Assembly: GCA_036253495.1 (NCBI GenBank)
Contig: GCA_036253495.1_4125.1
Direction: 5' to 3' (one strand)
Source: a phage
Length of the DNA stretch: 64,000 nucleotides
Shown here: piece after piece, positions 1 through 64,000 of the stretch
How positions within the stretch are numbered: position 1 is the stretch's first letter
Layout of the letters: each line of letters starts with the position of its first letter
The notes under the pieces: model-generated
The model's database searches: none
What the model saw: the letters and a program-made list of their open reading frames with translations, nothing else
Told to the model about the DNA's origin: nothing
Made by a program: the position numbers and the translations under genes

Positions 1-70
1 GCACTGTGAAAGATATGCGAATCCCTTATGAGTTGATGGTTTCAGTACAGAAATTTATTGAGGATTTCAG

Positions 71-538
71 ATGCGATTTGATCAAGTAGTTAATCGTGAG
101 TACTTGGGTCGTATGGTGGGTGCTGCAATTGACATGATGGTAAAAAAGATGTGCCGTTATCATCCATCACAATGGAATGCTTCATATAGCATTGAGATAT
201 ATGCATATAAACTTCATGGGGCTGCAACTTCATTTGAGAAAATTCACTCATTGAGGCTTCACATGTACAGGGGAACCGAACGTACATACACTGTAATTGT
301 GAATTCCGGTGGTGTTACATTACATTTAACACCATTTAATGCTGTTAATTTGGATTTAAGTTCAGTTATTGAGAGCACAGAAATCTGTCACATTGAAGTT
401 GGTTCTAATTATCATCCATTAACCGAAGAACAGTACTTCCAGATTCAAACACTTCATGATATCCATGACTTTACATACGAAGAAATTCGTGATTTAATAA
501 GATTAAGTGCAATGATTCCAAATAAGGGTACAGTGTGA
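71..538 (+). CDS. hypothetical protein; C-terminal L(S/T)EEQYFQ motif family
   Basis: Track ORF 155 aa; shares C-terminal motif with 1088..1552 and 21189..21767. Confidence 0.55.
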   Translation: MRFDQVVNREYLGRMVGAAIDMMVKKMCRYHPSQWNASYSIEIYAYKLHGAATSFEKIHSLRLHMYRGTERTYTVIVNSGGVTLHLTPFNAVNLDLSSVIESTEICHIEVGSNYHPLTEEQYFQIQTLHDIHDFTYEEIRDLIRLSAMIPNKGTV

Positions 539-641
539 ACAACCACATAACTGTCTGATTTAAATGGGTTGACATTTGAACAATGTAAAAGAATTGTTTC
601 TATATGTAATCGAATTACATATGAGTACACGGAGATATAAA

Positions 642-1088
642 ATGGCATTTGGTAACATTGAAGAAGTACAACTAGTATTTGAAAACTGTGAAGTTCAAAA
701 CTTCAAGTTCACTGACATTCTGTACATGTATGTTGGTGATGAATCGCAACGTGCATATCGTTATGCTAATGGTTTGTCAATTGAATCAGTACTGAAGAAG
801 TTTGCTATTGTCTTTAAGAAAGACACGGAGGCTGATTTTTACAACGGAACTTCATTGGTAGATCGCCTGTCAGAGCGTGATGTTACTCATGTTGTGTTCT
901 TCGGTGCAAATGACAAAATGGCATCATATGTCATTGACTGGGGTGAATATGATTCATGTAATATGCAGTACTCAATCAATCAGAGGTTGCAATTTACACC
1001 TGATGGACATATCATCTTCACAAGCAGTACAGAAGATATGATTAAGATTGATGCAGAAGAGATTGATTCTTTTGCGAGGTACATGTAA
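642..1088 (+). CDS. hypothetical protein
   Basis: Track ORF from 576; GGAGA RBS precedes internal ATG at 642. Confidence 0.5.
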   Translation: MAFGNIEEVQLVFENCEVQNFKFTDILYMYVGDESQRAYRYANGLSIESVLKKFAIVFKKDTEADFYNGTSLVDRLSERDVTHVVFFGANDKMASYVIDWGEYDSCNMQYSINQRLQFTPDGHIIFTSSTEDMIKIDAEEIDSFARYM

Positions 1089-1552
1089 TGCGTCCAGTAC
1101 TGAAAGATATTAAATCCAGGAAATATTTTCCTGGGTTTATGGAGTACATCATTGGGTTAGCTGAATCCAAGACTGGACAGAAAGTTGATATCCAACTCGG
1201 TGATGTACTGATTTGTGCAAGATCTTATCGTAATAATTTCATGGACATTTTTGAAAGATCCAATTCGATTCTTGCATCTCTTGATTTAGAGGGCTATTTA
1301 AATGCTAAATTCGTATTGGATATATACAGTCATGGGTTTTCAATAAGACCTTATAATTCACATTACAATGATGATCCCAAAAACTTCTTTGTGCATGTAG
1401 AAAATGTTGACCAATTCACTGACCTTAGTGATGAAAGTTACTTTCAGATGCAGGTGGCATATGACCTACAGGACTTGACACGTCAAGAAATCAATGCTAT
1501 CCTCTATGTATGTTCTAAATTGAAAGAAAATGAGGTAAGCGGTCGTGTCTAA
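1088..1552 (+). CDS. hypothetical protein; paralog of 71..538 (C-terminal motif)
   Basis: 154 aa; ATG overlaps upstream stop; C-terminal SDESYFQMQ motif. Confidence 0.55.
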   Translation: MRPVLKDIKSRKYFPGFMEYIIGLAESKTGQKVDIQLGDVLICARSYRNNFMDIFERSNSILASLDLEGYLNAKFVLDIYSHGFSIRPYNSHYNDDPKNFFVHVENVDQFTDLSDESYFQMQVAYDLQDLTRQEINAILYVCSKLKENEVSGRV

Positions 1553-1973
1553 TACAGCTAAGATTAAAGTTCATTTTCGTGACACATGGAAAGATGTAGA
1601 TACTGGTAACGTACTAAATGTAGAATACAGTACAGAAACAGTTCATGCCGATGATATGGGAACGGCTAAAGCTCAAGCACAGAAACTGAAAGAAACCGAA
1701 GGTGTTGCCATTTTTGAAGGTGTTGAGCATACTCGTGAATGTATCAATGTAGATGTGATTACTGAAAATGTCACAGTACTATCAAAGGAACAGATGTTTG
1801 ATTTCATTTTAAATCACACTGTATCTATTACACCAGACAACACACTTTGGACCAAAACTGATGGCACAAAGGTACGTAATAAGTACAAAGTTATAATTGA
1901 TGGTATTAACTATCAGGGTTATGACCTGGTAGATGCAATAAATGAACATACTAGTAAGAGTAGAGGTTATTGA
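1545..1973 (+). CDS. hypothetical protein
   Basis: 142 aa ORF, GTG start after GAGG. Confidence 0.5.
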   Translation: MSNTAKIKVHFRDTWKDVDTGNVLNVEYSTETVHADDMGTAKAQAQKLKETEGVAIFEGVEHTRECINVDVITENVTVLSKEQMFDFILNHTVSITPDNTLWTKTDGTKVRNKYKVIIDGINYQGYDLVDAINEHTSKSRGY

Positions 1974-2299
1974 AAATGTATGCTATAATTATCACTGTAA
2001 TATGTTGTGCTACTATAATCATCTGCCGTTGTATTGAAAAGAATGCACACATTCGTGGTATGGAAATTGAAAAAGAACTATATACTGAAAACATAGCAGA
2101 AAAGAAACCACAATCTCCATATAAACTTCAGAGAGATATGCATAATGAGTCAAAAACATGGGGTTATTGCATTACTCAAAATGGCAGTCGTCTAACATCA
2201 AGTTCTGGACATTATCAAATCATCCATAACATTGATGAAGCAAAAGAACTTGTTTGGGAACTAGAGGATCTTGGTGGCTATGAAAGAACGAAATTTTGA
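1970..2299 (+). CDS. hypothetical protein with N-terminal hydrophobic segment
   Basis: 109 aa ORF, start overlaps upstream stop. Confidence 0.5.
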   Translation: MKMYAIIITVICCATIIICRCIEKNAHIRGMEIEKELYTENIAEKKPQSPYKLQRDMHNESKTWGYCITQNGSRLTSSSGHYQIIHNIDEAKELVWELEDLGGYERTKF

Positions 2300-2483
2300 A
2301 ATTTACAAAACAATTCAGGAATTAAACGTAAAGCATGATATAATGCTAGATGTAGACAATAAGATTGCTTACATGAAAAAAGAAACTGTTTCAATGCTTC
2401 AGAGATTTTCACAAAAAGCATTTTTAATGAAGTTCTGTGCAGATGAGCATCTCACGGGACGAAAACTCTATAACGAGGCATAA
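2271..2483 (+). CDS. hypothetical protein
   Basis: 70 aa ORF. Confidence 0.4.
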   Translation: MVAMKERNFEIYKTIQELNVKHDIMLDVDNKIAYMKKETVSMLQRFSQKAFLMKFCADEHLTGRKLYNEA

Positions 2484-2484
2484 T

Positions 2485-2826
2485 ATGGATTTAAGCTCAA
2501 CAATTAATTTTTTGAGTGATAATTACGAAAAGGTCATATCAAGGGGTGGTATTATTATCCACCCTGTAACAAATGAAATGTTCATGGTTCGCTTTGATGC
2601 AAATTCATATGACCAAGTACTTGTAATATCACAATTTATCGATTATAATGAAGTTGTTCAATTTTGCTGTACTGAATTCGGAATCTATCTTAAAGATGCG
2701 GAAACTAATGAGATTGGTCATTACTTATATCAAACTCTGATGGTTACTCTAGATTTTGGACTTACTTTCGAAAATCTGGTACAATGTCACTATATGTTTA
2801 AAAACTTTCCCGCGTCTGGGAATTAA
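2485..2826 (+). CDS. hypothetical protein
   Basis: Internal ATG at 2485 after GAGG; track ORF from 2437. Confidence 0.5.
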   Translation: MDLSSTINFLSDNYEKVISRGGIIIHPVTNEMFMVRFDANSYDQVLVISQFIDYNEVVQFCCTEFGIYLKDAETNEIGHYLYQTLMVTLDFGLTFENLVQCHYMFKNFPASGN

Positions 2827-2836
2827 TGGAGTTCAA

Positions 2837-3679
2837 ATGTCAAACATTATCGTATTCAAAACTGTATCATTCAATAAAGATCTTTATTCTCATTCTTATG
2901 TGTCTTCCAATAATCTCATCATTGAGTTGACAAATGGGGCAACGTTGGCGGTAGAATTCGATTCTAGTCTTGAATCTAACGCTGCACTAAAAGAACTAGC
3001 AATGGTATTAAATGGTGAACCAGTAAACAAATCCAAACCAACTGATGGGTTGGATATGTTGGTCAATAAGATCCTAAATGGCAAATCTTCTGAAATTGTT
3101 GAACTTCTTAAAAATTGTACTGATAAAATCACTGAAACTGTTAGTACTGCAAAATCTAAGGCTGAAGATAAGCTTTATGAAGAAGCATTTAAAGTCGTGG
3201 GGGCCGCAGCAGAATATAAGTTAAATGGTATGATTAATAATCTTGACCAAGTGCTGTCTCATATGTTCACAAAAGAATATGAAACTGAAGAACCTGAATC
3301 CCAAGAACAACCTTCCAAAAAAGAAGATGTAAAATCTAAAGTGAAATCCGCATTTACTGGTGCTAAAAAGAAATTTGGTCTATCTGAAGATATCTTTGGA
3401 TATTCTGATACCACAGCACAAACCGACGATGATTCACAGTCAGATGATATTCTGATTGGTGATATGCTTGATCGTCAGTTGCGTGCTGAAATTTCAGCAT
3501 TCGTTGACAGTGTTGTTAGTTCTGAACGTGCACAAGATATGTTCGAAAGTATCAGTAAGAATTTTGGTGAAGAAGAATCGAAAGCTGCTATTGATGGATT
3601 TAAAAATCTAATTTATTCCGTTGCAGTGCAGCACCAAGATAAAACATTAGAATATGTGATTCGCAATTACTTTATGTAA
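2837..3679 (+). CDS. hypothetical acidic protein
   Basis: ATG at 2837 after GGAG; followed by bidirectional terminator. Confidence 0.55.
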   Translation: MSNIIVFKTVSFNKDLYSHSYVSSNNLIIELTNGATLAVEFDSSLESNAALKELAMVLNGEPVNKSKPTDGLDMLVNKILNGKSSEIVELLKNCTDKITETVSTAKSKAEDKLYEEAFKVVGAAAEYKLNGMINNLDQVLSHMFTKEYETEEPESQEQPSKKEDVKSKVKSAFTGAKKKFGLSEDIFGYSDTTAQTDDDSQSDDILIGDMLDRQLRAEISAFVDSVVSSERAQDMFESISKNFGEEESKAAIDGFKNLIYSVAVQHQDKTLEYVIRNYFM

Positions 3680-3685
3680 TGAGAA

Positions 3686-3717
3686 CGAAAAAGCCTCCAT
3701 ATGGAGGCTTTTTTTAT
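3686..3717. terminator. bidirectional Rho-independent terminator
   Basis: Hairpin AAGCCTCCATATGGAGGCTT flanked by A-run and T-run between convergent genes. Confidence 0.7.
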
Positions 3718-4871
3718 TGTTTGTCATAACCAATCACTACAATCTTAGCATCAAATGCTTCGGCAGAAGTAATTGTAACATTCTCATCATCATCAAGCTG
3801 AATTTCACATTGAACTGCATCATTGTTATTATCATATACTTGAACAAAAACAAATTCTTTTAAGTGTCCAGTACTGGATATATTAATTTCATACATTTCA
3901 CCATTGCGTGTCCATTCAGAAGAAGAGACATTTTGTACATATGGAGATGTTTGCAATGTACTACCCAATATACTTAGTTTTATAGGTGTATTATCATATA
4001 TTGTTACTGTAATATCACCAGTGGAGCTAACATTAATGCCAGCAGATACCAAATTATTATGATTATCATATACCTGAATAGCTAAGTTATTACCACGCCC
4101 ATGTACATCACCAGGGATTCTTGCACTATACACATCACCAGGCCCAGTACTGAATGTAGTTACTGATACAGTAGTGGTAAAGCCGTCATCATCACCAACA
4201 TCTAATATATTAAAATTAACGCTTTTTGTATTATAAAAATCAGACGTAAGAGTTATAGTTGCAGTTCCGGTTGACATAATTTCCGGTACTGTTATAATGA
4301 ATTCATCATTGACTATTGTACTCGTTGAATACTCGGACCCATCTGAAAATTTTACAGTAATTGTCATTCCTGTTGTGTTGATGGTTTGTCCAGCATTGAA
4401 CAGTTTACCCGATATTTCAGTATCCCCAACATGAACTGGATTAACTAAAATATTATCTATATCACGATCAATAATTGAACAAGTTGGTGTGTACATATCA
4501 AAAGTAACATCGGAGTTTCCAAATATCGTTTTGTGTAATTGGAATTTAGTTACAAACCCTGTTGGATCTGTAGGTTTCAATTGATTAGTGTATCCACGAA
4601 CAAAGAAAGTATTCTTTGCAATAACATCCAATAATTCATCATCGGATTTTTTATAGTTAAGTAAATTTCCTACCTTATCATAAGAAGTAATTTGTACGCG
4701 TCTATATATTTTGTTTGTTACAGGATCTATAATATCAAATAGTTTATAACTACGCTGTCTGTAAATTCTTATATTTTTTAATTTGGTTCCATCGATTAGT
4801 AAAGCACCATCCACGATATAACCACATTCACCGAACTTGTATTCTCCGGCATCAGCTATGGTTCTAGACAT
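3714..4871 (-). CDS. hypothetical S/T-rich protein (possible structural/adhesin-like)
   Basis: 385 aa minus-strand ORF, convergent with upstream plus genes. Confidence 0.6.
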   Translation of the reverse strand: MSRTIADAGEYKFGECGYIVDGALLIDGTKLKNIRIYRQRSYKLFDIIDPVTNKIYRRVQITSYDKVGNLLNYKKSDDELLDVIAKNTFFVRGYTNQLKPTDPTGFVTKFQLHKTIFGNSDVTFDMYTPTCSIIDRDIDNILVNPVHVGDTEISGKLFNAGQTINTTGMTITVKFSDGSEYSTSTIVNDEFIITVPEIMSTGTATITLTSDFYNTKSVNFNILDVGDDDGFTTTVSVTTFSTGPGDVYSARIPGDVHGRGNNLAIQVYDNHNNLVSAGINVSSTGDITVTIYDNTPIKLSILGSTLQTSPYVQNVSSSEWTRNGEMYEINISSTGHLKEFVFVQVYDNNNDAVQCEIQLDDDENVTITSAEAFDAKIVVIGYDKQ

Positions 4872-4992
4872 AAAACAAACCCCTCATTGTTGAAATGCTT
4901 ATAAAATATTTATGATAAGGAGGGTGAAAATCGGCCTTGACAGACCTGTATTTTTGAGTATAATGTACATTAATAGTGAAAAGGAGTATTTT

Positions 4993-5577
4993 ATGAATGT
5001 ATTAGAAAATCGTTTAATTGTTAAAAATGGCAAGATGACTGTGAAACTATACTCTGATGAAGCAGATTCTTTCATGGCGAAGGCAATCGAAAAGTCTGAG
5101 CGATATCAAGTTCTTGCACCTGAAAACAAATCACCTTATGGGTTTAATCACGCTCATAGTCATTTTGTTGGAATGGTTTGTGAACACGCATCGTTTGTAT
5201 TGTTCTCTGAAATTGAAGCCAGTACTGGTATTAAGTTAAACATTGATCCAGCATTCCAATGTGATGGACGTGATGGTGAATGTGACATTAAAGTAAATGG
5301 GTTGCGTATAGAAGTAAAAGGTATTAAGTATAAATCATGGAAAGACTTTGGTCCATGTGTCAGTACTCGACAATTGAAAAACATTCAGAAAAAAGCTGAT
5401 GTTATTCTGTGGGTCTTGTATAATGAGAAAAAACAAGAATTTACGTTTGAGGGATTCAATTACGTAAAAGACATTAGTTCGATTCCAGTAGTATTAACAG
5501 GTGTACCAGGTCGTCCATTAATTGAGAATCACCCAGTTATTAGTATTCTTAAGCCACTACAGGAGCTACCACTATGA
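4993..5577 (+). CDS. hypothetical protein; weak PD-(D/E)xK-like motif
   Basis: AAGGAG RBS before ATG 4993; motif D..GECDIKV..IEVKG. Confidence 0.5.
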   Translation: MNVLENRLIVKNGKMTVKLYSDEADSFMAKAIEKSERYQVLAPENKSPYGFNHAHSHFVGMVCEHASFVLFSEIEASTGIKLNIDPAFQCDGRDGECDIKVNGLRIEVKGIKYKSWKDFGPCVSTRQLKNIQKKADVILWVLYNEKKQEFTFEGFNYVKDISSIPVVLTGVPGRPLIENHPVISILKPLQELPL

Positions 5578-5813
5578 TTAAATGTAATATTGAAGTAAAT
5601 GAATACACTACTAATCAATATAACGGTGAGAAAGAGTTTTCATTTAGTACAGTACAACATGTATTGAATTTCCCAGTACTTCCATCTATTGGTTCAGTAC
5701 TGACAATCACAAATACGTATGATACCCAGTACGAGATCCTTGATATTGAGTACAGAGCAAATCTTAGTTCCAGTGCAGATGTTGAAATCTATATCATCGT
5801 AGAAGAGGTATAA
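5574..5813 (+). CDS. hypothetical protein
   Basis: 79 aa, ATGA overlap. Confidence 0.5.
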   Translation: MIKCNIEVNEYTTNQYNGEKEFSFSTVQHVLNFPVLPSIGSVLTITNTYDTQYEILDIEYRANLSSSADVEIYIIVEEV

Positions 5814-6139
5814 TGATGTTCAAGAACTTCATTGCTATAGTAGCAGTACTATTCTTAACTACGTGCTTCATCAATCCAGTTTATGCTGATAAAGTGCGAT
5901 GGAAGGATGTTAAATCACCATCCTATTGTGCTGGTTATGCTAAGGTAAAGGATGAACAACACAATAAGCAGTACTATAAGGATATGTTTTCATTTTACAA
6001 TTCAATGATTTCAGAAACTGACTTGATGGCAAAGAGAGTTGATCGTGAAGATTTCCTTCAAGGCTATGACATGAATGATGATGAAAAAACATTAGAATGC
6101 GTAGAAGTTTTTAATTACATACGAGGGTTTGATGAATGA
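5813..6139 (+). CDS. putative secreted protein
   Basis: 108 aa with N-terminal signal-like hydrophobic segment. Confidence 0.55.
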   Translation: MMFKNFIAIVAVLFLTTCFINPVYADKVRWKDVKSPSYCAGYAKVKDEQHNKQYYKDMFSFYNSMISETDLMAKRVDREDFLQGYDMNDDEKTLECVEVFNYIRGFDE

Positions 6140-6600
6140 CAGCACTGATATGTATTAGTCTATTTGTTATTGTATATCAATTGATTTTTTCTATCATTGA
6201 TGATGTTGAACATATTGCATATAGTAAATCTATATCTAAGTTTGAGGGCAATCTTGCTTTTTTTAAATCATTATTTTGGACATATTTGTTACCCAAAGAA
6301 TTTTTAGTTGTGTCTTCATATTATTCATCATATAATCTAAACTATAGTATTAGTGATTTAGCAAACATTGAACTGGTTTGTCGAAATGCTATCAACAATG
6401 TTAATGGATACAAAGTTGTGATGAAAAATCCAGGGGTGATCCATTTTATAGAACCAGGTAACAGCAGTTCTGAACTAAAACTTAGTGATATGTATCTTTC
6501 ATATAACTCAATGGAAAGATTCGTTTTACCACCGTACTATATTCGTTTGATCCTAAAAGCACTACAAAATAAAACTACAGATGTTCTTGACAGGCTATAG
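6136..6600 (+). CDS. hypothetical protein
   Basis: 154 aa, ATGA overlap. Confidence 0.5.
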   Translation: MTALICISLFVIVYQLIFSIIDDVEHIAYSKSISKFEGNLAFFKSLFWTYLLPKEFLVVSSYYSSYNLNYSISDLANIELVCRNAINNVNGYKVVMKNPGVIHFIEPGNSSSELKLSDMYLSYNSMERFVLPPYYIRLILKALQNKTTDVLDRL

Positions 6601-6664
6601 GTGAAGTGATAAGATAGTACCAATGAAACACAACACTAATTTATAATCTAATGAGGAACCAATC

Positions 6665-7123
6665 ATGACAGTATTAGCTACCCAATTTAAACGAAATACA
6701 GAGCAACGTGAAGGTTACTTGAGTATCAGTGAAGTGGTTGAAGGAAACTTCAAACAATACATTTTCAATGCTTCTATTAAATTAAAAGCGACAAAATCTG
6801 ATAAAGATCGTGGCTTTACTAAGTGGGTGGCTTACTGGGAAGATTCACCTGTTGCAATTGAAATGACAGTAATGACAACAGTACTGGAAACTGGATACAT
6901 TAAAGCGACCATTGTAGATAAACAAGTACGAACCATTGATGAGATTGGTCCTTACCCAGCACGAAATTCTAAAGTATTTGGTAACTTGATTGATGGTAAG
7001 TTTATGTTGGATAAAGATGCACAAGTTTATGTGATGGATAAGGTAGAAAAAGCGGCAGCTAAAAAAGAAGTTGTAAATCAAAGTCAAATTGACTTAATCA
7101 AACAAGCATGGGGTTTAAAATGA
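6665..7123 (+). CDS. hypothetical protein
   Basis: 152 aa, GAGGAA RBS. Confidence 0.6.
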   Translation: MTVLATQFKRNTEQREGYLSISEVVEGNFKQYIFNASIKLKATKSDKDRGFTKWVAYWEDSPVAIEMTVMTTVLETGYIKATIVDKQVRTIDEIGPYPARNSKVFGNLIDGKFMLDKDAQVYVMDKVEKAAAKKEVVNQSQIDLIKQAWGLK

Positions 7124-7563
7124 TTTCTATCAAATCCGTAAAATACATTTATCTTCTTGGTATTTTGTCTTGGTTTGCATTACCAGTACTGGACTTCTTT
7201 CAAGTCACAGATGGTAACAAGTACCAAACAGTAGTTTCAGTGTTTTCACTTTTATTTTTTCTTGGTGTCTTTTTTTCTAGTGCTTTTATGATCTTTAGTG
7301 ATGAAGACGATGCAAGACGTTTCTATGCAGTAGTTTTTGAATTTAAACACTATGGGTGGTATCTAACACTCCCGTTCATTCCATGTATCATTTATGCTTT
7401 CAACTATGAATACTATTCATATATGGGCATGGCAATGATTTTGTTTATTATCCTTGAACGTATGCGAACGGTTCAAAACAAGTTTGCACAGGAGTACGAA
7501 GACATGCAAACTGCGGAAGAGATACGTAGGAAGTCAATTCCAACAACAAAGGTAGATTTATAA
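7120..7563 (+). CDS. small membrane protein
   Basis: ATGA overlap at 7120; multiple hydrophobic helices. Confidence 0.55.
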   Translation: MISIKSVKYIYLLGILSWFALPVLDFFQVTDGNKYQTVVSVFSLLFFLGVFFSSAFMIFSDEDDARRFYAVVFEFKHYGWYLTLPFIPCIIYAFNYEYYSYMGMAMILFIILERMRTVQNKFAQEYEDMQTAEEIRRKSIPTTKVDL

Positions 7564-7988
7564 TGAGAACATACTATAAACTATTACTCGCTCCCTTTTC
7601 ATTTGGTATTTTATGTCTAATCGACGTATTATGCACAAAGTATTCGATTAGTACAGTACTTAATCCAGCGTGGTTTACTATTGCTATTGTTGGATACTGT
7701 CTGTGTGCGGGTATGGCTGCTCTTATTACGTTACTAACAATTGCAATGGATAATGACGAGAAAGATAAAAACAGCTTTGCGAATGACTTTGGGTGGAAAA
7801 CGATCAGTTCAGTAACTATTGTACCATTTGCATTACTGACAGTTTATTTCATTCAAATGGGTGAGATCATTCCTGGTGTTGCATCATCAATACTTTTGTT
7901 AATGACAATAGTTGTTCGTTCACGACAAAATTCAATAATCCAAGAGTTTCTTGAACGAGAGGCAAGGGAAGGAACAAAAACATCTTGA
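7563..7988 (+). CDS. small membrane protein
   Basis: 141 aa hydrophobic ORF. Confidence 0.55.
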   Translation: MRTYYKLLLAPFSFGILCLIDVLCTKYSISTVLNPAWFTIAIVGYCLCAGMAALITLLTIAMDNDEKDKNSFANDFGWKTISSVTIVPFALLTVYFIQMGEIIPGVASSILLLMTIVVRSRQNSIIQEFLEREAREGTKTS

Positions 7989-8013
7989 CATAAAATGTGT
8001 TAAGGGATATAAT
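7985..8013 (+). promoter_or_regulatory. sigma70-like promoter
   Basis: TTGACA, 17 bp spacer, TATAAT; upstream of 8043 gene with AAGGAGG RBS. Confidence 0.6.
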
Positions 8014-8042
8014 TATTTTATCAAAACAAAGGAGGGACACAT

Positions 8043-8294
8043 ATGAATCTCGATGTGGTGAAATCATTAACTGAAGCTTTACAGAAAAATGAAGTTCAAT
8101 GTCAAGAACTACGTGACACTATTAAGGTTGAATACGCTCGACTTCAAGGTATGTTACAAGAATCAGAATGGGTAGTTACTAAAAGCATCGAAGGTATCTA
8201 CAAAGATATCGAATCAATGTTCAATAAGAAAAGTAAGATTGAATCAGATTCTTTTAACAAACGTAAAGAACTAAATGCAGTTTTAGGTATCTAA
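8043..8294 (+). CDS. hypothetical protein
   Basis: 83 aa, strong RBS. Confidence 0.55.
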   Translation: MNLDVVKSLTEALQKNEVQCQELRDTIKVEYARLQGMLQESEWVVTKSIEGIYKDIESMFNKKSKIESDSFNKRKELNAVLGI

Positions 8295-8298
8295 GTAC

Positions 8299-8327
8299 TT
8301 GACAGTACTGAAATATAGGAGTACAAT
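8299..8327 (+). promoter_or_regulatory. sigma70-like promoter
   Basis: TTGACA, 17 bp spacer, TACAAT; GGAGTACAATGTACTCC palindrome overlaps -10. Confidence 0.5.
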
Positions 8328-8367
8328 GTACTCCTACTTTAATTGAAAACCAAAAAGGAAAAACACA

Positions 8368-8643
8368 ATGAACTCTATTCTAGTAGCAGTAAACCTAGTT
8401 GCTTCTCCGTCTTTTGATTTTAAAAAAGTTATTTCTAATAATCTTAAAAACATTTGCCCTGATACTGAACTTACTTTTTGTGTATTCGATTCTGAAAAAG
8501 TTACTAAAGTAGATCTTAATTATCTCATGAACGATGTTAAGAGTGTTCAAGGTAAAACTAATTTAGATGTAGTACGTTCTGTTGCTGACGACTACGATGA
8601 TGCTCTGATCATTTCTGAATCTTTTGAAGAGGGTGTACTGTGA
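8368..8643 (+). CDS. hypothetical protein
   Basis: 91 aa ORF. Confidence 0.55.
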   Translation: MNSILVAVNLVASPSFDFKKVISNNLKNICPDTELTFCVFDSEKVTKVDLNYLMNDVKSVQGKTNLDVVRSVADDYDDALIISESFEEGVL

Positions 8644-9107
8644 ATAAATTAGTTCAATGGGTAGAAAAAACTAAGGTCTATCCACCGTCTGAATTGTTTT
8701 TCCAAGCAGACTCTAAGCAAGCCAAGGCAGAAAAACGCGTTGTAGCCATTTGTGAAGACCTTTATAAACTTGAAGTACATACTCTTAGTGATATGCATAC
8801 TGCGTTCACAGTGCTTGCCAACGCAGCTAAACGCGATATTCATAACATGAAGATGAAGTACATTGAAGAACTATGCGGTGTGCTTGCATTCCATGTTGAT
8901 TATTCGGTTAATGCATTAGATGCTATGCATAAGAAAGATCCTATCCTCCAAGCTTATTACAAAGGATGGTCCGTAAAAGCTAAAGAGCTAAAGGATGAAA
9001 TCAAAGCATTACTTATTGAATCATTCCCTGATATTGATAAGGCAATGTTACTTTCGGAGATGCAGTACTATTATGATTCTGAAAAAGATAAGGTACTTTC
9101 TAAGTAA
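8640..9107 (+). CDS. hypothetical protein
   Basis: 155 aa, GTG start overlapping upstream stop. Confidence 0.55.
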   Translation: MNKLVQWVEKTKVYPPSELFFQADSKQAKAEKRVVAICEDLYKLEVHTLSDMHTAFTVLANAAKRDIHNMKMKYIEELCGVLAFHVDYSVNALDAMHKKDPILQAYYKGWSVKAKELKDEIKALLIESFPDIDKAMLLSEMQYYYDSEKDKVLSK

Positions 9108-9504
9108 ACTAATTCTAAGTAAGCCCAAAGTACAAATACAAGCTCAAGAGGCTTTTGATATATACGAGGCATTGAATAATTGTAATTATGATTTACTCAA
9201 TAAGCATTGTAGATCCAAAGTAGCTGTTGATTTGATTTGTGAACAAATGACAGTTAGTAACTTTTCAAAAAATTACAACATTCACTATTTTGGATTTGAT
9301 GGTTCACCTACAAAATTTGATTATAATTATGCTTATGCAGAATTGGTTAAGAGTAAGGAAAACATCAAAATAACTGAATTCATTGCCTTGTATTTTTTCA
9401 CAAAACTTGGTATAGTAACTGGATGTAAAGATCCCTTCCCATTTGATAAGGTATTGAAAGGAAGAGAACTTGATATATATTCCGCATTCTTAGATAAGGT
9501 GTAG
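9073..9504 (+). CDS. hypothetical protein (start uncertain)
   Basis: Long frame from 8995 overlaps upstream gene; first ATG after a weak RBS at 9073. Confidence 0.3.
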   Translation: MILKKIRYFLSKLILSKPKVQIQAQEAFDIYEALNNCNYDLLNKHCRSKVAVDLICEQMTVSNFSKNYNIHYFGFDGSPTKFDYNYAYAELVKSKENIKITEFIALYFFTKLGIVTGCKDPFPFDKVLKGRELDIYSAFLDKV

Positions 9505-9505
9505 A

Positions 9506-10003
9506 ATGACTACAGTATATGTTGACAAGCGTGTTGGATTATTGCTCACTGATTCACGAGTAACAACCACTACTGAGAGGTACTTTCTCGGATTATTCCC
9601 GTTAAAACCAAAAAAACAATATGGTGTAGTTACTCAAAAATCATTATACATTCATGATCGTCTGTTTAGTGCCGCAGGTTCAGTGAATGAAATCAATAAA
9701 GTATTGATGTATTTGATATATGGTGATATAGTACTGCCCAGTAGAAAAGAGAACTGCCATTGTGTCTTGTTGTCCAAAGATTATTGTATTCACTTAGGAA
9801 CAAAGAACGGGAAGTTTTTTAAGTACCTTGAGTTCATGCATGAGGAATATGTATTCTTCATGGGAAGTGGTGGAGAGTACATGGTTGATGCTGCTGTGCA
9901 TGAGAACCAAGACACACTACTTCAAAAAATATTCAGTACTTTCAAAGAGGTAAAAAACCACGATGAATATACTGACGACAATATTAATGTATACCAATTT
10001 TGA
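9506..10003 (+). CDS. hypothetical protein
   Basis: 165 aa ORF. Confidence 0.55.
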   Translation: MTTVYVDKRVGLLLTDSRVTTTTERYFLGLFPLKPKKQYGVVTQKSLYIHDRLFSAAGSVNEINKVLMYLIYGDIVLPSRKENCHCVLLSKDYCIHLGTKNGKFFKYLEFMHEEYVFFMGSGGEYMVDAAVHENQDTLLQKIFSTFKEVKNHDEYTDDNINVYQF

Positions 10004-10024
10004 TTTTTTCATTAGGAGAAGTAA

Positions 10025-10987
10025 GTGAAGAAACTAGACTTAAACGCAATTTCCGAAGAAGTACTGGATGAATGTTTTGCGAATGAAGAAGTCAATCCAT
10101 TGGAAGCAATTGAACCATCAGAAGTTATTGAAGATGATATTCCACATAAAGTTCGTAGTAAAAGTAACATTAGTCTCAAGCGTCCAGTAGGTGTGACTAA
10201 TGAATCCATCATCGAAGAGATTCGTGCTGGAATTAATGTAAAAAAGAACACTGACCTATTACTTCGTTATAACTATGGTATGATCGTTGATGTTGCTTCA
10301 AAGTGTACATGTTATATTCCGTTTGAAGATAAAATTGCATATGGTGTAGAAGGTTTTATGCGAGCACTTAAAACCTTTGATCTTAGTAAGAATGTCAAAT
10401 TCATTACATATGCAACAACGTCCGTTTATATGACTATGTATAATGAAAGTTCAGATGCAAATTACATGGTGTACTTACCACGTTATATGAGCGTTCATAA
10501 CATCCAAGTACGTCGATTTAATGAATCATATCAACGTGAACACGGTAAGCGACCTACACCAGAATTAATCTCTGAGAGTACTGGTATCGAGCTTCAGCAC
10601 GTTAAGAACTGTTTGTTATACCAGAATGCATATACGACTCTTGATGCACAACTGGGTTCAGATTCAGACGGAACCCTTGGGGATATTCTGAGTTCATCTG
10701 CTCGTGATTATAACCTTAATGTTGATAGCATTTGTAATCCATTACGTTATGCAATCACAGAAATCATTGACGAATTGAGTACTAAAGAACGAGAAATTAT
10801 CATGCGTGTTCATGGTCTGGGGGATTACAAAGCAGAAACCCTTCGTGAAATTTCTGATAATGGATATGTTGATGATAAAGGAAACATTGTTAAGTCCCGT
10901 TCATCTGTGCACCGAAAATATAGTGAAGCTATTCAAAAGCTTAAAAAAATAGTACTTGAAAAAGGGTACGAATACGAAGATTTCTAA
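10025..10987 (+). CDS. sigma-70 family RNA polymerase sigma factor
   Basis: Region 2 signature EGFMRALKTFD..KFITYATTSVYMTM matches the conserved sigma70 FD...G..FSTYA pattern; C-terminal region-4-like segment; GTG start after AGGAGA. Confidence 0.8.
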   Translation: MKKLDLNAISEEVLDECFANEEVNPLEAIEPSEVIEDDIPHKVRSKSNISLKRPVGVTNESIIEEIRAGINVKKNTDLLLRYNYGMIVDVASKCTCYIPFEDKIAYGVEGFMRALKTFDLSKNVKFITYATTSVYMTMYNESSDANYMVYLPRYMSVHNIQVRRFNESYQREHGKRPTPELISESTGIELQHVKNCLLYQNAYTTLDAQLGSDSDGTLGDILSSSARDYNLNVDSICNPLRYAITEIIDELSTKEREIIMRVHGLGDYKAETLREISDNGYVDDKGNIVKSRSSVHRKYSEAIQKLKKIVLEKGYEYEDF

Positions 10988-10994
10988 AGAACAA

Positions 10995-11021
10995 GGGTTG
11001 ACTTAGGTCAGCCCTTTTTTT
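10995..11021 (+). terminator. Rho-independent terminator
   Basis: GGGTTGACTTAGGTCAGCCC hairpin followed by T7 run. Confidence 0.7.
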
Positions 11022-11545
11022 ATGGGACAAAATGGATGTTCATGATACAATGATATTGTACAATTCTGTTGGCATGGATGACATGAACCTGATCCACTCG
11101 AAAATGTAGAGGGCAGTTGAGCAGTCCAGCAGTGCGAAGTGCAGAAGAAACCCGTCAGATGTGGGCATATTATGAACCCCTCACGGCAATGCGGCACTAT
11201 AAAGAACCACGTTAGGATGGCTGGTGGTTCCTCGATAGACATATAAGGATAACACCTTACAAATTATCTAAGGGAGAGTTATCAAATTTTGTACAGGAAA
11301 GTTGCGTCCAAAATTTGAGTACTCACATTAAGTATTTGATTGCATAGATACTTAATGAAGATACACTATGTTTAAAAGTGTAGACCGTCATATGAAACTG
11401 AAGTAGAGAGAAACAGGATGACCCGCTTTCGTACTCATTAAGAGTAATCTTCAATGCAATAGCTCTGATACCATCAGCGTCAAATTCCCCTCCCAGCGGG
11501 GGGAAGAAAAATCCCTTCCTCAAATCCCGTCAATATTAAAAGTCC

Positions 11546-11574
11546 TTGACAGTTATTAATCATTCGCGTAGAAT
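11546..11574 (+). promoter_or_regulatory. sigma70-like promoter
   Basis: TTGACA, 17 bp spacer, TAGAAT. Confidence 0.5.
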
Positions 11575-11638
11575 ACGTAGTATTAGAAGCGAACAGACAT
11601 CTCGAAGAGATGGATGACTAACTATTAAGGAACATTCA

Positions 11639-11848
11639 ATGAATACTACAATCTTTTTAGTAGTTGCTCTTTCAATGCAATCCGGTGTACAAATTACCCC
11701 TATGAATTCATTAAACCAATGTTTTTCTGTACGTGATAGTACATACGAACAAGTAAACAAAAATTCTTGGATGACAGTTAGTGAAGAACAAATGTGGTGT
11801 TACAAAAGTGATATTAAAGCGAAATTTATTGTAGGACAAACTCAATGA
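11639..11848 (+). CDS. hypothetical small protein
   Basis: 69 aa ORF. Confidence 0.45.
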   Translation: MNTTIFLVVALSMQSGVQITPMNSLNQCFSVRDSTYEQVNKNSWMTVSEEQMWCYKSDIKAKFIVGQTQ

Positions 11849-12039
11849 TTTATCGAGTGAGGTTTGAAGTTTGTAAAATTGTTTTCAATAGCAAAGGTGA
11901 AGCCTCACTCGATGAAACTCTGCACATATATAATCTCCAATTTAGGGCAAAAACAGAAGCTGATGCATTAGTAAACATGTTTAATTTCAACCATAGGTGC
12001 GGGTATCATTTAGTAAGAGTTATAGAGGTTAAAAAGTAA
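11845..12039 (+). CDS. hypothetical small protein
   Basis: 64 aa, ATGA overlap. Confidence 0.45.
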   Translation: MIYRVRFEVCKIVFNSKGEASLDETLHIYNLQFRAKTEADALVNMFNFNHRCGYHLVRVIEVKK

Positions 12040-12069
12040 TCACCGAATGCAGTGAAGAGGAAATCTAAA

Positions 12070-12864
12070 ATGAGTACTATCGATGAATTGATTCGACGGA
12101 ATTCAAAATATTACCAACCATCAGAAATTGTGGATAATATTACTAAATCTGAGTTTGGACCTAATACTCGCAAACTCATTCATGTAATGTCTCGTGACGG
12201 CTTTAAATGTGATTGTTGTGGTGAATCCAATGTAGTATTCACTTTACATAAGCACAGTACTAAAGAACGTTATAAATTCAGACCTTATGTACTTAAAGGG
12301 AAACGTCTTGTACGCATGACGTTAGACCATAATGTACTGGACTGTCTCCAGGGTGGTAATGATAAAGAGAACATGACTGCACTGTGTGAGGATTGTAATG
12401 CCTTACGCCAGCATAAGTTCGCAGAGTACAGCGAGTTTAAGTACTGGTATCATAATGCAGACCGTTCAATTGAGCCTAATGTAAACTACTGCTTCATTGA
12501 GTACATCAAGAATGCAAAAGATACATACATTCTTAAATCCATGTCTCCGATTACAGTGTTTCCTGAGAATCTATTCAGTACTATGGAGCGTGATTTCAAG
12601 CGTGGTATCATCAATGCATTCAAGCACTTAGACAAAGGTATCAAGCACTTTGATGTTGAATGTTTAAATTCAGGTATGAATCATTTAGTACAAATTTACA
12701 TGAAATCGTTTATAGGTATTGACAGTGCACGACTACCAGTATATAATTACTTTATTGAAAGCGTAGAAGGTGAATCACTTCGTGATTATGGTGAAAGATT
12801 TAATAAGAAAGTTTTCACTGCAATAGCAAATGAGATTCATTACTATAAACCATATGTAATTTAA
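12070..12864 (+). CDS. HNH endonuclease (putative homing endonuclease)
   Basis: CDCCG ... LDHNVLDCLQGGNDKENMTALCEDCN HNH-type motif; ATG 12070 after GAGGA. Confidence 0.65.
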   Translation: MSTIDELIRRNSKYYQPSEIVDNITKSEFGPNTRKLIHVMSRDGFKCDCCGESNVVFTLHKHSTKERYKFRPYVLKGKRLVRMTLDHNVLDCLQGGNDKENMTALCEDCNALRQHKFAEYSEFKYWYHNADRSIEPNVNYCFIEYIKNAKDTYILKSMSPITVFPENLFSTMERDFKRGIINAFKHLDKGIKHFDVECLNSGMNHLVQIYMKSFIGIDSARLPVYNYFIESVEGESLRDYGERFNKKVFTAIANEIHYYKPYVI

Positions 12865-12878
12865 TTAGAGGAACTATC

Positions 12879-13046
12879 ATGCAAATCATTATCTTAATCG
12901 TTGGTATCGGTTTGGGCATCTATGGACATTCATGGGTAACTGAGAAGTTTCCTGACACCCGTCCAGATTACTGTACAACTAAAACTGAAAGTACTGAAAG
13001 TATTGGAACTAAGATCGATAAAGTAATCGAGGTGATTAAACAATGA
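12879..13046 (+). CDS. small membrane peptide
   Basis: 55 aa, hydrophobic N-terminus, GAGGAA RBS; hand-translated. Confidence 0.4.
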   Translation: MQIIILIVGIGLGIYGHSWVTEKFPDTRPDYCTTKTESTESIGTKIDKVIEVIKQ

Positions 13047-13134
13047 TGAAACTTAATATATTTCTGGTTGTATTCACTGTCGTTGTTATCGGTATTGGTG
13101 CACTGGCATATATCCAACCTTAAAGGAAAAATAA

Positions 13135-13335
13135 ATGTTTAAATCGAATACAAATGTTGGTAAGCAGGTTCAATTACTTGAAGACGTATCCACTATGAGT
13201 GGAACCTTCACTAAAGGTCACATCATGACTATTATTGCCGAAACATCCCGTGGCTGGGACTTGGAAGATGCTGATGGTAATCGCATCCTTGAGGCTGGCT
13301 TCTATGGTCATCGTGAATATAAAATCATTGATTAA
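13135..13335 (+). CDS. hypothetical small protein
   Basis: 66 aa ORF. Confidence 0.5.
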   Translation: MFKSNTNVGKQVQLLEDVSTMSGTFTKGHIMTIIAETSRGWDLEDADGNRILEAGFYGHREYKIID

Positions 13336-13433
13336 GGATGCAAACGTGACTTTAGAGATTATCGTTGGTATTGTTAGTTTTAGTCATCTGTGTTGGTTGG
13401 TTTGGGTATATGATGATTTTTAGTGATTAATAC

Positions 13434-13461
13434 TTGACAGAAGATATCAGTACTGTATAAT
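13434..13461 (+). promoter_or_regulatory. sigma70-like promoter
   Basis: TTGACA, 16 bp spacer, TATAAT with upstream CAGTACTG. Confidence 0.55.
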
Positions 13462-13506
13462 GTTTATATCAAACGAAATCCACTTTAACAAATGATAGGA
13501 AATATT

Positions 13507-13785
13507 ATGTCTTTTACCAAAGAAGAACGTGACCTTATTAAAAAAGCAATCTGGTTTTATGCTAATGAAGGGGAGTGCGATGAAGAAAAAGCACGTGAAC
13601 TGTGTAATATCCTTGAGCAGAAACAAGAACTGAAAGTGTATCGTATCCGTGTTTTGGATGAAGGGGATCGTATTGTCCTAGCTGAAACAAAAGAAGAAGC
13701 AGAACAAATCTTCACTGATAAAAACGAAAATCCACATTGGATGGAAGAAGTCTGTGAAGTAAAAAAAGGTACTTATATCGATTGA
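13507..13785 (+). CDS. hypothetical protein
   Basis: Track ORF from 13492; ATG 13507 chosen. Confidence 0.5.
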   Translation: MSFTKEERDLIKKAIWFYANEGECDEEKARELCNILEQKQELKVYRIRVLDEGDRIVLAETKEEAEQIFTDKNENPHWMEEVCEVKKGTYID

Positions 13786-13810
13786 CTGTACTGAATAATA
13801 GCAGTATAAT
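13782..13810 (+). promoter_or_regulatory. sigma70-like promoter
   Basis: TTGACT, 17 bp spacer, TATAAT. Confidence 0.55.
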
Positions 13811-13816
13811 GTTTAT

Positions 13817-13882
13817 ATCAAAGGGAATGCAGTGAAAGGAAAGACAGCATAATCGTACTCGTCACTGCGTTCCCGCCCTTTT
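13817..13882 (+). ncRNA. candidate short leader RNA or attenuator
   Basis: GGGAATGCAGTGA ... TCACTGCGTTCCC stem followed by GCCCTTTT, between promoter and the RBS of the 13904 gene. Confidence 0.3.
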
Positions 13883-13903
13883 AAATTAAATGAGGAATTA
13901 ACT

Positions 13904-14212
13904 ATGTTTCAAACTAACACTCAAGGTTTTGTAATCATCGATTTGAATCAAAACAGCGGTTATTGGATGAAACCTACTGACGCATGTATGCAGTTTGATT
14001 TTTTAGGTTACAGGATTAGTGTAAGTACTGGTGCTTCTGTACTGCGTGGTGGTTGTATCGTTGAACATCTGGTAACTGATCCAGAAGGTCGTGAGTATGA
14101 AATCGCAGGTTCAGTACAAGATGCCATTATGTTTGTATGTCAGCGTGAAATGAATGGTTCGAATTCAAATGCACTGACTCATGCTCTTTCTCAAGAAGTG
14201 GAGGTTCGTTAA
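13904..14212 (+). CDS. hypothetical protein
   Basis: 102 aa, GAGGAA RBS. Confidence 0.55.
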   Translation: MFQTNTQGFVIIDLNQNSGYWMKPTDACMQFDFLGYRISVSTGASVLRGGCIVEHLVTDPEGREYEIAGSVQDAIMFVCQREMNGSNSNALTHALSQEVEVR

Positions 14213-14457
14213 TGAAATATATTGTAGCAGTACTAATTGCTTTCCTACTCACTGCATGTGATGCTTCAACAAAAGAACGAACTGGTGAGTTTGTTTTACC
14301 AACTGAACTCAAAGAAGCAGGGTGTAAGATTTATCGTATGCAACAGGAAGGTGCAGGTGCAACTTTGTACACTGTTTACTGTCCTAATGCAAACACTACT
14401 ACGTCTTATATGAGTGGTAAAGTTCGCGTGGATACATCTGTGGTTCATGGAGAATAA
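14212..14457 (+). CDS. putative lipoprotein
   Basis: Signal peptide with LLTAC lipobox-like site. Confidence 0.55.
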   Translation: MKYIVAVLIAFLLTACDASTKERTGEFVLPTELKEAGCKIYRMQQEGAGATLYTVYCPNANTTTSYMSGKVRVDTSVVHGE

Positions 14458-14459
14458 CA

Positions 14460-14828
14460 ATGAGTCTTGATACTACTCGTTCGGCAAATATCTTGGAACG
14501 TTTGAATGATGAAGAATATCTTGCTAATGCAAAATATCAGCTTGAAAAACTCATTCGAAATGTAAAATATGTTGATATCACTACACAGCTTCCACTAGAT
14601 GAATATCACAAGTTAAACGAAGATATTGTATATCACCCAAATGAAATTTGGATTGAGTGGGAATCATGGACTCATTCGGTTCTCCGTATCGAAGGATATT
14701 GTGTGAAATATGAAAGTTCACCAGGTGATTTTACAAAAAAACTGTCGATATTGTGCACTGACACACATGAAATAGTTGAGGTGAATTTGAATCATATGAA
14801 GGGTTGCCGTTGGGGAGATGTTAAATGA
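14460..14828 (+). CDS. hypothetical protein
   Basis: 122 aa ORF. Confidence 0.55.
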   Translation: MSLDTTRSANILERLNDEEYLANAKYQLEKLIRNVKYVDITTQLPLDEYHKLNEDIVYHPNEIWIEWESWTHSVLRIEGYCVKYESSPGDFTKKLSILCTDTHEIVEVNLNHMKGCRWGDVK

Positions 14829-15100
14829 TTAAAAAACTCTTGACGGTGTTTGTTGTATTCTGTACAATGTTTCTTACAGCATGTAATGATGACGGCAGGT
14901 TCAGTGCAAAAGACTTAGTTCGTCAGGATTGTACATTCACAGGTAAGTCTTTTATTAACGAATATGAAATATGTACACAAGCAGGACGTATTTGTGGGGG
15001 TTGGGAAAAACGTCAGGAGCGTCTGTATGTATATGATTGTCCAGGACACCTCAACAAAGTACTAAGCACACACAAACTTGTTTATGATAAGGTTGAATAA
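14825..15100 (+). CDS. putative lipoprotein
   Basis: Signal peptide with FLTAC lipobox-like site. Confidence 0.55.
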   Translation: MIKKLLTVFVVFCTMFLTACNDDGRFSAKDLVRQDCTFTGKSFINEYEICTQAGRICGGWEKRQERLYVYDCPGHLNKVLSTHKLVYDKVE

Positions 15101-15309
15101 TGACTACCAATGAAATGATGCAGGTTATTTGGAATAAAGGTTGTGATATTAAAATCACTAGTACTGATGTTCGTGTATTCAAAACTGAATACATGGAATA
15201 CTTGGACCTTGATACTTATAATAATATTGTATCAATTGAACACAAAGGTGCAGTACTGGAAACAATTGACGTTGTTCTCAAGAAAGCAACGGATTTATTG
15301 GGAGCATAA
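15100..15309 (+). CDS. hypothetical small protein
   Basis: 69 aa ORF. Confidence 0.5.
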   Translation: MTTNEMMQVIWNKGCDIKITSTDVRVFKTEYMEYLDLDTYNNIVSIEHKGAVLETIDVVLKKATDLLGA

Positions 15310-15310
15310 G

Positions 15311-15457
15311 GTGAACAATAAAGAATGGGAAGAGTACCGCAAGAAGTGCCGAGAGTTTGATAAAGAACTCACTGGTACTGTGAACGCAGTAATGTGGGTA
15401 TCTGCAATAATTGCAGTACTGGGACTGTTTGCAGTTATCATTAATAAGTTTTTTTGA
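15311..15457 (+). CDS. small membrane peptide
   Basis: GTG after GGAG; C-terminal TM helix. Confidence 0.4.
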   Translation: MNNKEWEEYRKKCREFDKELTGTVNAVMWVSAIIAVLGLFAVIINKFF

Positions 15458-15466
15458 GGAATACAC

Positions 15467-15667
15467 ATGTTTACTTTATATCTAGCCGTAGTACTAACAA
15501 ATGGTGAAATCACACGTACATTCGGTGACGGTGTATATAAAACACCTGAGCAGTGTTATTCTGCGACACACTGGCCTCGTGATGCTGGTGAAGAAACTCG
15601 TACCGAATACAAATGTATGAAGGTCAAAGGTGACTTTGTTAACCTTAAGGTCATTGAGGTGAAGTAG
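15467..15667 (+). CDS. hypothetical small protein
   Basis: 66 aa ORF. Confidence 0.5.
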   Translation: MFTLYLAVVLTNGEITRTFGDGVYKTPEQCYSATHWPRDAGEETRTEYKCMKVKGDFVNLKVIEVK

Positions 15668-16173
15668 TGAATCTTAGTACTGATAAGTTTGTAAAGTTCA
15701 TAGAGTTTATCAACTTCAATGAGAGCTACAATGGTACGTACAATACTATGAATATTGTATCTGATAAAGTATTTGATAGTACAATGTTCTATTTGTATGA
15801 TACAAACGGTGATAAGCTGTGTGATGTTACATTCGGTATTGGTGATCTTTTTGAATCTGCGGTTTATCTATCTAAACCAACGGTGCGTGATACATATGAA
15901 ATTCACTTTCATAATAGACCGAATCACAAAAACATTGTAGAATATGATATACCATCATCACACGAACTGTTCATTGTAGATTACAGTACTGAAGAGGGTG
16001 TATTTCAAAGTTCATTGCTATACAACTTTGAACTACACGATCCTGATATTCCTAAAGTACTGGCAATTTCCAATAAGGTATGTGAATTGCCATATAACAT
16101 ATACATGTCAGTTCCTGGTAAAAGAGTAGGTAATTTCTGTAAAGCCTTTGACATACAAGCGGATGATAAATGA
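15667..16173 (+). CDS. hypothetical protein
   Basis: 168 aa ORF. Confidence 0.55.
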   Translation: MNLSTDKFVKFIEFINFNESYNGTYNTMNIVSDKVFDSTMFYLYDTNGDKLCDVTFGIGDLFESAVYLSKPTVRDTYEIHFHNRPNHKNIVEYDIPSSHELFIVDYSTEEGVFQSSLLYNFELHDPDIPKVLAISNKVCELPYNIYMSVPGKRVGNFCKAFDIQADDK

Positions 16174-16394
16174 ACAGATACGTGATTGAATACGTGGGTA
16201 TATCTGAATTTGATAACATTCGTGGCTATGAAAAGGTCATGAGTGAACGCACGATATATGTTAGGGGTCGCGATGAAGCCCATGTTCTCTCTTTACTGTT
16301 AAATGACCTGACAAAGTTCAATACAACAAAGACACAACGTTATATTGAAACAATTAAATCTATTAAACTTTTAGACGAGGATGATGAAGAATGA
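16170..16394 (+). CDS. hypothetical small protein
   Basis: 74 aa, ATGA overlap. Confidence 0.5.
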   Translation: MNRYVIEYVGISEFDNIRGYEKVMSERTIYVRGRDEAHVLSLLLNDLTKFNTTKTQRYIETIKSIKLLDEDDEE

Positions 16395-16603
16395 ATTTAT
16401 ATCTAGTAGAAGGTACAGTGCAGGTTTTCCGTTTTGATGGTGATCGTGGTATGCGTTTCTCACATGTTGAAGAATTTAAATTTGTCGTACATGCAGAAGG
16501 TGAGTACGAAGCAGAGATTAAAGTATCTGAATCCTTTGATAAGAAAGAAACAGTAGATGTACAGTATCAGCAACTACAATTTAAAGTGTGGCCTACGCTT
16601 TAA
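16391..16603 (+). CDS. hypothetical small protein
   Basis: 70 aa, ATGA overlap. Confidence 0.5.
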   Translation: MNLYLVEGTVQVFRFDGDRGMRFSHVEEFKFVVHAEGEYEAEIKVSESFDKKETVDVQYQQLQFKVWPTL

Positions 16604-16607
16604 AAAC

Positions 16608-16636
16608 TTGACACGCATGTAAAAAGCGAGTATTAT
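16608..16636 (+). promoter_or_regulatory. sigma70-like promoter
   Basis: TTGACA, 17 bp spacer, TATTAT. Confidence 0.5.
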
Positions 16637-16667
16637 ATCTGTATTATGAATTAACTGAGGAATACGT

Positions 16668-17333
16668 ATGCTCGCCAATTTAAGTTACATTATTAGTGAT
16701 GATATGGTACAAAGTCGTGGTATGTATCTTGAGAAAGTTCCATACGATAGCGATGGTATCAAAGGAACTTTATACGAAAGTCGTTTTGACAGAAAGCATC
16801 CATTCTGGGAAAAGGCTAATCTAACGGAAGAAGATAGTAATCGTTTATTTTGTGCTGTGCAGACGCCTACACCTGGTATATTAGCGGGTTATGGTATAGA
16901 TAAAGTCATTAACTTTATGACAGACTATGAAGTTATTAAAAGTCTGCAATATATTAATACGAACAATGGTGAGTTCTATAATTCTGATGATTTTCTTGCT
17001 ATGTGTAGTGCTTCATATGAGAGTGAATTATTGCCAAGTGGTAGACCATTCCCATTGTCAACACATTGTAATTCCCCTTACGGTGTAGCTGACAACTTAC
17101 AGCAGATCCTTAAGAAACATAAGAATGTTCTTACATCTGAAATGGAAGTTGTTATTGGATTTCATCCAGTGTACAAGGAAGATCAACCTGAACATGGTGG
17201 GTGGCGTTGGCATAAGCACGGCACATACATTGGTACTCATAAGAAAAAGCATGAGTACTTGTATGATGAAGAAGGTATTGATGTTGTTTATTGTTACGAA
17301 CTAATCCCAGTAAAGAAAAAGGAAACACTATAA
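16668..17333 (+). CDS. hypothetical protein
   Basis: 221 aa, GAGGAA RBS. Confidence 0.6.
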   Translation: MLANLSYIISDDMVQSRGMYLEKVPYDSDGIKGTLYESRFDRKHPFWEKANLTEEDSNRLFCAVQTPTPGILAGYGIDKVINFMTDYEVIKSLQYINTNNGEFYNSDDFLAMCSASYESELLPSGRPFPLSTHCNSPYGVADNLQQILKKHKNVLTSEMEVVIGFHPVYKEDQPEHGGWRWHKHGTYIGTHKKKHEYLYDEEGIDVVYCYELIPVKKKETL

Positions 17334-17575
17334 TGTTAATTTTATACGTTGTACTGATTTTATTAGTTAACTTTTCTCCAACTATTTTAACTTTAGTATG
17401 GGGTAAATTTTATGATGCTGTAAAAGTATTTCTCTTGAATACTGCATGGGTATTGGTAAGTCTGACTCTTTATTGGTCTACTGATTGGATGATGATTGTG
17501 AGTCATATACTACTATATATTTCATTCCTAATGTTGTTCCAAGAAAAAGAAGTACTTGACAAACTTGAAGGTTAG
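17333..17575 (+). CDS. small membrane protein
   Basis: TAATG overlap; two hydrophobic helices. Confidence 0.5.
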   Translation: MLILYVVLILLVNFSPTILTLVWGKFYDAVKVFLLNTAWVLVSLTLYWSTDWMMIVSHILLYISFLMLFQEKEVLDKLEG

Positions 17576-17584
17576 ACCTATAAT
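17556..17584 (+). promoter_or_regulatory. sigma70-like promoter
   Basis: TTGACA, 17 bp spacer, TATAAT. Confidence 0.55.
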
Positions 17585-17607
17585 ATCCTTCTACTAAGGG
17601 GGATATT

Positions 17608-17868
17608 ATGGCAGTAGGGTTTGGTTCACCAGATAACCACCAAGAAACGATACAAGCAACTATTGATAATGCTATTGACTTTGCTCGCTCAAATCTGTAT
17701 AGTGGTGAGTCTGAAGAGTACTGCATCGACTGTGACTGTGAGATACCAGAGAAGCGGAGGTTAGTACTGAAGGGTGTAAAACGATGTGTTCAGTGTCAAT
17801 CAAAGGTTGACAAGGTATATCAAGAGCGTTATAATAGACGTGGAAGTAAAGACAGCCAACTCCGTTAA
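17608..17868 (+). CDS. TraR/DksA-like C4 zinc-finger protein
   Basis: CIDCDCEIP ... RCVQC four-cysteine arrangement in an 86-aa protein. Confidence 0.5.
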   Translation: MAVGFGSPDNHQETIQATIDNAIDFARSNLYSGESEEYCIDCDCEIPEKRRLVLKGVKRCVQCQSKVDKVYQERYNRRGSKDSQLR

Positions 17869-17888
17869 ATTAATATGAGGAACTACTA

Positions 17889-18221
17889 ATGTTATCATTT
17901 ATTCTTTCTATCCCTTGTTTTGTTCTTCTTTTTGTATTACTTTTTGAAGCATTCCAGAAAGATGAAGAAGTTAAAAATGACCTACGTAAACTATTCAATC
18001 TGGATAGTCCAGTAGTTGGGATCTTTTATGTTTTAGTATGTGTGTATGCTGTTGTGTGGCTATTGGGCTTTTTATTACCACTATCTACTGTACTTGCATG
18101 GATTTCCGTTGTTGAAAATTTAGTAGCTATTGTATGGTTTATTCAATGTTTGTTTAGTGGTTTGGTTTCTGATTGGATTTTCTTACTTAAAGTGAAGTTT
18201 AAATCAAAATCTGATAAGTAA
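17889..18221 (+). CDS. small membrane protein
   Basis: 110 aa hydrophobic ORF. Confidence 0.55.
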   Translation: MLSFILSIPCFVLLFVLLFEAFQKDEEVKNDLRKLFNLDSPVVGIFYVLVCVYAVVWLLGFLLPLSTVLAWISVVENLVAIVWFIQCLFSGLVSDWIFLLKVKFKSKSDK

Positions 18222-18312
18222 TAACCAAGTACTCATATAAAATACAGAATAGTATTAAATACTTGTGTACTAGTTAAGTACGCAAGTATTTTTTTATTAT
18301 TTTGAGGTTAAT

Positions 18313-18678
18313 ATGGGAAAGCTTACAATTATAATAGCCATGATAATGGCACTTAATGTTATGCCAGTTGAAGCTAACGAGGACGTTGCGTGGTTCGATT
18401 GCATAGGAAATGATGGACAGTGGCATACGTTTTCCAGTGATCCATATAATGGTACTGATATACTAATAGATGGTGAAAATTATCGTTTTGTTAGTGAAAG
18501 TAAAATTGGCAACAAAAAGGTATCGACATTTAGAACTGATTCTGGTATAATTGCTAATGTCATACTGATAGTTGATCCTGAAAATAATACAGGGGATATA
18601 TATGTAGTGGTTTACCGTGATCATTCCAATAAAAGAAGTCTGGATCTTGATAAACTTCATTTACATTGTCAAATATAA
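18313..18678 (+). CDS. putative secreted protein
   Basis: Signal peptide-like N-terminus; paralog of 19064..19417. Confidence 0.55.
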   Translation: MGKLTIIIAMIMALNVMPVEANEDVAWFDCIGNDGQWHTFSSDPYNGTDILIDGENYRFVSESKIGNKKVSTFRTDSGIIANVILIVDPENNTGDIYVVVYRDHSNKRSLDLDKLHLHCQI

Positions 18679-18692
18679 TTTAAGGTAAATCT

Positions 18693-19067
18693 ATGTTCAA
18701 TAGTATCATTGGGTTCTCATTAGTACTTCCACAAATCATTTTTGGTATTTGTTTTGTAACTTTTATGATGGGGTCAATCTATGGTATATGGTATTACATT
18801 TTAAAACAATCAGATGGAATCATTTTAAAAATAACAATGCATTTTGATGTGGATTCACCAGCATGGAATTCATCTATTATTACCAATACATTGTATTTTA
18901 TGATGATCATTTTGGAACAATTGGGATTTGTATCTAATAGTAATGTTTCTATGACCGCAGGTATGGCAAGTATTTGTTGTTTGTGGTATATTGTTTATAA
19001 GATTGATGTGTTGTATAATATGTATCGTGAAATGGTATTGAACAGAGATATGCAGAGGAAAAAATGA
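18693..19067 (+). CDS. small membrane protein
   Basis: 124 aa hydrophobic ORF. Confidence 0.55.
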   Translation: MFNSIIGFSLVLPQIIFGICFVTFMMGSIYGIWYYILKQSDGIILKITMHFDVDSPAWNSSIITNTLYFMMIILEQLGFVSNSNVSMTAGMASICCLWYIVYKIDVLYNMYREMVLNRDMQRKK

Positions 19068-19417
19068 TGAAAGTTATATTATTTTTTATGTGTATTATTA
19101 TGTGTGGTGTCTCTTATGCTGCACCCTTAGCCGGATTGCTTTGTAAAGAGAATTCTGAACAACACATATTCCAAGGGGATTCAGATGACCTTGATATCAT
19201 TTACATCGATGGTACTGAATATACATACGTTAAAGACCATACTGTTGGTGATATCAGTTTCACTGAATATGCAAAAACAGGTGACACTGATTATAGAGCC
19301 TACCTTCAAGTGAATATGATAGAGGGTGAAGACGGAACACAAGAAGTCAAACTCGTACTTAAACGTATTGGAGATAAGGAGGCTGATTTTGGAGGTGAGT
19401 GTACATATGATGATTGA
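19064..19417 (+). CDS. putative secreted protein
   Basis: Signal peptide; C-terminal KLVLKRIGDKEADFGGECTYDD. Confidence 0.55.
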   Translation: MMKVILFFMCIIMCGVSYAAPLAGLLCKENSEQHIFQGDSDDLDIIYIDGTEYTYVKDHTVGDISFTEYAKTGDTDYRAYLQVNMIEGEDGTQEVKLVLKRIGDKEADFGGECTYDD

Positions 19418-19425
19418 TTAAAAAA

Positions 19426-19458
19426 GGTTGACTAACGTCAGCCTTTTTTGTTATACTG
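19426..19458 (+). terminator. terminator hairpin overlapping promoter -35
   Basis: GGTTGACTAACGTCAGCC hairpin, T-run, then TATACT. Confidence 0.6.
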
Positions 19459-19466
19459 ATCCCAAT

Positions 19467-19592
19467 ATGCTTGCATTTCTTCAAGTTGATGTATATGAAG
19501 AAAGTAATGGCGAACAGTATGTTAAACTTGTGATGATGCGTAAGGCAGCAAAACAGGCAACATTCGGTGGCTTGTGTAAATATGAGGACTAA
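19467..19592 (+). pseudogene. truncated paralog remnant of the 19064 secreted-protein family
   Basis: 41-aa ORF ending KLVMMRKAAKQATFGGLCKYED, resembling the C-terminus of 19064..19417. Confidence 0.35.
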
Positions 19593-19596
19593 ACAT

Positions 19597-19788
19597 ATGT
19601 TGATTTATCAATGTGATAACATTCGTGTTATACAGCATCCCTACTTACAAATCTTTGATGTGCAGCAGTATATGGAAGGTGATGACCCAAGAACCTATGG
19701 TCGTAAGTATGATTACTTCACTGTAAAGCAGTGTCGTAACATCAAAGAAGTACGACAATTAGTTCAAGAACTTCAAAATAAAGGTTGA
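19597..19788 (+). CDS. hypothetical small protein
   Basis: ATG 19597 after GAGGA; track ORF from 19567. Confidence 0.5.
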   Translation: MLIYQCDNIRVIQHPYLQIFDVQQYMEGDDPRTYGRKYDYFTVKQCRNIKEVRQLVQELQNKG

Positions 19789-19814
19789 CTTCGGTCAGCC
19801 TTTTTTGTTATAAT
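19783..19814 (+). terminator. terminator hairpin overlapping promoter -35
   Basis: GGTTGAC-TTCG-GTCAGCC, T-run, TATAAT. Confidence 0.7.
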
Positions 19815-19843
19815 CATTTCATCTACTACTGGGGATTTTAATT

Positions 19844-20284
19844 ATGTATGTATATCGTTTTGAACTTAAATTCAGTTATATTGAACCTAACTTAGATCCT
19901 GCAAAAACAGTAGGACCGTTCGCACGGTACTCTTCGCGATACAGTACTAAAAATGGATTTGAACGTTTGTGTATGACTACACCTTCGCAATTCCAACCTG
20001 AGCCAACTGAAGATGGGATCTATTCAATCAAACGTGGCTGGGCATTTGGATGCCAAAGTTTAAACGACCTGTTCAGATTCTTTACAATGGACTTAGGTAA
20101 ACTTCATCGTTCAGGATTTTCTGTTTTTGTGTATGAAGTTCCTGATAACCATGTAGACATTGGACATAACCAAGTGCAGTACTATTGTGGTAGTGCAAAA
20201 CTACTTCGTATTATGTCAGTAAAGGAAGCTAAAGAAGAATTTCGTGCTACAAGATTTAATAAGGAAGAGATGGCATATGGATAA
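19844..20284 (+). CDS. hypothetical protein
   Basis: 146 aa ORF. Confidence 0.55.
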   Translation: MYVYRFELKFSYIEPNLDPAKTVGPFARYSSRYSTKNGFERLCMTTPSQFQPEPTEDGIYSIKRGWAFGCQSLNDLFRFFTMDLGKLHRSGFSVFVYEVPDNHVDIGHNQVQYYCGSAKLLRIMSVKEAKEEFRATRFNKEEMAYG

Positions 20285-20633
20285 AACATCAACACGATTT
20301 GCAAAGTTCTTGAGTTATGAGATACCACAAGATCCGTATTTCGACCAACGTGACGATGAAGATTACATAAAGTTAACTCGTGAACTACGAAATAAGTTCC
20401 AACAGATTTTAAGTTCATACACTAATACACATCCACATTTAAAGTACTTCATTAAGGCAGATATAGATTCAGATGATTCTGAACTATCATTCCTTGAATA
20501 CACAGTTGAGTGTGTTGGGTATGTACCTGATAATAGTGTAATTAATCACAACAAAATAAAGTTCGACTTGTACGTTATTTGTGTTATAATGAACTTAATT
20601 GCACAAATGAACAACTATTCAATAGGGGATTAA
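20277..20633 (+). CDS. hypothetical protein
   Basis: ATG 20277 overlapping upstream stop; track ORF from 20244. Confidence 0.5.
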   Translation: MDKTSTRFAKFLSYEIPQDPYFDQRDDEDYIKLTRELRNKFQQILSSYTNTHPHLKYFIKADIDSDDSELSFLEYTVECVGYVPDNSVINHNKIKFDLYVICVIMNLIAQMNNYSIGD

Positions 20634-20897
20634 ATGAAACTGAAATTGAACTATCATGGTTTTCGTCTGCGTGATGATGTGGAGTTCCTTCGTCGCACAC
20701 CAGGTGCTGAGTTGTTTTTAACTGAAATGGGTGTCCCATTTAAAGTCGAGCACATTGGTGACAATGACTGCCTGGTATATGATAATCAACCGGATATCAA
20801 CGTTCCGTGGTATTCTGAACATATGTACATTGATATGGCGGCTCGCTACAACTGTACGTTTGAAATTACATCTAAAGGTATTGCTATTCAATTCTAA
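20634..20897 (+). CDS. hypothetical protein
   Basis: 87 aa ORF. Confidence 0.5.
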   Translation: MKLKLNYHGFRLRDDVEFLRRTPGAELFLTEMGVPFKVEHIGDNDCLVYDNQPDINVPWYSEHMYIDMAARYNCTFEITSKGIAIQF

Positions 20898-20918
20898 TAG
20901 TCTGATGGACACGAGTAA

Positions 20919-21143
20919 ATGAAATACATGCTGGTGGCATTAATGTTTGTGAGCACAATAGTACAAGCCAGAATCAAGTACTTTGTGAAGTGTACAAACG
21001 TTAGCGGTGGCTACACAGAGACATATCAGGGTAAGTCGGTTAAGATGGCAATACACAATGATAGAGGAACAGTGATTTTCCTTGTGAATGATATAATCAT
21101 TTTGTACAAACCAGATGTACCATGTGAAGTAAAAAGATATTAA
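20919..21143 (+). CDS. putative secreted small protein
   Basis: Signal-like N-terminus. Confidence 0.5.
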   Translation: MKYMLVALMFVSTIVQARIKYFVKCTNVSGGYTETYQGKSVKMAIHNDRGTVIFLVNDIIILYKPDVPCEVKRY

Positions 21144-21148
21144 ACTAC

Positions 21149-21180
21149 GGGGTTGGCATAAGTCAGCCCTTTTGTATAAT
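21149..21180 (+). terminator. terminator hairpin overlapping promoter
   Basis: GGTTGGCATAAGTCAGCC hairpin, T-run, TATAAT. Confidence 0.5.
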
Positions 21181-21188
21181 GGTGACTT

Positions 21189-21767
21189 ATGAACCGTAAA
21201 GGTAAGTTTAAAGTATCAAAGAAGAATAAAAGTGGAAGGTTCAATGATATATGCTTAGGTTTTATCAAAGCACACAATAAACTTTCTGCCCTGAGTAGAA
21301 AGATAGTATCTAACAAGATTGATATTAGATATATAAGTACTAACAATAGTACAGGGAAAGATGCACATCCAACTGAAAATATTATTTCAGTATCCTTCGT
21401 ATACGATGGTCTGGACATTACGATAGATGATTACAGACGATACGGTACTGGGTTTATACGTATCTATTGCAGAGATGCATCTGATAAGCCGGAACGTATT
21501 CGTATTATCGGTACATTGAGTGCTGGTATATTTGAGTGGGAGATTGTTCAACTTAAAACTATCGATGAGTACACCACAAGTTCTAATATTATTGAGTTGA
21601 ATTGCAATGTGAAAGACCTCCCAAACTTGAGCGAAGAAGAATATTTTCAAGAAAGCTTGCTAACGCCAAATTTGGATGATATAATTAAACAATATAAGAC
21701 GATGGTGTACTTCTTCAAATGTATCAAACCTAAGACTTGTTTGATGAATATTGTCCGTGATCTATAA
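21189..21767 (+). CDS. hypothetical protein; LSEEEYFQ motif family
   Basis: 192 aa; motif shared with 71..538 and 1088..1552. Confidence 0.55.
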   Translation: MNRKGKFKVSKKNKSGRFNDICLGFIKAHNKLSALSRKIVSNKIDIRYISTNNSTGKDAHPTENIISVSFVYDGLDITIDDYRRYGTGFIRIYCRDASDKPERIRIIGTLSAGIFEWEIVQLKTIDEYTTSSNIIELNCNVKDLPNLSEEEYFQESLLTPNLDDIIKQYKTMVYFFKCIKPKTCLMNIVRDL

Positions 21768-21778
21768 CAGGAAAAAAT

Positions 21779-22210
21779 ATGTGGGTTAACGTTAATAGTA
21801 CTGAACTTAATGAAATTGATATCTTTGCATTTGTTAATCTGGAAACTGATACCTTTGTTCGTGGACGTTTGTTCATGAGTTCTTCCTGTGTTCGCAGTAT
21901 TGCAGTTATGGATGAACTCGGTCAGGTAATTGAGTGTCTACCATTACCTGCATGGGCATATAGCAGTACTGAAGAAGATGTAATGCATAAGATCTTTGAA
22001 GGTATCAATAAGCTACCTGGTGCAGATGTGAAGAATAAGATATTCAACATTGAGAATAAGAACTACAGTGCAGATGTACTGCGTCCTTTAGTTGATTCAG
22101 TACTGCAAGCTGCATTAGCTAAACCTAAGTGCATTATTTTAAAGTACATTCCAGAACTTTCCCTAACTAAAGAGGATATGAAAGGATTTATATTCTCATC
22201 GGAGTTGTGA
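21779..22210 (+). CDS. hypothetical protein
   Basis: 143 aa ORF. Confidence 0.55.
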   Translation: MWVNVNSTELNEIDIFAFVNLETDTFVRGRLFMSSSCVRSIAVMDELGQVIECLPLPAWAYSSTEEDVMHKIFEGINKLPGADVKNKIFNIENKNYSADVLRPLVDSVLQAALAKPKCIILKYIPELSLTKEDMKGFIFSSEL

Positions 22211-22434
22211 TGAAAAGGTATAAAATTGAATACCTACTTAAAGTAAGAGAGAAAAGTATTAGTAGTGAGAAATACACCAGTGAGATATTCGTCAGAGATG
22301 AGTATTACATTGGTGAAAATGAAGTTGAAGTACTGTTACAATGCATAGAAAATGAATTTCGAGATATGACACGTTATATGTCATTTGAGATATCGTGTGC
22401 AAAAGTTACATTCTTGAACAATACTTCATATTAA
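22207..22434 (+). CDS. hypothetical small protein
   Basis: 75 aa, ATGA overlap. Confidence 0.5.
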   Translation: MMKRYKIEYLLKVREKSISSEKYTSEIFVRDEYYIGENEVEVLLQCIENEFRDMTRYMSFEISCAKVTFLNNTSY

Positions 22435-22437
22435 AAA

Positions 22438-22480
22438 AGGGTTGACTTTTGTTGACCCTTTTTGCTATTCTATAAATATA
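22438..22480 (+). terminator. terminator hairpin overlapping promoter
   Basis: GGGTTGACTTTTGTTGACCC imperfect hairpin, T-run, AT-rich -10. Confidence 0.5.
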
Positions 22481-22524
22481 GACATAGAGAATATATAACA
22501 TGAAATCTATGGAGAGAAATCAAA

Positions 22525-24063
22525 ATGCCAGGTAAATTCACTGACAAAAACGGCGGCAATATGGCTGGACACTCTGATAAATGGAGTGATGAGAATCGTC
22601 GCAAAAATAGTTTCCAAGCGGGGCAAGGTTCCCGTGGCTCTCGCAACCAAGGAACGGGAGAAGCTGGGAAAGCAAACACAGTTGCATCACAGGGTCTTGA
22701 TACTTCAAACATGTCCCAGCATGAAAAATTGAAGTACTTCAATAGTCTTGGTCTTTTAAATCCGCAGCAGAAGCAACAACTTGCTGCTCTGGATAAAGCA
22801 CAAGAACAACCTAAAGCAGCACCTGAAGCACCTGCACAGCCTAAAGCGGCTAATCCGGTAAAAGAACTAAGTGATAAACTTGGGAAGATCTTTGCTAACA
22901 AACCACAACTAATTCAAGGTATCGTAAAAGCACTTCAAGCGGTTCCTAAAGAACAACTCAAGGATAAAGCACAAGCTGTTCTTGATAGTATGAAAGGGAA
23001 TACCAGTACTGAACCAACTGAAGTATTCAGTACTATCATGCGTGCACTTGAAGGTAAGCCACAGGCCGATGATGATATTGAGTTTGATGAACCTGCACAA
23101 GAAGTAGCAAATCTTGACTCAATCGTTTCTACATTTGGAAAAATTGGTGCAGAAGATAAGACTAATGCACAACAAGTTAAGAATGTACAAGCTAAGTTAC
23201 AAAATCGTCTTGAAGGTAAAGATGAAAAGATTAAACTTGCAGCAGATGCGTTGAAGAAAGCATTAGAATCATATAAACCTGGTGAGAAATCTCGCTTCAT
23301 TACTGCAATGAATGCAGTATTCGGTGCAATGAAAAAGTATGAAGCTGAACACGGTGAGAAAGTAACTCCTGATGGATATCTCCTTCGAAAAGATGAAGAA
23401 GGTGCTGTTGACCAGAAGGACGCTGAACCAGACTATGGTGATTTACCGGATACAGTTGATATGGATGGTTACATTCATCGTCCTGATATGCAAGAATTTG
23501 GTTCAGACAAAGAAGGTTTTGAACATGCTATGGCTGTGTACAAAGCATTAGTCGATAATCCACAATATGCAAATAGTTTTGTAGATGAGTTTGATAGTGC
23601 ATGGAACAACTACCAAGACAAAGGATATGATTTCCCAGCAGAAGCAGCATTCTTTGAACTAGGTAAACTTCTTGCTAAAAATGGTATTAATGTTGGTTCT
23701 AATGGTGAAGCAAACACTTCAGAAATGGACGCTGAATTGGCTAAAGATCGTGAAATGACTGATAAGTCAATTCATGAACTACAAAAGCTAATGATGTGGA
23801 TTGCTGAAATTGGTAAGAAAGCTGGTGCAGATCCTAAGAGCATTAACAGCAATATTAGTTGGATTAAACATAAGGTTGATAACAATGCCCGTAAATTACA
23901 AAAGGCATGGACCGACCTAGTGAATGGTGCAGACGATGTTGATATCGATTCACCGGAAGCATACGAGTACGCATTGAACACACTTGATAACTCTTTCCAG
24001 GATTACGAAAATGGTAACGTAACTGATTGGGAAAAGGATATCATGCATAAGTACGGTAAATGA
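22525..24063 (+). CDS. hypothetical K/A/E/Q-rich low-complexity protein
   Basis: 512 aa, GGAGAG RBS; largest plus-strand ORF in the left module. Confidence 0.65.
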   Translation: MPGKFTDKNGGNMAGHSDKWSDENRRKNSFQAGQGSRGSRNQGTGEAGKANTVASQGLDTSNMSQHEKLKYFNSLGLLNPQQKQQLAALDKAQEQPKAAPEAPAQPKAANPVKELSDKLGKIFANKPQLIQGIVKALQAVPKEQLKDKAQAVLDSMKGNTSTEPTEVFSTIMRALEGKPQADDDIEFDEPAQEVANLDSIVSTFGKIGAEDKTNAQQVKNVQAKLQNRLEGKDEKIKLAADALKKALESYKPGEKSRFITAMNAVFGAMKKYEAEHGEKVTPDGYLLRKDEEGAVDQKDAEPDYGDLPDTVDMDGYIHRPDMQEFGSDKEGFEHAMAVYKALVDNPQYANSFVDEFDSAWNNYQDKGYDFPAEAAFFELGKLLAKNGINVGSNGEANTSEMDAELAKDREMTDKSIHELQKLMMWIAEIGKKAGADPKSINSNISWIKHKVDNNARKLQKAWTDLVNGADDVDIDSPEAYEYALNTLDNSFQDYENGNVTDWEKDIMHKYGK

Positions 24064-24072
24064 TAAAAAAGA

Positions 24073-24104
24073 GGTTGACTTCGGTCAGCCTTTTTTGCTA
24101 TAAT
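24073..24104 (+). terminator. terminator hairpin overlapping promoter -35
   Basis: GGTTGAC-TTCG-GTCAGCC, T-run, TATAAT. Confidence 0.7.
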
Positions 24105-24131
24105 ACTCACATAACCTAAAGGAGAAACTCT

Positions 24132-24407
24132 ATGAACACATACGAACGTTTAGTTGGCTCAATGCGTTATGAAGAAATTTTAAGTGATATCGAAGAACTG
24201 AAAGACTCGAAAAGTTACATCCACTTAGATGAACTTATCGTGAAGTATGGGGAGGTTGGTGCAAAAGAATTAATTTGCTTTATGGTTCATGTTCGAAATT
24301 TAAATTACTTTGATCTTTCATCGAAGAACGGTGAACCGAATCTTTATTATCTATATTATTTGAAACATAAAGATGCATGTAATAAATTATTCTTAGAACT
24401 TTTATAA
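24132..24407 (+). CDS. hypothetical protein
   Basis: 91 aa, AAGGAG RBS. Confidence 0.55.
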   Translation: MNTYERLVGSMRYEEILSDIEELKDSKSYIHLDELIVKYGEVGAKELICFMVHVRNLNYFDLSSKNGEPNLYYLYYLKHKDACNKLFLELL

Positions 24408-24420
24408 CTGGAGATATCTA

Positions 24421-24681
24421 ATGCAAAACCCTGAATTGAAAATGTTTACACAAATCCGTCTTGCTCGTGTTGAACATGACACTAACTATGTACTGAACGA
24501 TGGTCCTCCACAACGCGTTGAAGTTGGTTATATTGACGTTGATAATTCACAATCTCTTCTGATTACCATTGGTTCTAACTCTTACAGTGTTGCTACACTG
24601 GAGAGTGTATTGTCCTTGGCACAATCCGCAAGGATTGCCCGTAACGCTCTTATGAACTGTGATGAACCTGATAATGAATGA
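24421..24681 (+). CDS. hypothetical protein
   Basis: 86 aa ORF. Confidence 0.5.
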   Translation: MQNPELKMFTQIRLARVEHDTNYVLNDGPPQRVEVGYIDVDNSQSLLITIGSNSYSVATLESVLSLAQSARIARNALMNCDEPDNE

Positions 24682-25012
24682 TTATATGTATGAATTAAAC
24701 ATGATATCGTTTGTTTTATCGGGTATCGGATGGATGTACTATATGCTTGGGTATATTTTATTATTCTTCCGATACAATACATTCTACAAACGCTATTGGG
24801 ATGATGCACCAATTCACTTCTTCGCATTTGTATTCTTAACTATGGCAGTGGGTGAAGTACTGCTAACTGGTATCCAAAATACTGGTGGAATGATGTGCAC
24901 ACTAACAACATTCTTTGTTGTTTTTGGGACTGTAGTTTGGTTTTTCGCGTGGGGACTCTTCTCTTTGATTATGAAACTTGAGAAACTCCGAGACAAATTA
25001 CCAGAGCGTTGA
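24659..25012 (+). CDS. small membrane protein (start uncertain)
   Basis: 117 aa hydrophobic ORF overlapping upstream gene. Confidence 0.45.
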   Translation: MMNLIMNDYMYELNMISFVLSGIGWMYYMLGYILLFFRYNTFYKRYWDDAPIHFFAFVFLTMAVGEVLLTGIQNTGGMMCTLTTFFVVFGTVVWFFAWGLFSLIMKLEKLRDKLPER

Positions 25013-25022
25013 TGAAAAGTAT

Positions 25023-25078
25023 TTGACAAACTCAACTAGTACTGTATAATGTTTATCAAGGGGATGAACTTCTCATCC
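25023..25078 (+). promoter_or_regulatory. sigma70-like promoter plus 5' hairpin
   Basis: TTGACA, 16 bp spacer, TATAAT, then GGGATGA-ACTTC-TCATCCC hairpin before the RBS. Confidence 0.55.
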
Positions 25079-25097
25079 CTACAATCGAGGAACTACC

Positions 25098-25652
25098 ATG
25101 ATTACTTTTAAGAAAACTGCCAACCACATCCATGAAATCTACATTAACGGTCACAAAGCTGGCCTTCTTCGTTTACTCGCCCATCATCCTGATGCTACCG
25201 TATCTGATAATGAACCTAAAGATTGGCGTGTCTTTTTCTTTGGGAAGTACAGTGATTTTCAAGTATCAAACCTGAAGAACATTCGTTCAGTATGCACGTT
25301 AACTGAAATTAAAGAAAAGTTAGCCAAAGCATTGAAAACTAATCCAGATGGTGTTCTTCCACCTGATAACTTTGTAGAGAAAGGATATGCCTTAGCTCAT
25401 TTCAAAGATGGTACTATTCAATCTATCAGTACTGAATATGAATACCAATGGACTGAGTACTTCACTTATGGCTCCCGTGATACTTTGATGGCTTCACGTA
25501 GTAAATTGGAAGAAGTACTGACTCGTATGAATGAACGCGAGCGTCAGTACTATGACAAACCAGAAATGTGGAGTTCAACTTACATTGACCGTATTGACTA
25601 TGTTATGATGACTCCAATCTTTGACACTGCTTACTATGATTCTTTGAAATAA
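25098..25652 (+). CDS. hypothetical protein
   Basis: 184 aa, GAGGAA RBS. Confidence 0.6.
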   Translation: MITFKKTANHIHEIYINGHKAGLLRLLAHHPDATVSDNEPKDWRVFFFGKYSDFQVSNLKNIRSVCTLTEIKEKLAKALKTNPDGVLPPDNFVEKGYALAHFKDGTIQSISTEYEYQWTEYFTYGSRDTLMASRSKLEEVLTRMNERERQYYDKPEMWSSTYIDRIDYVMMTPIFDTAYYDSLK

Positions 25653-25663
25653 GGATAACTTAT

Positions 25664-25840
25664 ATGAAACTACGTACTCGTAATCGACTGATGGATGCCC
25701 TATATCATGAACAGTGTTCATTAAATGAAGTAAAGCGTCAGTTAATGTACACATATCAGTTACCCGCTCGTGTTGCAAAACAACGTGCTAACGAATTGCT
25801 GAAAGAAGCAATCGAGTACTGGGAATCTGATTCGTACTAA
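25664..25840 (+). CDS. hypothetical small protein
   Basis: 58 aa hand-translated; AAGGAT RBS. Confidence 0.4.
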   Translation: MKLRTRNRLMDALYHEQCSLNEVKRQLMYTYQLPARVAKQRANELLKEAIEYWESDSY

Positions 25841-25879
25841 TATTACGTGATATGTCACGTTAATTAAGTGAGGCGATAA

Positions 25880-26131
25880 ATGAAAATTTTATTAGTTCTA
25901 ATACTACTAATTGTTTTACCATTTACTTTAGTATCCCCTGAACTTGCATGGAATGTGTTTGTGTACTTAGTATGTACTATTGTAGTAAATGGTATCTTGT
26001 TCTTAGTTCTATTCATAAATGGAATAGGACACGGTGGAGGATGGACCAGTACTGCTGATATTGTACATAAAACCACTATGTCTTTATTTGTAGTGTGGAA
26101 TTTATTCTGGACTTGGTTTGTGTTCTTCTAA
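25880..26131 (+). CDS. small membrane protein
   Basis: 83 aa hydrophobic. Confidence 0.5.
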   Translation: MKILLVLILLIVLPFTLVSPELAWNVFVYLVCTIVVNGILFLVLFINGIGHGGGWTSTADIVHKTTMSLFVVWNLFWTWFVFF

Positions 26132-26140
26132 TTAAAAAAT

Positions 26141-26512
26141 ATGAATATAGATTTGAAAGGTGCAACACGAACTGTCATACTCATTGGGGAATATGCTATC
26201 AAGATTCCAACCTTCAAAAGCTGGAAGTTATTCCTAATTGGAATGATAGCTAACCTCAATGAACGCTCATGGATGCAGTACTCCAAGCGTAGTGATAGTG
26301 GGATATGTCCTACTCTGTGGTCATCGCGAACTGGCTTAATAACAGTACAGAAACGTTGTAAGCCAGTACAACATAGGGGTTTGTTTTGGGTGGAGTTGAG
26401 TGCATTAGCATTGAATTCAGAGTTGAGTACTGACTTCTTCTATTCAGATGCGAAGCCAGAAAACTTTGGATATTTGAATGGTAAGTTAGTTAAGCTTGAT
26501 TATGGAGATTGA
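26141..26512 (+). CDS. hypothetical protein
   Basis: 123 aa ORF, weak RBS. Confidence 0.4.
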   Translation: MNIDLKGATRTVILIGEYAIKIPTFKSWKLFLIGMIANLNERSWMQYSKRSDSGICPTLWSSRTGLITVQKRCKPVQHRGLFWVELSALALNSELSTDFFYSDAKPENFGYLNGKLVKLDYGD

Positions 26513-26597
26513 TAAGTTTATGGAAATTGTTTTAATCGTTGCATTTGTTACATTAGTATGTACTACCATTTAATATATTTTACGAGGATAATGTGAA

Positions 26598-26927
26598 ATG
26601 AAAAAACTACTAACTATTTTAGTACTATCTGCTATTACGTTGACGGCTGGATGTACCGTTAAAAAAGATTTATTCCCTGTTGGTGGAAGTAAAGCTGATG
26701 GTGTTATTAGGCTTGGATACACATTCGACCAGCGATCTGAAATTCCATTAATTGATTTGGAACAGGGATTGTATGTAGCTACTAAACGATGCCAAAAGTG
26801 GGGATATTCAGGTGCTGAAATTTTTGGTGGCTCCACAACAATGTGTTCTGACCAACGTCCACTGGGGTGTGTTGCAACAAATGTCACATATGAATATCAA
26901 TGTACTGGTGACTTAAAAGAAAAATAA
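26598..26927 (+). CDS. putative lipoprotein
   Basis: Signal peptide with LTAGC lipobox-like site. Confidence 0.55.
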   Translation: MKKLLTILVLSAITLTAGCTVKKDLFPVGGSKADGVIRLGYTFDQRSEIPLIDLEQGLYVATKRCQKWGYSGAEIFGGSTTMCSDQRPLGCVATNVTYEYQCTGDLKEK

Positions 26928-26935
26928 TCTTTTAC

Positions 26936-26968
26936 ATGGGTTGACTTCGTTCAGCCCTTTTTGCTATA
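26936..26968 (+). terminator. terminator hairpin overlapping promoter -35
   Basis: GGGTTGACTTCGTTCAGCCC, T-run, TATAAT. Confidence 0.65.
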
Positions 26969-26998
26969 ATTATTTCATCAAGACGAGAGGATGAATAC

Positions 26999-27436
26999 AT
27001 GACCCGCATTAACTTAGTACACGTTAAAGAACTTGCTGACCAACATCTGATGGCTGAATATCGTGAACTTCCACGTGTATTTGGTGCTGTACAAAAACAT
27101 GTTCAAGCACGTAAGCGTGTACGTGATTTCAAAATTAACAGTACTTATCTGTTAGGTTCAGGTCATGTAACATTCTTCTACGACAAGTTACTATACTTAC
27201 AGAAGCGTCATATTGATATTGTTAACGAATGTTTGCGTCGTGGTATGAAGATTCAAAACACTGAAGTAAACGACATTAGCGGCTTCCCTGCTGAGTTTTG
27301 TAATGACTACGTACCATCGGAGTCCGAGATTAAAACATCACGCGAGCGTTTGATTGAGAAGCTTCAGATGAAGCCTAAGTGGTATAAGTTTACTGATGTT
27401 GAGCTACCTATATATTATGTTGATATGATACAATGA
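26999..27436 (+). CDS. denV: pyrimidine dimer DNA glycosylase (T4 endonuclease V homolog)
   Basis: N-terminus [30 protein letters not shown]...KRVRDFKI and HVTFFYDKL closely match T4 EndoV as recalled from memory. Confidence 0.88.
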
Positions 27437-27660
27437 ATGATGAAGAATTCAAAAAATATGCGATTGCGAAGCTTGATTCATACAAGTCACGCGAAACGTA
27501 TAAATTTAATCCTGATAAAACAAAAGCATCTATAAGATGGATGATTAATTCACCCAAATATACATTTGACGAAAAATATTCATGGATAGTGCAATGTAGT
27601 GATTATGAGGATTTGGTATATAATATTAAACTGTGTTGGTATGAATACAACAATAAATGA
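27433..27660 (+). CDS. hypothetical small protein
   Basis: 75 aa, ATGA overlap. Confidence 0.5.
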
Positions 27661-27666
27661 TATAAG

Positions 27667-27699
27667 GGGTTGACTTCGGTCAGCCCTTTTTGCTATAAT
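27667..27699 (+). terminator. terminator hairpin overlapping promoter -35
   Basis: GGTTGAC-TTCG-GTCAGCC, T-run, TATAAT. Confidence 0.7.
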
Positions 27700-27725
27700 C
27701 ATTTCATCAACTCAAGAGGTAATAC

Positions 27726-27965
27726 ATGAAACTATCTTTTATACGTTTAGCAGAATTCTTCGGTACTGATATAATTACTTTACAACAAATTGCAGACAAT
27801 ACTTCATTAAGCACACAAGAAGTACTTGACTTAGATGTGATAGAGTGTGATAATACTTCTATCGATTATAAAGAAGGTCTTGTCGAAAAAGATAAGATTC
27901 AGGCTAAGATTAATGGTGCTGGACGGGTTCAGTACTGGAAAGGGGTTTTAAGTAATGCGTGTTGA
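27726..27965 (+). CDS. hypothetical small protein
   Basis: 79 aa ORF. Confidence 0.5.
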   Translation: MKLSFIRLAEFFGTDIITLQQIADNTSLSTQEVLDLDVIECDNTSIDYKEGLVEKDKIQAKINGAGRVQYWKGVLSNAC

Positions 27966-29289
27966 TATTAAAGTACCTTTTAAATGTGAACCACTGAAAT
28001 TTGTCCAAGATTATGAAATATCTAAAACTATCGAATTTAGTGAAACCGCTTCAAAACTTGATATTAGTAGGAAAATTTTAGGTGAAAAGTATCCAGATGT
28101 AATATGGGATGATTTCAATCCATATAATATGGAAAAAGATGAAATGTGTAAAGACGAAATTATTGGCTTTGTTCGTATGGGAGTTCAAAATCTAAAATAT
28201 TATGCATATATATGTCAAAAATGCTCGACAAATTCAAAACAAAATGGTTTAGGTATATTTTTTACATTAAAAAGATATATTAAAAATAAAATTACATGTA
28301 TGTGCTCAAAAACACCACTATATACAAATTATCAACGAACTATACAACTTCATAATAAATCTATAAGTTTAGGTTATGTGTTTATTGGATATAATAAAGA
28401 AAAACAAATAACTTCGGATGCTAAAATAAAACTAGGATGTTATAATCATGGTATGTGGGATACTATAACAATAAATTCGTATAACACCAACTCACGCGGC
28501 TGTTCAAAATGTGCTGGTGTTCATTCACCATCACAGGAAGAAGCAAATGAAAAAATAAAACAAATTTGTAATGAAAATAAATTAGTATTTCAACCTTTCC
28601 TATATAAAAATAATAAAACTAAAATTTTTGTAAGATGTTTGGTATGTAATGAATCATGGGAGTCAAACTATTTTAAACTTTATACCATGAAATATGGTTG
28701 CCAACGTTGTGTAGGAACAAAAAAGTTAACTACTGAGATTTCTACAGGAATTGTATCAGATTATTGTACAAAATATAAGTTGACTTTCATTCCATTTGTG
28801 TATGATAATAATAAGATGAAAATATCTCTACGTTGTGATATTTGTTCACATGAATGGATAACACCATTCAATGGTATTACTAATAGAATGGGGTGTCCAA
28901 GATGTAATCCAACTGAAGCAATACGTATTTCTAAAGATTTAGATCCATTAATAGATGATTTTCAGCCGGAAAAGAAATTCCTTGAACTTGGAAAGATGCG
29001 ATTTGATAGATTCAGTCAACGATTAAACATTCTGTTTGAATATGATGGGGAACAACACTTTATTTCCAATAGGGTTTGGCATTCTACTACATCTAAGTTT
29101 GAATCTTCTCGTGAACGTGACAGTATAAAAACAGAATACGCAATAAAAAATGGATATAACTTCATTCGTATTGCGTATTATGAAGACCATATTGGAGCAT
29201 TGAAATCTTTCCTTAAACTCATTGAAGAGAATCCAGGAAAGCAAATCGTACAGATCTATGGTGATGTTCAAATCTTAGACAAGAAATAA
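27955..29289 (+). CDS. zinc-ribbon-repeat protein with C-terminal nuclease-like domain
   Basis: Repeated C..C pairs (CQKCS, CSKCAG, CLVCNE..GCQRC, CDICSH..GCPRC); C-terminal FEYDGEQHF..R..D..K..G..IRI motif. Confidence 0.5.
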   Translation: MRVDIKVPFKCEPLKFVQDYEISKTIEFSETASKLDISRKILGEKYPDVIWDDFNPYNMEKDEMCKDEIIGFVRMGVQNLKYYAYICQKCSTNSKQNGLGIFFTLKRYIKNKITCMCSKTPLYTNYQRTIQLHNKSISLGYVFIGYNKEKQITSDAKIKLGCYNHGMWDTITINSYNTNSRGCSKCAGVHSPSQEEANEKIKQICNENKLVFQPFLYKNNKTKIFVRCLVCNESWESNYFKLYTMKYGCQRCVGTKKLTTEISTGIVSDYCTKYKLTFIPFVYDNNKMKISLRCDICSHEWITPFNGITNRMGCPRCNPTEAIRISKDLDPLIDDFQPEKKFLELGKMRFDRFSQRLNILFEYDGEQHFISNRVWHSTTSKFESSRERDSIKTEYAIKNGYNFIRIAYYEDHIGALKSFLKLIEENPGKQIVQIYGDVQILDKK

Positions 29290-29299
29290 CAATACAAAA

Positions 29300-29332
29300 G
29301 GGTTGACTTCGGTCAGCCCTTTTTGCTATAAT
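29300..29332 (+). terminator. terminator hairpin overlapping promoter -35
   Basis: GGTTGAC-TTCG-GTCAGCC, T-run, TATAAT. Confidence 0.7.
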
Positions 29333-29360
29333 TATTTCATCAACTGATGAGGACAACGAA

Positions 29361-30131
29361 ATGACCAGAGAAGCACGCAGCATTCAAATTCAGAAAAACT
29401 TCAACTCCATGATGGTTGCTCTTGAGTGTTTGCTCGATGATAGCAGTACTGTAAAAAGTATGGTTGTCAGCGGTGCTCCTGGTGTTGGTAAGACTTACAC
29501 CCTCTCTAAACGCCTCCAGAAAGCACATGACGCGGCAGAATGGAACGTAGCTACCATCAGTGGTAAAATGACCACTCTGGCTCTGTACGAAGTTCTGTAC
29601 AAGAATCGTCATAGCACCAACGTGTTAGTACTGGATGATATGGACAGCATCTTTGATTCAGAAGACGGTATGAACCTGCTCAAAGCAGTACTGGATAGTG
29701 GCAAGCGTACTGTTTCTTATATGACTAGCTCGAAGTATCTGAGCAGCAACGGTATCCCTAACAGCTTTGATTTTAATGGTCGCATCGTATTCATTACTAA
29801 CAAAGATTTAGCACTGAATGCTAAAGCTAAAACTAAAATGTCTGCTCACTATGCTGCTCTTATGTCTCGCTCTGTATACGTTGACTTACAGATCCAGACC
29901 AAAAGCGATATCATGATTCACATTGAGAACGTGATGAACCAGACCAACATTCTGGAATCTAAGGGTATTAACAGTAATGGTAGTAAAGCAATCCTGAACT
30001 GGATGTTGAAGCACGAAGATTCACTTCGTTCACCTTCACTGCGTATGCCACTGTTGATTTCGGCAGTATATAACAACAACCCATACGATTGGGAAGAGCA
30101 ATGTGAAAACTTGTTCCTGGAGAAAAATTAA
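29361..30131 (+). CDS. P-loop NTPase (AAA-like ATPase)
   Basis: Walker A GAPGVGKT and Walker B-like VLVLDDMD; codon composition looks GC-richer than its neighbours. Confidence 0.75.
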   Translation: MTREARSIQIQKNFNSMMVALECLLDDSSTVKSMVVSGAPGVGKTYTLSKRLQKAHDAAEWNVATISGKMTTLALYEVLYKNRHSTNVLVLDDMDSIFDSEDGMNLLKAVLDSGKRTVSYMTSSKYLSSNGIPNSFDFNGRIVFITNKDLALNAKAKTKMSAHYAALMSRSVYVDLQIQTKSDIMIHIENVMNQTNILESKGINSNGSKAILNWMLKHEDSLRSPSLRMPLLISAVYNNNPYDWEEQCENLFLEKN

Positions 30132-30350
30132 TTGATAACATATAACATCGATAAGGTCATGTTATTATATGCATGTATTAACATGATTGTCGTTTTAGTT
30201 AAAGTTTATAGATGGTTTCATACACTTGATATTGATACTGAAAAGGAGTATAATCCTCAAGAAGCACCACTGGGTTTAAAAGTTATTGTTTTAATTACTG
30301 TAGTGTCTGTATACATGGTATTACTATCAACTATGATTAAGTTCACTTAA
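30132..30350 (+). CDS. small membrane protein (tandem array 1/8)
   Basis: 72 aa hydrophobic. Confidence 0.5.
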   Translation: MITYNIDKVMLLYACINMIVVLVKVYRWFHTLDIDTEKEYNPQEAPLGLKVIVLITVVSVYMVLLSTMIKFT

Positions 30351-30360
30351 CGAGGAACAT

Positions 30361-30693
30361 ATGATTAATTTATTTTCAACTGAGGTTATGATTAAAATTA
30401 CATTAGTATACATGTGTCTATTCGTATACTACCACGCTCTCATCGGAATCTTGTGGTTCTTTAAGAAAGGTCGTCTTCTTGAGAAATTGTACCCAGACTA
30501 TATGATATTGTATACAATTGTCCAGGGTGTAGGAATAGTACTGGGAATTCTAGTGCACTTGATATATTTGTTTGAACCACACCTTCCGTGTATTACACAA
30601 TACATTGTATTCGGAACTACTATTATGTGGCTTGTAATGATGGGTGTGTATGGTCTGTATTTGTACAGGAAACGTATAGTGGGAGATTTCTAA
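30361..30693 (+). CDS. small membrane protein (tandem array 2/8)
   Basis: 110 aa; LWFFKKGRL motif. Confidence 0.55.
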   Translation: MINLFSTEVMIKITLVYMCLFVYYHALIGILWFFKKGRLLEKLYPDYMILYTIVQGVGIVLGILVHLIYLFEPHLPCITQYIVFGTTIMWLVMMGVYGLYLYRKRIVGDF

Positions 30694-31046
30694 TGCAAGA
30701 GATTATAAAATGGTTGACAACCAGTGATATTGCTAGTACACTGAACTATGTACTCATTATCTTATATCCGTTTTTGATGGTTCTAAACTTCATTGGATGG
30801 TATTTCAAACGTCCAATTTACTACAAGATTAATAATTCAGAGTACTATGAAAGTGTTGTAATTGCAACCTCAATCACGTATACTATGGGTGCAGTTCTTA
30901 CAGTCATAGGATTAGGTCAAGGTGATAATCTTAACTTTATGCTATGTACCTTTGTTATGATATGTATTCCAACACTAATTGTAATTCTATCGAATATTGT
31001 GTGGAAAAAAATGTTATTTGCACGCAACAAAATACCGGAGGCATAA
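30693..31046 (+). CDS. small membrane protein (tandem array 3/8)
   Basis: TAATG overlap at 30693; GWYFKRPIYY motif. Confidence 0.55.
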   Translation: MQEIIKWLTTSDIASTLNYVLIILYPFLMVLNFIGWYFKRPIYYKINNSEYYESVVIATSITYTMGAVLTVIGLGQGDNLNFMLCTFVMICIPTLIVILSNIVWKKMLFARNKIPEA

Positions 31047-31381
31047 TGGAGTACTTTATCAGTTTACTACCGTGGTACTTGAAAGTAAGTACAATTTACT
31101 ACATCATTTCCGCTGGGTTTTATTTCTTGATGTGGTTCTTTAAACGTCCAATCAGTGAATTCATCGATAATAATCTGTTGGATGTTAAACTTCACTGCTG
31201 GTTTTGGACATCGACTGTGATGCCATTCATCCATTACGGAATTATCAGTACTGGTAACCGTTCTAATGGTGAAATCATTTCCTTTGGTTTTTACTGGATA
31301 TCGACTATTGTTTACATTGGTGTGCTTTTGTATCCATTTGTAGTTAAACTACGAAACTCTATCCCAGATCACAGGAAATAA
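31046..31381 (+). CDS. small membrane protein (tandem array 4/8)
   Basis: TAATG overlap at 31046; MWFFKRPISE motif. Confidence 0.55.
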   Translation: MEYFISLLPWYLKVSTIYYIISAGFYFLMWFFKRPISEFIDNNLLDVKLHCWFWTSTVMPFIHYGIISTGNRSNGEIISFGFYWISTIVYIGVLLYPFVVKLRNSIPDHRK

Positions 31382-31382
31382 T

Positions 31383-31703
31383 ATGAAGATTGAATTGATT
31401 CTTTTCACAGTAAGTGCATTCTACTTTTGGGTTTGCTGGATTGGTTTTCTCTTTGCACTAAAACCATTTGACTTCTATGCAAAGCAGTGTAAAAATGCTG
31501 CTGTTGGTAATGTAGCTTTTACATTGCTTAGTACATTATGGGTAGTACTGCTTATATTCAATCCACCTGATAATGATTTGGAAATGTCATTGTGTACATT
31601 ATTTGCAGTCCTGTGTGTATTCGCAGCATTCTGTAGTTATATTGGAAAGTTATGTTCTTTGGTATCAAATTTCCATCGTAAACAAAAAGATAAGAGGGTA
31701 TAA
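31383..31703 (+). CDS. small membrane protein (tandem array 5/8)
   Basis: 106 aa hydrophobic. Confidence 0.55.
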   Translation: MKIELILFTVSAFYFWVCWIGFLFALKPFDFYAKQCKNAAVGNVAFTLLSTLWVVLLIFNPPDNDLEMSLCTLFAVLCVFAAFCSYIGKLCSLVSNFHRKQKDKRV

Positions 31704-32086
31704 TGTACACAACAATATATGTTATTCTTAATATCCTAATTGCATTTCTAACAATAGGTGCATTACTATACATTGGAAAGTTCTTTTGTGTAAAGTTCGT
31801 CGAAGATGTGTATGATGATATTGAATCCGACTACGAATCTAAGTGCTTCTTCCATGTTGGATATATCATTTGCTTAGTAACCACTATCCTCACATGGATT
31901 GTATACGTATTCGGGATTGGAATCACTTCAATTGGTGAACCAGTACTGTGCATTATTGGATTAGTGTTTTCTTCAATGTTCGGGTTATTGTTCATGATTA
32001 TTCTTATGTATAATTTAATCTGTACTGCTATTGTTCCTTTCTTTTATGAAATTCACAATAACATTAAACGTAAAAAACGAGGTTAA
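31703..32086 (+). CDS. small membrane protein (tandem array 6/8)
   Basis: 127 aa hydrophobic. Confidence 0.55.
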   Translation: MYTTIYVILNILIAFLTIGALLYIGKFFCVKFVEDVYDDIESDYESKCFFHVGYIICLVTTILTWIVYVFGIGITSIGEPVLCIIGLVFSSMFGLLFMIILMYNLICTAIVPFFYEIHNNIKRKKRG

Positions 32087-32088
32087 TT

Positions 32089-32442
32089 ATGTTTTCTCCT
32101 GCTGGGCAAGTTATATTCATGTTATGTACACTGGTATTCTTTATGTTCTCTGTACTACTTGTGATGAAATTCTTTCACATGAAACCATTCAGTACTTGGT
32201 ATGATAATATTGTGTACTATATTGGTAATGCTATAACACTCTTTTCAGTTGCATACTATTTCGGTTATTTTGCAATGCTATTTGGGTTATTACTTGAGGC
32301 TCGTGCATTGCTTGTAGCTGGTATGATGGCAGATTTAATGTGTATAACACTAGCCTGTATTGGATTTACTGTATGTATGTCGTTAACCATTTTTGACAAA
32401 TTATGTAAACTACACAAACGTTTAGGTGAGAGGATGAAATAA
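32089..32442 (+). CDS. small membrane protein (tandem array 7/8)
   Basis: 117 aa hydrophobic. Confidence 0.55.
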   Translation: MFSPAGQVIFMLCTLVFFMFSVLLVMKFFHMKPFSTWYDNIVYYIGNAITLFSVAYYFGYFAMLFGLLLEARALLVAGMMADLMCITLACIGFTVCMSLTIFDKLCKLHKRLGERMK

Positions 32443-32825
32443 TGACTTACCGTGATTACTTTTGTATTTTTGAAATTGCAGTATTCGCTTTAGGTTCAGT
32501 CTGGTTACTTCTATACTACTTCTGTATTAATCCAGTATTCAATTGGGTTCGTCGTGCTGAACAAAGTAGTGCTGGACAAATAGCAGTTGTTATGGGTATG
32601 ACATATTATATGTTCGCCGTAGCTTCTGTTGTTATTGAAGTAATATTTGGTGGCATGAATGGTGATGATGGGGCAACGTTCTATGGATTCGTTACATTCT
32701 TTAGTGTGCTGATTCCGTGTGGTGCTCTTATTATTACTGCGTTCTATTGGCTATATCGTGGTGTTAAGAAGCTGGAATCAATTCACGTAGATATGCGTTC
32801 AAAACGAATGGGGATTGACAAATAA
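32442..32825 (+). CDS. small membrane protein (tandem array 8/8)
   Basis: 127 aa hydrophobic, ATGA overlap. Confidence 0.55.
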   Translation: MTYRDYFCIFEIAVFALGSVWLLLYYFCINPVFNWVRRAEQSSAGQIAVVMGMTYYMFAVASVVIEVIFGGMNGDDGATFYGFVTFFSVLIPCGALIITAFYWLYRGVKKLESIHVDMRSKRMGIDK

Positions 32826-33376
32826 TGAAACGAAGTTCTAATGTCATTCGTGAACGATTTCGTAAAGTAAAAACTATTAAGTACGGAGCGATTGCCTTGG
32901 CACTTAGTAGTACTTTTATTATGACTGGATGTGAACGCTCTGAAGATATTTCTGTATATCAGAATGTGGACCAATGTAAAAGAAGTGGTAGCAATCCGGT
33001 ACAATGTGAAGATGATTATAAAAAAGCACTAACTGAATCGGAAAAGGTAGCACCAAAATATAGTTCACAAAGTGATTGCTCTAGTGATTTTGGTAATCAG
33101 TGTCAACAGCATAGCTCTGGATTCTTTTGGATGCCAATTATGAGTGGATTCCATAGTAGTGGTAATGGGTTTGCTAGTCAACCATTATACAACTCTAAAG
33201 GGAACTTCTATGATGCTGGTGGTAACTCCTACGGTAGCAGTACTGCAAAAGGTACAACACGTACTGTATCAAGTTCCGCATTAGCTCCAAAACCTCCTAC
33301 AACGACCACAATCACCCGCAATGGGTTTGGGTCTTCAGTAGCCAGAAGTGCCGCTCACACGAGTTCTGGTGGATAA
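32825..33376 (+). CDS. putative lipoprotein, S/G-rich
   Basis: Signal peptide with IMTGC lipobox-like site. Confidence 0.6.
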   Translation: MKRSSNVIRERFRKVKTIKYGAIALALSSTFIMTGCERSEDISVYQNVDQCKRSGSNPVQCEDDYKKALTESEKVAPKYSSQSDCSSDFGNQCQQHSSGFFWMPIMSGFHSSGNGFASQPLYNSKGNFYDAGGNSYGSSTAKGTTRTVSSSALAPKPPTTTTITRNGFGSSVARSAAHTSSGG

Positions 33377-33407
33377 TAAAAAAAGCCCACTTAATGTGGG
33401 CTTTTTG
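33377..33407. terminator. bidirectional Rho-independent terminator
   Basis: AGCCCACTTAATGTGGGCT hairpin flanked by A-run and T-run between convergent genes. Confidence 0.7.
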
Positions 33408-36400
33408 TTATTTGTGTTTTATGTGTAAAGTGTCTAATATTGTATTGAACAATGATTTAGCAGAAATCATGATTACTTGATCAAAATCTTTAGTATAAGA
33501 AATATTAGCAGTACTGGAAGAATCTTTCACCTCATCCGGTAATGCATCAAACTCTTCTTTTTCCATAATCTTTTCAAGTTCTTCACGAGAAATGGCTTTT
33601 ACGTTTTCAATAGTCCTTAGTTGTATATTATAATCTTTATAATACGAAACTAAGTTCGTTGCGTATGAACCATCTTTAGATGCTGTGCCAGTAAAATCAT
33701 AACATCCTGTATCAGTACTAACCCAATCGATTTTCCCTGAACTACCACTATATACACCTTTGTTAAATTTAATATTAACAACATCGCCAATAGTTTTCAA
33801 TATACCACCTTTACATTCATTAAATGCGTTTAATTGATAACTTGTAGTCATATAGAATTTCGGTTCTAATGTAACAGTATCACCTACAGTTGCTTTCATA
33901 TCAGAAACACTTAAGAACAATTCATTAAATCCTTTTGAATAAGTCTTGGTAATTGTTGTCCCATCCCTGTTAGTTACTGTGTATTCTAAGTCCAATTCAC
34001 AAATACTATTCAATGATAAGTAAGGGATATCAAATTTATCAGTACTAGCATCATAAGGACATCTTGAGGATGGTAGTATACCAGTAGGGTTTGGTACGTA
34101 TTGAACTTTTGTTAACTCATACCCGCTTGCATTCGCTGGTGTAACTGTAATAGACGGTGTAGATATTCCTTTCATTCCACAGAAGTATATGTTATCTGGA
34201 AAATCATTTATTACGAAGTCAGTGACAGGAATATCATAAGTATCTTTATCAGTCCAATTAAGAACAACATTAGAACTGGTTGGATCAACAATATGTTCAC
34301 TAGAACCACAGAAATATACTGATTTGGTATTAGTAATCATTAGTAATGTTTTGGATGATGAGTTCAATTCAAGAACATCTTTCACTTCAAGACCAGATGG
34401 TAATGTCAATGGTAACTTCGTGAATGATGTTAAATCTTGTTCATCTTTAACACCACTAGTCCCCGCCGGAAACTTACCTGAACCATAGAAAACACCTTTA
34501 TTCGTCATGAAATACATGAACGGGGTTGATGTTCCTTTGTCAAATAGTTTAATGTCATCACATGTTAAACCATCAGGTAAACTTACTTTAGATGGAGTTC
34601 TATAAACACCAGGCTTAATACCACCTTCACCATTACTTACATCACCTAGTACATATAAATCTTTACCTAGTTTTAAGAACATTGATTTATTTTTAGCACA
34701 CAAGAATGTATCATATGATTTATCATCAATTGGTAGCTTGGTATACTCGGTGTATGTATGTATTGAATCATCAATCCACGAACTATCACCACTAATGTAA
34801 ATGTGATTGTTTCTGTCAATATAATATGAATACACATCAGTACTGTTCATATATAAAGCATTTAGTGCATTTGTTTTCACTAAGTGATTGAACTTAAGAA
34901 CTTGTTTTCCATCGTACTTATGGGAGTTGACACCAATATCACCATTCAGGCTACTACCAAATGAATATATGTGACCACGTGGTAATAGAACTTGAACACC
35001 ACTTTTGGTTAAATTATATTTGGAGTGCAAGAGATCGTTATATACAACTCTAACTTTCTTAAAGATATCAGTACATTCAATCCACGATTTAGATGGTGTA
35101 CCATCCATTCCTATTATTGCTGGATCACCATAATAATAAGCTTTATTTTCATATGATATTTTAAAAGATGATTTACCATCTTTTGTATTAGCACTGAAAT
35201 ACACATCTTTACTATCTTTAATTGGATAAGTACTATTCTCTACAAAAGTATTATATGAGATATCGTTGTTAGCACTATTAAGAACAAAAGAAGTAGATGT
35301 ACTATTGGACTTATAGACTGCTACGGAAGATGTATCACTGAAATCAATTTTAGTGAACGTATCTTTGTATGTTTCGTTTAATAATCCTACATAAAAAACA
35401 TCAGTGCCATCAGTAACGAATATAGCATTTCTATTATTACATAAAGAAGTAATATTTTTTACTACTTTATTTGAATTATAGTTCGGTAACTTCTTTAATC
35501 CACGAACAAAATTATCACAAATAATACCAGTACCATAGAAGTTATAATCTTTATCACAGTATATAAATGCTGTATCATATGGTGAAGTACTTAAATTCTT
35601 ATAGAATGGGAATGGAGTGAATGTGAATTGTAGAACATTACGCAATTCCCCTACTGTCTCTGTTGGGAATTGTCTGTTTTTATTATTTCCAAGAAAAACA
35701 ACTCTATCTGTTAGGTATGTGTACATAATTCCATATGGTTTTACGTACAAGTCATTATATCCTAATGATAATTTAGTTGGTGATGTTAGTGGACCGGAAT
35801 TTATTTTATTTTGGTTAAAAGAAAATTCATTTGAATTATAACCAGCCCCATATGTATTACCATCAGTACTTAAATAATATACAGTAGCTTCCCCTGCTCC
35901 AAGAAAAGTCTTTACATCAGTTGCTAACGTTTTTTTGAAAGTTGGATAAAATTTATTATATGTTCCCGTTCCCATCATCAGTTCACCATTGCGGTTATGA
36001 CCACGAGCATATAGAATACCTTTGTCTGTATCTAAGAAGAACATTCCATTATATGTTTTGTAAATCTTACCTTTTGTAATATCGAAATTGGAAAAATCAT
36101 CACTAATATCAATGAATATTGTCTCAAGGTTATCTTCAAGGGAGTTTAGAGATTTACCACAATACCATACTGAGTTATCTTTTTTAACAGCAACACAACC
36201 ACACGGACTGGCATCAAAATATGTTACATCGGAAAGAACCAGTGATAAGTTCTTTGTACTGCAATAGTTATCCATTGCATATAAATCGGAATCTTTAAGT
36301 ATATATACGGAATTCCCAACCGCTTTAATCGAATTTATCATGTTTATATCCTCATAAATTGATACCAATTCTAATGTATTTACCCACTTAAAGTACAAAA

Positions 36401-36431
36401 AATGATCAATTAAATGGGGAATCTTTAACAA
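33408..36431 (-). CDS. large RCC1-like repeat protein (putative adhesin; N-terminus uncertain)
   Basis: 1007 aa; GHNRNGELMMGTG and GSSLNGDIGVNS repeat signatures; last gene of the minus-strand cassette. Confidence 0.65.
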   Translation of the reverse strand: MLKIPHLIDHFLYFKWVNTLELVSIYEDINMINSIKAVGNSVYILKDSDLYAMDNYCSTKNLSLVLSDVTYFDASPCGCVAVKKDNSVWYCGKSLNSLEDNLETIFIDISDDFSNFDITKGKIYKTYNGMFFLDTDKGILYARGHNRNGELMMGTGTYNKFYPTFKKTLATDVKTFLGAGEATVYYLSTDGNTYGAGYNSNEFSFNQNKINSGPLTSPTKLSLGYNDLYVKPYGIMYTYLTDRVVFLGNNKNRQFPTETVGELRNVLQFTFTPFPFYKNLSTSPYDTAFIYCDKDYNFYGTGIICDNFVRGLKKLPNYNSNKVVKNITSLCNNRNAIFVTDGTDVFYVGLLNETYKDTFTKIDFSDTSSVAVYKSNSTSTSFVLNSANNDISYNTFVENSTYPIKDSKDVYFSANTKDGKSSFKISYENKAYYYGDPAIIGMDGTPSKSWIECTDIFKKVRVVYNDLLHSKYNLTKSGVQVLLPRGHIYSFGSSLNGDIGVNSHKYDGKQVLKFNHLVKTNALNALYMNSTDVYSYYIDRNNHIYISGDSSWIDDSIHTYTEYTKLPIDDKSYDTFLCAKNKSMFLKLGKDLYVLGDVSNGEGGIKPGVYRTPSKVSLPDGLTCDDIKLFDKGTSTPFMYFMTNKGVFYGSGKFPAGTSGVKDEQDLTSFTKLPLTLPSGLEVKDVLELNSSSKTLLMITNTKSVYFCGSSEHIVDPTSSNVVLNWTDKDTYDIPVTDFVINDFPDNIYFCGMKGISTPSITVTPANASGYELTKVQYVPNPTGILPSSRCPYDASTDKFDIPYLSLNSICELDLEYTVTNRDGTTITKTYSKGFNELFLSVSDMKATVGDTVTLEPKFYMTTSYQLNAFNECKGGILKTIGDVVNIKFNKGVYSGSSGKIDWVSTDTGCYDFTGTASKDGSYATNLVSYYKDYNIQLRTIENVKAISREELEKIMEKEEFDALPDEVKDSSSTANISYTKDFDQVIMISAKSLFNTILDTLHIKHK

Positions 36432-36561
36432 ATGAATTCATGATGTACTTGATGAATTGCCCATACCAACGGATTCCCCAGTCCCAGCATACCACATGGT
36501 ATTATCGAACTTTTTTATAATTGTAGTATCATAACCACACCAAACATCATCAACATTAGTA

Positions 36562-37914
36562 TTACAACAATTGTATTTCTGTGAGTGTTTGATATGTTGT
36601 ACCGTTGTACACACCTCTCCAATATACCCTACCTTCAGTACTAACCACTAATAGTCCATATGTTGTAAACCCAAGAGTACCACCAACATACATAGCATCT
36701 TTAATTCGAATACCAATGTCTTCATATGTAAATGAAGCGACTGCTCCCGCTTGCCACGAAGGACTAGCGTAGTAATCACTATAAACACCATGTGCTTTAT
36801 ATATTGATGTTGTTCCTGGTTCAAAAATTACAGTTCCACAGTAGTTCATTCGTATTTTAGTACTGGATGAAGTCGGTACATTTATACCTATGCCATCTTT
36901 TATCCCTGTCGTTAGGACGTTAAAACCACCCGCCACACGGTTGACGTCATTCGCACCGATTAAAAACATACCAACGTTGTATCCCATATAATATACACTA
37001 CTACTTCCATTCCAGAAAGAAAAACCACCACCATTACCACAGCGATATAGTTGTGAATTTGAGCAGTACATCATACCTTCGTTTGTCGCATCAAATTCAT
37101 CTGCTGTTCCTATTGTAGCTACAGTAGTCCACGTTTTAATCACTTGGTTTGTACTAGCTGGTGTTTGTATACCATATCGTATATTATATCCCTTACCAAC
37201 GATTGTACCATCTTCTAATTTAGCATAAAGTACAGGTCTATTACCAACAAAATACATATTATTGTGTGACATGTCTATTGTGCATCTTAATGAAACTACT
37301 TTTTGTGTCAATTGATTATCTTTAGTAAAAGAAGTAAAGTAGTAATCCGATGTTGAGTTGTTTATTAAACCTTGTATTGACAATCCCATATACCAGATTT
37401 CACCATTGCTGTTTAATGCTGCCAAAATACAACTATATTTTGAAGTGTATGCTGGTGATGTTGTTGAAGTTGCTGGTCCTTTATCATATCCACCACAGAA
37501 TACCATCTCCACAACTTCACCTACGTTCGAAAAATAAGAAGATACATTGATAAAACCATTTGTTATAAAAGGTGCTGTATTCATACTTGAATGTGTGAAT
37601 ATCCCATTTGCATATACACCACAAAAATGATATGAACCATCATTATCTTGGACTATTATTCCATTTGATAGTAACCAAAAATTGTTTACATTTTTTCTTA
37701 CTAATTCAACTCCTGCACCATTGGTTGGTGTTATACCAAAAGAAACATATTTTGTTTGACCAATACCATATAAATTTCCATTAGTTGCTAGTATTGCACC
37801 AAACCAGTTCCCACCACCATTCCTATCATGACCCATACCAATGGAGTCGAATTTCTTTACAGTAGGAACTTCAACTTTATTCCCATAATCCAACATTCTT
37901 ACAAAAGGTAACAT
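36562..37914 (-). CDS. RCC1-like propeller paralog 1 (putative receptor-binding protein)
   Basis: Start reassigned to MLPFVRMLDYGN after AAAGGAGG RBS; G-N-G-x-L-G repeats. Confidence 0.7.
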   Translation of the reverse strand: MLPFVRMLDYGNKVEVPTVKKFDSIGMGHDRNGGGNWFGAILATNGNLYGIGQTKYVSFGITPTNGAGVELVRKNVNNFWLLSNGIIVQDNDGSYHFCGVYANGIFTHSSMNTAPFITNGFINVSSYFSNVGEVVEMVFCGGYDKGPATSTTSPAYTSKYSCILAALNSNGEIWYMGLSIQGLINNSTSDYYFTSFTKDNQLTQKVVSLRCTIDMSHNNMYFVGNRPVLYAKLEDGTIVGKGYNIRYGIQTPASTNQVIKTWTTVATIGTADEFDATNEGMMYCSNSQLYRCGNGGGFSFWNGSSSVYYMGYNVGMFLIGANDVNRVAGGFNVLTTGIKDGIGINVPTSSSTKIRMNYCGTVIFEPGTTSIYKAHGVYSDYYASPSWQAGAVASFTYEDIGIRIKDAMYVGGTLGFTTYGLLVVSTEGRVYWRGVYNGTTYQTLTEIQLL

Positions 37915-37985
37915 ATATCCTCCTTTATTCATTATATTATATTTAATCAAAAAAGAAAAGCCAGTACAGAGTACTGGCATTTAAA
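37915..37985 (-). promoter_or_regulatory. conserved inter-paralog module
   Basis: Hairpin GCCAGTACTCTGTACTGGC + T-run, then GATTAAATATAATATAATGAATAAAGGAGG. Confidence 0.6.
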
Positions 37986-37989
37986 ATAA

Positions 37990-39165
37990 TCAAAATGTAG
38001 GAAGTTTGAATTCTCTCATAACAGATGAACTGCTTGCAGATACATTATCTGGTGATTTCCCTGCGTAGTATAATTTATTATCAATGAACATATACAATGT
38101 TGCATCATTTCCTGCTACAAGTGATTCACTTTTCTTAAATTTAACACCACTAGGTAAAATTGCTTCAACAAATGAACCTGATTCTCTTGTAGTATTATTT
38201 GCCAATTGACCATTGTTATTATAACCAGTACTATAAATTTTACCTGAACTATAATATACGAGTCCACGAGTACTAGTGTTTTCTATTCGAATGAATTCAC
38301 TATCATCTGGAACTGTCGTTGATAGTACTGGGTTTAACTTATAAGCAGATGATACATTATTATTACCCAATTGACCATAACCTTGAAAGCCTAGTGTATA
38401 CATAGGACATGATTCTGGTGTACCTTTTGTTATAATACCAATATAATTCACACTACAAAAAATGTCTATTACTTCTGTAATAGGTGTACCCTTATATTGA
38501 ACCCAAGGGAATACATACGATTGTTGCTTACCATTTCCCAAAGTACCGGAAGTTGTTGTCCCAGTACGCCACATTGTATCATCAAGTTTAATAATCCAGT
38601 TAGCTGTCGTTATCGATGAACAGAATTTTTTAACATTATCCACTAAAAATGTAAATTGATTATAATATGATGCAGTGTTTATACCAAACTTAGCACCAGT
38701 ATTATCACCTAACAAATATAAACTATTATCTGTACCTAAAATCAAAGCATAATCATAACCCACGTATATATCTTTAATTCTTGAAATTCCAAATTGTGTA
38801 AAATAGCTTGTACATTCTGTGAATGTTGTTATATTATTGGTTGTATTATTACCTAGCCATTTATCTAAACCACTATAAAAGAATCTATCATCATTTGTGC
38901 GTATTAGACAAAAAGCGTTCATTGTACTGCACCAAAAATCTTTAACATTGCTATATATTTTTGTCCATTCAGTTACTGCATTAGTATGACCTAAACCAAA
39001 AATTCCACCATTCTGAAGACCAATAGCCCATATTGAACCATTTTTATCAAGCATCATTGTACATGTATGTGAATAACCACCCGATGGTGTAACTAATTTA
39101 ACAAAATTGGGAATATATGGTAAAACTTTATTTCCATAATCCAACATTCTAACAAAAGGTAACAT
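37990..39165 (-). CDS. RCC1-like propeller paralog 2
   Basis: N-terminus MLPFVRMLDYGN; GYGQLGNN and GYNNNGQLANN repeats. Confidence 0.7.
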   Translation of the reverse strand: MLPFVRMLDYGNKVLPYIPNFVKLVTPSGGYSHTCTMMLDKNGSIWAIGLQNGGIFGLGHTNAVTEWTKIYSNVKDFWCSTMNAFCLIRTNDDRFFYSGLDKWLGNNTTNNITTFTECTSYFTQFGISRIKDIYVGYDYALILGTDNSLYLLGDNTGAKFGINTASYYNQFTFLVDNVKKFCSSITTANWIIKLDDTMWRTGTTTSGTLGNGKQQSYVFPWVQYKGTPITEVIDIFCSVNYIGIITKGTPESCPMYTLGFQGYGQLGNNNVSSAYKLNPVLSTTVPDDSEFIRIENTSTRGLVYYSSGKIYSTGYNNNGQLANNTTRESGSFVEAILPSGVKFKKSESLVAGNDATLYMFIDNKLYYAGKSPDNVSASSSSVMREFKLPTF

Positions 39166-39236
39166 AATTCCTCCTTTATTCATTATACTATATTTAATCA
39201 AAAAAGAAATGCCAGCATCGAGTACTGGCATTATTG
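39166..39236 (-). promoter_or_regulatory. conserved inter-paralog module
   Basis: Same hairpin/T-run/TATAAT/RBS block. Confidence 0.6.
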
Positions 39237-40424
39237 TTATAGTTGTCTTGGTGTATCAAGTACATATCTATTTGTACTAGGACCACCATCATCATACGTT
39301 CCGGTTGAATAGATATTTTTCATATCAGTTAGAAATGTACGATACGAACCTCTATATATTTTTATTTTATCATACATAGAATATGTTATTTGTGCTGGCA
39401 GTGGACATGCAGTAAATTTACCAATAGTAACATTAGAACCAACACCCAACGAACCAGCATAACTACTCGCATTTAAACCAGTTGCATATACACCAGTACT
39501 CGTAACTAGTATACTAGATTGTGTTGGGTATCCAGTATGGATTGAATACAAAGTTCCAGTTGGTAGAGTAGTACTATTATTTCCTAATACTGCTAGTGCT
39601 GTACTAGTCGTAGTGTTATTACCCCATGCACCATTACTAGCTAAACCACCCACAAGGAACTGTCGTGCTCCTGTACTTGGATTTTCAACTAAAGCACTGA
39701 CCGCACCACTTGAACAACCAGTATATTGTAATGTTTTTGTATATGTTGTACTTGGCTGATATAAAGTATATTCATTATAGGGAGTCCATGTAGTACTGGA
39801 ACTTATACCGGATGTACCACCACCAATATATAAATTATTTTGTGTATCAAAAAACATTACACAGTTATTTGTTGACTGTATTTGTGCAATATCAACATTA
39901 GGTGTGACAGCTTTTACAAATGATCCATCTGTTATTTGTTGAGTTTGTCCAGTACCATCAGCGAATTGTCTACCCCCACTCCAACCAGTACTCCATATTG
40001 TATTATTATCCATTAAGAAAGTAAACCACGTAGTACCTGCATACATCTGTTTAATTGAAGTACTTGAACTTTGTGTGTACAAATTTTCAATATATTGGTT
40101 ATAACTTAAAAATGATGTAGTACTAGTTTCTAAACCAATATGACTACCATATCCACAATAAAAATAATTTAAGTCATTATCTTGTACTAACAAAGTTCCT
40201 TGTGTCACCCAGCAATCTTTGACATTTTCTCTAATTAATGTCCATGATCTTAGTGCATTATTATTTCCTCTCCCAAATTTTCCAAAACTATTACTTCCTC
40301 GTGCGTATAGTTGACCATCAGTATAAAGTACAACAACATCAGTATCAGTTGGTATTATTTTCTTAATTTGAAGTGGAATAGGTACAATATTTCCATAATC
40401 AAACATTCTAACAAAAGGTAACAT
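39237..40424 (-). CDS. RCC1-like propeller paralog 3
   Basis: N-terminus MLPFVRMFDYGN; GSNSFGKFGRGNNN repeat. Confidence 0.7.
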   Translation of the reverse strand: MLPFVRMFDYGNIVPIPLQIKKIIPTDTDVVVLYTDGQLYARGSNSFGKFGRGNNNALRSWTLIRENVKDCWVTQGTLLVQDNDLNYFYCGYGSHIGLETSTTSFLSYNQYIENLYTQSSSTSIKQMYAGTTWFTFLMDNNTIWSTGWSGGRQFADGTGQTQQITDGSFVKAVTPNVDIAQIQSTNNCVMFFDTQNNLYIGGGTSGISSSTTWTPYNEYTLYQPSTTYTKTLQYTGCSSGAVSALVENPSTGARQFLVGGLASNGAWGNNTTTSTALAVLGNNSTTLPTGTLYSIHTGYPTQSSILVTSTGVYATGLNASSYAGSLGVGSNVTIGKFTACPLPAQITYSMYDKIKIYRGSYRTFLTDMKNIYSTGTYDDGGPSTNRYVLDTPRQL

Positions 40425-40494
40425 AATTCCTCCTTTATTCATTATATTATATTTAATCCAAATAAGAAAGCCAGTATCAAGTACTGGCCTATAT
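40425..40494 (-). promoter_or_regulatory. conserved inter-paralog module
   Basis: Same block, hairpin GCCAGTACTTGATACTGGC. Confidence 0.6.
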
Positions 40495-41664
40495 TTAAAC
40501 TGGTGAATCTAATACAAATTCTAAACTACTAATGCCACCATATGTGACATTTGTCCCTGTGCTATATACAAAATTACCATCAGTTATATAAGTTCGGTTA
40601 TACCCACCTGCCATCTGCGACTTACTATAATCAAACCCATCAGGAACGATTGCTTTGGTATATACTAATGCATTATTAGATGTACCAATACCTAACATAC
40701 CAGCTCCTGAAGATTTATTGTAGCCGCAACAATATATACCATCTGTTGTAGCAATAACTTGGTTATAATATGAAGTAATGTTAGCAATGCTTACTACATC
40801 ACCGGGTGGCATTAGTGAAGCAGTTTGAACCTCAAATGCTCTATAATCACTGAGAGAACCATTTATCCCATCTGCTTGTGCACCAAATATTCTCGAACCG
40901 CCATTTGCGATGATGGTTTTACCAGTGGGATCAGTACCAATTGCCATTGCCATTGAAGTACTATTCTCCATATAGTACTTGATATTAATTGTATTTCTTA
41001 AGCTGGTAGGAGCACCATAATATATAGTATATAACTTACCTCCTGAACTTGTAACTGCATTTACTCTTCCTGTATAAAATAGCCATCCTTGGTTTGTAAC
41101 ATAACCGTGCATTAAATTACTTGCAAACAATTTAACAGGTAATTGATCTGCTGCGGTCGGAACAGTACTTTTGACGAATTTTCTAGCAACATTGTTAGTT
41201 GTTGTCCCATCACCCAACTGACCATCACCCCCTGCTCCAGTACTCCATATTGTTTGGTCTGTTAGTAATACACTTGTAGTCTGATAACTAACTGCTATAT
41301 CTAATATTGGTAATGTTAACGTATCGAATGTTGGCATAGCAGAAGTCCATATTGATACTGCTGCCCCTGGCATACCAACAGTTGTTGAACTTCCACTGTA
41401 CCATATTTCATCATTGCTTTTCTTAATAACTATCGACGTGGCTCCCATCCAAAAATCTTGAACATCAGAAGTGCTAAAAGTCCATGTAGTAACAATATTT
41501 TTGTGACCTAAACCCAAAAGACCATTTGTATTCTCACCACGCACATATAAATCACCACTGTTTGTTAAAACAGCAACATTATAGTTGTTAGCTAGTATTT
41601 TTTTAATATTTGGTTTAGCAGGTGCAATATTCCCATACTCTAACATTCTTACAAAAGGTAACAT
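40495..41664 (-). CDS. RCC1-like propeller paralog 4
   Basis: N-terminus MLPFVRMLEYGN; GDGQLGDGTT and GAGMLGIGTS repeats. Confidence 0.7.
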   Translation of the reverse strand: MLPFVRMLEYGNIAPAKPNIKKILANNYNVAVLTNSGDLYVRGENTNGLLGLGHKNIVTTWTFSTSDVQDFWMGATSIVIKKSNDEIWYSGSSTTVGMPGAAVSIWTSAMPTFDTLTLPILDIAVSYQTTSVLLTDQTIWSTGAGGDGQLGDGTTTNNVARKFVKSTVPTAADQLPVKLFASNLMHGYVTNQGWLFYTGRVNAVTSSGGKLYTIYYGAPTSLRNTINIKYYMENSTSMAMAIGTDPTGKTIIANGGSRIFGAQADGINGSLSDYRAFEVQTASLMPPGDVVSIANITSYYNQVIATTDGIYCCGYNKSSGAGMLGIGTSNNALVYTKAIVPDGFDYSKSQMAGGYNRTYITDGNFVYSTGTNVTYGGISSLEFVLDSPV

Positions 41665-41734
41665 AATTCCTCCTTTATTCATTATATTATATTTAATCCA
41701 AATAAGAAAGCCAGTATCAAGTACTGGCTTTAAT
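41665..41734 (-). promoter_or_regulatory. conserved inter-paralog module
   Basis: Same block. Confidence 0.6.
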
Positions 41735-42883
41735 TCATTGTATAAATGACATATCAACTTCGGTATATCTTGTAGTGTACTGCCCAGAACTTCCACCCAT
41801 TACTAGATTGGAAAAACCAGTATAAAATAACTTACCTTCATCTGTGAGAATCAAACTACCGATGTTATTCAGTACTAAACTGTAAGAACTATTAAAATTA
41901 GCATAGGACTGGGTATAATAGAACTGATTTGTAAGATTACCAACACCCAATTGTCCACCAGTGTTAACCCCAGTTGCAAATATCGTAGTACCAAATCTGC
42001 GAATATGTGAGGCCATATTGCCGACGCAACAATGTACATTCTGAACATCCGAATTCAATAAAGTTGGTGTTGTGTATTGCTTAAGTGTTGTGCCTGTACC
42101 GAATTCATTACCATATGATACCCCATACTGTGTACCACAAGCGTACAATTTATTATCATCTTTAATAAAAAATGTACTCTGATAACTTACATCGACATCT
42201 ATAACATTAGTCTGTATTCTAACAACTCCAGTACTAGCAGTTTGATTGCCTGTCCCTAACTGATAGTAAGTGTTAATACCACAACCCCATAATGTATTAT
42301 CTTCTTTTAGGTATATGTTACCAACAGCTTTTTTTACCGATGATATGGCTTCAATCTTAACAAAGGCGTTAAATGAATTTGTATTTGTGCCATTACCAAA
42401 AGATGATCTGGTTGATGTGCTGTTTGTTCCGCAGCAATATAAAGTACCATCAGTTGTTATCAAATTCACTTTAAGATCACTGTAACTACTCATGTATTTT
42501 ATATCAGAAACATTAATACCACTGGATGTTATCCATGAAGTACAATCTGTCCACGTGTTATAATATGCACCTGAACCAGAAAACGCACTCGGACTTCCAG
42601 TTATAAACACTTTTCCAGTACCGTCTTCTTCATATAATTGACAACCACTACTGTTATTTTCCAAAAGGACTCTTTTAACATTAGTCGCACTAAGAATAAA
42701 TTTACTCGACGCTACACCAGTTCCAGTACCCTGACTGACTGCCGCTGATGCATACAAATTTTTCGTGTATGTATCATGAAAATACATAGCACTACCGCCG
42801 GAATATATTTTAAAACGTGTACTAGGATCAGGCGGGTTAGGTGCAATATTCCCATAATCTAACATTCTTACAAAAGGTAACAT
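41735..42883 (-). CDS. RCC1-like propeller paralog 5
   Basis: N-terminus MLPFVRMLDYGN; YYQLGTGNQ and GGQLGVGN repeats; closest paralog of 45279..46427. Confidence 0.7.
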   Translation of the reverse strand: MLPFVRMLDYGNIAPNPPDPSTRFKIYSGGSAMYFHDTYTKNLYASAAVSQGTGTGVASSKFILSATNVKRVLLENNSSGCQLYEEDGTGKVFITGSPSAFSGSGAYYNTWTDCTSWITSSGINVSDIKYMSSYSDLKVNLITTDGTLYCCGTNSTSTRSSFGNGTNTNSFNAFVKIEAISSVKKAVGNIYLKEDNTLWGCGINTYYQLGTGNQTASTGVVRIQTNVIDVDVSYQSTFFIKDDNKLYACGTQYGVSYGNEFGTGTTLKQYTTPTLLNSDVQNVHCCVGNMASHIRRFGTTIFATGVNTGGQLGVGNLTNQFYYTQSYANFNSSYSLVLNNIGSLILTDEGKLFYTGFSNLVMGGSSGQYTTRYTEVDMSFIQ

Positions 42884-42954
42884 AATTCCTCCTTTATTCA
42901 TTATACTATATTTAATACAAAAAAGAAAAGCCAGTATCAAGTACTGGCATTATG
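42884..42954 (-). promoter_or_regulatory. conserved inter-paralog module
   Basis: Same block. Confidence 0.6.
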
Positions 42955-44064
42955 TTATTTTGGTAAATCAATTTTAGTAAAGACTGCAACATCCTCGCTT
43001 GCACCGGGAATGGCGTAATACGTTCCAGTACTATATACATCTCCATTTTTGGTTAATATTGAAGTCAAACCATCACTAAAAAGAACATCCCTAATCTCAC
43101 TAACTTCAACGGGTAATTGTAAATTTGTAGCACTATATATAGCACCAGTTTGAGAATTGTTTAATCCCAAACCACGGTTCGCCCCAACACCCTTCTGATA
43201 TGTACTGGTAATTACCATTTGTGTAGCAGTATTTAATGCAGGTGAATTCGTCATAAACAACGGAGAACTATTAGGAAAAGTACTTGCAGGAACTGCACGG
43301 AATGTAGTCGTGCCTGAACTAAGAAAGTTTGGAGTTTGACCACATACGAAATATGATGTACCATTATAGTAATTAAATGCATTACCACCAATGGCTGCAT
43401 CGATTACACCAGAACTACGTAATCCCCAAGTGTTAATTTGTGTTTGGTCCCCTGTACCATGCTGCCCACTGCTATTCCATCCAGAACTATATAGCTTATT
43501 ATCTAATGTAATATACATACTATCATTTGCATTAGTCATTACTTTACGCACGTTAGTAGCACATTGAGTTAATGTGTAAATCGATGATGAGCCAATACCT
43601 AAAGAACCACGATATCCATTATCTCCTGCACCATAGAGTACTGAACTAGTGCTAAGTACAAATATTAAACCATTTGTACATACAATATTAGCAATTTCAC
43701 TCACTGGTATAGCATTGGTAAACCAATTAGTCCTTTCAACTAATATAGTACTGTAAGAAGTAGTTGTAGAAGATGAGAACCAGTACGTTTCACCCGATGT
43801 CCATATCGTATTATCATTTTTAATAATAACAAGTGTACGACCACCCACGAAAAAATTAGAAACATCTGAACTTACTAATATCCATGAAGATACCGTGTTG
43901 TTATTACCATTTCCAGATTCACCACCTTGATTTCTACCTATGTAATATAAATCATGTGAATCAGTCAATAAGAATTGACCCTGTGTAGAAGCACCAACTT
44001 TAATTATATTTTTAGGACCGGGTGTAATATTTCCATAATCAAACATTCTAACAAAAGGTAACAT
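42955..44064 (-). CDS. RCC1-like propeller paralog 6
   Basis: N-terminus MLPFVRMFDYGN; GWNSSGQHGTGDQ repeat; coupled to upstream gene with only an RBS between. Confidence 0.7.
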   Translation of the reverse strand: MLPFVRMFDYGNITPGPKNIIKVGASTQGQFLLTDSHDLYYIGRNQGGESGNGNNNTVSSWILVSSDVSNFFVGGRTLVIIKNDNTIWTSGETYWFSSSTTTSYSTILVERTNWFTNAIPVSEIANIVCTNGLIFVLSTSSVLYGAGDNGYRGSLGIGSSSIYTLTQCATNVRKVMTNANDSMYITLDNKLYSSGWNSSGQHGTGDQTQINTWGLRSSGVIDAAIGGNAFNYYNGTSYFVCGQTPNFLSSGTTTFRAVPASTFPNSSPLFMTNSPALNTATQMVITSTYQKGVGANRGLGLNNSQTGAIYSATNLQLPVEVSEIRDVLFSDGLTSILTKNGDVYSTGTYYAIPGASEDVAVFTKIDLPK

Positions 44065-44074
44065 ATTTCCCTCC

Positions 44075-45205
44075 TTAATTTAATAATGCCCCTGGCAAAT
44101 CCACTTTGACGAATTGTGCATATGCTGAGGAATTTTGATCAAAGTTTGGTCCCAATCCATAAAATGAGCTAATGCCGTCTTCATTTGTGTATATGATATA
44201 AACGTTCTTTACATCATTTCCGCATATAAATCGAATGTCTTTCGTTTGTGTTCCCGCTGGAACATTACGAAGGTTAACAACGCCATTACTTGCATTGTTA
44301 TCAGCCGACGCAATTGGTAATTGATTTTGATCATATTGACCACGCATATTTTTTGCATCTAAACCAAACACAGTATTTGATACCGCACCAACTTTCAAAA
44401 ATGAACCAAAACTATTATTGAATGACTTTGGAAATTTACCACTATAAACACTTCTCCCATCTGATAATACCGCTGAACTGAATGCCCCGCTATTCGATAT
44501 GGCAAATTCATTGTAAGGAAGTGTACCCATTTTGGTATATACAGAATATGAATTAGTGGAAGTATTATCAATAATCTTATTACCATTATATCCAATACCA
44601 TACTGGTATCCGTCTGCATCTTGAACTATACACAAAGGACCACTTGGGGTTTGTGTCAACGAAACAACACGTTCAACTTGTATATCACCAAATGTATTTC
44701 TTCGCCATGTTCTATCTATTATAGTACTAGTATTACCCAAAGATAATGCCACACTATATAATAGATTGTTTTCAGTAAAAATGGCAACATAATATGGGTG
44801 GTTAATAACTTGCTTCATCCCAGCATCAATAACTTCCTGTGGAATATGATCAGTAACATCCAACCAATCAAGGTTAGATGATGCAATATCTGGAGTACTG
44901 AATTTGTCAAATCTAGTTGAGCCACAAACTAGCACTCTATCATCATTTGTCAAAGCCACTGTGCTAGTCTGCATATTAGAACTGAATGATTTAACATTAC
45001 TAATGTTAGACTTGTACCAACCCTTATCAGCAGCACCCACCGTGAATCCGGTTCCCATTGATCCACTTGTACTTGTACCATAAGCCCACATCTCACCACT
45101 ATATGTTAGTGCCATACAGTGGCTTCCATTTGCTTGGAAATCCTTTATACCAGTGGGAGCAACCACTGTATTCCCATAATTAAACATTCTAACAAAAGGT
45201 AACAT
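44075..45205 (-). CDS. RCC1-like propeller paralog 7 (more divergent)
   Basis: N-terminus MLPFVRMFNYGN; RBS GGAGGG. Confidence 0.65.
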   Translation of the reverse strand: MLPFVRMFNYGNTVVAPTGIKDFQANGSHCMALTYSGEMWAYGTSTSGSMGTGFTVGAADKGWYKSNISNVKSFSSNMQTSTVALTNDDRVLVCGSTRFDKFSTPDIASSNLDWLDVTDHIPQEVIDAGMKQVINHPYYVAIFTENNLLYSVALSLGNTSTIIDRTWRRNTFGDIQVERVVSLTQTPSGPLCIVQDADGYQYGIGYNGNKIIDNTSTNSYSVYTKMGTLPYNEFAISNSGAFSSAVLSDGRSVYSGKFPKSFNNSFGSFLKVGAVSNTVFGLDAKNMRGQYDQNQLPIASADNNASNGVVNLRNVPAGTQTKDIRFICGNDVKNVYIIYTNEDGISSFYGLGPNFDQNSSAYAQFVKVDLPGALLN

Positions 45206-45278
45206 ATTTCCCTCCTTTATTCATTATACTATATTTAATCAAAAATAAAAGCCAGTACTTGAGTACTGGCATATTAAT
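45206..45278 (-). promoter_or_regulatory. conserved inter-paralog module
   Basis: Same block, hairpin GCCAGTACTCAAGTACTGGC. Confidence 0.6.
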
Positions 45279-46427
45279 TCATTGTATAAATGACATATCT
45301 ACTTCTGTATAATTAAGAACGTTCTGTCCAGAAATACCACCCATTACTACTATTGCAATGCCACAATAATATAATTTTCCAGTATCCGTAAGTATAAGTG
45401 ATCCAGATGGACTGCGTACCAAATTACAAGAGGTATTAAACGAAGTATATGAAGGAGTATAGGAGTACTGATTAATATTATTACCAACACCTAATTGACC
45501 AGACGAGTTGCTTCCAGATGCATAAAGTACTTCATCACCTTTAACTATATGTGATGCCATGTTACCAACACAAGTATATAAACTATAAACACCTGCACTC
45601 AATAATGTGGGAGTTTTATATTGTATATCAGTAGAAGAGGAAGTACCACCTGTACCAAATTCGTTCCCATATTGTGCACCGAACTGTTTACCACAAGCGT
45701 ACAAATTATTATCCGATTTGATAAAAAATGTACTCTGATAACTTACATTAAAATCTATAACATCCGAAGAAATCATCGTCACCCCAGTAATAGAAGTTTG
45801 ATTACCCGTGCCCAACTGGTAGTAATAGTTAAAACCACAACCCCATAAAGTATTATCTTCTCGCAAATAAATGTTACCAACTGCCTTTTTAACCGAAGTT
45901 ATAGTATCTACTCTTTTGAATGTGTTAAAAGAATTAATGTTTGTACCATCACCAAATGATGATATGTTCGATATATTGTTAGCTCCACAACAATACAATG
46001 TACCATCGTTTGTTATCAAATTCACCTTCATATCATAAAAACTACTCATGTATTTTATATCAGAAACATTAATACCACTTGATGTTATCCACGTAGTACA
46101 GTCCGTCCACAAAGTTTTTCTATCAGTTACACCAGTGAATGCCTTCGTGTTACCAGTGATAAAAACTTTTCCAGTACCTTTCTCTTCATACAATTGACAA
46201 TCACTACTGTTATCTTCCAATAGAACTCGTTTAACATTCTCCGCACAAAGAATAAATTTACTCGATGCTACACCTGTACCAGTACCCCAATTCGTCGCAG
46301 AAGATGCATACAACTTATCAGTATAAGTATCATGAAGATACATGGAATCACTGGAATATATTTTAAAACGTCCATCATCACCAGGGGCAATATTCCCATA
46401 ATCAAACAATCTAACAAAAGGTAACAT
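45279..46427 (-). CDS. RCC1-like propeller paralog 8
   Basis: N-terminus MLPFVRLFDYGN; strong similarity to 41735..42883 along its length. Confidence 0.7.
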   Translation of the reverse strand: MLPFVRLFDYGNIAPGDDGRFKIYSSDSMYLHDTYTDKLYASSATNWGTGTGVASSKFILCAENVKRVLLEDNSSDCQLYEEKGTGKVFITGNTKAFTGVTDRKTLWTDCTTWITSSGINVSDIKYMSSFYDMKVNLITNDGTLYCCGANNISNISSFGDGTNINSFNTFKRVDTITSVKKAVGNIYLREDNTLWGCGFNYYYQLGTGNQTSITGVTMISSDVIDFNVSYQSTFFIKSDNNLYACGKQFGAQYGNEFGTGGTSSSTDIQYKTPTLLSAGVYSLYTCVGNMASHIVKGDEVLYASGSNSSGQLGVGNNINQYSYTPSYTSFNTSCNLVRSPSGSLILTDTGKLYYCGIAIVVMGGISGQNVLNYTEVDMSFIQ

Positions 46428-46529
46428 AATTCCTCCTTTATTCATTATAATATATTTAATCAAAAAAGAAAACCCTTGACACCCTTTCAGTACTGATGTA
46501 CTATATGAGAAATCTAAGGAGAATCGTAC
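46428..46529. promoter_or_regulatory. divergent promoter region between the two cassettes
   Basis: Minus side carries the TATAAT-rich motif and RBS for paralog 8; plus side has TTGACA (46475) and AAGGAG before ATG 46530. Confidence 0.5.
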
Positions 46530-46757
46530 ATGCCATATGCTCTAAAGTACTACATCAATGAACTAAATGAACTAGAGTACGCAAAGGTTCTCTCTGACCA
46601 ATCGTGGCTAATTGAACTAAAAAATCAGAAGAGCACTGGGTGTAACCTTATGCTTGGTAGTGCACTGAATACCCTTACTGTGAGCATTGTACACAATACA
46701 CTATTAGGGGATACCCGTAAACAATTTTTAAACATCTTAGTACTAGTGGCTATATGA
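46530..46757 (+). CDS. small tandem-family protein 1
   Basis: 75 aa; YY..L N-terminus and hydrophobic L/I/V C-terminal tail. Confidence 0.5.
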   Translation: MPYALKYYINELNELEYAKVLSDQSWLIELKNQKSTGCNLMLGSALNTLTVSIVHNTLLGDTRKQFLNILVLVAI

Positions 46758-46954
46758 ACATTAACCCGTACTACATCAATGCATTGCACCCTGGGCTACA
46801 AGATGCAATGAAGAACCAAAAAACAGTACTGAAAAATGCTAAACGCATACCAGGACTCCTGAACTCAAACAGGAATAACCTCATCTGGAATGCAATAGAA
46901 GGTAACGAAAGTATGCAGTACTATTTCATCTTAACACTACTATTGGAGTACTAA
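46754..46954 (+). CDS. small tandem-family protein 2
   Basis: 66 aa, ATGA overlap, ends YYFILTLLLEY. Confidence 0.55.
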   Translation: MNINPYYINALHPGLQDAMKNQKTVLKNAKRIPGLLNSNRNNLIWNAIEGNESMQYYFILTLLLEY

Positions 46955-46955
46955 T

Positions 46956-47165
46956 ATGAATACTGAACATAAAGAATTCTACACCAAATACCTCAGCAAC
47001 GAAGAACAAATGTTTCTAAGGAGTGTACCACCTGTAAGTATAGACACACCCAACACAAGGAATTGCTTTAATAATTGTATACGTAGTACTCTAGAAGCTA
47101 TTGAATGCAATAACAAAAATATGCAGTACTCAAGTTTAATCGGACTAATATACTTCTATGAATAA
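46956..47165 (+). CDS. small tandem-family protein 3
   Basis: 69 aa; HKEFYTKYL ... LIGLIYFYE. Confidence 0.55.
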   Translation: MNTEHKEFYTKYLSNEEQMFLRSVPPVSIDTPNTRNCFNNCIRSTLEAIECNNKNMQYSSLIGLIYFYE

Positions 47166-47352
47166 TCATAAAGATTTCTACTGTAGTAAACTACACAAGC
47201 AAGACCAGCTATCATTCTCTTTAGCACCACCTATGAGAAAGGATAATCTATATTACAATTACGATTTCAGGATGGCGACACGTTATGCAATAGAACATCA
47301 GTTCCCTGAAACTAAGTACCGCTCTATCCTGAACCTCATCTTTAAGTTCTAA
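47158..47352 (+). CDS. small tandem-family protein 4
   Basis: 64 aa; HKDFYCSKL ... LNLIFKF. Confidence 0.55.
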   Translation: MNNHKDFYCSKLHKQDQLSFSLAPPMRKDNLYYNYDFRMATRYAIEHQFPETKYRSILNLIFKF

Positions 47353-47363
47353 AAAGGTACTAT

Positions 47364-47576
47364 ATGAAAACTACAAACATTCATCAGTACTACATAGATA
47401 TTCTACCTAAAGATGTACAGTTCATACTTAAACAAGAATTCAGTACTTTTAAAAAACTTAAAAGAACCGCACCTTCAGCAATCATCCTGCACCACAAACA
47501 TGTCGTGCGTAATATTCTACAAGGTGCAACAGGGACCGAGTACTTTAATATAGTAAGGCTAATTACATTACAATGA
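47364..47576 (+). CDS. small tandem-family protein 5
   Basis: 70 aa; HQYYIDIL ... VRLITLQ. Confidence 0.5.
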   Translation: MKTTNIHQYYIDILPKDVQFILKQEFSTFKKLKRTAPSAIILHHKHVVRNILQGATGTEYFNIVRLITLQ

Positions 47577-47758
47577 ATCATATAAGCTACTATTACCAAA
47601 AACTATCCGACAGAGACAAGTACAGCCACAACTCCCATGTGTGGTACTACAAACGCGGCAGTATAAGAGACAAACAACATTACTTCTGTACTGCTATAAA
47701 AGAAGTACTAACAACTAAGTACACGTACAGAGCAGTACTTAAACTTATTGAAATGTAG
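47573..47758 (+). CDS. small tandem-family protein 6
   Basis: 61 aa; YYYQKL ... VLKLIEM. Confidence 0.5.
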   Translation: MNHISYYYQKLSDRDKYSHNSHVWYYKRGSIRDKQHYFCTAIKEVLTTKYTYRAVLKLIEM

Positions 47759-47766
47759 AGAATACA

Positions 47767-47946
47767 ATGCTAGAATACTACCTAAGCGTAATTTACCCAG
47801 AAGATAGATACGGCTTCAATTACTTCTCAATGAGCTATCATTGTAGTTCGCAAAGAAAACAAAGAAAATTACTCCTGAATTGTACTAAATTGGCACAGGA
47901 CGAAATGTTCACATATAATGAAGTACTGAAACTAATTTCTATCTAA
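47767..47946 (+). CDS. small tandem-family protein 7
   Basis: 59 aa hand-translated (below track cutoff); MLEYYLSVIY ... EVLKLISI. Confidence 0.5.
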   Translation: MLEYYLSVIYPEDRYGFNYFSMSYHCSSQRKQRKLLLNCTKLAQDEMFTYNEVLKLISI

Positions 47947-47954
47947 GGTACACT

Positions 47955-48134
47955 ATGCAAGAATTCTATATCTATAAACTCCAGAACAAAGATAGATACA
48001 TCTATAATCAATTCCAAAGGTACTACACAGTCGGGAACAAAAGAGATAAAAAACGATACCTGCTATCATGTACAGTAGAAGCACAAAACGAAAAGTACAC
48101 GTACAGAGAAGTACTGAAACTAATCTCTATATAA
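47955..48134 (+). CDS. small tandem-family protein 8
   Basis: 59 aa hand-translated; MQEFYIYKL ... EVLKLISI. Confidence 0.5.
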   Translation: MQEFYIYKLQNKDRYIYNQFQRYYTVGNKRDKKRYLLSCTVEAQNEKYTYREVLKLISI

Positions 48135-48144
48135 GGAATAAACT

Positions 48145-48324
48145 ATGCTAGAGTACTACACCGATAATCTCAGTACTAAGGATCGTTTCATGTACGACAC
48201 CTTCGTGAAGTACTACAACCTGGGAACAAAAAGTACTAAAACTATTAATCTCAATAGCTGCATTCATCACGTCCTGACAAAAAATAACCCATACAGAGAA
48301 ATAATCTCGCTTGTAACAGTATAA
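48145..48324 (+). CDS. small tandem-family protein 9
   Basis: 59 aa hand-translated; MLEYYTDNL ... EIISLVTV. Confidence 0.5.
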   Translation: MLEYYTDNLSTKDRFMYDTFVKYYNLGTKSTKTINLNSCIHHVLTKNNPYREIISLVTV

Positions 48325-48352
48325 GCAGTATAAGCAATTTAAGGAGACTAAA

Positions 48353-49024
48353 ATGAAACTCAATCCACAAAGCAAACGATACCTACAGCACTTCAAGTAC
48401 CTGCAATCAATCCAGGCTGAATCTACCACTAATGCATATACTTATCACCCTAATGTACTAAAGAACCTAAAGAAAAGTAAAAAAACCAGTACAAATGGAG
48501 TTAACGTATCAAAGAACCTTGAATTGTACATGAAGAAAAATAATATAGCTGTTCATTATATGAATATCTATAATACTGATTTAAAAGTATTGAGTACTAA
48601 TACGAGCATGAAGGTACTAAAGAACGCATCCTTCATCATCCATATGCAGTTGGATAATACCCCGTGCACTTTAATGCTATACTTCGGGAATACATACTTC
48701 TTCGGGAATTGTAACACCTCCCACGATGTCAATACAGCACAATTCCAAATGGGTGGCATATACAGTATGGGTTCAGAAGAAATACACGATAACATGCATT
48801 TCTTCCAACAGCAACGTACAGAAGAAACTAAATCAATTGTAGAATTCCTCAAAGAACTAGAACACAAAGAATTATCAGAAGAAGAACTATTCATGTACAG
48901 TACTGTAATCGATAATCCTGTACTGTACAAAAACGCGTACAATCTTACAAAACATGTACAGGAACTTATCAGTACTAATAAGAAAATTCATCACCTCATT
49001 ACATATATTACAAACTATGCATAA
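48353..49024 (+). CDS. larger protein embedded in the small-protein array
   Basis: 223 aa; N-terminus RYLQHFKYLQ resembles the family start. Confidence 0.55.
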   Translation: MKLNPQSKRYLQHFKYLQSIQAESTTNAYTYHPNVLKNLKKSKKTSTNGVNVSKNLELYMKKNNIAVHYMNIYNTDLKVLSTNTSMKVLKNASFIIHMQLDNTPCTLMLYFGNTYFFGNCNTSHDVNTAQFQMGGIYSMGSEEIHDNMHFFQQQRTEETKSIVEFLKELEHKELSEEELFMYSTVIDNPVLYKNAYNLTKHVQELISTNKKIHHLITYITNYA

Positions 49025-49199
49025 AGAATACTACGTAAGTAAACTTACAATAGATCTCCAAAAACTTATTCCCCAAAAACCTGTAGATTTCAAAGATAAA
49101 AGCCAAACTATATTCTACCGATATCAAACAGAATCTGCAATAAATGAAGATGATATCTATAACTTGTACAATGTACTAACACTTATATACAGGTACTAA
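49017..49199 (+). CDS. small tandem-family protein 10
   Basis: Start at MHKEYYVSKL (track ORF from 48954); ends LTLIYRY. Confidence 0.55.
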   Translation: MHKEYYVSKLTIDLQKLIPQKPVDFKDKSQTIFYRYQTESAINEDDIYNLYNVLTLIYRY

Positions 49200-49200
49200 T

Positions 49201-49389
49201 ATGCACAAAGAATACTACACAAAATATTTCCCAATGTACCTCATAACTAATCTATTAGATAAACCTCGCGGTATCAATGCACAAAACGATAAAAAGTACT
49301 TTACTATGTGCACTAAAGCATGTATACAAGATTATGATAGCTATCATCGAGCACTGTACCACACCCTGTACCTCGCATTCGTGTACTAA
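49201..49389 (+). CDS. small tandem-family protein 11
   Basis: MHKEYYTKYF ... CTKAC ... LYLAFVY. Confidence 0.6.
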   Translation: MHKEYYTKYFPMYLITNLLDKPRGINAQNDKKYFTMCTKACIQDYDSYHRALYHTLYLAFVY

Positions 49390-49398
49390 GGAAATAAT

Positions 49399-49584
49399 AT
49401 GCATAAAGAATACTACATAAATAAACTCCCAATGCATCTACAATACCTTGTACCAACAAAACCATTGGGTATAGAAAAAGACTACGAAAAAGACTACTTC
49501 GTTAAGTGCACTAAATCCTCGATAGATATTGACGACTATAATCGAGTACTGTATCACATCCTTTTACTAATATATAAGTACTAA
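49399..49584 (+). CDS. small tandem-family protein 12
   Basis: MHKEYYINKL ... CTKSS ... LLLIYKY. Confidence 0.6.
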   Translation: MHKEYYINKLPMHLQYLVPTKPLGIEKDYEKDYFVKCTKSSIDIDDYNRVLYHILLLIYKY

Positions 49585-49585
49585 T

Positions 49586-49774
49586 ATGAACGACTATAAA
49601 GAATACTACCAAGATAAACTCCCAATGCATCTCCAACACCTTGTGCCAACAAAACCATTGGGCATAAAAGATCATGCAAAAATAATGTTCCAACAATGTA
49701 CTAAGTACACCCTAATATACGATGACAATCCATATATGCTGTACTACATAACAATGCTAATATTCAGGTACTAA
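49586..49774 (+). CDS. small tandem-family protein 13
   Basis: MNDYKEYYQDKL ... CTKYT ... TMLIFRY. Confidence 0.6.
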   Translation: MNDYKEYYQDKLPMHLQHLVPTKPLGIKDHAKIMFQQCTKYTLIYDDNPYMLYYITMLIFRY

Positions 49775-49776
49775 TC

Positions 49777-49977
49777 ATGTATAAAGAATACTATATGAGT
49801 AAACTATCAAGCACCGAAAGAATCTGGTGCGAAGCCGCCGCCCCCGTTAATCCAAAAAGTGCATACGCAAAAATGGGCTTTAGGAAAGCTACAACGAACT
49901 CAATTGAAGCTCTAGAACAAGATGACACTAAAGCACTATACTCTAACCTAATGTTGCTAGTATATATCTATGGATAA
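49777..49977 (+). CDS. small tandem-family protein 14
   Basis: MYKEYYMSKL ... LMLLVYIYG. Confidence 0.55.
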   Translation: MYKEYYMSKLSSTERIWCEAAAPVNPKSAYAKMGFRKATTNSIEALEQDDTKALYSNLMLLVYIYG

Positions 49978-50161
49978 TTATAAAGAATACTATAAACAAT
50001 TTGTTAAAGAGAACTACAAAGATGCCGTCCCCGTAATCCCTTTAAATTCCCATGACCCAAGTTCTATATTCTTGTTTAAGGACGCAATACGTACAGTACT
50101 CAATACTAAAGATGAACAGGTGCAGTACGTATTCTTACTATTACTTATATACAGACACTAA
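49970..50161 (+). CDS. small tandem-family protein 15
   Basis: MDNYKEYYKQF ... LLLLIYRH. Confidence 0.55.
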   Translation: MDNYKEYYKQFVKENYKDAVPVIPLNSHDPSSIFLFKDAIRTVLNTKDEQVQYVFLLLLIYRH

Positions 50162-50162
50162 T

Positions 50163-50360
50163 ATGAATGACCATAAAGAATTCTATATAAGTAAACTCAA
50201 AGAGAATGAACAAGTATGGATTAACGCTCTAATCCCTCTACCAATGACTCGATATGAATTTAATAAATGTACTAATATAGCAATAGACCCTTCTCCTGTT
50301 CTAGAGAATGTACAGTACAATCAGTACTACTATATCTTAATGCTTATATATAGGAAGTAA
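50163..50360 (+). CDS. small tandem-family protein 16
   Basis: Start at MNDHKEFYISKL (track ORF from 50052); ends LMLIYRK. Confidence 0.55.
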   Translation: MNDHKEFYISKLKENEQVWINALIPLPMTRYEFNKCTNIAIDPSPVLENVQYNQYYYILMLIYRK

Positions 50361-50990
50361 TTAAACACATATAGCTAGGGGAAGCTCCGTAGTGCAAGCA
50401 TTATACAGGCTTTAACATATGTTGCATATGTTAAAATTCAGCCTGGACAAATGCGATCACTAGGATTCTCCCCAGGCTAAACCCCGTAATCATAAGTAAT
50501 CATATATAAACATTTAAGTAATCATTTATAATCATTGTAGTGAACAGTATTGAGTACTAGAGTGCAGGAATGATTCAGAATGATTCAGTACTGATATCCC
50601 ACTAAGTAGGCAAATGAAGTCGCCCAAAATTTACATAATTTTACAGTACTGAACAATTGCAAAACAAATCATTTCCAATCAAAAGTAATCACGGAATGAC
50701 CAGTACTGAAAACTCCCAATCACCTATTCAAAAAAGTTCAATTTACCCTTTGTCAAAAATCCCGAATACCCATTGGGGAAAATTCCGAATACCCCTTGAG
50801 GCTCCAGCAAAAAGTTGGTTAGTACTCCATCGTAAATCTGGATCGTAAAAATTTTGGAGTACCTATGAAATAAAAGTTGGATCTTCGAAAGTTGAAATTT
50901 ACATTGGGACATATAGGATTAGTGGGATATAATGAGTTTTGAAGAGATACAGAGTATACGATTTCAGTACTGAATAATGGAAGAAATCTA

Positions 50991-51018
50991 TTGACATTAT
51001 GATTCAGTACTGTATAAT
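50991..51018 (+). promoter_or_regulatory. orphan sigma70-like promoter in the ORF-free region
   Basis: TTGACA, 16 bp spacer, extended -10 TGTATAAT; no ORF follows; T-run near 51131-51141. Confidence 0.45.
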
Positions 51019-51150
51019 GTTCTACATAGAGTGATGAATTGCCGCAAACAATTCAGAGCCTTAGCCCTCCTGTCGTGAGACAGTACAGAAGAGATTGAAT
51101 CCTCCTATGCAGTGGTTCATCTTTGACAACCTCTTTTTTCGTAATATAAA

Positions 51151-51218
51151 CAGTACTGTTATTAACAGAATGGTAGCAGTACTGTTATTAACAGAATGGT
51201 AGCAGTACTGATATTAAT
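51151..51218. repeat. 26-bp tandem direct repeat, about 2.5 copies
   Basis: CAGTACTGTTATTAACAGAATGGTAG twice, then a partial third copy. Confidence 0.8.
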
Positions 51219-51454
51219 CTAATATAATGTTACCATGCAATGTGGTGAATTTCCCTTAACAGTATTCAGTACTACATGATAGTCTTCATCCTCCTAGGGT
51301 AACATAGTGAGGGCTATGATGGCAGTACTGAATACTCCCTTCTTAAAGATAGATCTATGGTATAGTACTGACGGATTTTGGGCGTAGTAACCCTGGGTGG
51401 ATTTTGGACGTAGAGATGCCTAGCCCTCCAGAAGTCTGGAAGTAAAGATGGCTA

Positions 51455-51570
51455 TCCCTCTAGACGGCTGGATGGCTGGATGGCTAGATTTCTAGATGGC
51501 TGTACTGCTAGACGTTTGGACGGCTAAACGGCTAGATGGTTAAACGTCTGGATGTATAGACGGTTAAATC
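51455..51570. repeat. iteron-like array of short degenerate direct repeats
   Basis: GGCTGGAT / GGCTAGAT / GACGGCTAAAC / AGACGGTTAAA units repeated about ten times, followed by an AT-rich T-run. Confidence 0.7.
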
Positions 51571-51731
51571 AAAATTTTTATTTTGTTTTTTCCAATAGTT
51601 CCCCTACCGCGTGGGGATGGTTTCCCCGCAGTATCTGGAGTTAGATTTTTCTGAATCTGGAAACATTATCCCAGTTTTAGCGGGGTATGTCAACCGCCTG
51701 GATGAATATTTTTAAAAAATAATCTAGTACT

Positions 51732-51806
51732 GAATTTTGGGCGTAACTATGCACCCGGTGGGCTAGAGTCTTTCTCGACTTGATGAAATAATTATAGCAG
51801 TACTGA
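51732..51806 (+). repeat. conserved noncoding element family A, copy 1
   Basis: ATTTTGGGCGTA..GCACCCGGTGGGCTAGAG..TGATG.AATAATTATAGCAGTACTG. Confidence 0.6.
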
Positions 51807-51906
51807 ATTATAAAAGCAATAGCCTAAGTGTAAAAAGTTTTAATTAATTTGCTTGCCATCCTGGGGCGTACTATGGTACTATGATTCAGTACTGAGAAAG
51901 TACTTT

Positions 51907-51933
51907 GACCCGCTAGGGTGCGGGAGTGTATCC
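51907..51933 (+). repeat. conserved noncoding element family B, copy 1
   Basis: CCCGCTAGGGTGCGGGAGTGTATCC. Confidence 0.5.
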
Positions 51934-51946
51934 TTTTTAAATTTAC

Positions 51947-52015
51947 TGAATTTTGGGCGTAGTTCCGCACCCCCTGGGGTATCCGCTTTCTCGCGTCTAT
52001 GTAGTAATTATACGC
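51947..52015 (+). repeat. conserved noncoding element family A, copy 2
   Basis: ATTTTGGGCGTAGTTCCGCACCCCCTGGGGTATCC..TCTATGTAGTAATTATACGC. Confidence 0.6.
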
Positions 52016-52264
52016 TTTTTTAGTACTGAGTCAATAGCTAAAAACAAAATAATTGAAAATAATTTAACGCGTTTAAACGGCCCGTAAAGCCCTGGATTGT
52101 TGGGAGTGGTGCAAATGTATAGCTTAGGTGTATTAATGCGTTAGAATGCGTCTGAGGCCGTTTTAAGGGTATAGTACTGAATAATTGTACTCACTGGATT
52201 GATTCAGTACTGAATGATAGTACTCCTATATAGAAAGAAAACTATTTTAAAAGTATTTGCAGAA

Positions 52265-52327
52265 AGTACTTGCATACTATGTTTAAGGGCGTATAATGTT
52301 TTACATCGAGACGGGGGAAACGCTCCT
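52265..52327 (+). promoter_or_regulatory. promoter with 5' hairpin
   Basis: AGTACTTGCAT -35, TATAAT, then GACGGGGGAAACGCTCC. Confidence 0.6.
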
Positions 52328-52353
52328 AACTCACTTTAATAGGAATTAAAACG

Positions 52354-52716
52354 ATGGCGACTCAAATCACTAAAATCATTGCTAACCTGGTTAACTTTCG
52401 CGAAGAGATGAAAGATCTTCCGGCTGAGACTGTAAAGATTCATATTTCAGCTTATCGGGAATTGATTGCAATGTTGCCGCTTAAGCGTGAACAATACGCC
52501 GCTACTGTGATGCTTGATGCGATGATCCACAAGATGATTGCCAGTGATTTAACGATGGCTTATCAGTACATGGGCGAACTATTTGCGGTGTATAGTAAAC
52601 CAGTGCCTGGGATGGAAAGTACAGAAGTATTGCACGGCTTAAACTTAAAACAAGATGCATGGGATAATATGCCTCGTTTCCTGGTATGGGCTGACAGTGG
52701 CAAGATTTACGAATAA
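52354..52716 (+). CDS. hypothetical protein
   Basis: 120 aa ORF. Confidence 0.6.
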   Translation: MATQITKIIANLVNFREEMKDLPAETVKIHISAYRELIAMLPLKREQYAATVMLDAMIHKMIASDLTMAYQYMGELFAVYSKPVPGMESTEVLHGLNLKQDAWDNMPRFLVWADSGKIYE

Positions 52717-52726
52717 GTTTTAAAAA

Positions 52727-52788
52727 GTACTTGCAAAGTAAGTTTAAAAGCGTATAATGTTTTACATCAGGTGGGGAATAGTTCCCCA
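52727..52788 (+). promoter_or_regulatory. promoter with 5' palindromic hairpin
   Basis: AGTACTTGCAA, TATAAT, GTGGGGAATAGTTCCCCAC. Confidence 0.65.
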
Positions 52789-52810
52789 CTATATAAGAGG
52801 ATTTTTAATT

Positions 52811-53050
52811 ATGGCTACTACTAAAACTTTCAACGGTCACAAAAACAAAACTCATTGGAATGTAAGCCTTTGGATTAATAACGATGAGTCATTGTATCGT
52901 CTGGCGAAAGAATTTATCGACGCTAATACTAATCGTAATGATGCGGCCCGTCATATGATGCTATTTTTAGAACAAATTGGACAAGATAAAACTCCAGACG
53001 GTTTCAAGTATAGCACTACGGCGATCCGTGCTGCAATGGTTGGAATGTAA
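52811..53050 (+). CDS. hypothetical small protein
   Basis: ATG 52811 after AGAGGA; track ORF from 52757. Confidence 0.6.
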   Translation: MATTKTFNGHKNKTHWNVSLWINNDESLYRLAKEFIDANTNRNDAARHMMLFLEQIGQDKTPDGFKYSTTAIRAAMVGM

Positions 53051-53132
53051 GAGAATAGATTTAAAGTACTATTGCACGGTGATAGTACTTTATAATAGAT
53101 TTCTTTTATACAACAACGATAGGGGTAACAGC

Positions 53133-53399
53133 ATGAATATTATATACTTTGCAACGCGTGAACAAGCTCGGCAAGCGGCAAAGGTTGACGGTGCAACGTT
53201 TAAAGATATGGGCGTACAATCTGAACGTGGTAAACGTTGGGCCGTAGTAAAGCAAAGTACAGCCCGATCAATTCAGTACTGGCTATCGGCTTTAAAGAGT
53301 CCTGATAGTGTATCGCGTCGAGTGGTAGAAATAAAGCACGACCGCAAGGGCAACCGTGTTACTGTGTACAGTACTAAAAAGATTGCAGTACTTGAATAA
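53133..53399 (+). CDS. hypothetical small protein
   Basis: ATG 53133; track ORF from 52977. Confidence 0.55.
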   Translation: MNIIYFATREQARQAAKVDGATFKDMGVQSERGKRWAVVKQSTARSIQYWLSALKSPDSVSRRVVEIKHDRKGNRVTVYSTKKIAVLE

Positions 53400-53401
53400 A
53401 A

Positions 53402-53463
53402 GTACTTGCAAAGTAATTAGATTAACGTATAATACTTTCTATCAGGTGGGGAATAGTTCCCCA
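53402..53463 (+). promoter_or_regulatory. promoter with 5' palindromic hairpin
   Basis: AGTACTTGCAA, TATAAT, GTGGGGAATAGTTCCCCAC. Confidence 0.65.
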
Positions 53464-53486
53464 CTACAAATAAGAGGATTTTTAAA

Positions 53487-53717
53487 ATGGCTATTATGTA
53501 TATGACCGAAGTTAAAACCGTAAAAGATACTACCACTAATAAAACTACTTACTTACAGCGGGTATGCGGTGTATGGCAACGTATTAGTAAAGCAAAGTAC
53601 TTTAAATTAACATCATATGCTAATCGTTCGGATTCATTCAGTACTGAAATAAAAGGTAATAAATTACACCAATACGGCACTTATTATTATTATAGCCTGG
53701 ACGCGATTGCAGTCTAA
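53487..53717 (+). CDS. hypothetical small protein
   Basis: 76 aa, AGAGGA RBS. Confidence 0.55.
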   Translation: MAIMYMTEVKTVKDTTTNKTTYLQRVCGVWQRISKAKYFKLTSYANRSDSFSTEIKGNKLHQYGTYYYYSLDAIAV

Positions 53718-53799
53718 GCAGTTTACAAATCTTTACAATTGCCGGTATTGACTTATTTTGTCAGTACTGGCATAATGTATCTATTGAAACGAACAATTT

Positions 53800-53824
53800 G
53801 GCCCACGGGGTGCGGGAGTGTATC
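53800..53824 (+). repeat. conserved noncoding element family B, copy 2
   Basis: GGCCCACGGGGTGCGGGAGTGTATC. Confidence 0.5.
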
Positions 53825-53855
53825 TATAGAAAAAGTAGTTTAGTACAGTTACAAT

Positions 53856-53905
53856 TGTGCACCCTATGGGTTAGCTGTTGTCATGGGGTATATTATACCA
53901 GTACT
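53856..53905 (+). repeat. conserved noncoding element family A-like, copy 3
   Basis: GTGCACCCTATGGGTTAGCTG..ATTATACCAGTACT. Confidence 0.45.
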
Positions 53906-53964
53906 TGATAATGCTGTCAATACTTTTTTTTTACTATTCAGTACTGAAAACTATTTTTTAAAAA

Positions 53965-54037
53965 GTACTTGCATACTATGTTTAAAGGCGTATAATGTTT
54001 TACATCAGGACGGGGAACGAAATAAGTAACTCCCCGT
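53965..54037 (+). promoter_or_regulatory. promoter with long 5' hairpin / leader element
   Basis: AGTACTTGCAT, TATAAT, then ACGGGGAACGAAATAAGTAACTCCCCGT; leader resembles 57001-57050. Confidence 0.55.
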
Positions 54038-54085
54038 TAAGTAGCCCAGGAGTAAGGCACACGAAAAACTCCCCTGATAAAATAG

Positions 54086-54113
54086 TTTGACAAATGTTTT
54101 TAAAAGCGTATAA
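54086..54113 (+). promoter_or_regulatory. sigma70-like promoter
   Basis: TTGACA, 16 bp spacer, TATAAT. Confidence 0.55.
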
Positions 54114-54146
54114 TACTTACATCAACTACTGAATGAGAGTTACAAA

Positions 54147-54821
54147 ATGAAAACTATCACTACTACTACTTTCGTTATGGATTTTTCTGAATTGAATGAG
54201 GGTGGCAAAGCGAAAACTATCACTACTACTACTTATGTTATGGCTTTTTCTGAATTGACCGCAGAACAACAAACGTCAGCTATCGAACTGGTTCGGGATC
54301 GTGAGCGTTCATGCGGGGATGATTTCTTTTCTGAGTCAGTGATCGAATACTATAAAGAAACATTATTGCCGGAATATGGCATTAATGACGCAGATTTACG
54401 ATTCAGTGGTTTTTGGTCGCAGGGTGACGGTGCATCAATCAGTACTGATCACGTTGACGGTGTGAAGTTTTTACGCAAGATTAAAGCATTAACTAAGTAT
54501 CGTTCTATCCGTCACCTGCTGAATGAAGATGATTTGGCAATGAGTGTAAAGCGTTCTCACTCCCACTACTCGCATGAAAACACTGTAAGCGGGTACATTG
54601 AATCGGCTTACACTGATTTAACCGCAAAACAAGAAACGTTAGTTAATGAGCTTGAGGAACTACTCACTGAAACTATTCGTGAATTATCTCGCAAGTTGTA
54701 CCGTGATTTAGAGAATGCATATGAGGATCAATTCACTACTGAGAACATTGTAGCACTGATTGAGGGTAACGAATATCAATTCAATGTTATTGATGGCGTA
54801 GTAGAATCAATCGAATATTAA
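54147..54821 (+). CDS. hypothetical protein with N-terminal internal duplication
   Basis: 224 aa; KTITTTTFVMDFSEL repeated as KTITTTTYVMAFSEL. Confidence 0.6.
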   Translation: MKTITTTTFVMDFSELNEGGKAKTITTTTYVMAFSELTAEQQTSAIELVRDRERSCGDDFFSESVIEYYKETLLPEYGINDADLRFSGFWSQGDGASISTDHVDGVKFLRKIKALTKYRSIRHLLNEDDLAMSVKRSHSHYSHENTVSGYIESAYTDLTAKQETLVNELEELLTETIRELSRKLYRDLENAYEDQFTTENIVALIEGNEYQFNVIDGVVESIEY

Positions 54822-54838
54822 TTCAGTACTGAATCAAT

Positions 54839-54857
54839 GGCGGGAGTGGTTCCCGCC
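54839..54857 (+). promoter_or_regulatory. 5' palindromic hairpin (no obvious own promoter)
   Basis: GGCGGGAGTGGTTCCCGCC just upstream of the RBS of 54878. Confidence 0.5.
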
Positions 54858-54877
54858 TATAACCAGGAGTAAGCATC

Positions 54878-55111
54878 ATGATCGAACAAATTCAAACGAC
54901 TACTAGCCGGAGCGGAACGAAAGTACATTCCATCGCTGATACTGATAAAGGTGTACCCTATTGTGCTGTACACGTAAACACTGACGGTGACTATTGGTTA
55001 ACTGTATACGGGCGTTACTCGTTTGCTTTTAGTGCACATAGTAAGATCCTGGAAGTAGTGAAGCCAACGGGTAAAAATATTACCGCTGAAATGTTTTATA
55101 AAAAGCACTAA
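54878..55111 (+). CDS. hypothetical small protein; paralog of 56247..56483
   Basis: Shared GVPYCAVHVNTDG.YW.TVYG ... PTGKNITAEMFYKK. Confidence 0.65.
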   Translation: MIEQIQTTTSRSGTKVHSIADTDKGVPYCAVHVNTDGDYWLTVYGRYSFAFSAHSKILEVVKPTGKNITAEMFYKKH

Positions 55112-55114
55112 AAA

Positions 55115-55176
55115 GTACTTGCAAAGTAATTAGATTAACGTATAATACTTTATATCGAGAGCGGGAATAGTTCCCG
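55115..55176 (+). promoter_or_regulatory. promoter with 5' palindromic hairpin
   Basis: AGTACTTGCAA, TATAAT, GCGGGAATAGTTCCCGC. Confidence 0.65.
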
Positions 55177-55196
55177 CCTATACTGAGGATTATCTA

Positions 55197-55478
55197 ATGA
55201 GCAAAGTAATTAACTATACAGTACTAAGCAAGTCATTGTCTATCAGTGAGTGCACCGATGGTTATTGGCTTTATGATGAAACGCGTGGCATGAATTTAGC
55301 TATGCAGGAGAAAACTACTGATGCGGCATATCTTAAAGCACTGGAATACTACCAGAAGCGTTTAAAGGAAGTAGAAAACGATTATAATAACCTGAAAGCG
55401 AAAGTAGATAATTTCGTTGGTCAATTCGTTGACGATGACGAGGGGCACTACTGCGACCGTTGCGGATCTTACAGTTAA
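55197..55478 (+). CDS. hypothetical small protein
   Basis: 93 aa; C-terminal CDRCGSYS. Confidence 0.6.
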   Translation: MSKVINYTVLSKSLSISECTDGYWLYDETRGMNLAMQEKTTDAAYLKALEYYQKRLKEVENDYNNLKAKVDNFVGQFVDDDEGHYCDRCGSYS

Positions 55479-55495
55479 GTACTAAGGATTATATA

Positions 55496-55699
55496 ATGAG
55501 TGATTTAATTGAACGTATCAAAGAGCTTGAAGAAAAAGAATTGCAGCTAATCGGCTTACAGAATAAAATCTATCATGATTTGGGGAGTTTTATCAATGCC
55601 TGGGATAGTGGCGATCCTGATGCGTTACCTGCTAACCGCCAGGCGATGATCAATGATGTGCGTCGTGTCTTTGAGTATGTTTTTAAGCAATTAAATTAA
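55496..55699 (+). CDS. hypothetical small protein
   Basis: ATG 55496 after TAAGGA; track ORF from 55460. Confidence 0.55.
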   Translation: MSDLIERIKELEEKELQLIGLQNKIYHDLGSFINAWDSGDPDALPANRQAMINDVRRVFEYVFKQLN

Positions 55700-55702
55700 A
55701 AA

Positions 55703-55765
55703 GTACTTGCAATTAGTTTTCAGTACTGTATAATAGTTTACATCAAGGGGAGAAATGGTTCTCCC
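55703..55765 (+). promoter_or_regulatory. promoter with 5' palindromic hairpin
   Basis: AGTACTTGCAA, CAGTACTGTATAAT, GGGGAGAAATGGTTCTCCC. Confidence 0.65.
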
Positions 55766-55784
55766 TGGTAATGAGGAAAATACA

Positions 55785-56006
55785 ATGGCTAACATTACTA
55801 CCCTTTCCCAACTTGAAGCACTGGTTAAATCTATGCGGGAACATGCCGACAATATCGGCGTAAAAGATCCAGCCGTTTGCTTCTGCGACGATGTAAATGA
55901 TGATACACTGGTAATAGCAGAAGTCCAGGACGTTTCTAACTATTCATCGCGTTACACTGGCGGTGTAGCAAATAAAGGTGACTTCTGTTTATACCTTACT
56001 AAGTAA
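55785..56006 (+). CDS. hypothetical small protein
   Basis: ATG 55785 after GAGGAA; track ORF from 55755. Confidence 0.55.
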   Translation: MANITTLSQLEALVKSMREHADNIGVKDPAVCFCDDVNDDTLVIAEVQDVSNYSSRYTGGVANKGDFCLYLTK

Positions 56007-56066
56007 TACAGAGGGGATCGATTGATCCCCTTTATTTTGCAGTACTGAATCATTTAATAGACGGAT

Positions 56067-56127
56067 CTATGCACCCGGTGGGTTAGAGACTGTATCGTCT
56101 TGATGTAGTAATTATGCCAGTACTGGA
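56067..56127 (+). repeat. conserved noncoding element family A, copy 4
   Basis: CTATGCACCCGGTGGGTTAGAG..TCTTGATGTAGTAATTATGCCAGTACTGG. Confidence 0.6.
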
Positions 56128-56169
56128 TGCAGTTGTCAAGAACTATTTTTCAAATACTTTTTATTAAAA

Positions 56170-56225
56170 TACTTGCTAATAGTTTTTAAACGCGTATAAT
56201 GTTTTGCATAGGGGAGCGGTTCCCC
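56170..56225 (+). promoter_or_regulatory. promoter with 5' palindromic hairpin
   Basis: TACTTGCTA, TATAAT, GGGGAGCGGTTCCCC. Confidence 0.6.
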
Positions 56226-56246
56226 TGGTAACTAAGGAATAAGAAA

Positions 56247-56483
56247 ATGCTTGAACAAATCAAAACAACGTCTGCGAATGTAACGGGAACGGTATCACAC
56301 TTTATTGGTGATGAATCGCGGGGCGTACCCTATTGTGCTGTACATGTAAACACTGATGGCAACTACTGGTTTACGGTTTACGGATCTTATTCATTTGGTC
56401 GACCTGGACATCAAAAAATCCTGGATAAAGTACAGCCAACGGGTAAAAATATCACTGCTGAAATGTTTTATAAAAAATCATAA
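56247..56483 (+). CDS. hypothetical small protein; paralog of 54878..55111
   Basis: 78 aa; same conserved core. Confidence 0.65.
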   Translation: MLEQIKTTSANVTGTVSHFIGDESRGVPYCAVHVNTDGNYWFTVYGSYSFGRPGHQKILDKVQPTGKNITAEMFYKKS

Positions 56484-56484
56484 A

Positions 56485-56546
56485 GTACTTGCAATTAGTT
56501 TTTAGTACTGTATAATATTTTACATAGCAAGGGGGAACGGTTCCCC
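56485..56546 (+). promoter_or_regulatory. promoter with 5' palindromic hairpin
   Basis: AGTACTTGCAA, TAGTACTGTATAAT, GGGGGAACGGTTCCCC. Confidence 0.65.
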
Positions 56547-56566
56547 TGGTAACTAAGGATAATCAA

Positions 56567-56866
56567 ATGAAAATTGCAATCATCGCCCTGGCTTTATCTG
56601 TTTCCTCTTTCGCTGTTAATGCGTCATTAGATGTACCTGGTGATAAATTCATTCAGTGCACAGTAGCAATGACAGATGAAAGTACTGGCGAGATTGTTTT
56701 AAAGGATCTGGAATTACAGCCAGAAGCATTTAAAAACGGGCCGTTCCATGAAGAAGACGAAAAAGGTAGCACAACAATTTATTATGATGCAATGAAAAAA
56801 CGTGGTTCTGTCACTGTTATGGATACTGAGAAAGTAACGCATACAGGCGTTATTAACTGCCTATAA
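56567..56866 (+). CDS. putative secreted small protein
   Basis: Signal peptide MKIAIIALALSVSSFAVNAS. Confidence 0.6.
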   Translation: MKIAIIALALSVSSFAVNASLDVPGDKFIQCTVAMTDESTGEIVLKDLELQPEAFKNGPFHEEDEKGSTTIYYDAMKKRGSVTVMDTEKVTHTGVINCL

Positions 56867-56886
56867 TACATCAGTACTGAATCACT

Positions 56887-56913
56887 AGCCCACTATAAGC
56901 AGTGGGCTTTTTT
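56887..56913 (+). terminator. Rho-independent terminator
   Basis: AGCCCACTATAAGCAGTGGGCT + T-run. Confidence 0.75.
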
Positions 56914-56961
56914 GTAGTATCGTAGTACTGGAATACTTTGAAAATAGTTTTAAAAAAGTAG

Positions 56962-57050
56962 TTGACATTACCGCAAAAAGGCGTAGAATGTATTACATCA
57001 AGACGGGGAACACTAAGTAGACCGCCAGTAAGTCGAACGAAAAACTGGAC
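56962..57050 (+). promoter_or_regulatory. promoter plus conserved long leader element
   Basis: TTGACA, TAGAAT; leader ACGGGGAAC..AAGTAG..AGTAAG..CGAAAAACT resembles 54010-54075; about 110 nt 5' UTR. Confidence 0.5.
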
Positions 57051-57112
57051 ACGTCGAGAAAACTTTGATACACTAACTAACGTAAACTAAACTTTAATTG
57101 AGGAATTACATA

Positions 57113-57595
57113 ATGGCTAACGTAAAATCATTCATCAAAGCACTGGTAGCAAATGAAACTAACGTAGCGGCAGAAATCCTGGCCGAACTGGATAGCGATA
57201 CCATGAAAGCAGTACGCAACAATTTTAACATTGCGTACAGCGAAGCGAAAGAACTGCAAGCTAATAAAGCGGCAGCACTTGAAGCTGAGAAGGCAGCACG
57301 CGAAGCTGAATTGCAGAAAACGATTGAAGATATTAACGCCGCCGTCGCTGGGCTTGATCTGGAAGTAGTTACCGAAATGGCACGTAAAGCCCTGGCAGCG
57401 AAATACGGGGAAGACAAGCCAGAAGTAAAAGCTAAAAAATGGATTCAAGAACGTGTGACGGTTGTACTGGATAATGGCGAGGAATACACTGTACCAGTAC
57501 GCGGTAACTGCATTGCGGTAGTACTGGATGCTATCAAAGAAAGCGGATTGACTCGCGAGGAATGGATCGAATCTCATCGCAAAGTTGAAGCATAA
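57113..57595 (+). CDS. hypothetical A/E/K-rich protein
   Basis: ATG 57113 after GAGGAA; track ORF begins at a TTG at 57098. Confidence 0.6.
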   Translation: MANVKSFIKALVANETNVAAEILAELDSDTMKAVRNNFNIAYSEAKELQANKAAALEAEKAAREAELQKTIEDINAAVAGLDLEVVTEMARKALAAKYGEDKPEVKAKKWIQERVTVVLDNGEEYTVPVRGNCIAVVLDAIKESGLTREEWIESHRKVEA

Positions 57596-57616
57596 CAATT
57601 AAAGTACTGAATCACT

Positions 57617-57644
57617 AGCCCACCTTAAACAGTGGGCTTTTTTT
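57617..57644 (+). terminator. Rho-independent terminator
   Basis: AGCCCACCTTAAACAGTGGGCT + T-run. Confidence 0.75.
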
Positions 57645-57660
57645 GTGTCTATAGTATCCC

Positions 57661-57770
57661 AGTCCACCAGCACCGCCTAGAATCGATTCTAACGCATTAA
57701 ACTGATTATCTGATGCATCGCCCTAGCTGGTGGCGTTAAGGTCGTTAGAATGCGATTGAGAGCGTTTAAA
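57661..57770. repeat. long imperfect inverted repeat containing the CGTTAGAATGCG element
   Basis: CCACCAGCACCGCCTAGAATCGATTCTAACGC ... GCCCTAGCTGGTGGCGTTAAGGTCGTTAGAATGCGATTGAGAGCGTTTAAA. Confidence 0.5.
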
Positions 57771-57794
57771 GTATTTTGCAAAAAGTAATAAAAA

Positions 57795-57826
57795 GTACTT
57801 GCACGATAAAGAGATTAGCGTATAAT
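57795..57826 (+). promoter_or_regulatory. sigma70-like promoter
   Basis: AGTACTTGCAC, TATAAT. Confidence 0.55.
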
Positions 57827-57871
57827 TAATTACATCAAGGCGAGACACCTTAACTAACTGAGGATATAAAG

Positions 57872-58024
57872 ATGAATACTTATGAACTGGATTGTTTCAC
57901 TTTACAAGTAATGTCAGTATGCAGTAAAAAAGATTGGTCATCAAAGGAATTTAAAGCAGTTATCGCGTGTGCAAAACACGGCAAGACTATCAATGAAACG
58001 GCATCAATCATTGATAAACTTTAA
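57872..58024 (+). CDS. hypothetical small protein
   Basis: 50 aa hand-translated; GAGGAT RBS. Confidence 0.4.
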   Translation: MNTYELDCFTLQVMSVCSKKDWSSKEFKAVIACAKHGKTINETASIIDKL

Positions 58025-58032
58025 AAAATAGT

Positions 58033-58061
58033 TTGACAATAGTTTTAAGTACTGCGATAAT
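58033..58061 (+). promoter_or_regulatory. sigma70-like promoter
   Basis: TTGACA, 17 bp spacer, GATAAT. Confidence 0.5.
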
Positions 58062-58094
58062 ACATACATCAACTACTGAATAGGAATCAAAACA

Positions 58095-58322
58095 ATGGCT
58101 ATCGTAATCACTCGCGTAACTGGTACTACTGGCAATTCTTCTACTGTTGCTGTAATTACTAATAAGAAAGGTGCGGAATTGCATTTTGCAATGGATACCT
58201 GGGCAGTGAATGAGTTCGGTCAGTGGGCTAGTGTAGAATACATTGAATCCTATCAAGTGCCATCGATTAGCTTAACTGATTTAGGTGTAGAACGTATCCT
58301 TTGCCTGGATGAATTAAATTAA
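58095..58322 (+). CDS. hypothetical small protein
   Basis: 75 aa ORF. Confidence 0.55.
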   Translation: MAIVITRVTGTTGNSSTVAVITNKKGAELHFAMDTWAVNEFGQWASVEYIESYQVPSISLTDLGVERILCLDELN

Positions 58323-58326
58323 AAAA

Positions 58327-58390
58327 GTACTTGCAAAGTAAATCAAATAAAGTATAATACATTACATCAAGGGGAGAAATGGTTCTCCCC
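58327..58390 (+). promoter_or_regulatory. promoter with 5' palindromic hairpin
   Basis: AGTACTTGCAA, TATAAT, GGGGAGAAATGGTTCTCCCC. Confidence 0.65.
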
Positions 58391-58408
58391 ACTAAGAGGA
58401 AACGAAAA

Positions 58409-58552
58409 ATGAAAACTTGTCAATGTGGTAAAAAATCTATTACTGGTTTAAAGCGGGGCGTTGCTCTTTGTCAGTATCACTATAATGCTCAAGTATGGGG
58501 TAAAGAGTGGGCCGACCGGGTTGAAGCATCAAAGAAAGCAAAAAGTAAGTAA
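58409..58552 (+). CDS. small cysteine-containing protein (possible zinc ribbon)
   Basis: 47 aa hand-translated; CQCG ... LCQYH. Confidence 0.45.
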   Translation: MKTCQCGKKSITGLKRGVALCQYHYNAQVWGKEWADRVEASKKAKSK

Positions 58553-58571
58553 AAATATTATCACAGTACTA

Positions 58572-58600
58572 TTGACATAGATTGATAGTACTGGCATAAT
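58572..58600 (+). promoter_or_regulatory. sigma70-like promoter within a ~95-bp duplicated intergenic block
   Basis: TTGACA, 17 bp spacer, CATAAT; block recurs at 58860-58950 and 62740-62830. Confidence 0.6.
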
Positions 58601-58643
58601 AGATTTTATCAAGACAACACATATTAATTTAAGGAATACTAAA

Positions 58644-58856
58644 ATGGCTATCATTATTAAAAACAAAGTTAACAAGACTATCGTTAAACTGGCAGAAGTG
58701 AAAGAAGGTTATAAAGTATCTTGGGAGGGTTTTTATAGGATGTTCACAGATATAGACGATGCAATCAAGTACTACACTGATACGGTTGCTGACTTTGTTC
58801 GTTCTGATGTAGTAATGGCAGTTGCACAACATAAAGCATCGAAAGAAAGTAAGTAA
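58644..58856 (+). CDS. hypothetical small protein
   Basis: 70 aa; MAII start shared with 62828 gene. Confidence 0.55.
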   Translation: MAIIIKNKVNKTIVKLAEVKEGYKVSWEGFYRMFTDIDDAIKYYTDTVADFVRSDVVMAVAQHKASKESK

Positions 58857-58875
58857 AATTATTATCACAGTACTA

Positions 58876-58904
58876 TTGACATAGTTTGATAGTACTGGCA
58901 TAAT
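58876..58904 (+). promoter_or_regulatory. sigma70-like promoter (duplicated block copy 2)
   Basis: TTGACA, CATAAT; leader identical to copy 1. Confidence 0.6.
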
Positions 58905-58947
58905 AGATTTTATCAAGACAACACATATTAATTTAAGGAATACTAAA

Positions 58948-59271
58948 ATGGCTAAAACTATCATTAACACCGTATCCCTGGCTGCAATCCGTGCAATCAA
59001 TGTTGACGGTAAACGTTGGACTGATTCATATGGCAATACTTATCATTCTTGTCATGTAAGCGTTGAACTGGATAACGGTGTGAATGATCTGGCGGTTGAA
59101 TCATTTACTTATGGCTATGAAGATGCATATCAACAAACGGCGTTATCTCTCTTAAAGGAATCAGTAGATGGGCTTGATACTGTTGAAACCTCCCTTAATC
59201 GTTTGTGCAATGATTTGTCTATCCCGTTGCATTGTACTGTACAGAATGTTAAACGCAAAAAAGATCTTTAA
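58948..59271 (+). CDS. hypothetical protein
   Basis: 107 aa ORF. Confidence 0.55.
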   Translation: MAKTIINTVSLAAIRAINVDGKRWTDSYGNTYHSCHVSVELDNGVNDLAVESFTYGYEDAYQQTALSLLKESVDGLDTVETSLNRLCNDLSIPLHCTVQNVKRKKDL

Positions 59272-59351
59272 TTAGCTTTACTTTATGCAGATACTTTGAT
59301 ATAGTGTCTGCATAGGGGAAAGAAATTAAATTAACTTAAGAGGATAGTATA

Positions 59352-59621
59352 ATGAAAAATATCAGTACTTTAATCGATGCAGGTACGCATGTTCGTCGGT
59401 CTATGGTTGCAACCAGTACTACAAAACAAGTAGCGAGCGGTTATCTTGTATTTGTGCACGATGGTAAACTCCTGGAACGTTCAATCAATTTTGATGTTAA
59501 AAACAATTGCCGTTTTATTATCTTTAAGCGTGAACAATATAAAATTGATTTACCAGCGAAGCCCATAAGCGGGGCGTACAACGTGCAATCATTGTTTGAG
59601 CGTCAACCATACACCTATTAA
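59352..59621 (+). CDS. hypothetical small protein
   Basis: 89 aa, AGAGGA RBS. Confidence 0.55.
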   Translation: MKNISTLIDAGTHVRRSMVATSTTKQVASGYLVFVHDGKLLERSINFDVKNNCRFIIFKREQYKIDLPAKPISGAYNVQSLFERQPYTY

Positions 59622-59672
59622 TCAAAACATCGTTAGCGGTTGATTTAGGCCGCTTATATTGAGGATTATACC

Positions 59673-59942
59673 ATGAACGTTAATCAAGTACTGAATGAAG
59701 TTGAAAGCATCATTAAACCAATGAAACGAATTGATGCAATTCCTACACCGGAAGAATGCCGCCTTTATGAGCGTTACAGTGTAGAACAAGCCCAGGCGAT
59801 GGCCCGTATCCGTCCGGTTGCTAGTACTGAGAACGCGGATCAGGACGTTACAGGGGATTATATCATTAATCCAGTACTAGGGAAGATGCCGCCAATCACC
59901 GAAGAACAAAAAGACTATTTGAGCCAGTACTTAAAAGGTTAA
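59673..59942 (+). CDS. hypothetical small protein
   Basis: 89 aa, GAGGAT RBS. Confidence 0.55.
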   Translation: MNVNQVLNEVESIIKPMKRIDAIPTPEECRLYERYSVEQAQAMARIRPVASTENADQDVTGDYIINPVLGKMPPITEEQKDYLSQYLKG

Positions 59943-59947
59943 TTAAT

Positions 59948-60157
59948 ATGCTTACTGTACAGGATAAGATCGACATCTTAAAGGTTAATATGTATGTGAT
60001 TGATGCAGATCCTGAAAAAGTATTTGCATACGATGATTCTAATCGTAGTCCTTTCTATTGTAGTCATGTAGTTGGATACGTGCCGTTGGCGTATGTTATC
60101 GAAAGAGTGGTTGATGCAGCATACAATCATTTTTTAGAAAATAATACTTGCAATTAG
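59948..60157 (+). CDS. hypothetical small protein
   Basis: 69 aa ORF. Confidence 0.45.
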   Translation: MLTVQDKIDILKVNMYVIDADPEKVFAYDDSNRSPFYCSHVVGYVPLAYVIERVVDAAYNHFLENNTCN

Positions 60158-60206
60158 TTTTCAGTACTGTATAATGATTTGCATCGAGAGCGGGAATGGT
60201 TCCCGC
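60144..60206 (+). promoter_or_regulatory. promoter with 5' palindromic hairpin
   Basis: TACTTGCAA, CAGTACTGTATAAT, GCGGGAATGGTTCCCGC. Confidence 0.65.
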
Positions 60207-60229
60207 CTAACTCAAAGAGAGAAAATATA

Positions 60230-60472
60230 ATGGAAACTATTTTAATCAAAGACACTGCAACTACTGTTACTTATGATAATGATTGTATTATCCCTGGCAC
60301 TGATTACGGTGAACGTGTACCCGTTCAAGTCGAGATTGATACTACATACATTGACCAGGCTGAAAAGTGTATCACTATTGTTATTGGTGAATATCGTTTT
60401 CTACCAGAAGAGATCCAAAAATGGCAGTATATGATTGACCGTGCGAAATTAGTCGCACAAAGTTTAAAATAA
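60230..60472 (+). CDS. hypothetical small protein
   Basis: ATG 60230; track ORF from 60179. Confidence 0.55.
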   Translation: METILIKDTATTVTYDNDCIIPGTDYGERVPVQVEIDTTYIDQAEKCITIVIGEYRFLPEEIQKWQYMIDRAKLVAQSLK

Positions 60473-60535
60473 TACTTGCAATTAGTTTTCAGTACTGTAT
60501 AATGTTTTACATGAAGGGGAGAAATAGTACTCCCC
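60472..60535 (+). promoter_or_regulatory. promoter with 5' palindromic hairpin
   Basis: TACTTGCAA, CAGTACTGTATAAT, GGGGAGAAATAGTACTCCCC. Confidence 0.65.
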
Positions 60536-60554
60536 ACTAATTAAGGAATATGAA

Positions 60555-60701
60555 ATGAAAGCATCAAAAAAGAGTAATACTAAGAAAGCATGTTCACCTT
60601 TCGCTGGGGTATTCCCTTTACGTTTCGTTGATGAAGTGGTTTCCTACCCGCCGGGCCTTACTCCTGAGATGGTAGAAAGTTTGCGTAAATCTAAAAAATA
60701 G
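60555..60701 (+). CDS. hypothetical small basic protein
   Basis: 48 aa hand-translated; AAGGAA RBS. Confidence 0.45.
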   Translation: MKASKKSNTKKACSPFAGVFPLRFVDEVVSYPPGLTPEMVESLRKSKK

Positions 60702-60764
60702 TACTTGCAATTAGTTTTCAGTACTGTATAATGTTTTACATAGAGGGGGGAAATGGTTCTCCCC
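60701..60764 (+). promoter_or_regulatory. promoter with 5' palindromic hairpin
   Basis: AGTACTTGCAA, CAGTACTGTATAAT, GGGGGGAAATGGTTCTCCCC. Confidence 0.65.
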
Positions 60765-60782
60765 GATACTAGGAGAATCAAA

Positions 60783-60935
60783 ATGAAACAATATAATGCT
60801 CGGTTTGATGTTACTATCGGCAACGGCAAAGGTCAATTTTCTTTCAGTACTCGTCGCAGTTATACAGAAAACTTCCTGCGTAATTGTGCATTGACCGCCG
60901 CACAAATTAAACATTACTTCCAGGCTAAAAAATGA
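60783..60935 (+). CDS. hypothetical small protein
   Basis: ATG 60783 after AGGAGA; track ORF from 60753. Confidence 0.5.
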   Translation: MKQYNARFDVTIGNGKGQFSFSTRRSYTENFLRNCALTAAQIKHYFQAKK

Positions 60936-61021
60936 AATCATTGGCTTATTACAGTTCGGCGGTGATCGGTGCATTGATCGCGGCATTGTTAGTAACCTAT
61001 CTATTCTTTGTGGTGATTTAA
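60932..61021 (+). CDS. small hydrophobic peptide
   Basis: 29 aa hand-translated, single TM-like segment, ATGA overlap. Confidence 0.3.
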   Translation: MKSLAYYSSAVIGALIAALLVTYLFFVVI

Positions 61022-61159
61022 ATGAATCCTAACGGTTTAATTTATAGTACTCCTAAAACGAAAGCAGATAAAGCGAAAGCACGTAAAGCGAAAGTAAAGG
61101 AGTACATCAAGCAAGGCATGACGCGAAAAGCAGCAGTACTAAAAGCTAAAAATAAATGA
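61022..61159 (+). CDS. small K/A-rich basic peptide
   Basis: 45 aa hand-translated, TAAATG coupling. Confidence 0.4.
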   Translation: MNPNGLIYSTPKTKADKAKARKAKVKEYIKQGMTRKAAVLKAKNK

Positions 61160-61166
61160 AAAAAGT

Positions 61167-61198
61167 GGTTGACTTCGGTCAGCCATTTTGCTATTATA
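61167..61198 (+). terminator. terminator hairpin overlapping promoter -35
   Basis: GGTTGAC-TTCG-GTCAGCC, short T-run, TATTAT. Confidence 0.6.
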
Positions 61199-61221
61199 TA
61201 TTCATTGAGAGATAGCTCACT

Positions 61222-61246
61222 AGCCCACCGGGTGCGGAAGTGTAAA
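61222..61246 (+). repeat. conserved noncoding element family B, copy 3
   Basis: AGCCCACCGGGTGCGGAAGTGTAAA. Confidence 0.45.
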
Positions 61247-61278
61247 TAAAATATATCAATCTAATAAGGAGTACTACA

Positions 61279-61461
61279 ATGTTTAAACCAATCGAACTAG
61301 CGGCATCACATATCATCGGTAAACCTGCCGTTATCATACGCCAGGAAGACGTAAACCTATGGATCATCTATGTAGACATGAAAGAGATTGAGCGTCACGA
61401 TGATTTCAAATCAGCGTCAATTGCGTATGATATGGCGTTATGTGAGTATCAAAGAGATTAA
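61279..61461 (+). CDS. hypothetical small protein
   Basis: 60 aa, AAGGAG RBS. Confidence 0.55.
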   Translation: MFKPIELAASHIIGKPAVIIRQEDVNLWIIYVDMKEIERHDDFKSASIAYDMALCEYQRD

Positions 61462-61477
61462 AAGTATTTTGCAAAAA

Positions 61478-61540
61478 GTACTTGCATTGTACTTAGAATC
61501 AAGTATAATGTTTTACATAGCAAGGGGAAACGGTTTCCCC
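61478..61540 (+). promoter_or_regulatory. promoter with 5' palindromic hairpin
   Basis: AGTACTTGCAT, TATAAT, GGGGAAACGGTTTCCCC. Confidence 0.65.
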
Positions 61541-61561
61541 TGGTAACTAAGGAAATGAATT

Positions 61562-62029
61562 ATGAATAGCATCGAATTCGTCGCAGCAGTACAAGAAAAC
61601 TTCCTGAAAGTATTCCCTAACGGTTTCTTTATCGCCCGACCTTTACCGCTGGGTGGCGACGTGGGGATCACTATGTCACTGACTCGCGAGCTTGCCGACT
61701 GCCCCCACAATATCCGCGATAACGACCGCATGATGATGACCTTTGCGATCCACGGTATGAAGTTCGGGGATAGCGACGAATACACAGACAAGCTGATCAT
61801 GGAACCGTACCGCAGCGTTATCAGTACTATTCCACGTAAACAGTACTACGCGATGGGACATGACAAAATCCCTACCCGTAAGACTACAAACACGCCTGAG
61901 AAGCTGTTAGCGACTCTTAACAAGTATATTCGGGCCGCAGGTAAACAGGTGTTAGATCTTAAAGCATTAAACGAGATTTACCAACAGGAAAACATCAAAG
62001 AGCAGTACTTAGAAATTAACGTAAAATAG
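61562..62029 (+). CDS. hypothetical protein
   Basis: 155 aa ORF. Confidence 0.6.
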   Translation: MNSIEFVAAVQENFLKVFPNGFFIARPLPLGGDVGITMSLTRELADCPHNIRDNDRMMMTFAIHGMKFGDSDEYTDKLIMEPYRSVISTIPRKQYYAMGHDKIPTRKTTNTPEKLLATLNKYIRAAGKQVLDLKALNEIYQQENIKEQYLEINVK

Positions 62030-62093
62030 TACTAGACAACACAACGGGGCTATTATATAATAGTCCCATCTTAAGCAAACAAGGAACTACAAA

Positions 62094-62432
62094 ATGATCT
62101 CAATCGCTCAATCTAACTTTGAAAACGAAATCATCGCCCAGGCACTGCGTTTAAATGATGGTCGGGCCGAAATTAATTACGGTTTCAATTCAGGCGGTTG
62201 TGAAAACTATCAGTACTTTGTAACGGCTGATGGCGGTGTCCTGGGAATCAATACAGTTATTGTAAACATTCAGAAAATTAATTTCAATGATCCAGAAGAT
62301 AGCCAGTTTTACATCACGGGCGTAGACGTGAACTATGAGGATGACTCACTAACTGATGATTGCACTGGTGAGAAGTTAGAAAGTGCATACGGTGAAGATG
62401 ATTATCAGTCCGGTCCAGAAGATTTCGAATAA
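62094..62432 (+). CDS. hypothetical acidic protein
   Basis: 112 aa ORF. Confidence 0.6.
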   Translation: MISIAQSNFENEIIAQALRLNDGRAEINYGFNSGGCENYQYFVTADGGVLGINTVIVNIQKINFNDPEDSQFYITGVDVNYEDDSLTDDCTGEKLESAYGEDDYQSGPEDFE

Positions 62433-62448
62433 TATAAAAAATAGTTTG

Positions 62449-62511
62449 ACAATAGATTATAGTACTGTATAATAAGTTACATCAAGGGGAGAATAGTTCT
62501 CCCCACAAACA
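62449..62511 (+). promoter_or_regulatory. promoter with 5' palindromic hairpin
   Basis: TTGACA, TAGTACTGTATAAT, GGGGAGAATAGTTCTCCCC. Confidence 0.65.
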
Positions 62512-62524
62512 GAGAGAAAACAAA

Positions 62525-62737
62525 ATGGCTAATATCCGCACTGTACTGAAAAATGCAAAACAAGTTTTATTTTCTGATCATGAAAATTTCAACAAGGATA
62601 TCACAGGCGTTCGGAATATCAAAGATGTAAAAAATGTTATGGGTATCTATTGCAATATGAAACGTGTTGGCACGTTCGGCGATAAAGTACTATACCAGGC
62701 AGGGGATTACAATTTTACACTGACTATCATTAACTAA
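62525..62737 (+). CDS. hypothetical small protein
   Basis: 70 aa ORF. Confidence 0.55.
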   Translation: MANIRTVLKNAKQVLFSDHENFNKDITGVRNIKDVKNVMGIYCNMKRVGTFGDKVLYQAGDYNFTLTIIN

Positions 62738-62756
62738 AAATATTATCACAGTACTA

Positions 62757-62785
62757 TTGACAACGTTTGATAGTACTGACATAAT
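62757..62785 (+). promoter_or_regulatory. sigma70-like promoter (duplicated block copy 3)
   Basis: TTGACA, 17 bp spacer, CATAAT. Confidence 0.6.
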
Positions 62786-62827
62786 AACTTTTATCAAGAC
62801 AACGCATATTAACTTAAGGAATTAAAA

Positions 62828-63007
62828 ATGGCTATTATCGCAAAAACTGAAATCGTTGGTCTGGATTCTATCATCATGACGTTTGAAGATCAAAAAGGGA
62901 TGTATGTAGTTTCCTATGGTGATTATGTTCGGGAGTATGAAACGGTAGACGAAGCCTTTGAAAGTTACATTCGCCAGGTGAATAAAGCATACGACGACTA
63001 CCGCTAA
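62828..63007 (+). CDS. hypothetical small protein
   Basis: 59 aa hand-translated; MAIIAKTEIV. Confidence 0.5.
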   Translation: MAIIAKTEIVGLDSIIMTFEDQKGMYVVSYGDYVREYETVDEAFESYIRQVNKAYDDYR

Positions 63008-63034
63008 AATATATTACCAGTACTATTAAAGATA

Positions 63035-63062
63035 TTGACATAGTTTGATAGTACTGTATAAT
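63035..63062 (+). promoter_or_regulatory. sigma70-like promoter
   Basis: TTGACA, 16 bp spacer, extended -10 TGTATAAT. Confidence 0.6.
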
Positions 63063-63106
63063 AAGTTTTATCAACAGTAGTTAACTTAACCTAAGAGAGA
63101 AAGAAA

Positions 63107-63250
63107 ATGATCGCACTGGATTCATTCATCGAAGCAGTACTGGCAAAAACTGGCGAAGATCTGACCGCAGAACAATACGCAATGATCGAACAATGCCAGC
63201 AAGACGGTAAATCGGTGAAAGATACTGTTAAGATTATCCGCAAGATGTAA
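63107..63250 (+). CDS. hypothetical small protein
   Basis: 47 aa hand-translated; AGAGAGAAAG RBS. Confidence 0.5.
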   Translation: MIALDSFIEAVLAKTGEDLTAEQYAMIEQCQQDGKSVKDTVKIIRKM

Positions 63251-63256
63251 GATTAT

Positions 63257-63287
63257 AGCCCACTGGTTAACGCTGGTGGGCTTTTTA
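63257..63287 (+). terminator. Rho-independent terminator
   Basis: AGCCCACTGGTTAACGCTGGTGGGCT + T-run. Confidence 0.7.
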
Positions 63288-63369
63288 GTATATACCTATC
63301 CGATAGTACTACAAAATAGATTAGCTCGTTAGAATGCGTTTGAGAGCGTTTAAATAAGTACTAAAAAGT

Positions 63370-63427
63370 ATTGACAGTACTGATAGATAGTGTATAATGT
63401 TTTACATGAAGGGGAAACATCTTCCCC
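63370..63427 (+). promoter_or_regulatory. promoter with 5' palindromic hairpin
   Basis: TTGACA, TATAAT, GGGGAAACATCTTCCCC; preceded by a CGTTAGAATGCG element. Confidence 0.65.
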
Positions 63428-63445
63428 TACTAAGAGGAAAACAAA

Positions 63446-63634
63446 ATGGAACAATTATCAAGTATTTTAGTACAAGATGAATACGGCAATCCAGGAAGTG
63501 CTATCATTGTTCGGGGTAATAAGGCAACGTTTGTTATTGCTGGTGGACCTGTACAGCGTAGCATTAAAAACAATGCCGTTACTATTAATAATGTACGCTA
63601 TCGTTTAGATAAAGAATTAATTCATAAACTTTAA
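63446..63634 (+). CDS. hypothetical small protein
   Basis: 62 aa ORF. Confidence 0.55.
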   Translation: MEQLSSILVQDEYGNPGSAIIVRGNKATFVIAGGPVQRSIKNNAVTINNVRYRLDKELIHKL

Positions 63635-63638
63635 AAAA

Positions 63639-63702
63639 GTACTGGACAATAGATTATAGTACTGTATAATAAGTTACATGAAGGGGAGAAATGATTCTCC
63701 CC
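63639..63702 (+). promoter_or_regulatory. promoter with 5' palindromic hairpin
   Basis: TGGACA, TAGTACTGTATAAT, GGGGAGAAATGATTCTCCCC. Confidence 0.65.
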
Positions 63703-63720
63703 AGTACTGAGGAAAGAAAA

Positions 63721-63933
63721 ATGCAAGGTCAACTAATCGTTCGTAAATGGTCTGATACTAACGCTAAACCGTGGGATGTACAATACATCGCCCCCAATGG
63801 TGAATCCAGATATCAACCAGGTGTAACGCATAGTACTGAGCAATATGCCGCCGCACACCGTGAACGCCTGTTACAATCCATGCAGCAAGGCTTCGGTGAA
63901 AAATTCATCCAAGATCATTGGCTGAAAGATTAA
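63721..63933 (+). CDS. hypothetical small protein
   Basis: ATG 63721 after GAGGAAAG; track ORF from 63691. Confidence 0.55.
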   Translation: MQGQLIVRKWSDTNAKPWDVQYIAPNGESRYQPGVTHSTEQYAAAHRERLLQSMQQGFGEKFIQDHWLKD

Positions 63934-63937
63934 AAAA

Positions 63938-64000
63938 GTATTTGACAAAGTATCACAGTACTGTATAATTAATTACATCAAGGGGAGAAGTTTTCTCCCC
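63938..64000 (+). promoter_or_regulatory. promoter with 5' palindromic hairpin (window edge)
   Basis: TTGACA, CAGTACTGTATAAT, GGGGAGAAGTTTTCTCCCC. Confidence 0.6.

Follow-up and report, generated by a model that had tools for sequence, protein, structure and literature searches.

A tandem array of diverged small paralogues beside the terminal repeat of Asteriusvirus jumbo phages

What would a jumbo phage do with sixteen tiny, related genes in a single operon? The question was raised by a 64,000-nucleotide stretch of phage DNA (GCA_036253495.1, contig GCA_036253495.1_4125.1; here, the window). A preliminary description of it had reported an array of about 16 small paralogous ORFs facing a cassette of propeller genes, and had proposed that the array encodes a variable binding surface. 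The source phage was an Asteriusvirus jumbo coliphage, with 95% identity to phage A4 and 86% to 121Q.

Operon layout and coding status

The small ORFs were all present on the plus strand, in an operon of 17 genes (46,530–50,360) comprising 16 ORFs of 59–75 aa and one of 223 aa. The latter (p10, 48,353–49,024) separates the ninth small ORF from the tenth, so the sixteen are not strictly consecutive, as had been thought. Three members of 59 aa each, starting at 47,767, 47,955 and 48,145 and falling under the ORF cutoff of 60 aa, were recovered as described. Two listed ORFs were over-long: the family alignment and the annotation of 121Q and A4 placed the true starts at internal ATG codons at 49,017 (p11) and 50,163 (p17), and 121Q gene 257 is annotated with the same start as p11. 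The 16 junctions consisted of overlaps of 4–8 nt (five), gaps of 1–2 nt (five), gaps of 8–11 nt (five) and one gap of 28 nt. The first gene was preceded by a Shine–Dalgarno sequence, TAAGGAG (46,516–46,522, plus strand), which was invariant among seven Asteriusvirus genomes.

The 223-aa product of p10 matched PHROG 29152 (function unknown) with an E-value of 2.4e-136, and its homologues were found only in Asteriusvirus-type sequences. The protein looks unrelated to the small ones, with only a weak resemblance in its helical C-terminus (match to subfamily B, defined below, domain E 0.006). The AlphaFold2 model of p10 was unusable (pLDDT 42).

The inner boundary of a direct terminal repeat of approximately 20.7 kb lay at approximately 50,604–50,657, and the repeat continued rightward past position 64,000. 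In the G17 record, positions 1–20,668 are identical to 350,150–370,817, and the right end of that record maps to the same boundary in the window. The repeat length agreed with the direct terminal repeats of Sharanji (20,668 bp) and fEgEco12 (20,993 bp). The array ended approximately 250 bp outside the repeat, adjacent to it and not within it. Within the unique sequence, the operon is the final transcription unit, and its genes point toward the right-hand terminal repeat.

A dN/dS comparison, proposed as a check in the preliminary description, gave values of 0.1–0.5 for most orthologue pairs and of at least 1 for some. Since most values were this low, the ORFs are real genes. Compared with six relatives, the window differed most often at third codon positions (516, 421 and 850 differences at positions 1, 2 and 3). 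Across eight phages, every copy retained its reading frame, length and core residues. The second gene, p02, diverged fast, with 52–57% identity in most relatives versus approximately 86% for the DNA of the region. In subfamily A, omega was approximately 0.4 on conserved columns and approximately 1.0 on variable columns, which made up half of all columns; the latter value is partly circular because the columns were picked for their variability. Overall omega was 0.45–0.66, and the comparison did not establish clear positive selection.

Family relationships, predicted fold and distribution

The 16 small proteins fell into three subfamilies, within which BLASTP E-values reached 1e-19. The nine members of subfamily A matched PHROG 11711 (function unknown) end to end over profile positions 1–62, with E-values from 1.6e-7 to 3.5e-27. 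Two of them lie in the first part of the operon: p03 (46,956–47,165, 69 aa, E 1.2e-13) and p04 (47,158–47,352, 64 aa, E 2.5e-22), which overlap by 8 nt. The other seven form the distal end: p11 (49,017–49,199, 60 aa, E 9e-13), overlapping p10 by 8 nt, p12 (49,201–49,389, 62 aa, E 1.4e-25), p13 (49,399–49,584, 61 aa, E 3.5e-27), p14 (49,586–49,774, 62 aa, E 1.3e-23), p15 (49,777–49,977, 66 aa, E 2.6e-12), p16 (49,970–50,161, 63 aa, E 1.6e-7) and the last gene, p17 (50,163–50,360, 65 aa, E 2.4e-20). Subfamily B consisted of p06 (47,573–47,758, 61 aa) and the three 59-aa members p07 (47,767–47,946), p08 (47,955–48,134) and p09 (48,145–48,324). Subfamily C consisted of p01 (46,530–46,757, 75 aa), the most divergent member, which was 99% identical to A4_246, p02 (46,754–46,954, 66 aa), whose start overlaps the p01 stop (ATGA), and p05 (47,364–47,576, 70 aa), to which p02 was related with a BLASTP E-value of approximately 1e-6. 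All of these genes are on the plus strand.

The seven proteins of subfamilies B and C matched no PHROG directly. Comparison of subfamily alignments drawn from seven phages with hhalign gave full-length collinear matches (E = 2.7e-5 for A–B, 3.8e-6 for A–C and 6.5e-5 for B–C), and this profile–profile comparison ties B and C to PHROG 11711 for the first time. The preliminary description had allowed that the resemblance might reflect only composition. The observed scores of 26–31 were reached by none of the 100 column-shuffled control alignments made for each subfamily pair (mean approximately 9, s.d. 1.7, maximum 15). Judged by these alignments, A, B and C form one superfamily by positional, not compositional, similarity. 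Copies were often <25% identical to one another. The motif set attributed to all sixteen proteins (HKEYY..KL, F..CT and L.LIYRY) was complete in the nine members of subfamily A, whereas the four B and three C proteins retained only an N-terminal (E)YY..L and a C-terminal Y..(I/V)L.L(I/V). The array is a true paralogous family, the product of tandem duplication.

AlphaFold2 predicted a confident four-helix fold for p13 (pLDDT 91.3, pTM 0.74; helices at residues 2–7, 12–15, 28–43 and 47–60), and the BFVD model of a different family member, obtained independently, reproduced it (TM 0.82). Fold comparison of the subfamily A model yielded no match beyond its own family. In the model, the core is the N-terminal (K)E(Y/F)Y..L motif together with the C-terminal Y..(I/L)L.L(I/V)(Y/F) helix. 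Conserved columns corresponded to the hydrophobic faces of the predicted helices, and variable columns to a loop (residues 12–33) and the exposed helix faces. The proposed variable surface thus took the form of a conserved scaffold bearing a variable loop and variable exposed faces. The proteins were of soluble type, approximately 60 aa long and rich in Tyr, Leu and Lys. They had no transmembrane segment or signal peptide (maximum 19-residue Kyte–Doolittle hydropathy ≤1.2); the hydrophobic C-terminal stretch spanned only about 12 residues and was modelled as a packed helix. Their pI ranged from 5.3 to 10.0, with a net charge near zero for most, so the surfaces of the members differ and lack a uniform basic character.

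An exhaustive search of 1.84 billion representative proteins returned only 28 genuine related clusters, and those members traceable to phage records were all of Asteriusvirus type. With one member per subfamily as the query, tblastn matched only 21–36 Escherichia and Salmonella phage records, all of 310–384 kb, and every record inspected was classed as Asteriusvirus. By these searches, which followed a suggestion to look for related small proteins in other phages, the superfamily is genus-restricted and absent from other known viruses and organisms. Copy number varied between 16 and 23 across eight phages within a fixed block order: C C A A [C], then three to six B copies, then p10 as a conserved insert, then seven to 13 A copies. 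Inside this order the family has expanded, and continues to turn over, through tandem duplication and loss.

Alternatively, the array may be largely dispensable ballast, arising from frequent tandem duplication in genomes whose capsid size permits it, with most copies drifting and having little function. Asteriusvirus genomes contain several other unrelated tandem families, so that a duplication-prone genome could explain the copy number without an arms race. Tandem arrays in 121Q were noted by Hua et al. 2017 (PMC5646251), and both the omega of approximately 1 on half of the subfamily A columns and the orthologue pairs at or above 1 would suit drift. However, the retention of frames, lengths and core residues in every copy of eight phages, the low omega of most pairs, the concentration of differences at third codon positions, and the conservation of block order and promoter all speak against this reading. 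We consider ballast an unlikely explanation.

Promoters, the RCC1 cassette and candidate functions

A sigma-70-type promoter with predicted activity was located at 46,476–46,504 (plus strand), consisting of TTGACA, a 17-nt spacer holding CAGTACTG, and TACTAT. Its −35 and −10 elements were invariant in seven Asteriusvirus genomes, and the divergent phage JNE01 retained it as TTGACA-17-TACAAT. It belongs to the same class as the terminal-repeat promoters (TTGACA/TTGCAA-N8-CAGTACTG-TATAAT), at least 20 of which, in the adjacent repeat, have its architecture. The repeat was enriched in sigma-70-like sites, with 77 found where 48 ± 7 were expected; seven of the sites matched perfectly (12/12). The array is probably expressed early in infection, because its promoter consensus matches this class, unlike the T4-late-like motifs of structural genes. 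Such ATAAATA motifs lie upstream of the capsid, baseplate and tail-fibre genes of 121Q, which encodes a late sigma factor. Full-text literature searches yielded neither a transcriptome nor a functional study for an Asteriusvirus.

The array had been described as divergent from the propeller cassette out of one shared intergenic region. It does face the RCC1 cassette across approximately 100 bp (46,428–46,529), but this spacer holds two promoters of different classes and not one common control region. The promoter-like motif and ribosome-binding site of the first RCC1 gene (GATTAAATATATTATAATGAATAAAGGAGGAATT-ATG; 46,428–46,463, minus strand) lacked a −35 element. The motif recurred behind a terminator hairpin before seven of the nine ORFs of the RCC1 cassette, and resembled both the T4-late-like motifs and the TATAAATA motifs upstream of 121Q capsid and baseplate genes.

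The small proteins might be partners of the RCC1 virion propellers, acting as chaperones, assembly factors or intracellular inhibitors. In every one of the eight Asteriusvirus genomes compared, the two cassettes lay side by side in divergent orientation, and both are tandem-expanded and hypervariable (PMC13070987). Against this, the promoter classes differ, and each RCC1 gene has its own terminator and promoter. RCC1 and small-protein copy numbers were unpaired (about 9/16, 12/16, 11/23 and 16/22). The genes of phage fibre chaperones usually follow the client gene downstream and share its orientation. Phages of Yersinia, Cronobacter, Xanthomonas, Erwinia, Salmonella (Munch-type), Clostridioides and Brevibacillus carried RCC1 genes but no member of the small family; in Yersinia phage fHe-Yen9-04 five RCC1 genes formed a tandem cassette. 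The virion proteome of phAPEC6 comprised 62 proteins, among them eight flanking RCC1 paralogues but no array protein, and even a 4.7-kDa protein was present, although mass spectrometry easily overlooks small proteins (PMC7247149). Partnership with the propellers is therefore quite unlikely, and the earlier suggestion of cognate chaperones or assembly factors is disfavoured by promoter classes, virion proteome, co-occurrence and copy numbers alike. Nor did the array fit the general pattern of fibre or virion assembly chaperones, being divergent in orientation from its would-be RCC1 clients and different from them in promoter class.

The likeliest reading, which we hold tentatively, is that the array is an early, non-structural multigene family for host takeover or counter-defence that putatively binds host or defence proteins. 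Host RNA polymerase would transcribe the operon early from the conserved sigma-70-type promoter, alongside the terminal-repeat genes, and the products would remain in the cell and not enter virions. Each small protein may act as a stoichiometric protein-binding module that blocks or redirects one host protein, which could be a housekeeping target or a defence protein that varies between strains, and a repertoire of paralogues would extend coverage to more targets or host strains. The early-type promoter, the absence from virions, the copy-number flux and the fast divergence would all be consistent with the inhibitor, anti-defence or decoy option raised in the preliminary description. Sequence and fold comparisons showed no likeness of the array proteins to characterised inhibitors or anti-defence proteins.

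The same early-type promoter, diversified surfaces and copy-number flux would also suit early factors for superinfection exclusion or inter-phage competition, directed against related jumbo phages, with a diversity of paralogues that follows the variants of the competitors' proteins. Virion proteins are the products of the most variable genes nearby and would be possible targets on incoming particles. The array proteins nevertheless have no membrane anchor or signal peptide, features of many (not all) exclusion proteins, and we regard this role as very unlikely.

A role as nucleic-acid- or RNA-polymerase-binding regulators of the phage programme, for example recognising CAGTACTG, appears highly improbable. 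This palindrome occurred 58 times in the window versus approximately one expected, in promoters and terminators and within promoter spacers that include the array's own, and several members are basic (pI 9–10). Yet the pI of others is as low as 5.3 and most net charges are near zero, neither the sequences nor the p13 model showed a helix-turn-helix, zinc-ribbon or other DNA-binding signature, and one invariant palindrome needs no 16–23 diverged copies. Of the toxin family also suggested earlier there was no sign: partner genes were lacking, and comparison with the curated models of PADLOC, Pfam and NCBIfam gave no match.

Comparison with known systems

Lineage-specific tandem arrays of tiny genes are already familiar in large and jumbo phages. 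Hua et al. 2017 noted '>30 very similar genes' in tandem in 121Q (PMC5646251), and phage G carries a zinc-ribbon expansion of approximately 35 copies (PMC7824862). The present array shares with both the lineage-specific tandem expansion of tiny jumbo-phage genes. It differs in being far more diverged and in not being a zinc ribbon. A family with an 'LGTNYQE' motif, located across the terminal repeat, probably corresponds to the large array of 121Q and G17; by hhalign this motif family was unrelated to the small-protein family (E ≥0.08).

Outside phages, the MGF110, MGF360 and MGF505 families of African swine fever virus (ASFV) and the terminal host-range families of poxviruses ('genomic accordions') modulate host range and host defence. 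Like the array, they are paralogues near genome ends that gain and lose copies between isolates and diverge fast. The viruses, hosts and folds are different, and the array is not known to confer a host-range phenotype.

For a host-takeover or counter-defence family, the closest parallel in logic may be the host-takeover genes of SPO1, which are small, early, strongly promoted and located in the terminal region (PMC6873191). The SPO1 products are known to appear early and to bind host machinery or shut it off. The SPO1 genes are mostly mutually unrelated and lie inside the terminal redundancy, whereas in the array all but one of the 17 genes are paralogues with a single orphan predicted fold and sit just beyond the repeat; the two sets of proteins resemble each other in neither sequence nor fold. 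Both systems are clusters of small genes towards a genome end in large virulent myoviruses that have long terminal repeats, and both are organised in operons behind host-type promoters, in the array a consensus match of TTGACA-17-TACTAT followed by TAAGGAG. [quoted passage not shown]

A tandem family of small genes in an Asteriusvirus genome

In megablast searches, 37 phage records matched positions 46,000–51,000, all of them from Escherichia or Salmonella jumbo phages. The closest matches were phage A4 (94.8% identity) and phage 121Q (86%, genes 249–265), whose records are classed in the genus Asteriusvirus and list every matched gene as 'hypothetical protein'. Based on this classification, the window is a piece of an Asteriusvirus genome of ~350 kb. 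The array (46,530–50,360, + strand) consisted of 17 adjoining open reading frames (ORFs; p01–p17), 16 of which encoded proteins of 59–75 aa. The preliminary description had these sixteen as consecutive; their number and size held, but a 223-aa ORF (p10; 48,353–49,024, +) lies between the ninth and the tenth. Two ORFs were over-long in the mechanical list, and their starts were reset to 49,017 and 50,163 on the basis of the family alignment and the 121Q and A4 annotation. The 16 junctions comprised five overlaps of 4–8 nt, five gaps of 1–2 nt, five gaps of 8–11 nt and one gap of 28 nt; the array is one tightly packed operon.

All-against-all BLASTP divided the 16 small proteins into subfamily A (p03, p04 and p11–p17), subfamily B (p06–p09) and subfamily C (p02, p05 and, weakly, p01). 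Subfamily A corresponded to PHROG 11711 (function not annotated; E values 1.6e-7 to 3.5e-27), and subfamilies B and C had no PHROG match. None of the 16 had a meaningful Pfam match, and NCBIfam and PADLOC scans and a sequence-profile search of the PDB gave no match. Profile–profile comparison of the window sequences alone was suggestive (A–B 7e-4, A–C 3.6e-5, B–C not significant). The alignments were rebuilt with the arrays of 121Q, A4, BF17, SP27, ELP-22 and G17, giving 63, 19 and 16 distinct sequences for A, B and C, respectively, and all three pairs then aligned collinearly over their full length (A–B, E = 2.7e-5; A–C, E = 3.8e-6; B–C, E = 6.5e-5). The between-subfamily scores were 26–31, compared with a mean of ~9 (sd 1.7, maximum 15) for column-shuffled controls of the same composition (100 per pair). 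Since the real scores lie well above the control maximum, the similarity is not merely compositional, and the small ORFs form one paralogous family, as had been proposed from the sequence. The C-terminus of p10 had only a marginal resemblance to subfamily B (domain E = 0.006), and p10 was not counted as a member. Its homologues were all Asteriusvirus-type and its AlphaFold2 model had a pLDDT of 42, so it was also set aside as a functional clue.

The array genes show coding constraint. Between the window and six relatives, 516, 421 and 850 differences fell on codon positions 1, 2 and 3, respectively, conserved positions were present in the alignments, and dN/dS was 0.1–0.5 in most orthologue pairs. 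Values of 1 or more occurred in a few pairs with small counts (p13, p16 and p17 against A4). These data also bear on the rival reading of the array as near-neutral ballast, which is compatible with the freely varying columns of subfamily A described below and has the constraint on most pairs against it.

In several subfamily-A genes, the end of the coding sequence serves twice: the codons for the conserved C-terminal tail (...TAT/TAC-AGG/AAG-TAC-TAA-T-ATG) also make up the junction with the next gene and its partial Shine-Dalgarno sequence, for example at 49,186–49,203 and 49,761–49,779. As these codons supply both ribosome-binding and coupling context for the following gene, the duplication unit is intertwined with translational signals, and some of the apparent protein conservation in this tail may be at the nucleotide level. 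The coding strand of the array (46,000–50,000) had a negative GC skew (−0.19) and an AT skew of +0.16 to +0.24, whereas GC skew was positive in the other + strand genes of the window. The skew of the array likely results from a composition rich in Tyr, Lys, Asn, Leu and His and poor in Gly, Ala and Val.

Distribution, divergence and predicted fold

Exhaustive searching of 1.84 billion representative proteins by HMMER, with the profile of subfamily A as query, yielded 29 clusters at 50% identity. Of these, 28 were genuine members of ~60 aa, one of them truncated to 41 aa; the 29th, P0052 (531 aa), was a spurious repeat protein. A word-indexed homologue search had recovered close orthologues only; the exhaustive search added diverged members, yet no named family. 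With members of A, B and C as tblastn queries, 21–36 phage records were matched, exclusively from Escherichia or Salmonella phages and all 310–384 kb in size, and all those inspected were classed as Asteriusvirus. The order of the blocks was fixed (C C A A (C), B ×3–6, p10, A ×7–13), while the number of small genes varied: 16 in the window and 121Q, 17 in A4 and G17, 19 in SP27, 22 in BF17 and 23 in ELP-22. JNE01 had 15 HMM-scored copies, and the position of p01 was occupied by a C-like ORF of 81 aa without an HMM score. Growth and shrinkage through tandem duplication beside the genome terminus is the best-supported explanation. The array diverges fast: p02 shared 52–57% identity with most relatives, compared with ~86% for the surrounding DNA. 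Crude pairwise Nei-Gojobori estimates, partitioned by column, gave an omega of ~0.4 for conserved and ~1.0 for variable columns of subfamily A, and lower values in B and C. There was no convincing signal of positive selection in these estimates beyond the omega of ~1 on variable columns, which is not proof of it, since the partition is partly circular.

An AlphaFold2 model of p13, computed from a 20-sequence family alignment, had a pLDDT of 91 and a pTM of 0.74. It predicts short N-terminal helices (residues 2–7 and 12–15), a long loop (16–27) and two longer helices (28–43 and 47–60). A separate BFVD model of another family member agreed with it (TM 0.82). Among the 63 subfamily-A sequences, low-entropy columns were found in the N-terminal half (K3, E4, Y/F5, Y6, L10, Q15, P22), along helix 3 (F34, C37, T/I38, I/L42) and in the C-terminal part (Y/L51, Y52, L55, L57, I58, Y/F59, Y61), and the remaining columns varied freely. 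In helices 3 and 4 they recurred every 3–4 residues, the pattern expected for a buried face. The lone Cys was present in 42 of the 63 sequences and replaced by Ala in nine; this semi-conserved residue looks like a small core residue rather than a metal or catalytic site. Tyrosine made up 10.8% of the residues of the array proteins.

Promoter classes and the terminal repeat

A promoter-like sequence, TTGACA-17-TACTAT, was found 5' of p01, followed by TAAGGAG. Its hexamers were invariant in seven genomes, in which the ~100-bp spacer between the array and the RCC1 genes was more conserved than the genes themselves; the divergent JNE01 kept the promoter as TTGACA-17-TACAAT. On the other side of the spacer, a hairpin terminator and the motif GATTAAATATA(g)TATAATGAATAAAGGAGG preceded seven of the nine ORFs of the RCC1 cassette. 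The motif lacks a −35 element and is similar to the ATAAATA/TATAAATA motifs that 121Q has 5' of its genes for the major capsid protein, baseplate and tail fibres; a 'sigma factor for late transcription' is also encoded by this phage. Most RCC1 paralogues are independent units, each with a terminator hairpin, an GATTAAATATAgTATAATG motif and AGGAGG, and the terminator stems are built on an AGTACT core. The two sets of genes are divergent and share one intergenic region, as the preliminary description stated, but in it two promoters lie back to back, each of its own class. From these motifs, we infer that the array is transcribed early by the host RNA polymerase and the RCC1 genes late; the Asteriusvirus literature searched reported no transcriptome.

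The direct terminal repeat is present twice in the G17 record, with positions 1–20,668 identical to 350,150–370,817. Terminal repeats of about 20 kb in G17 (PMC6563267), 20,668 bp in Sharanji (PMC11895373) and 20,993 bp in fEgEco12, the last confirmed by restriction digests (PMC13070987), have been reported. The right end of G17 mapped the repeat boundary to ~50,604–50,657, with which H62 was consistent. The repeat begins roughly 250 bp past the last stop codon of the array, and the array, outside the repeat, is the final operon of the unique region, transcribed toward the right-hand repeat. From the boundary to position 64,000, the window consists of terminal repeat with many tiny genes, each with its own promoter and terminator. 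Sigma-70-like sites were enriched there (77, compared with 48 ± 7 expected), seven being perfect 12/12 matches, and the promoters of the repeat have the common architecture TTGACA/TTGCAA-N8-CAGTACTG-TATAAT. The 8-bp palindrome CAGTACTG also lies in the spacer of the array promoter. It occurred 58 times in the window (1.0 ± 1.0 expected), lies in the spacer of the sigma-70-like promoters directly 5' of the −10 element, and was densest at 50,586–52,212, with 12 copies in the ORF-free stretch at the repeat boundary. It may be a regulator site or a packaging-related site.

This stretch (50,361–52,350) spans the boundary, comprises ~2 kb lacking a convincing ORF and is unannotated in 121Q, A4 and G17. 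It carries strong promoter-like sites on both strands, such as a 12/12 match at 50,991 (+) and sites at 52,034, 51,834 and 51,693 (−), as well as three tandem copies of a 26-bp repeat (51,151–51,228) and a direct repeat of 69 nt (51,728 and 51,944). It is a candidate packaging/terminus region or non-coding RNA source; no Rfam family and no tRNA was found in the entire window, this stretch included. Within the repeat, positions 52,718–53,720 (~1 kb) shared ~84–85% nucleotide identity with E. coli myoviruses of 144–147 kb, and a 6-kb query (50,300–56,300) matched 201 records, some named Phapecoctavirus, Justusliebigvirus or Campylobacter phage. The similarity suggests recent horizontal exchange or a mobile gene.

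The RCC1 propellers, function and comparison with known systems

The RCC1 cassette (33,408–46,463, − strand) contained nine propeller paralogues. The virion proteome of phAPEC6 comprised 62 proteins, among them eight RCC1-like proteins (gp003, 005, 006, 007, 009, 010, 549 and 551); no array protein was among them, though a protein of 4.7 kDa was detected (PMC7247149). The phAPEC6 array lies immediately before gp549. The eight orthologous paralogues in virions indicate that RCC1 proteins are structural rather than the annotated 'DNA condensation' factors, perhaps 'hairy' appendages or host-binding decorations. Many phages without the small family also carry RCC1-like genes, among them Yersinia phage fHe-Yen9-04 (a five-gene tandem cassette) and GAP32 (a single gene). 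RCC1 and small-gene copy numbers were not paired in four genomes (about 9/16, 12/16, 11/23 and 16/22), a sample too small for statistics. Together, the virion proteome, the RCC1-only phages and the copy numbers argue against the initially suggested role of the small proteins as cognate chaperones or assembly factors for the propellers. As for the broader rival that they are RCC1 partners, some interaction is compatible with the evidence.

The best-supported reading of the array is an early multigene family confined to the genus and, judging from mass spectrometry of one relative, probably non-structural; its members would be small protein-binding modules, alike in their conserved core and diversified on their surfaces. 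Rival readings are that the small proteins, which lack transmembrane segments and range in pI from 5.3 to 10.0, are regulators binding DNA or RNA polymerase, or act in superinfection exclusion. The molecular targets of the protein-binding modules are the most conjectural part. We hypothesize, with low confidence, a diversifying 'accordion' made of a small four-helix inhibitor fold not recognised before: every paralogue would counteract its own E. coli or Salmonella target, either a defence system or a host factor that varies between strains, and the repertoire would determine the host range of Asteriusvirus jumbo phages. At present, this is an uncharacterised genus-restricted family that merits experiment and is no surprise. 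If its products are early host-binding modules, each genome would offer 16–23 natural variants on one stable 60-aa scaffold, a panel in which to look for new inhibitors acting on E. coli proteins or defence systems, and the array might explain host-range differences among therapeutic jumbo coliphages. If the accordion reading were true, each genome would hold 16–23 new anti-defence or host-inhibitor specificities.

Other tandem families were observed. In G17, positions 344,000–350,052 hold a third one, of at least 27 overlapping genes (52–87 aa) with an 'LGTNYQE' motif, adjoining the other side of the terminal repeat. Kinship between it and the array was rejected, the families being unrelated. 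It is probably the family of '>30 very similar genes' to which Hua et al. 2017 devoted one sentence on the tandem arrays of 121Q (PMC5646251). In the window, seven tandem, translationally coupled ORFs of ~106–152 aa (30,361–32,825, +), corresponding to 121Q genes 224–232, are all very hydrophobic and presumably encode multi-pass membrane proteins; they are followed at 32,825–33,376 (+) by a lipoprotein-like ORF, which has a lipobox (...TGC). Asteriusvirus genomes set several independent tandem families beside their 20-kb terminal repeats. Large eukaryotic DNA viruses carry terminal multigene families, of which this organisation is reminiscent, as is the array in its evolutionary style. In databases, the small family has so far carried no name beyond 'hypothetical protein' and PHROG 11711. 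The present analysis adds the joining of its three subfamilies, a predicted fold, the setting of the array with respect to promoters and terminal repeat, and the evidence against an RCC1 link. [quoted passage not shown] The array is a lineage-specific, probably early small-gene family of a kind known from large phages, not a new category.

Follow-up and report, generated by a model that had tools for sequence, protein, structure and literature searches.

A 2-kb stretch (positions 50361-52353) of the phage DNA analysed here (the window, 64,000 nucleotides) carries repeats and promoters and apparently no genes, which raises the question of what it does in the phage genome. A preliminary description made from the letters alone had favoured a replication origin, with a packaging site or the genome terminus as alternatives. 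The source is an Asteriusvirus, a jumbo phage of the 121Q/PBECO4/G17 type with a 350-kb genome that infects E. coli. Every repeat and promoter listed in that description was found at or near the position given, as was the compositional shift, with a G+C content of about 0.32-0.37 on the left and about 0.36-0.40 on the right. The stretch is indeed free of genes: its largest ORFs encode 56-63 amino acids, and these small ORFs are not conserved across relatives, in which indels of 7, 8, 16, 24 and 26 nt disrupt them. A tRNA scan of the whole window gave none. Counterparts of the region with 80-93% identity were present in 42 phage records, and the region was compared base by base in an alignment of 12 Asteriusvirus genomes. 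There are 58 copies of the palindromic motif CAGTACTG in the window, where 1.0 would be expected, and 12 of them lie between 50586 and 52212. Given this conservation and the excess of CAGTACTG, the region is far from chance.

The left edge of a direct terminal repeat (DTR) of about 21 kb falls inside the region, by homology with three Asteriusvirus termini. The DTRs of G17, vB_Ec-M-J and fEgEco12, independently determined (n=3), start at the base homologous to 50605; the ends came from read coverage in G17 and from PhageTerm and restriction digests in fEgEco12, and the DTR of vB_Ec-M-J is annotated as 1..21525. The junction, with GATATCCCACTA before the cut and AGTAGGCA after it, is invariant in all 12 genomes and is the same as the DTR start of these three phages. 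The physical left end of the virion DNA, and with it the start of a DTR leader, thus placed by homology, very probably lies between positions 50604 and 50605 (CCCACTA followed by AGTAGGCA; boundary feature 50600..50609, plus strand); the ends themselves were determined in relatives. The region accordingly splits into 244 nt of unique genome and a 1,749-nt untranslated leader inside the DTR, and the compositional boundary becomes the border between the unique genome and the early-gene block of the DTR. Of the interpretations first offered, the terminus alternative was upheld and the replication origin was not. In the records of 366-384 kb, the region or the array described below is present at two places each. 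That the genus has this DTR, and where it lies, was known before, since the boundary sequence is the same as that of the published termini.

The 1.75-kb leader is under purifying selection, and its architecture is common to four jumbo-phage genera, Asteriusvirus, Eneladusvirus, Mimasvirus and Alcyoneusvirus. Among the further relatives, the ends of CBB were defined by doubled read depth and PFGE and those of Muenster by PhageTerm. The sequence C-R-C-T-A followed by the cut was found at the left boundaries in four genera and, on the opposite strand, at the right boundaries in three, which is the expectation if staggered nicks duplicate the repeat. A GAAGTC box (50616..50621, plus strand; nt 12-17 from the DNA end) stands at a fixed distance of 11 nt inside the end in four genera, with identical spacing in the window, fEgEco12, Serratia phage BF, Pectobacterium phage CBB, XbC2 and Klebsiella phage Muenster (AAAGTC in Muenster). 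The reverse complement of the GAAGTCGC box just beyond the right DTR boundary was found in Asteriusvirus only and is absent from CBB and Muenster, so it was dropped as a conserved feature.

The 244 nt at the end of the unique genome (50361..50604) are non-coding and include a hairpin at 50411-50435, whose pairs AACATAT/ATATGTT, AACAATT/AATTGTT and AACATCT/AGATGTT represent compensatory changes. A 60-nt block (50429-50489) is invariant or nearly so in the 12 Asteriusviruses; the stem AGCCTGG/CCAGGCT (50440-50446/50472-50478) and A+T-rich repeats of the AATCAT type (50486-50536) come next. Two copies of GAATGATTCA and one of CAGTACTG (50568-50593) immediately precede the cut, and in four genera the last 100 nt or so before the cut contain a cluster of AGTACT motifs. 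SlmA, whose site GTGAGTACTCAC has an AGTACT core, was rejected as a candidate, as two matches with up to 2 mismatches were found in the window against 2.4 expected.

Inside the leader, repeats of the type AAAAT(C/T)YSGA(A/T)TACC (AAAAATCCCGAATACCC, GAAAATTCCGAATACCCC, AAATCTGGATCG and AAAAATTTTGGAGTACC) occupy 50744..50866 on the plus strand. The previously noticed CCGAATACCC is present twice, within a 23-nt repeat at 50744-50798 that is limited to the window phage and phage A4. Promoter P1 (50991..51018, plus strand; TTGACA-16-TATAAT) is a 12/12 sigma-70-type match that is invariant in the 12 genomes; it had been called an orphan promoter, and it proved to be a perfect consensus without a conserved ORF downstream. 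A copy of CAGTACTG abuts its -10 element, and strong promoters 270-300 nt from the end are also found in BF, CBB and Muenster. The putative leader transcribed from P1 (51036..51140, plus strand), with limited covariation, contains a hairpin GAATTG/CAATTC (51036-51054; GGAAC/GTTCC in JNE01), an invariant CTGTC-GTGA-GACAG (51070-51083), CCTCC motifs (51066, 51101) and a non-conserved T-run (51134-51140). The 26-bp tandem repeat, described earlier as about 2.5 copies at 51151-51218, comprises 2.6 copies of the unit CAGTACTGTTATTAACAGAATGGTAG at 51151..51217 (plus strand; 97% matches by TRF). Ancestrally there were two CAGTACTG motifs at a spacing of 26 bp, and among the 12 aligned relatives the extra copy is confined to the window phage. 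Next, an extended inverted repeat, AGTATTCAGTACT...AGTACTGAATACT, encloses a CCTCC-containing stem (51262..51336, plus strand; alifold E = -36.8, z = -7.9) and is without covariation because the sequence is invariant.

The short direct repeats, about ten of which had been seen at 51455-51570, form an array of 13 units, each exactly 8 bp long and all in a single register (51462-51565, plus strand; TRF periods 8/16/24). The boxes read, in order, AGACGGCT GGATGGCT GGATGGCT AGATTTCT AGATGGCT GTACTGCT AGACGTTT GGACGGCT AAACGGCT AGATGGTT AAACGTCT GGATGTAT AGACGGTT, and three more in-register boxes at 51414, 51430 and 51446 extend the array as a whole to 51414..51565. Its length differs among relatives by 8 or 24 nt. 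The array was scored with the published half-metbox matrix for the methionine repressor MetJ, a site being at least two adjacent 8-bp boxes, each with at least one quarter of the consensus bit score and a total no lower than that of the consensus (12.58 bits). Twelve of the 13 boxes passed, giving 93 bits in total in two runs of 36.5 and 56.6 bits. No other run in the 64 kb qualified, and shuffled sequence reached at most 19 bits; as a positive control, the E. coli operators metJ-metB and metF scored 31.2 and 24.9 bits. The scoring showed that the array fits the MetJ operator matrix and the obligatory 8-bp spacing. Because the array is tandemly repeated, the independent evidence amounts to the fit of one consensus unit (chance about 1-2% over 8 phases) and the 8-bp period. 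No Fur or LexA sites were found in 50361-52353.

In E. coli, met operators consist of tandem 8-bp metboxes bound co-operatively by MetJ with SAM (PMC3228920). The phage array has the same 8-bp unit, the same strict tandem register and the same base preference (A/G, G/A, A, C/T ... C, T). It differs in comprising 13-16 boxes instead of 2-5, in having no methionine-gene promoter, in adjoining a genome end, and in box position 6, which is mostly G; the matrix prefers T there, and G occurs in about 10% of natural half-boxes. The array stands outside the met regulon: it belongs to a non-coding part of the phage DNA, with about 90 nt or more between it and the closest promoter-like sites, and it overlaps no promoter of a methionine or SAM gene. 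It may nevertheless work like a MetJ operator without being a member of that regulon. Array-like sequence was found in 79 phage records and is located in or next to the terminal repeats in all of those with known ends. The hosts named in 78 of the 79 belong to orders that possess MetJ (Enterobacterales, Vibrionales and Aeromonadales); the exception is the Mimasvirus XbC2, labelled with the host Xanthomonas, whose order lacks MetJ. This host-range argument is weak, as the array lineages are few (about 3-4 independent). We consider the chances that host MetJ binds the array to be evenly balanced; the true ligand could instead be the small terminase or a ribbon-helix-helix protein of the phage.

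The array is directly followed by an A+T-rich tract, as the preliminary description had reported (51566..51592; 27 nt, about 80% A+T), and by a conserved box TTCCAATAGTTCCCCTACCGCG with a hairpin (GCGTGGGG...CCCCGC) at 51594..51630 on the plus strand. The sequence CCCCT(A/T)CCGCG is found about 32 nt past the array in all Rak2-like genera examined, Muenster included, and the hairpin arms after it vary by genus (TGGGG/CCCCG, CTAGT/ACTAG, CTGG/CCAG). The dispersed conserved elements reported earlier are repeat families of 15-69 nt, exemplified by 51728-51796 and 51944-52012 (75% identity). These two paralogous 69-nt elements are about 70% identical to sequences of Klebsiella Muenster, RaK2 and K64-1, and BF and CBB contain pieces homologous to 51728-52012. 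A TATAAT-type promoter match precedes each element on the minus strand (51834 to 51807 and 52034 to 52007), and a promoter-like site (51853-51882, plus strand) and a hairpin with a T-run (51915-51934) lie between them. After the block AATGCGTTAGAATGCGTCTGAGGCCGTTTTAAGG (52135..52186, plus strand), the first early promoter (52269..52296, plus strand; AAAGTAC-TTGCAT-16-TATAAT) serves the first early gene (52354-52716); its region is repeat D3, shared with 52705-52768. Promoter matches of at least 10/12 between 52 and 64 kb number 26 on the plus strand versus 7 on the minus strand. The leader is followed by a series of small early genes, every one with a host-type promoter of its own. Pfam and PHROG searches of ten DTR ORFs left the function of all of them unknown and detected no homologues of T5 A1/A2 and no initiator.

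The closest parallel is T5 'Repeat Region 3', the injection stop signal (iss) of the left terminal repeat (Davison, bioRxiv 10.1101/866236; GenBank AY587007 9194-10409), which spans the repeat boundary, with about 945 nt inside the repeat and 270 outside, and carries host DnaA boxes. Both are untranslated, repeat-dense, conserved regions across the boundary of a long terminal repeat (here 1,749 nt inside and 244 outside), and both have binding sites for host proteins, predicted ones in the case of the jumbo-phage array. However, the modules are ordered differently with respect to the cut, since the T5 region occupies the distal (right) end of the repeat and the present one the end from which early-gene transcription proceeds. 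The present region also lacks the paired DnaA boxes by which the T5 region is defined: no consensus DnaA boxes, and hence no pairs in inverted repeats of the IRD'/IRC' kind with a 52-bp spacer, were found in the region, and the only relaxed matches are two copies of TTATTAACA inside the window-specific 26-bp repeat. T5 also has Fur-like repeats in place of the MetJ-like ones, and Fur-box arrays occur at the corresponding position in both Klebsiella phage Muenster and T5. LexA-type and DnaA-type boxes were found in T5-like phages, BF and CBB.

Within the same family, Vibrio and Aeromonas Demerecviridae share the 8-bp array (E down to 2e-11 in a database-wide search), and there it adjoins the termini, upstream of the boundary in these phages and downstream of it in Rak2-like phages. 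In AhSzw-1 the array is followed by a CCCCTCCTGCG box similar to the one here; the T5 counterpart of this post-array box is CCCTGCGC, annotated as the 7.9% nick, to which CCCCTACCGCG (51601-51611) corresponds in the window. The AATGCGTTAGAATGCGTCTGAGGCCGTTTTAAGG block matches T5 9267-9316, the start of Repeat Region 3, with 79% identity over 53 nt (E = 7e-5 in a small local search; weak alone), and the fEgEco12 block matches T5 with 91% over 32 nt. Judged by eye, the repeats at 50744-50866 look similar to those called DRD in T5 (TGTGCAAATCCGACA), which lie across the repeat boundary of that phage.

The left end of T7-like genomes consists of the terminal repeat, short-repeat arrays, strong promoters for host RNA polymerase and then the first gene. 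The same order of DNA end, short repeat arrays, strong sigma-70 promoters and early genes transcribed away from the end is seen in the present leader; the difference is that the T7 repeat is about 160 bp long with another short-repeat unit, compared with a 21-kb repeat and a 1.75-kb leader here. In the T7-like phages phiKT, PGT2, KPV811 and NNA-G4, the 8-bp array itself lies in or beside the terminal repeats.

We regard as probable the overall reading in which the unique genome meets the DTR of about 21 kb in this region, with its untranslated leader and an array resembling a MetJ operator. One competing explanation is a pure packaging signal, in which the array and the other repeats would be sites for the small terminase or another phage protein, not for MetJ, and would place the nuclease responsible for the cut 860 bp away. 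Repeated sites position a nuclease in P1 pac, SPP1 pacL/R and lambda cosB. The cut site does lie within the region, arrays accompany termini in three phage families, and the distance from array to end is roughly kept (640-810 nt in BF, CBB and XbC2; 860-960 nt here). However, the three families have unrelated packaging enzymes and share one 8-bp unit, which points to a common host ligand. In addition, Muenster retains the remaining leader and the cut motif with its array swapped for Fur-box repeats, and the array changes sides of the boundary between T5-like and Rak2-like phages. We therefore consider a pure packaging signal unlikely.

A T5-type injection stop, in which the DTR would enter first, transfer would pause at repeats loaded with host proteins, and early DTR products would release the remainder, appears improbable to the same degree. 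The topology is like that of T5, with untranslated repeats across the boundary that extend 244 nt into unique DNA versus 270 in T5, the DTR is full of small genes with host-type promoters, and the array, the CCCCTNCNGCG box and the weak block match may represent modules in common with the iss of the T5 family. Against it, the region lacks DnaA-box pairs, and homologues of A1/A2 are missing from the 11.6 kb of the DTR that the window covers, as judged from ten ORFs. Even in T5, the role of host proteins in the stop is itself a hypothesis only, and the function of iss is still debated.

A non-coding RNA locus, in which the orphan promoters would produce small regulatory RNAs and the conserved hairpins would be RNA structures, is somewhat less probable still. 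It would account for a perfect, invariant promoter without an ORF, for a few hairpins with compensatory or G-U-compatible changes, and for four CCTCC motifs on the plus strand with no GGAGG. However, no Rfam family was matched; a scan of 49800-53000 (E <= 1) returned one match only, a chance miRNA-like hairpin. Sliding RNAalifold on both strands of the 12-genome alignment gave top structures that mostly represent pairing between copies of the palindromic CAGTACTG, with little covariation. Since these pairings dominate and invariance leaves little room for covariation, the folding cannot establish RNAs. The T-run after P1 is not conserved, and an RNA locus would leave the terminus and the array unexplained.

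The replication origin is very unlikely, whether the array is taken as iterons for an initiator beside a melting A+T-rich tract or the P1 transcript as a primer that forms an R-loop upstream of an unwinding element, in the manner of T4 oriF/oriG and the T7 primary origin: a conserved region, a 27-nt A+T-rich tract after a tandem array, a strong orphan promoter upstream of it and a local minimum of cumulative GC skew at 49-51 kb would suit it, but the units are contiguous, unphased 8-bp boxes that fit a repressor matrix, not helically phased 17-22-bp iterons, and the region contains no consensus DnaA boxes (TTWTNCACA) and no IHF sites. The skew minimum coincides with a change of gene strand and the DTR border and is thus uninformative as an origin marker. 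No initiator, helicase or primase was detected among ten flanking ORFs (Pfam, PHROG), and the ORFs upstream of the region encode unannotated peptides of about 60 amino acids. The array is also found in the iss region of the T5 family, whose origins are reported to lie near the genome centre, and in T7-like phages, where it is within or beside the short terminal repeats; Muenster has Fur boxes instead of it.

For the terminal-repeat junction with its MetJ-type array, the following course of events is proposed. The terminase complex would nick opposite strands, in staggered fashion, at both boundaries of a single repeat in the concatemer, and strand-displacement synthesis would then duplicate the repeat; the AGTACT clusters and AAATC-type repeats flanking the cut are the likely recognition elements. 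SAM-bound host MetJ would coat the array co-operatively on incoming and replicating phage DNA. The most likely consequence would be sequestration of MetJ by two arrays per genome, multiplied by replication, with derepression of host methionine and SAM synthesis. One incoming genome is too little to titrate the repressor, so titration would set in only after replication. A second possibility is a protein roadblock that would pause DNA entry or insulate transcription, as proposed for the T5 injection stop. Any particular downstream consequence of MetJ binding is doubtful.

Placing the end between 50604 and 50605 explains the compositional boundary and fixes the orientation and annotation of the genome; as such it is ordinary, the terminal repeat of the genus having been published. 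In the accessible literature on Rak2-like termini, the coverage of which is limited, the leader, the cut-site motif, the array and a link to T5 or MetJ are all undescribed, and so is the leader anatomy with CRCTA on opposite strands and GAAGTC at 11 nt. The cut motif and the GAAGTC box provide a concrete, testable model for the generation of 20-kb repeats. Beyond this genus, we tentatively suggest, at somewhat less than an even chance, that virulent phages of three unrelated families, all with terminal repeats (Rak2-like jumbo myoviruses, T5-like Demerecviridae and some T7-like Autographiviridae) carry interchangeable arrays of host-repressor operators beside their DNA ends, mostly of the MetJ type and of the Fur type in Klebsiella phage Muenster and T5, so that the end region would be a repressor-loading device. 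If so, the arrays would act either as a decoy, with the methionine/SAM, iron and SOS/dNTP pathways of the host derepressed while phage DNA builds up, or as a nucleoprotein brake or anchor controlling DNA entry. If MetJ does bind, this would be a case in which a phage exploits arrayed host operator sites in cis, and a shared explanation would become available for the repeat regions at the ends of T5- and T7-type genomes, which have long been a puzzle.

A megablast search with the ORF-free stretch at 50361-52353 retrieved 42 phage records, of which 34 cover at least 80% of it at 80-93% identity. All 42 belong to jumbo phages of the Asteriusvirus type that infect E. coli or Salmonella (121Q, PBECO4, G17, A4, and others), and the region is therefore a conserved non-coding part of a virulent myovirus genome of 350 kb. 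A 12-genome alignment of the region gave a mean column identity of 79% with long invariant runs; this is about the conservation of the first early gene, which indicates that the region is under selection. Its largest ORFs (56-63 aa) are broken by indels among the relatives. All features listed in the preliminary description were recovered from the sequence. The presence of two copies in records of approximately 366-384 kb was the first hint of a location in a long terminal repeat. In UE-S1 (ON568341.1; PMC13070987), the homologue of the region lies at 117.6-119.7 kb, indicating that the true genome ends did not set the orientation of this record.

A direct terminal repeat (DTR) has already been published for the genus Asteriusvirus. 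The ends of fEgEco12 were determined with PhageTerm (20,993-bp DTR) and confirmed by restriction digests, a terminal redundancy of approximately 20 kb was published for G17 from read coverage, and the vB_Ec-M-J record is annotated 'Direct Terminal Repeats 1..21525'. The sequence AGTAGGCAGAGGAAGTCTGCC forms the start of these three records, or their end after reverse complementing, and its internal copy is preceded by ...CAGTACTGATAT(G/C)(C/T)CACTA. The window reads ...TTCAGTACTGATATCCCACTA^AGTAGGCAAATGAAGTCGCC (^, boundary), a junction invariant among the 12 aligned genomes, which places the DTR boundary between positions 50604 and 50605. The region accordingly comprises the last 244 nt of unique DNA and the first 1,749 nt of the DTR, and by homology with the determined ends of relatives it very probably represents the DTR boundary with a conserved untranslated leader. 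It is thus the genome terminus, offered as an alternative in the preliminary description, that was borne out, and the compositional boundary described there, across which G+C was measured to rise by approximately 4 points to the right, is the border of the unique genome with the DTR. In the searchable literature, neither the anatomy of the leader nor the cut motif nor a host-operator reading was found to be described. On the unique side, a 60-nt block at 50429-50489 (115-175 nt ahead of the cut) shows little or no variation among all 12 Asteriusviruses, and a covarying hairpin stands just before it; BF and CBB carry a different long hairpin at a similar place (GTTTGATTCC...GGATTCAAAC). The block could be a packaging recognition element or a 3' structure of the upstream operon.

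The ends were compared in four genera, namely Asteriusvirus, Eneladusvirus (BF), Mimasvirus (CBB and XbC2), and Alcyoneusvirus (Klebsiella phage Muenster), with termini determined by others using PhageTerm or read depth. A (G/A)AAGTC box was located exactly 11 nt inside the start of every DTR compared. The left cut is preceded by CCACTA in the window, fEgEco12, and Muenster and by CCGCTA in BF and CBB, and at their right boundaries fEgEco12, CBB, and Muenster have ...CT^TAGC, or (C/T)GCTA^AG on the complementary strand, so that both DTR boundaries carry 5'-C-R-C-T-A and then the cut on opposite strands. Staggered nicking followed by strand-displacement synthesis is the model proposed for T7. 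From the symmetry of the boundaries, we infer a similar origin of the DTR copies, in which a concatemer with a single repeat would receive staggered nicks on opposite strands at its two edges, and strand-displacement synthesis would then produce the observed arrangement. The XbC2 record (OP292654.1, 1-860) has the same end (TATCTGTTCCTGAAGTCC...). The jumbo phages of these genera are called Rak2-like here.

In each of the four genera, the last 100 nt ahead of the left cut contain a cluster of AGTACT motifs. Throughout the 64-kb window, AGTACT occurs 250 times, where base composition predicts approximately 22, with the highest density at 46-54 kb and 58-64 kb, and the 8-bp palindrome CAGTACTG occurs 58 times versus 1.0 expected, both within and between genes. 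At the early promoters, CAGTACTG fills the spacer beside the -10 element (TTGCAATTAGTTTTCAGTACTGTATAAT); the -35 element is directly adjoined by AAAGTAC. The palindrome was rejected as a SlmA site.

The leader is a conserved mosaic of 1.3-1.8 kb, whose elements are arranged in one order shared by all four genera: the DNA end with the GAAGTC box; AAAAT-C/T-YSGA-type repeats; at a distance of 270-400 nt from the DNA end, a strong sigma-70 promoter; the tandem array; the box TTCCATTAGYTCCCCT(A/T)CCGCG with a hairpin, approximately 32 nt after the array, whose arms differ between genera; a 69-nt element in one or two copies; and AAAGTAC-TTGAC/TTGCA early promoters. At 50991-51018, the promoter previously listed without a downstream ORF matches TTGACA-16-TATAAT at every position and does not vary among the 12 genomes. 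The 26-bp tandem unit was recovered in 2.6 copies, of which the extra copy is unique to this phage in the 12-genome alignment, and the twice-occurring CCGAATACCC belongs to a 23-nt repeat restricted to this phage and phage A4. No Rfam family matched in the leader, and the compensatory changes seen in a few hairpins of the 12-genome alignment do not establish an RNA structure.

The first early gene begins at 52354. To the right of the region, 26 promoter matches (at least 10 of 12 positions) were detected on the plus strand versus 7 on the minus strand; the 26 stand upstream of small genes of unknown function, and the DTR gene block is a typical early block driven by host RNA polymerase. The first early promoter and 5' leader (52254-52349) are approximately 78% identical to non-coding sequence in 141-146-kb phage records (Escherichia phages JLBYU50 and ZYD, and records labelled Campylobacter phage A150 and C3), which suggests a promoter/leader cassette common to different phage groups. 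Near-identical terminator hairpins (AGCCCAC...GTGGGCT with a T-run) recur in the early region at 56887-56908, 57617-57638, and 63257-63282. To the left lie a 1007-aa gene (33408-36431), eight or nine tandem paralogous minus-strand genes of 369-472 aa (36562-46463), annotated in relatives as 'DNA condensation protein', RCC1/kelch-like, and followed by a terminator after each gene in G17, and a run of plus-strand ORFs of approximately 60 aa (46500-50360), hypothetical proteins in relatives. This last run has a GC skew of -0.15 to -0.21 and an AT skew up to +0.24, whereas other plus-strand genes of the window have a positive GC skew.

The short direct repeats, taken for iterons in the preliminary description, were resolved into 13 units of exactly 8 bp in a single register. 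They occupy 51462-51565, and an A+T-rich tract of 27 nt comes next. When the frame is moved by four bases, the units become AGACGGCT GGATGGCT ... AAACGTCT GGATGTAT AGACGGTT, and the target of the host methionine repressor MetJ consists of tandem 8-bp metboxes with the consensus AGACGTCT (PMC3228920). Scored with the half-metbox matrix and the site criteria published by Augustus and Spicer (PMC3228920), the array has 12 boxes, out of 13, above the single-box threshold. They form two runs (5 boxes, 36.5 bits; 7 boxes, 56.6 bits), the only qualifying MetJ sites in the 64-kb window, with three more in-register boxes just upstream of the array. Shuffled sequences (n=20) reached at most 19 bits with 2-3 boxes, and the best two runs in 7 kb of control E. 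coli DNA were the metJ-metB intergenic region (4 boxes, 31.2 bits) and a site just upstream of metF (4 boxes, 24.9 bits). The boxes of the array average 7.2 bits; a random 8-mer has a probability of 1.5% of passing the threshold and of 0.1% of reaching 7.5 bits. Since the boxes are mutual copies, what counts as independent evidence is how well the unit fits, together with the 8-bp spacing. Base use by column (A8/G5, G10, A13, C7/T6, G11, G9/T4, C9, T13) agrees with the matrix and the alternatives that it tolerates; the exception is position 6, which has G in place of the preferred T. The repeats fit a MetJ operator, and the array is probably, at a confidence close to even, a MetJ-binding super-operator. 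Its possible roles are those of a decoy for the repressor, of a brake on DNA entry or an insulator, or of an accessory in packaging. A replication origin, as first proposed from the repeats and the A+T-rich tract, is not supported, given that contiguous 8-bp units are unlike iterons, the region has no consensus DnaA or IHF sites, no initiator gene was found nearby among ten flanking ORFs, the turn in GC skew falls together with changes of gene strand and with the border of the DTR, and the same array is present in phages where origins are not expected at that place. An R-loop-type origin driven by the orphan promoter is very unlikely.

A database-wide search with the array alone matched 79 records. 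Rak2-like phages carry it 650-930 nt from the record start wherever the record starts at the DTR. It is also carried by 16 Vibrio and 5 Aeromonas records, those inspected or named being Demerecviridae (T5 family), and by the Autographiviridae PGT2 (nt 44-114, present twice), KPV811 (approximately 70 nt short of where the record ends), NNA-G4 (within the right terminal repeat as annotated), and phiKT (in a non-coding stretch between late lysis genes and early genes). The arrays of the T5-like phages Pontus and AhSzw-1 (15-16 boxes, 112-139 bits with the same matrix) lie in the untranslated region corresponding to T5 'Repeat Region 3', a candidate injection stop signal that spans the repeat boundary, extends 270 bp into unique DNA, and contains host DnaA boxes (Davison, bioRxiv 10.1101/866236). 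The box CCCCTACCGCG (51601-51611), which follows the array in the window, is similar to CCCCTCCTGCG, which stands behind the array of Aeromonas phage AhSzw-1 (3641-3651), and to T5 CCCTGCGC (AY587007, 9661-9668), annotated as the major single-strand nick at 7.9%. The hosts belong to orders possessing MetJ in all cases but one, Mimasvirus XbC2, which is labelled a Xanthomonas phage; Xanthomonadales are reported to lack MetJ (PMC3228920). Since XbC2 (OP292654.1, 1-860) bears a metbox-like array of 8 + 4 + 2 boxes, either its host label or the MetJ reading is in doubt.

At the array position, Muenster carries repeats such as GATAATGATTCTCATTTAC instead of metboxes. Scanning with the 19-bp Fur box consensus revealed 10 sites matching at 13-16 of 19 positions in Muenster (1.1 expected from shuffles, maximum 5) and 5 in T5 (0.5 expected); the Muenster array and, in T5, direct repeat C and palindromes E-I match the Fur box in this range. 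One LexA-type box (CTGT-N8-ACAG) each was found in T5 palindrome D, where it is near-perfect (TACTGTATAAATATACAGTA), Pontus, AhSzw-1, BF, and CBB. The segments concerned are 9330-9349 and 9470-9640 in T5 (AY587007) and 770-910, 1073-1097, and 1300-1324 in Muenster. The consensus scan detected neither Fur-type nor LexA-type sites in the region of the window. In summary, the array travels with genome ends in unrelated phages, and the matrix and consensus matches suggest that these end regions may collect operators of host repressors.

Follow-up and report, generated by a model that had tools for sequence, protein, structure and literature searches.

Families A and B of the noncoding elements that recur between genes in this phage DNA probably constitute one family of structured small-RNA modules, each coupled to a promoter, in the early region and direct terminal repeat (DTR) of a Rak2-like jumbo phage. 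The window, which is the whole stretch of 64,000 nucleotides analyzed here, comes from an Asteriusvirus-type jumbo coliphage (121Q/PBECO4/G17), which is Rak2-like. What had been called its right module is the ~21-kb DTR of this type of phage; the DTR of phage fEgEco12 was verified by restriction digests (PMC13070987). Each RNA module (~65 nt) comprises a 5' hairpin (HP1), a CUAA linker, a hairpin of the form R-CCC-loop-GGG-U that is followed by G-S, and a 3' box (U-S-Y-R-U-C-Y). We infer that the modules act as early small RNAs or as leaders that carry a recognition hairpin, and a decoy or tag role is purely conjectural.

A single family with sigma70 promoters

All seven stretches of the preliminary description are present at their reported positions, with a consensus essentially as given, and they are indeed too conserved for chance. 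The core CCC-N3-GGGTGC (CCCNNNGGGTGC) occurs six times on the two strands of the window, compared with 0.05 copies expected, and none of 100 shuffles of the window reached six copies. The sequence GGGTGCGGRAGTGTA has three exact occurrences. The seventh copy, B1 (core at 51909), has a 4-nt loop. The division into two families was mistaken, because Family A is Family B read on the opposite strand: on the minus strand, Family A consists of TATAAT, 21-28 nt and then CCCNNNGGGTGC, and Family B has the identical layout on the plus strand.

The elements had also been placed outside sigma70-type promoters. Instead, each of the seven copies consists of a sigma70 promoter (TTGACx-17-TATAAT type), in which a -35 element of the TTGACx or TTGCTT type lies 16-18 nt upstream of the -10 hexamer, and of a ~65-nt module that begins ~7 nt later. 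Read as its reverse complement, the right arm of Family A (TGATGWAGTAATTATRC) gives a -10 hexamer and the start region, and other promoters in the window have -10 regions to which this arm is 96% complementary. On the motif strand, a promoter that matches the consensus at 9 or more of 12 positions is found at the expected place in 84 of 89 copies, including all seven of the window, versus 3 of 89 mirrored and 6 of 89 random control sites. Promoters for a phage RNA polymerase or an alternative sigma factor are not supported as an explanation, since a canonical -10 with its -35 precedes the motif by 21-29 nt, and the core is downstream of the predicted start.

Two tandem degenerate copies (51375-51412, minus strand), overlooked previously, comprise the 3' part only and have no promoters. 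They contain ACCCAGGGUUACUACGCCCAAAAUCC and CUACGUCCAAAAUCC, with ATTTTGGGCGTA at 51375 and ATTTTGGACGTA at 51401, and the covariance models gave no match to them.

Individual units

Unit A1 (51723-51819, minus strand) has its -35 (TTGCTT) at 51819-51814 and its -10 (TATAAT) at 51796-51791, and a second tandem promoter is located at 51834-51807. Its RNA module (51786-51723) is made up of HP1 (AGUC-GAGAAA-GACU), CUAG, CCC-ACC-GGGUGC and the 3' box ACGCCC, then AAAAUUCAGUACU. The module scored 65.1 bits in the first covariance-model search and 59.6 bits in a later one, and its MFE fold contains HP1 and a GGGUG/CGCCC pairing.

Unit B1 (51853-51949, plus strand) has a weak promoter (TTGCCA-18-TACTAT, 51853-51882) and is a weak covariance-model match (20.3 bits, E=0.039). 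Its module (51884-51949) begins with HP1 (AGUACU-GAGAA-AGUACU), followed by CCC-GCUA-GGGUGC. An alternative hairpin, AGGGUGCG-GGAG-UGUAUCCU (51915-51934), precedes UUUUU and is terminator-like according to a terminator scan. Unit A2 (51939-52034, minus strand) has the promoter TTGACT-16-TATAAT (52034-52007) and a module (52002-51939) with HP1 (CGC-GAGAAA-GCG), CCCC-AGG-GGGUGC and the 3' box ACGCCC, then AAAAUUCA. B1 and A2 form a convergent pair whose predicted start sites are ~110 nt apart.

Units B2 and A3 are also a convergent pair, facing each other. B2 (53748-53841, plus strand) has the promoter TTGACT-17-CATAAT (53748-53776) and a module (53779-53841) with CCC-ACG-GGGUGC, GGGAGU and GUAUCU, then AUAG; its orthologue in G17 and vB_Ec-M-J retains the core and has a different HP1 (GGC-AGAUAA-GCC). 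A3 (53831-53920, minus strand) has the promoter TTGACA-17-TATAAT (53920-53892), which matches the consensus at 12 of 12 positions, and a module (53891-53831) in which an A-rich leader (CCCCAUGACAACAGCUAA) without a clear HP1 precedes CCC-AUA-GGGUGC, ACAAUU and GUAACU. B2, A3 and B3 were each found in both covariance-model searches.

Unit A4 (56003-56139, minus strand) is a predicted antisense-oriented sRNA gene of ~100 nt. Its promoter (TTGACA-17-CATAAT, 56139-56111) is followed by a module (56106-56043) with HP1 (AGAC-GAUACA-GUCU), CCC-ACC-GGGUGC and CCGUCU, then by an AU-rich stretch containing AGUACUG. The predicted 3' end is the hairpin GGGGAUC-AAUC-GAUCCCC (56030-56013), and the terminator of the plus-strand gene upstream uses this hairpin as well. 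The 117-nt fold (-28.5 kcal/mol, z = -2.35) has a centroid in which the terminator hairpin appears together with HP1 and the CCC/GGG hairpin.

Unit B3 (61169-61263, plus strand) has its -35 (TTGACT) at 61169-61174 and its -10 (TATTAT) at 61192-61197. It is a PeSL-type terminator/promoter composite, in which the hairpin GGTTGACTTCGGTCAGCC and a T-run occupy 61166-61189. The module (61200-61263), with HP1 (UGAG-AGAUAG-CUCA) and then CCC-ACC-GGGUGC, precedes a 60-codon ORF (ATG at 61279) as its 5' leader.

Distribution and conservation

The preliminary description proposed a covariance-model search of relatives, and held that a lack of conservation in related genomes would argue against the elements. 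Covariance models recovered 47 copies at first and 90 in the later search, from at least five phage lineages, namely Asteriusvirus, Alcyoneusvirus, Mimasvirus and the unclassified Munch and Kaldavass groups, and copies are kept across genera. Within the window, only the seven known copies were matched. EC22.5-2 has a complete genome of 352 kb, in which the nine model matches all lie within 30.8-49.6 kb, which is the DTR, and the count is 10 once a B1-type copy from a pattern search is added. The family is confined to the long terminal repeat of a giant enterobacterial phage group. The DTRs of vB_Ec-M-J, Munch and Muenster contain 11, 9 and 11 copies, respectively, and represent three of the four lineages with a fully sampled DTR; the fourth, XbC2, has a variant GGGTGG core.

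A2 is the most deeply conserved copy. Over ~50 nt it is 92-96% identical in Salmonella phage Munch, Klebsiella phage fENko-Kae01 and Xanthomonas phage XbC2, and in these records it is always ~1.0-1.1 kb from the start of the DTR. Across genera with otherwise hardly any similarity in their DNA, its identity is 88-96%. A face-to-face pair ~1 kb from the genome end is kept in all genera examined. Fur-box-like palindromes adjoin convergent unit pairs in relatives.

The units share the layout of the ordinary early cassettes of this phage (a TACATCAAG start, a 5' hairpin and a CUAA linker), and the core stands where those cassettes have a ribosome-binding site. The elements might thus be neutral leftovers, that is, PeSL-like cassettes that have lost their ORF and among which recombination or gene conversion has preserved similarity. 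Leaders have been exchanged between orthologous copies, B3 retains a PeSL-type terminator/promoter, and PeSLs are known recombination substrates (PMC2839356), all of which fit such an origin. Nevertheless, this explanation is very doubtful: the core and A2 persist across genera in which the flanking DNA has diverged beyond recognition, and there are ~10 copies per DTR in three of the four lineages. Moreover, gene conversion would give uniform conservation, so the observed pattern of an invariant core, a 3' box that accepts only transitions and compensatory changes in stems counts against it.

RNA structure and covariation

A test of covariation had also been suggested, and HP1 covaries strongly. 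In an alignment that, being made with a covariance model, is biased toward the modeled structure, 91.5% of HP1 cells are paired, and all four pairs vary, with three to five pair types each. The covariation score is 0.325, compared with 0.111 in shuffles (none of 500 reach it) and at most 0.037 in slid controls. In an alignment-free check, a hairpin with three or more Watson-Crick pairs was found at the expected site in 60 of 90 copies, versus 20.7 +/- 4 in shuffled leaders; HP1 is missing in about a third of copies. The CCC/GGG stem is 98.3% paired but nearly invariant, so support for its pairing rests on three variant copies with independent double changes (CUC/GAG, CCU/AGG and CGC/GCG). RNAalifold independently predicts both hairpins. 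Single-sequence folds are weak (z of +0.4 to -2.4), and the small hairpins contribute only about -4 kcal/mol. At paired columns, G.U outnumbers A.C by 34 to 1, which indicates that the constraint acts on the RNA of the promoter strand.

It is quite improbable that the elements function at the DNA level, with CCC-N3/4-GGGTG as an operator, roadblock or recombination site downstream of some early promoters. The core is nearly invariant in sequence, beyond mere pairing potential, it is restricted to the terminal repeat, CCC...GGG is a dyad, and the Fur-box-like palindromes by convergent pairs make DNA-binding regulation plausible there. However, the half-sites may be 3 or 4 nt apart, they lie at variable distances from the -10 (21-29 nt), and the orientation without exception follows the promoter strand. 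The three variant copies retain complementarity rather than sequence, the R.U pair that flanks the CCC/GGG hairpin is G.U in 27 copies versus A.C in one, which is meaningless in duplex DNA, and covariation in HP1 is inexplicable at the duplex level. Among the three options raised originally, the DNA form of protein-binding sites is thus disfavored, non-sigma70 promoters are not supported, and small RNA genes are favored by the fixed distance from their own promoter, the strand-specific RNA covariation and, in antisense copies, the terminator ~40 nt downstream. Protein binding to the RNA form of the element is likely.

The 3' box, in which substitutions are transitions only, can pair alternatively with GGGUGS, such that the two hairpins share GGGU. 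Mutually exclusive hairpins of this kind could constitute a cis-acting transcription-control leader (an attenuator, or put/nut-like), in which they switch RNA polymerase among pausing, termination and read-through and the RNA has no function in trans. We regard this alternative as unlikely. The element is always at the very start of an early-promoter transcript, and the hairpins are nearly iso-energetic (about -4 kcal/mol for CCC/GGG versus about -3 kcal/mol), with A1 and A2 favoring the alternative form (-7.5). The alternative pairing is possible in 90.6% of cases, versus at most 65% in slid controls, and in B1 it is followed by a U-run and flagged as a terminator. In addition, sense copies precede genes, and the Muenster +8962 copy has a terminator-like hairpin between element and gene. 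Nonetheless, the alternative hairpin lacks covariation beyond column composition (90.6% paired, versus a shuffle value of 89.5%, and 32 of 500 shuffles match or exceed the observed figure), and most copies have no U-run after it. For antisense-oriented copies there is no gene that could be controlled, and a terminator follows 40 nt on, every early gene already has its own promoter, and no boxA-like sequence is present in the seven units. An intrinsic terminator as the identity of the elements was rejected: only B1 (51915-51934 plus TTTTT) was flagged, the core hairpin has 4 bp, and in the other copies a purine-rich sequence comes after it.

Orientation, termination and gene context

In all seven solitary antisense copies, a GC hairpin begins 39-41 nt after the core, and six of the seven have the U-rich tail required by the scan, with A4 one U short. 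Small RNAs of ~100 nt are therefore predicted from these copies. The remaining copies occur in convergent pairs or upstream of early genes. Because sense-oriented copies lack their own terminator, they may never give rise to separate sRNAs. Only B3 is directly followed by a ribosome-binding site and ATG; six of the seven window copies have no ORF.

For the favored small-RNA family, we envisage that host sigma70 RNA polymerase would initiate ~7 nt past the -10 hexamer, and that the first ~65 nt of the transcript would fold. The predicted starts are near 56104, 53885, 52000 and 51786 on the minus strand and near 51889, 53783 and 61204 on the plus strand. HP1, with its variable stem and purine/ARN-rich loop, would form at the 5' terminus, followed by the invariant small hairpin R-CCC-(3-4 nt)-GGG-U, then G-S, and finally by the 3' box as a potential alternative partner of GGGUGS. 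Copies that oppose flanking genes would meet the terminator hairpin ~40 nt on and yield discrete sRNAs of ~100 nt, and those co-directional with genes would be 5' leaders of early mRNAs. The invariant GC hairpin might be a recognition tag for a trans-acting factor, such as a phage or host RNA-binding protein. With ~10 copies per repeat (~20 per virion genome), the RNA could be abundant immediately after infection begins, as an immediate-early regulator or decoy in host take-over. There is precedent for noncoding RNAs in a DTR, as two are highly expressed in PA5oct according to RNA-seq (PMC7318152).

An additional promoter (51693-51665) points leftward, like A1 and A2, toward ~12 iteron-like 8-mers (51460-51554) and an AT-rich tract near the genome end. 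The succession of a GC-rich start and AT-rich DNA is reminiscent of an origin with a promoter and a DNA-unwinding element, and T4 is a distant relative of these jumbo phages (PMC5259590). Thus, the transcripts, especially those of A1 and A2, could be primers or form R-loops at replication origins, as at T4 oriE, oriF and oriG. This is the least probable of the explanations considered, because ~10 dispersed copies in both orientations are too many for origins, the folded hairpins implied by HP1 covariation speak against a persistent RNA-DNA hybrid, and terminators end the internal antisense copies.

Comparison with known systems

A family that joins a promoter to a folded RNA in this way is apparently undescribed in the literature searched. 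Rfam 15 covariance models gave no gathering-level matches in the 64-kb window, and at E<5 there were two chance-level matches elsewhere in 51300-56300. ARAGORN found no tRNA or tmRNA in the window.

The leader RNAs of lambdoid phages (lambda nut boxA/boxB and HK022 put) likewise have small hairpins downstream of early promoters on both strands, and the HP1 loops (GAGAAA, GCGAAA and GAAACA) resemble the purine-rich boxB loops. In contrast, put RNAs have two long stems, whereas the present stems have 3-5 bp; there are ~10 copies here rather than two, and many have no downstream operon and a terminator 40 nt on. The best boxA matches (CGCUCUUA or GCUCUUUAA) in the seven units differ at 2-4 of 8-9 positions and lie in promoter DNA. 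A minigene of the lambda bar type, for which every copy would need a Shine-Dalgarno sequence, a start codon and 1-3 codons before a stop, was rejected: NUG is at the candidate position in only 44 of 90 copies, with ORFs of 1-36 codons, and the CCGUCY and ACGCCC classes of copies have no start codon.

The antisense copies partly resemble Hfq-dependent sRNAs (class II type) in having their own promoter, a predicted length of ~100 nt, an ARN-rich segment (the HP1 loop or the A-rich leader), an AU-rich linker and a terminal GC hairpin with a U-rich tail. The U-tails are short or interrupted and weak (A4: UCUGUAUU). Unlike Hfq sRNAs, this is a multicopy family with an invariant tag, its conserved core is itself paired, and no single-stranded seed was identified.

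The related Pseudomonas jumbo phage PA5oct is similar in that noncoding transcripts are highly expressed from its long DTR: ncRNA001 and ncRNA002 account for 2-5% of phage reads in RNA-seq (PMC7318152). However, those RNAs are 236 and 451 nt long, single-copy and defined only by RNA-seq (PMC7318152), and neither the covariance model nor the core motif has a match in the 39-kb PA5oct DTR.

Of the concepts already known, the PeSL promoter cassette of T4-type phages comes closest; it also places a strong sigma70-type early promoter in a repeated intergenic cassette (PMC2839356, PMC4122927). Both PeSLs and this family occupy plastic regions that are rich in small ORFans and prone to exchange between copies, and B3, like many copies in relatives, is a PeSL-type terminator-in-promoter composite. 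The stem-loop of a PeSL precedes the promoter or lies within it and serves as a terminator, and a ribosome-binding site and an ORF close the cassette (PMC2839356). Among the seven window copies, such an upstream terminating stem-loop is absent from all except B3, as are the Shine-Dalgarno sequence and start codon of a downstream ORFan. Unlike PeSLs, the present family has its conserved part downstream of the transcription start, as an ORF-less RNA with two hairpins and an invariant core, and it occurs in both orientations and is conserved across genera.

One promoter-associated family in two orientations

The seven conserved units in the window belong to a single family, in which a sigma70 promoter is coupled to a short RNA module. 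The family is restricted to the direct terminal repeat (DTR) of these phages, is conserved across genera and shows covariation of the RNA type. It is a real and statistically solid feature. The preliminary description had assigned four stretches to Family A (51732-51806, 51947-52015, 53856-53905 and 56067-56127) and three to Family B (51907-51933, 53800-53824 and 61222-61246), and had placed both outside sigma70 promoters. All seven stretches are present as described, and their conservation does exceed chance: the core CCCNNNGGGTGC occurs six times in the window, versus 0.05 expected (0 of 100 shuffles). The division into two families does not hold. On the minus strand, Family A consists of TATAAT or CATAAT followed after 21-28 nucleotides by CCC-NNN-GGGTGC, and Family B has the identical layout on the plus strand. 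Unit B1 is the seventh copy and has a 4-nucleotide loop. The right arm of Family A corresponds to a -10 region read in reverse complement; its complementarity to the -10 region of other window promoters is 96%. A -35 sequence (TTGACA, TTGACT or TTGCTT) lies 16-18 nucleotides upstream at each window copy. Thus, the elements form one family in two orientations (A1 to A4 on the minus strand, B1 to B3 on the plus strand), and the promoter, with its -35 and -10 at each copy, is part of the unit.

The promoter association is strand-locked and nearly universal. At least 9 of 12 consensus positions match at 84 of 89 copies, versus 3 of 89 mirrored positions and 6 of 89 random sites at the same threshold. 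Two tandem degenerate copies of the A1/A2-type 3' part (ACGYCCAAAAUCC), which have no promoters, are located at 51375-51412 on the minus strand, between A1 and an iteron-like array.

The direct terminal repeat

The "right module" in which the elements were first noticed is a long DTR packed with small early genes. It is approximately 90% identical to Asteriusvirus jumbo coliphages G17, A4, 121Q and PBECO4. In the vB_Ec-M-J record, homologous DNA starts 659 bp from the beginning, within an annotated direct terminal repeat of 21,525 bp, and several further records begin at the same point. The physical left genome end therefore corresponds to approximately position 50,640 of the window. A repeat of approximately 21 kb was confirmed by restriction digests in phage fEgEco12 (PMC13070987).

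The first ~1.7 kb of the DTR (~50,640-52,350) is non-coding in all relatives, and blocks of it are kept across genera. It contains A1, B1 and A2, together with a 26-bp tandem repeat (2.6 copies, 51151-51217), roughly 12 iteron-like 8-mers of the GGCTGGAT/GGCTAGAT/ACGGCTAA type (51460-51554) and an AT-rich tract (51570-51600). This region may be an origin or packaging region. That the units supply primers for an origin is among the less likely explanations of the family.

Two of the small early genes, at 54878-55111 and 56247-56483, are paralogous (79% identity over 155 nucleotides, 54950-55104 and 56322-56476), and each has its own promoter cassette. Elsewhere in the window, eight paralogous genes of approximately 370-470 codons form a tandem array on the minus strand (36,562-46,463), each with its own conserved upstream region (CCTCCTTTATTCATTATA...).

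Distribution of the family

A search of the window and related genomes by alignment and covariance model, as originally suggested, shows that the copies are conserved across genera in at least five lineages. In distant BLAST comparisons, A2 has 92-94% identity over ~50 nucleotides in other lineages, including Salmonella phage Munch, Klebsiella fENko-Kae01, Xanthomonas XbC2 and Erwinia phages, and matches at approximately 70% in RaK2, K64-1 and Muenster. In every record that begins at the terminus, A2 is found ~1.0-1.1 kb from the DTR start. Pattern scans reveal 9-11 copies in each of three of four DTRs, each copy behind a sigma70 promoter; the fourth, that of XbC2, has a variant GGGTGG core that is detected only by a looser pattern.

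A first covariance model, built from 10 copies, found 47. A second yielded 90 copies (89 distinct) in the Asteriusvirus, Alcyoneusvirus, Mimasvirus, Munch and Kaldavass groups and in three metagenomic jumbo contigs. In the window, this model recovers exactly the seven known copies and has no match in positions 1-50,640. In the complete genome of EC22.5-2 (351,992 bp), all nine model hits fall within the DTR (30.8-49.6 kb), and a B1-type copy from the pattern search brings the number to 10. No copies are found in PA5oct, a more distant relative. An exact-pattern scan of IMG/VR returned 52 loci. The covariance model accepted only the loci on Rak2-like jumbo contigs, and the others were rejected as chance matches.

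Structure of the RNA module

On the transcribed strand, the predicted start lies in CAT(A/C) and is followed by a four-part module. The first part is a 5' hairpin (HP1) with a 3-5-bp stem and a purine-rich loop (GAGAAA, GCGAAA, AGAUAA or AGAACAA). About one third of copies have no HP1 stem and retain an A-rich, GAAAACAA-like leader. A linker, CUAA or CUAG, leads to the core hairpin (HP2a), R-CCC-(3-4 nucleotides)-GGG-U, followed by G and then by C or G. Six variable bases ending in U separate this part from a 3' box, S-Y-R-U-C-Y (GUAUCU, CCGUCY or ACGCCC), usually followed by A.

AGUACUG occurs ~10-20 nucleotides beyond the 3' box. No hexamer is commoner in the window than AGTACT, which has 250 copies versus ~22 expected from base composition (11.5-fold), for example at 51,009, 51,728, 54,826 and 56,041; CAGTACTG occurs 58 times. 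Coding and non-coding sequences to either side of the DTR boundary contain the hexamer, which is often located at gene ends and within promoter spacers (CAGTACTGTATAAT).

The test for covariation proposed in the preliminary description supports RNA structure: HP1 covaries, and variants of HP2a are compensatory. In HP1, 91.5% of cells are paired, and all four pairs vary, with three to five pair types each. Its covariation score, 0.325, exceeds that of shuffles (0.111; 0 of 500) and that of slid controls (0.037 or less). Independently of the alignment, a hairpin of at least three Watson-Crick pairs is in the right place in 60 of 90 copies, versus 20.7 +/- 4.0 in shuffled leaders. HP2a is almost invariant, and the three variant copies change both sides (CUC/GAG, CCU/AGG and CGC/GCG). 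RNAalifold independently predicts both hairpins. Single-sequence folding is weak overall; the fold of unit A4 has a z-score of -2.35. That the units are neutral remnants of promoter cassettes is a less likely explanation. G.U outnumbers A.C at paired columns by 34 to 1. Because such an excess is meaningless for duplex DNA, the constraint acts on the RNA of the promoter strand, and an operator recognized as duplex DNA is likewise less probable.

The GGGUGS segment can alternatively pair with the 3' box (HP2b). HP2b has 90.6% pairing, versus at most 65% with a slid partner. Shuffles reach 89.5%, so HP2b is compatible with the data and unproven, and was rejected as an established helix. HP2a and HP2b exclude each other and differ little in energy (approximately -4 and -3 kcal/mol), and HP2b is favored in A1 and A2 (-7.5 kcal/mol).

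Three further structures were rejected. Pairing of the HP1 loop with the 3' box as a pseudoknot (AGAUA/UAUCU) is possible in only 58.9% of cells and holds only for the AGAUAA subclass. A stem closing the 5' end on the 3' box to form a three-way junction has runs of at least five pairs in 27 copies, versus 32 +/- 4 in shuffled leaders. In 44 of 90 copies, the 3' box opens with NUG, followed by UAU-CUA and often UAG (alignment columns 57-66), giving a three-codon mini-ORF five nucleotides after the Shine-Dalgarno-like GGGUG (in the window, for example, at 53817-53828). This arrangement is striking in the GUAUCU subclass and is not general to the family; a bar-like minigene was rejected because only about half of the copies have it.

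Genomic contexts and possible functions

All seven solitary copies examined that oppose their flanking genes (A4 and six in relatives) reach a GC hairpin 39-41 nucleotides past the core, which is the terminator of the upstream gene. A U-rich tail is present in six of the seven, and A4 is short by one U. These solitary antisense copies are therefore predicted to produce discrete RNAs of ~100 nucleotides. Convergent pairs (B1/A2 and B2/A3 in the window) have equivalents in every lineage examined, with predicted start sites ~100-110 nucleotides apart. Downstream of copies that point with the genes lies either a second promoter or, immediately, a ribosome binding site and ORF, as for B3. The first ORFs after the terminal pair are non-homologous across the four lineages compared, and the idea that a conserved gene occupies this place was rejected.

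Small RNA genes, one of three roles originally suggested, are favored by this evidence. The main rival is that the modules are cis-acting attenuator or antiterminator switches, a reading supported by the bistable hairpins and by B1, where the HP2b hairpin with the U-run behind it scores as a terminator. However, most other copies have no U-run, and antisense copies have nothing to control.

As small RNA genes or leaders, the units would be transcribed by the host sigma70 polymerase immediately after infection, and their high copy number would provide high dosage. The invariant hairpin might then be a recognition tag for a trans-acting factor. We tentatively suggest, as a possible rather than a probable reading, that the units are an unrecognized multicopy family of structured immediate-early RNAs. 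At least five Rak2-like lineages, whose hosts are Escherichia, Klebsiella, Salmonella, Pectobacterium/Erwinia and Xanthomonas, would carry it, with approximately 20 copies in each virion genome and every copy in a terminal repeat. Through its invariant, bistable GC hairpin, the RNA would be marked for a protein and would act as a host-takeover or anti-defense decoy. For the conserved convergent pair, which lies ~1 kb from the genome end, another possibility is a device that forms dsRNA or a roadblock and is linked to the function of the terminal repeat.

Phage therapy work makes use of jumbo phages from the Rak2/121Q group, although more than 80% of their genes have no known function. What seemed to be miscellaneous intergenic repeats can now be read as predicted RNA genes or leaders, ~10 in each terminal repeat, for which an exact start, a structure and an orientation are predicted, and the family is directly testable. 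Should the RNAs prove to be abundant and to bind a factor from the host or the phage, they would rank among the few conserved RNA-level take-over devices in virulent phages, and a calibrated covariance model would permit their annotation across the group. Because the family is strictly confined to the DTR, it marks genome ends in assemblies with a collapsed repeat, and a second marker is provided by the A2/B1 pair, which invariably lies ~1 kb from the physical end.

Comparison with known systems

No Rfam family, tRNA or tmRNA matches the elements, and these identities were rejected. Mimicry of host sequence was rejected, as A2 has no BLAST match in 5,426 E. coli genomes. A boxA or nut site was rejected because boxA is absent.

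Chi mimicry was also rejected: the plus-strand core matches Chi at only six of eight positions, and its central triplet varies. The true E. coli Chi, GCTGGTGG, occurs seven times in the window, versus 0.5 expected (0 of 100 shuffles). Six copies are on the plus strand (11220, 20930, 33215, 57726, 63272 and 63539) and one on the minus strand (57664); 57664 and 57726 form an inverted pair within an intergenic gap. This enrichment may protect the linear genome from RecBCD.

No Fur box is found in the window or the E. coli phage. Fur-box-like palindromes, with two or three mismatches to GATAATGATAATCATTATC, lie between or next to convergent element pairs in phages Munch (L006:7434, 2343 and 776) and Muenster (L007:1306, 2422 and 787). 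Hits with at most five mismatches number 8 in Munch and 13 in Muenster, versus ~1.5 expected.

Published genome work on this phage group mentions only RpoD-like promoters (PMC5259590), and the other searchable genome papers mention neither promoters nor non-coding elements. The DTR noncoding RNAs of PA5oct are a precedent for highly expressed RNAs from such repeats; homology with them was rejected, as none was found.

The standard early gene module, which occurs ~18 times in 52,250-64,000, consists of AAAAAGTACTTGCAA-N16-TATAAT and a start at TACATCAAG, followed by a 5' hairpin (GGGGAGAA-N-UUCUCCCC), the linker ACUAA, a ribosome binding site and ATG. It shares a common skeleton with the A and B units, with the ribosome binding site in place of the CCC/GGG core. 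A terminator/promoter composite, GGGTTGACTTCGGTCAGCCC-TTTTTGC-TATAAT, has the -35 inside its hairpin and the T-run as spacer, an arrangement that agrees with PeSLs as published. Its ten copies are at 10993, 19423, 19780, 21148, 22437, 24070, 26936, 27665, 29298 and 61164.

Among known systems, the PeSL cassette of T4-type phages comes closest. The ordinary early modules of the window and the GGTTGACTTCGGTCAGCC...TATAAT composites fit the published PeSL description, whereas the A/B family differs in two respects: its stem-loops lie beyond the start site, and it has no ORF. The family is most suitably classed among promoter cassettes, as a new variant that bears an RNA; to call it a new phage family of sRNAs or leaders, with a function that we only infer, is equivalent.
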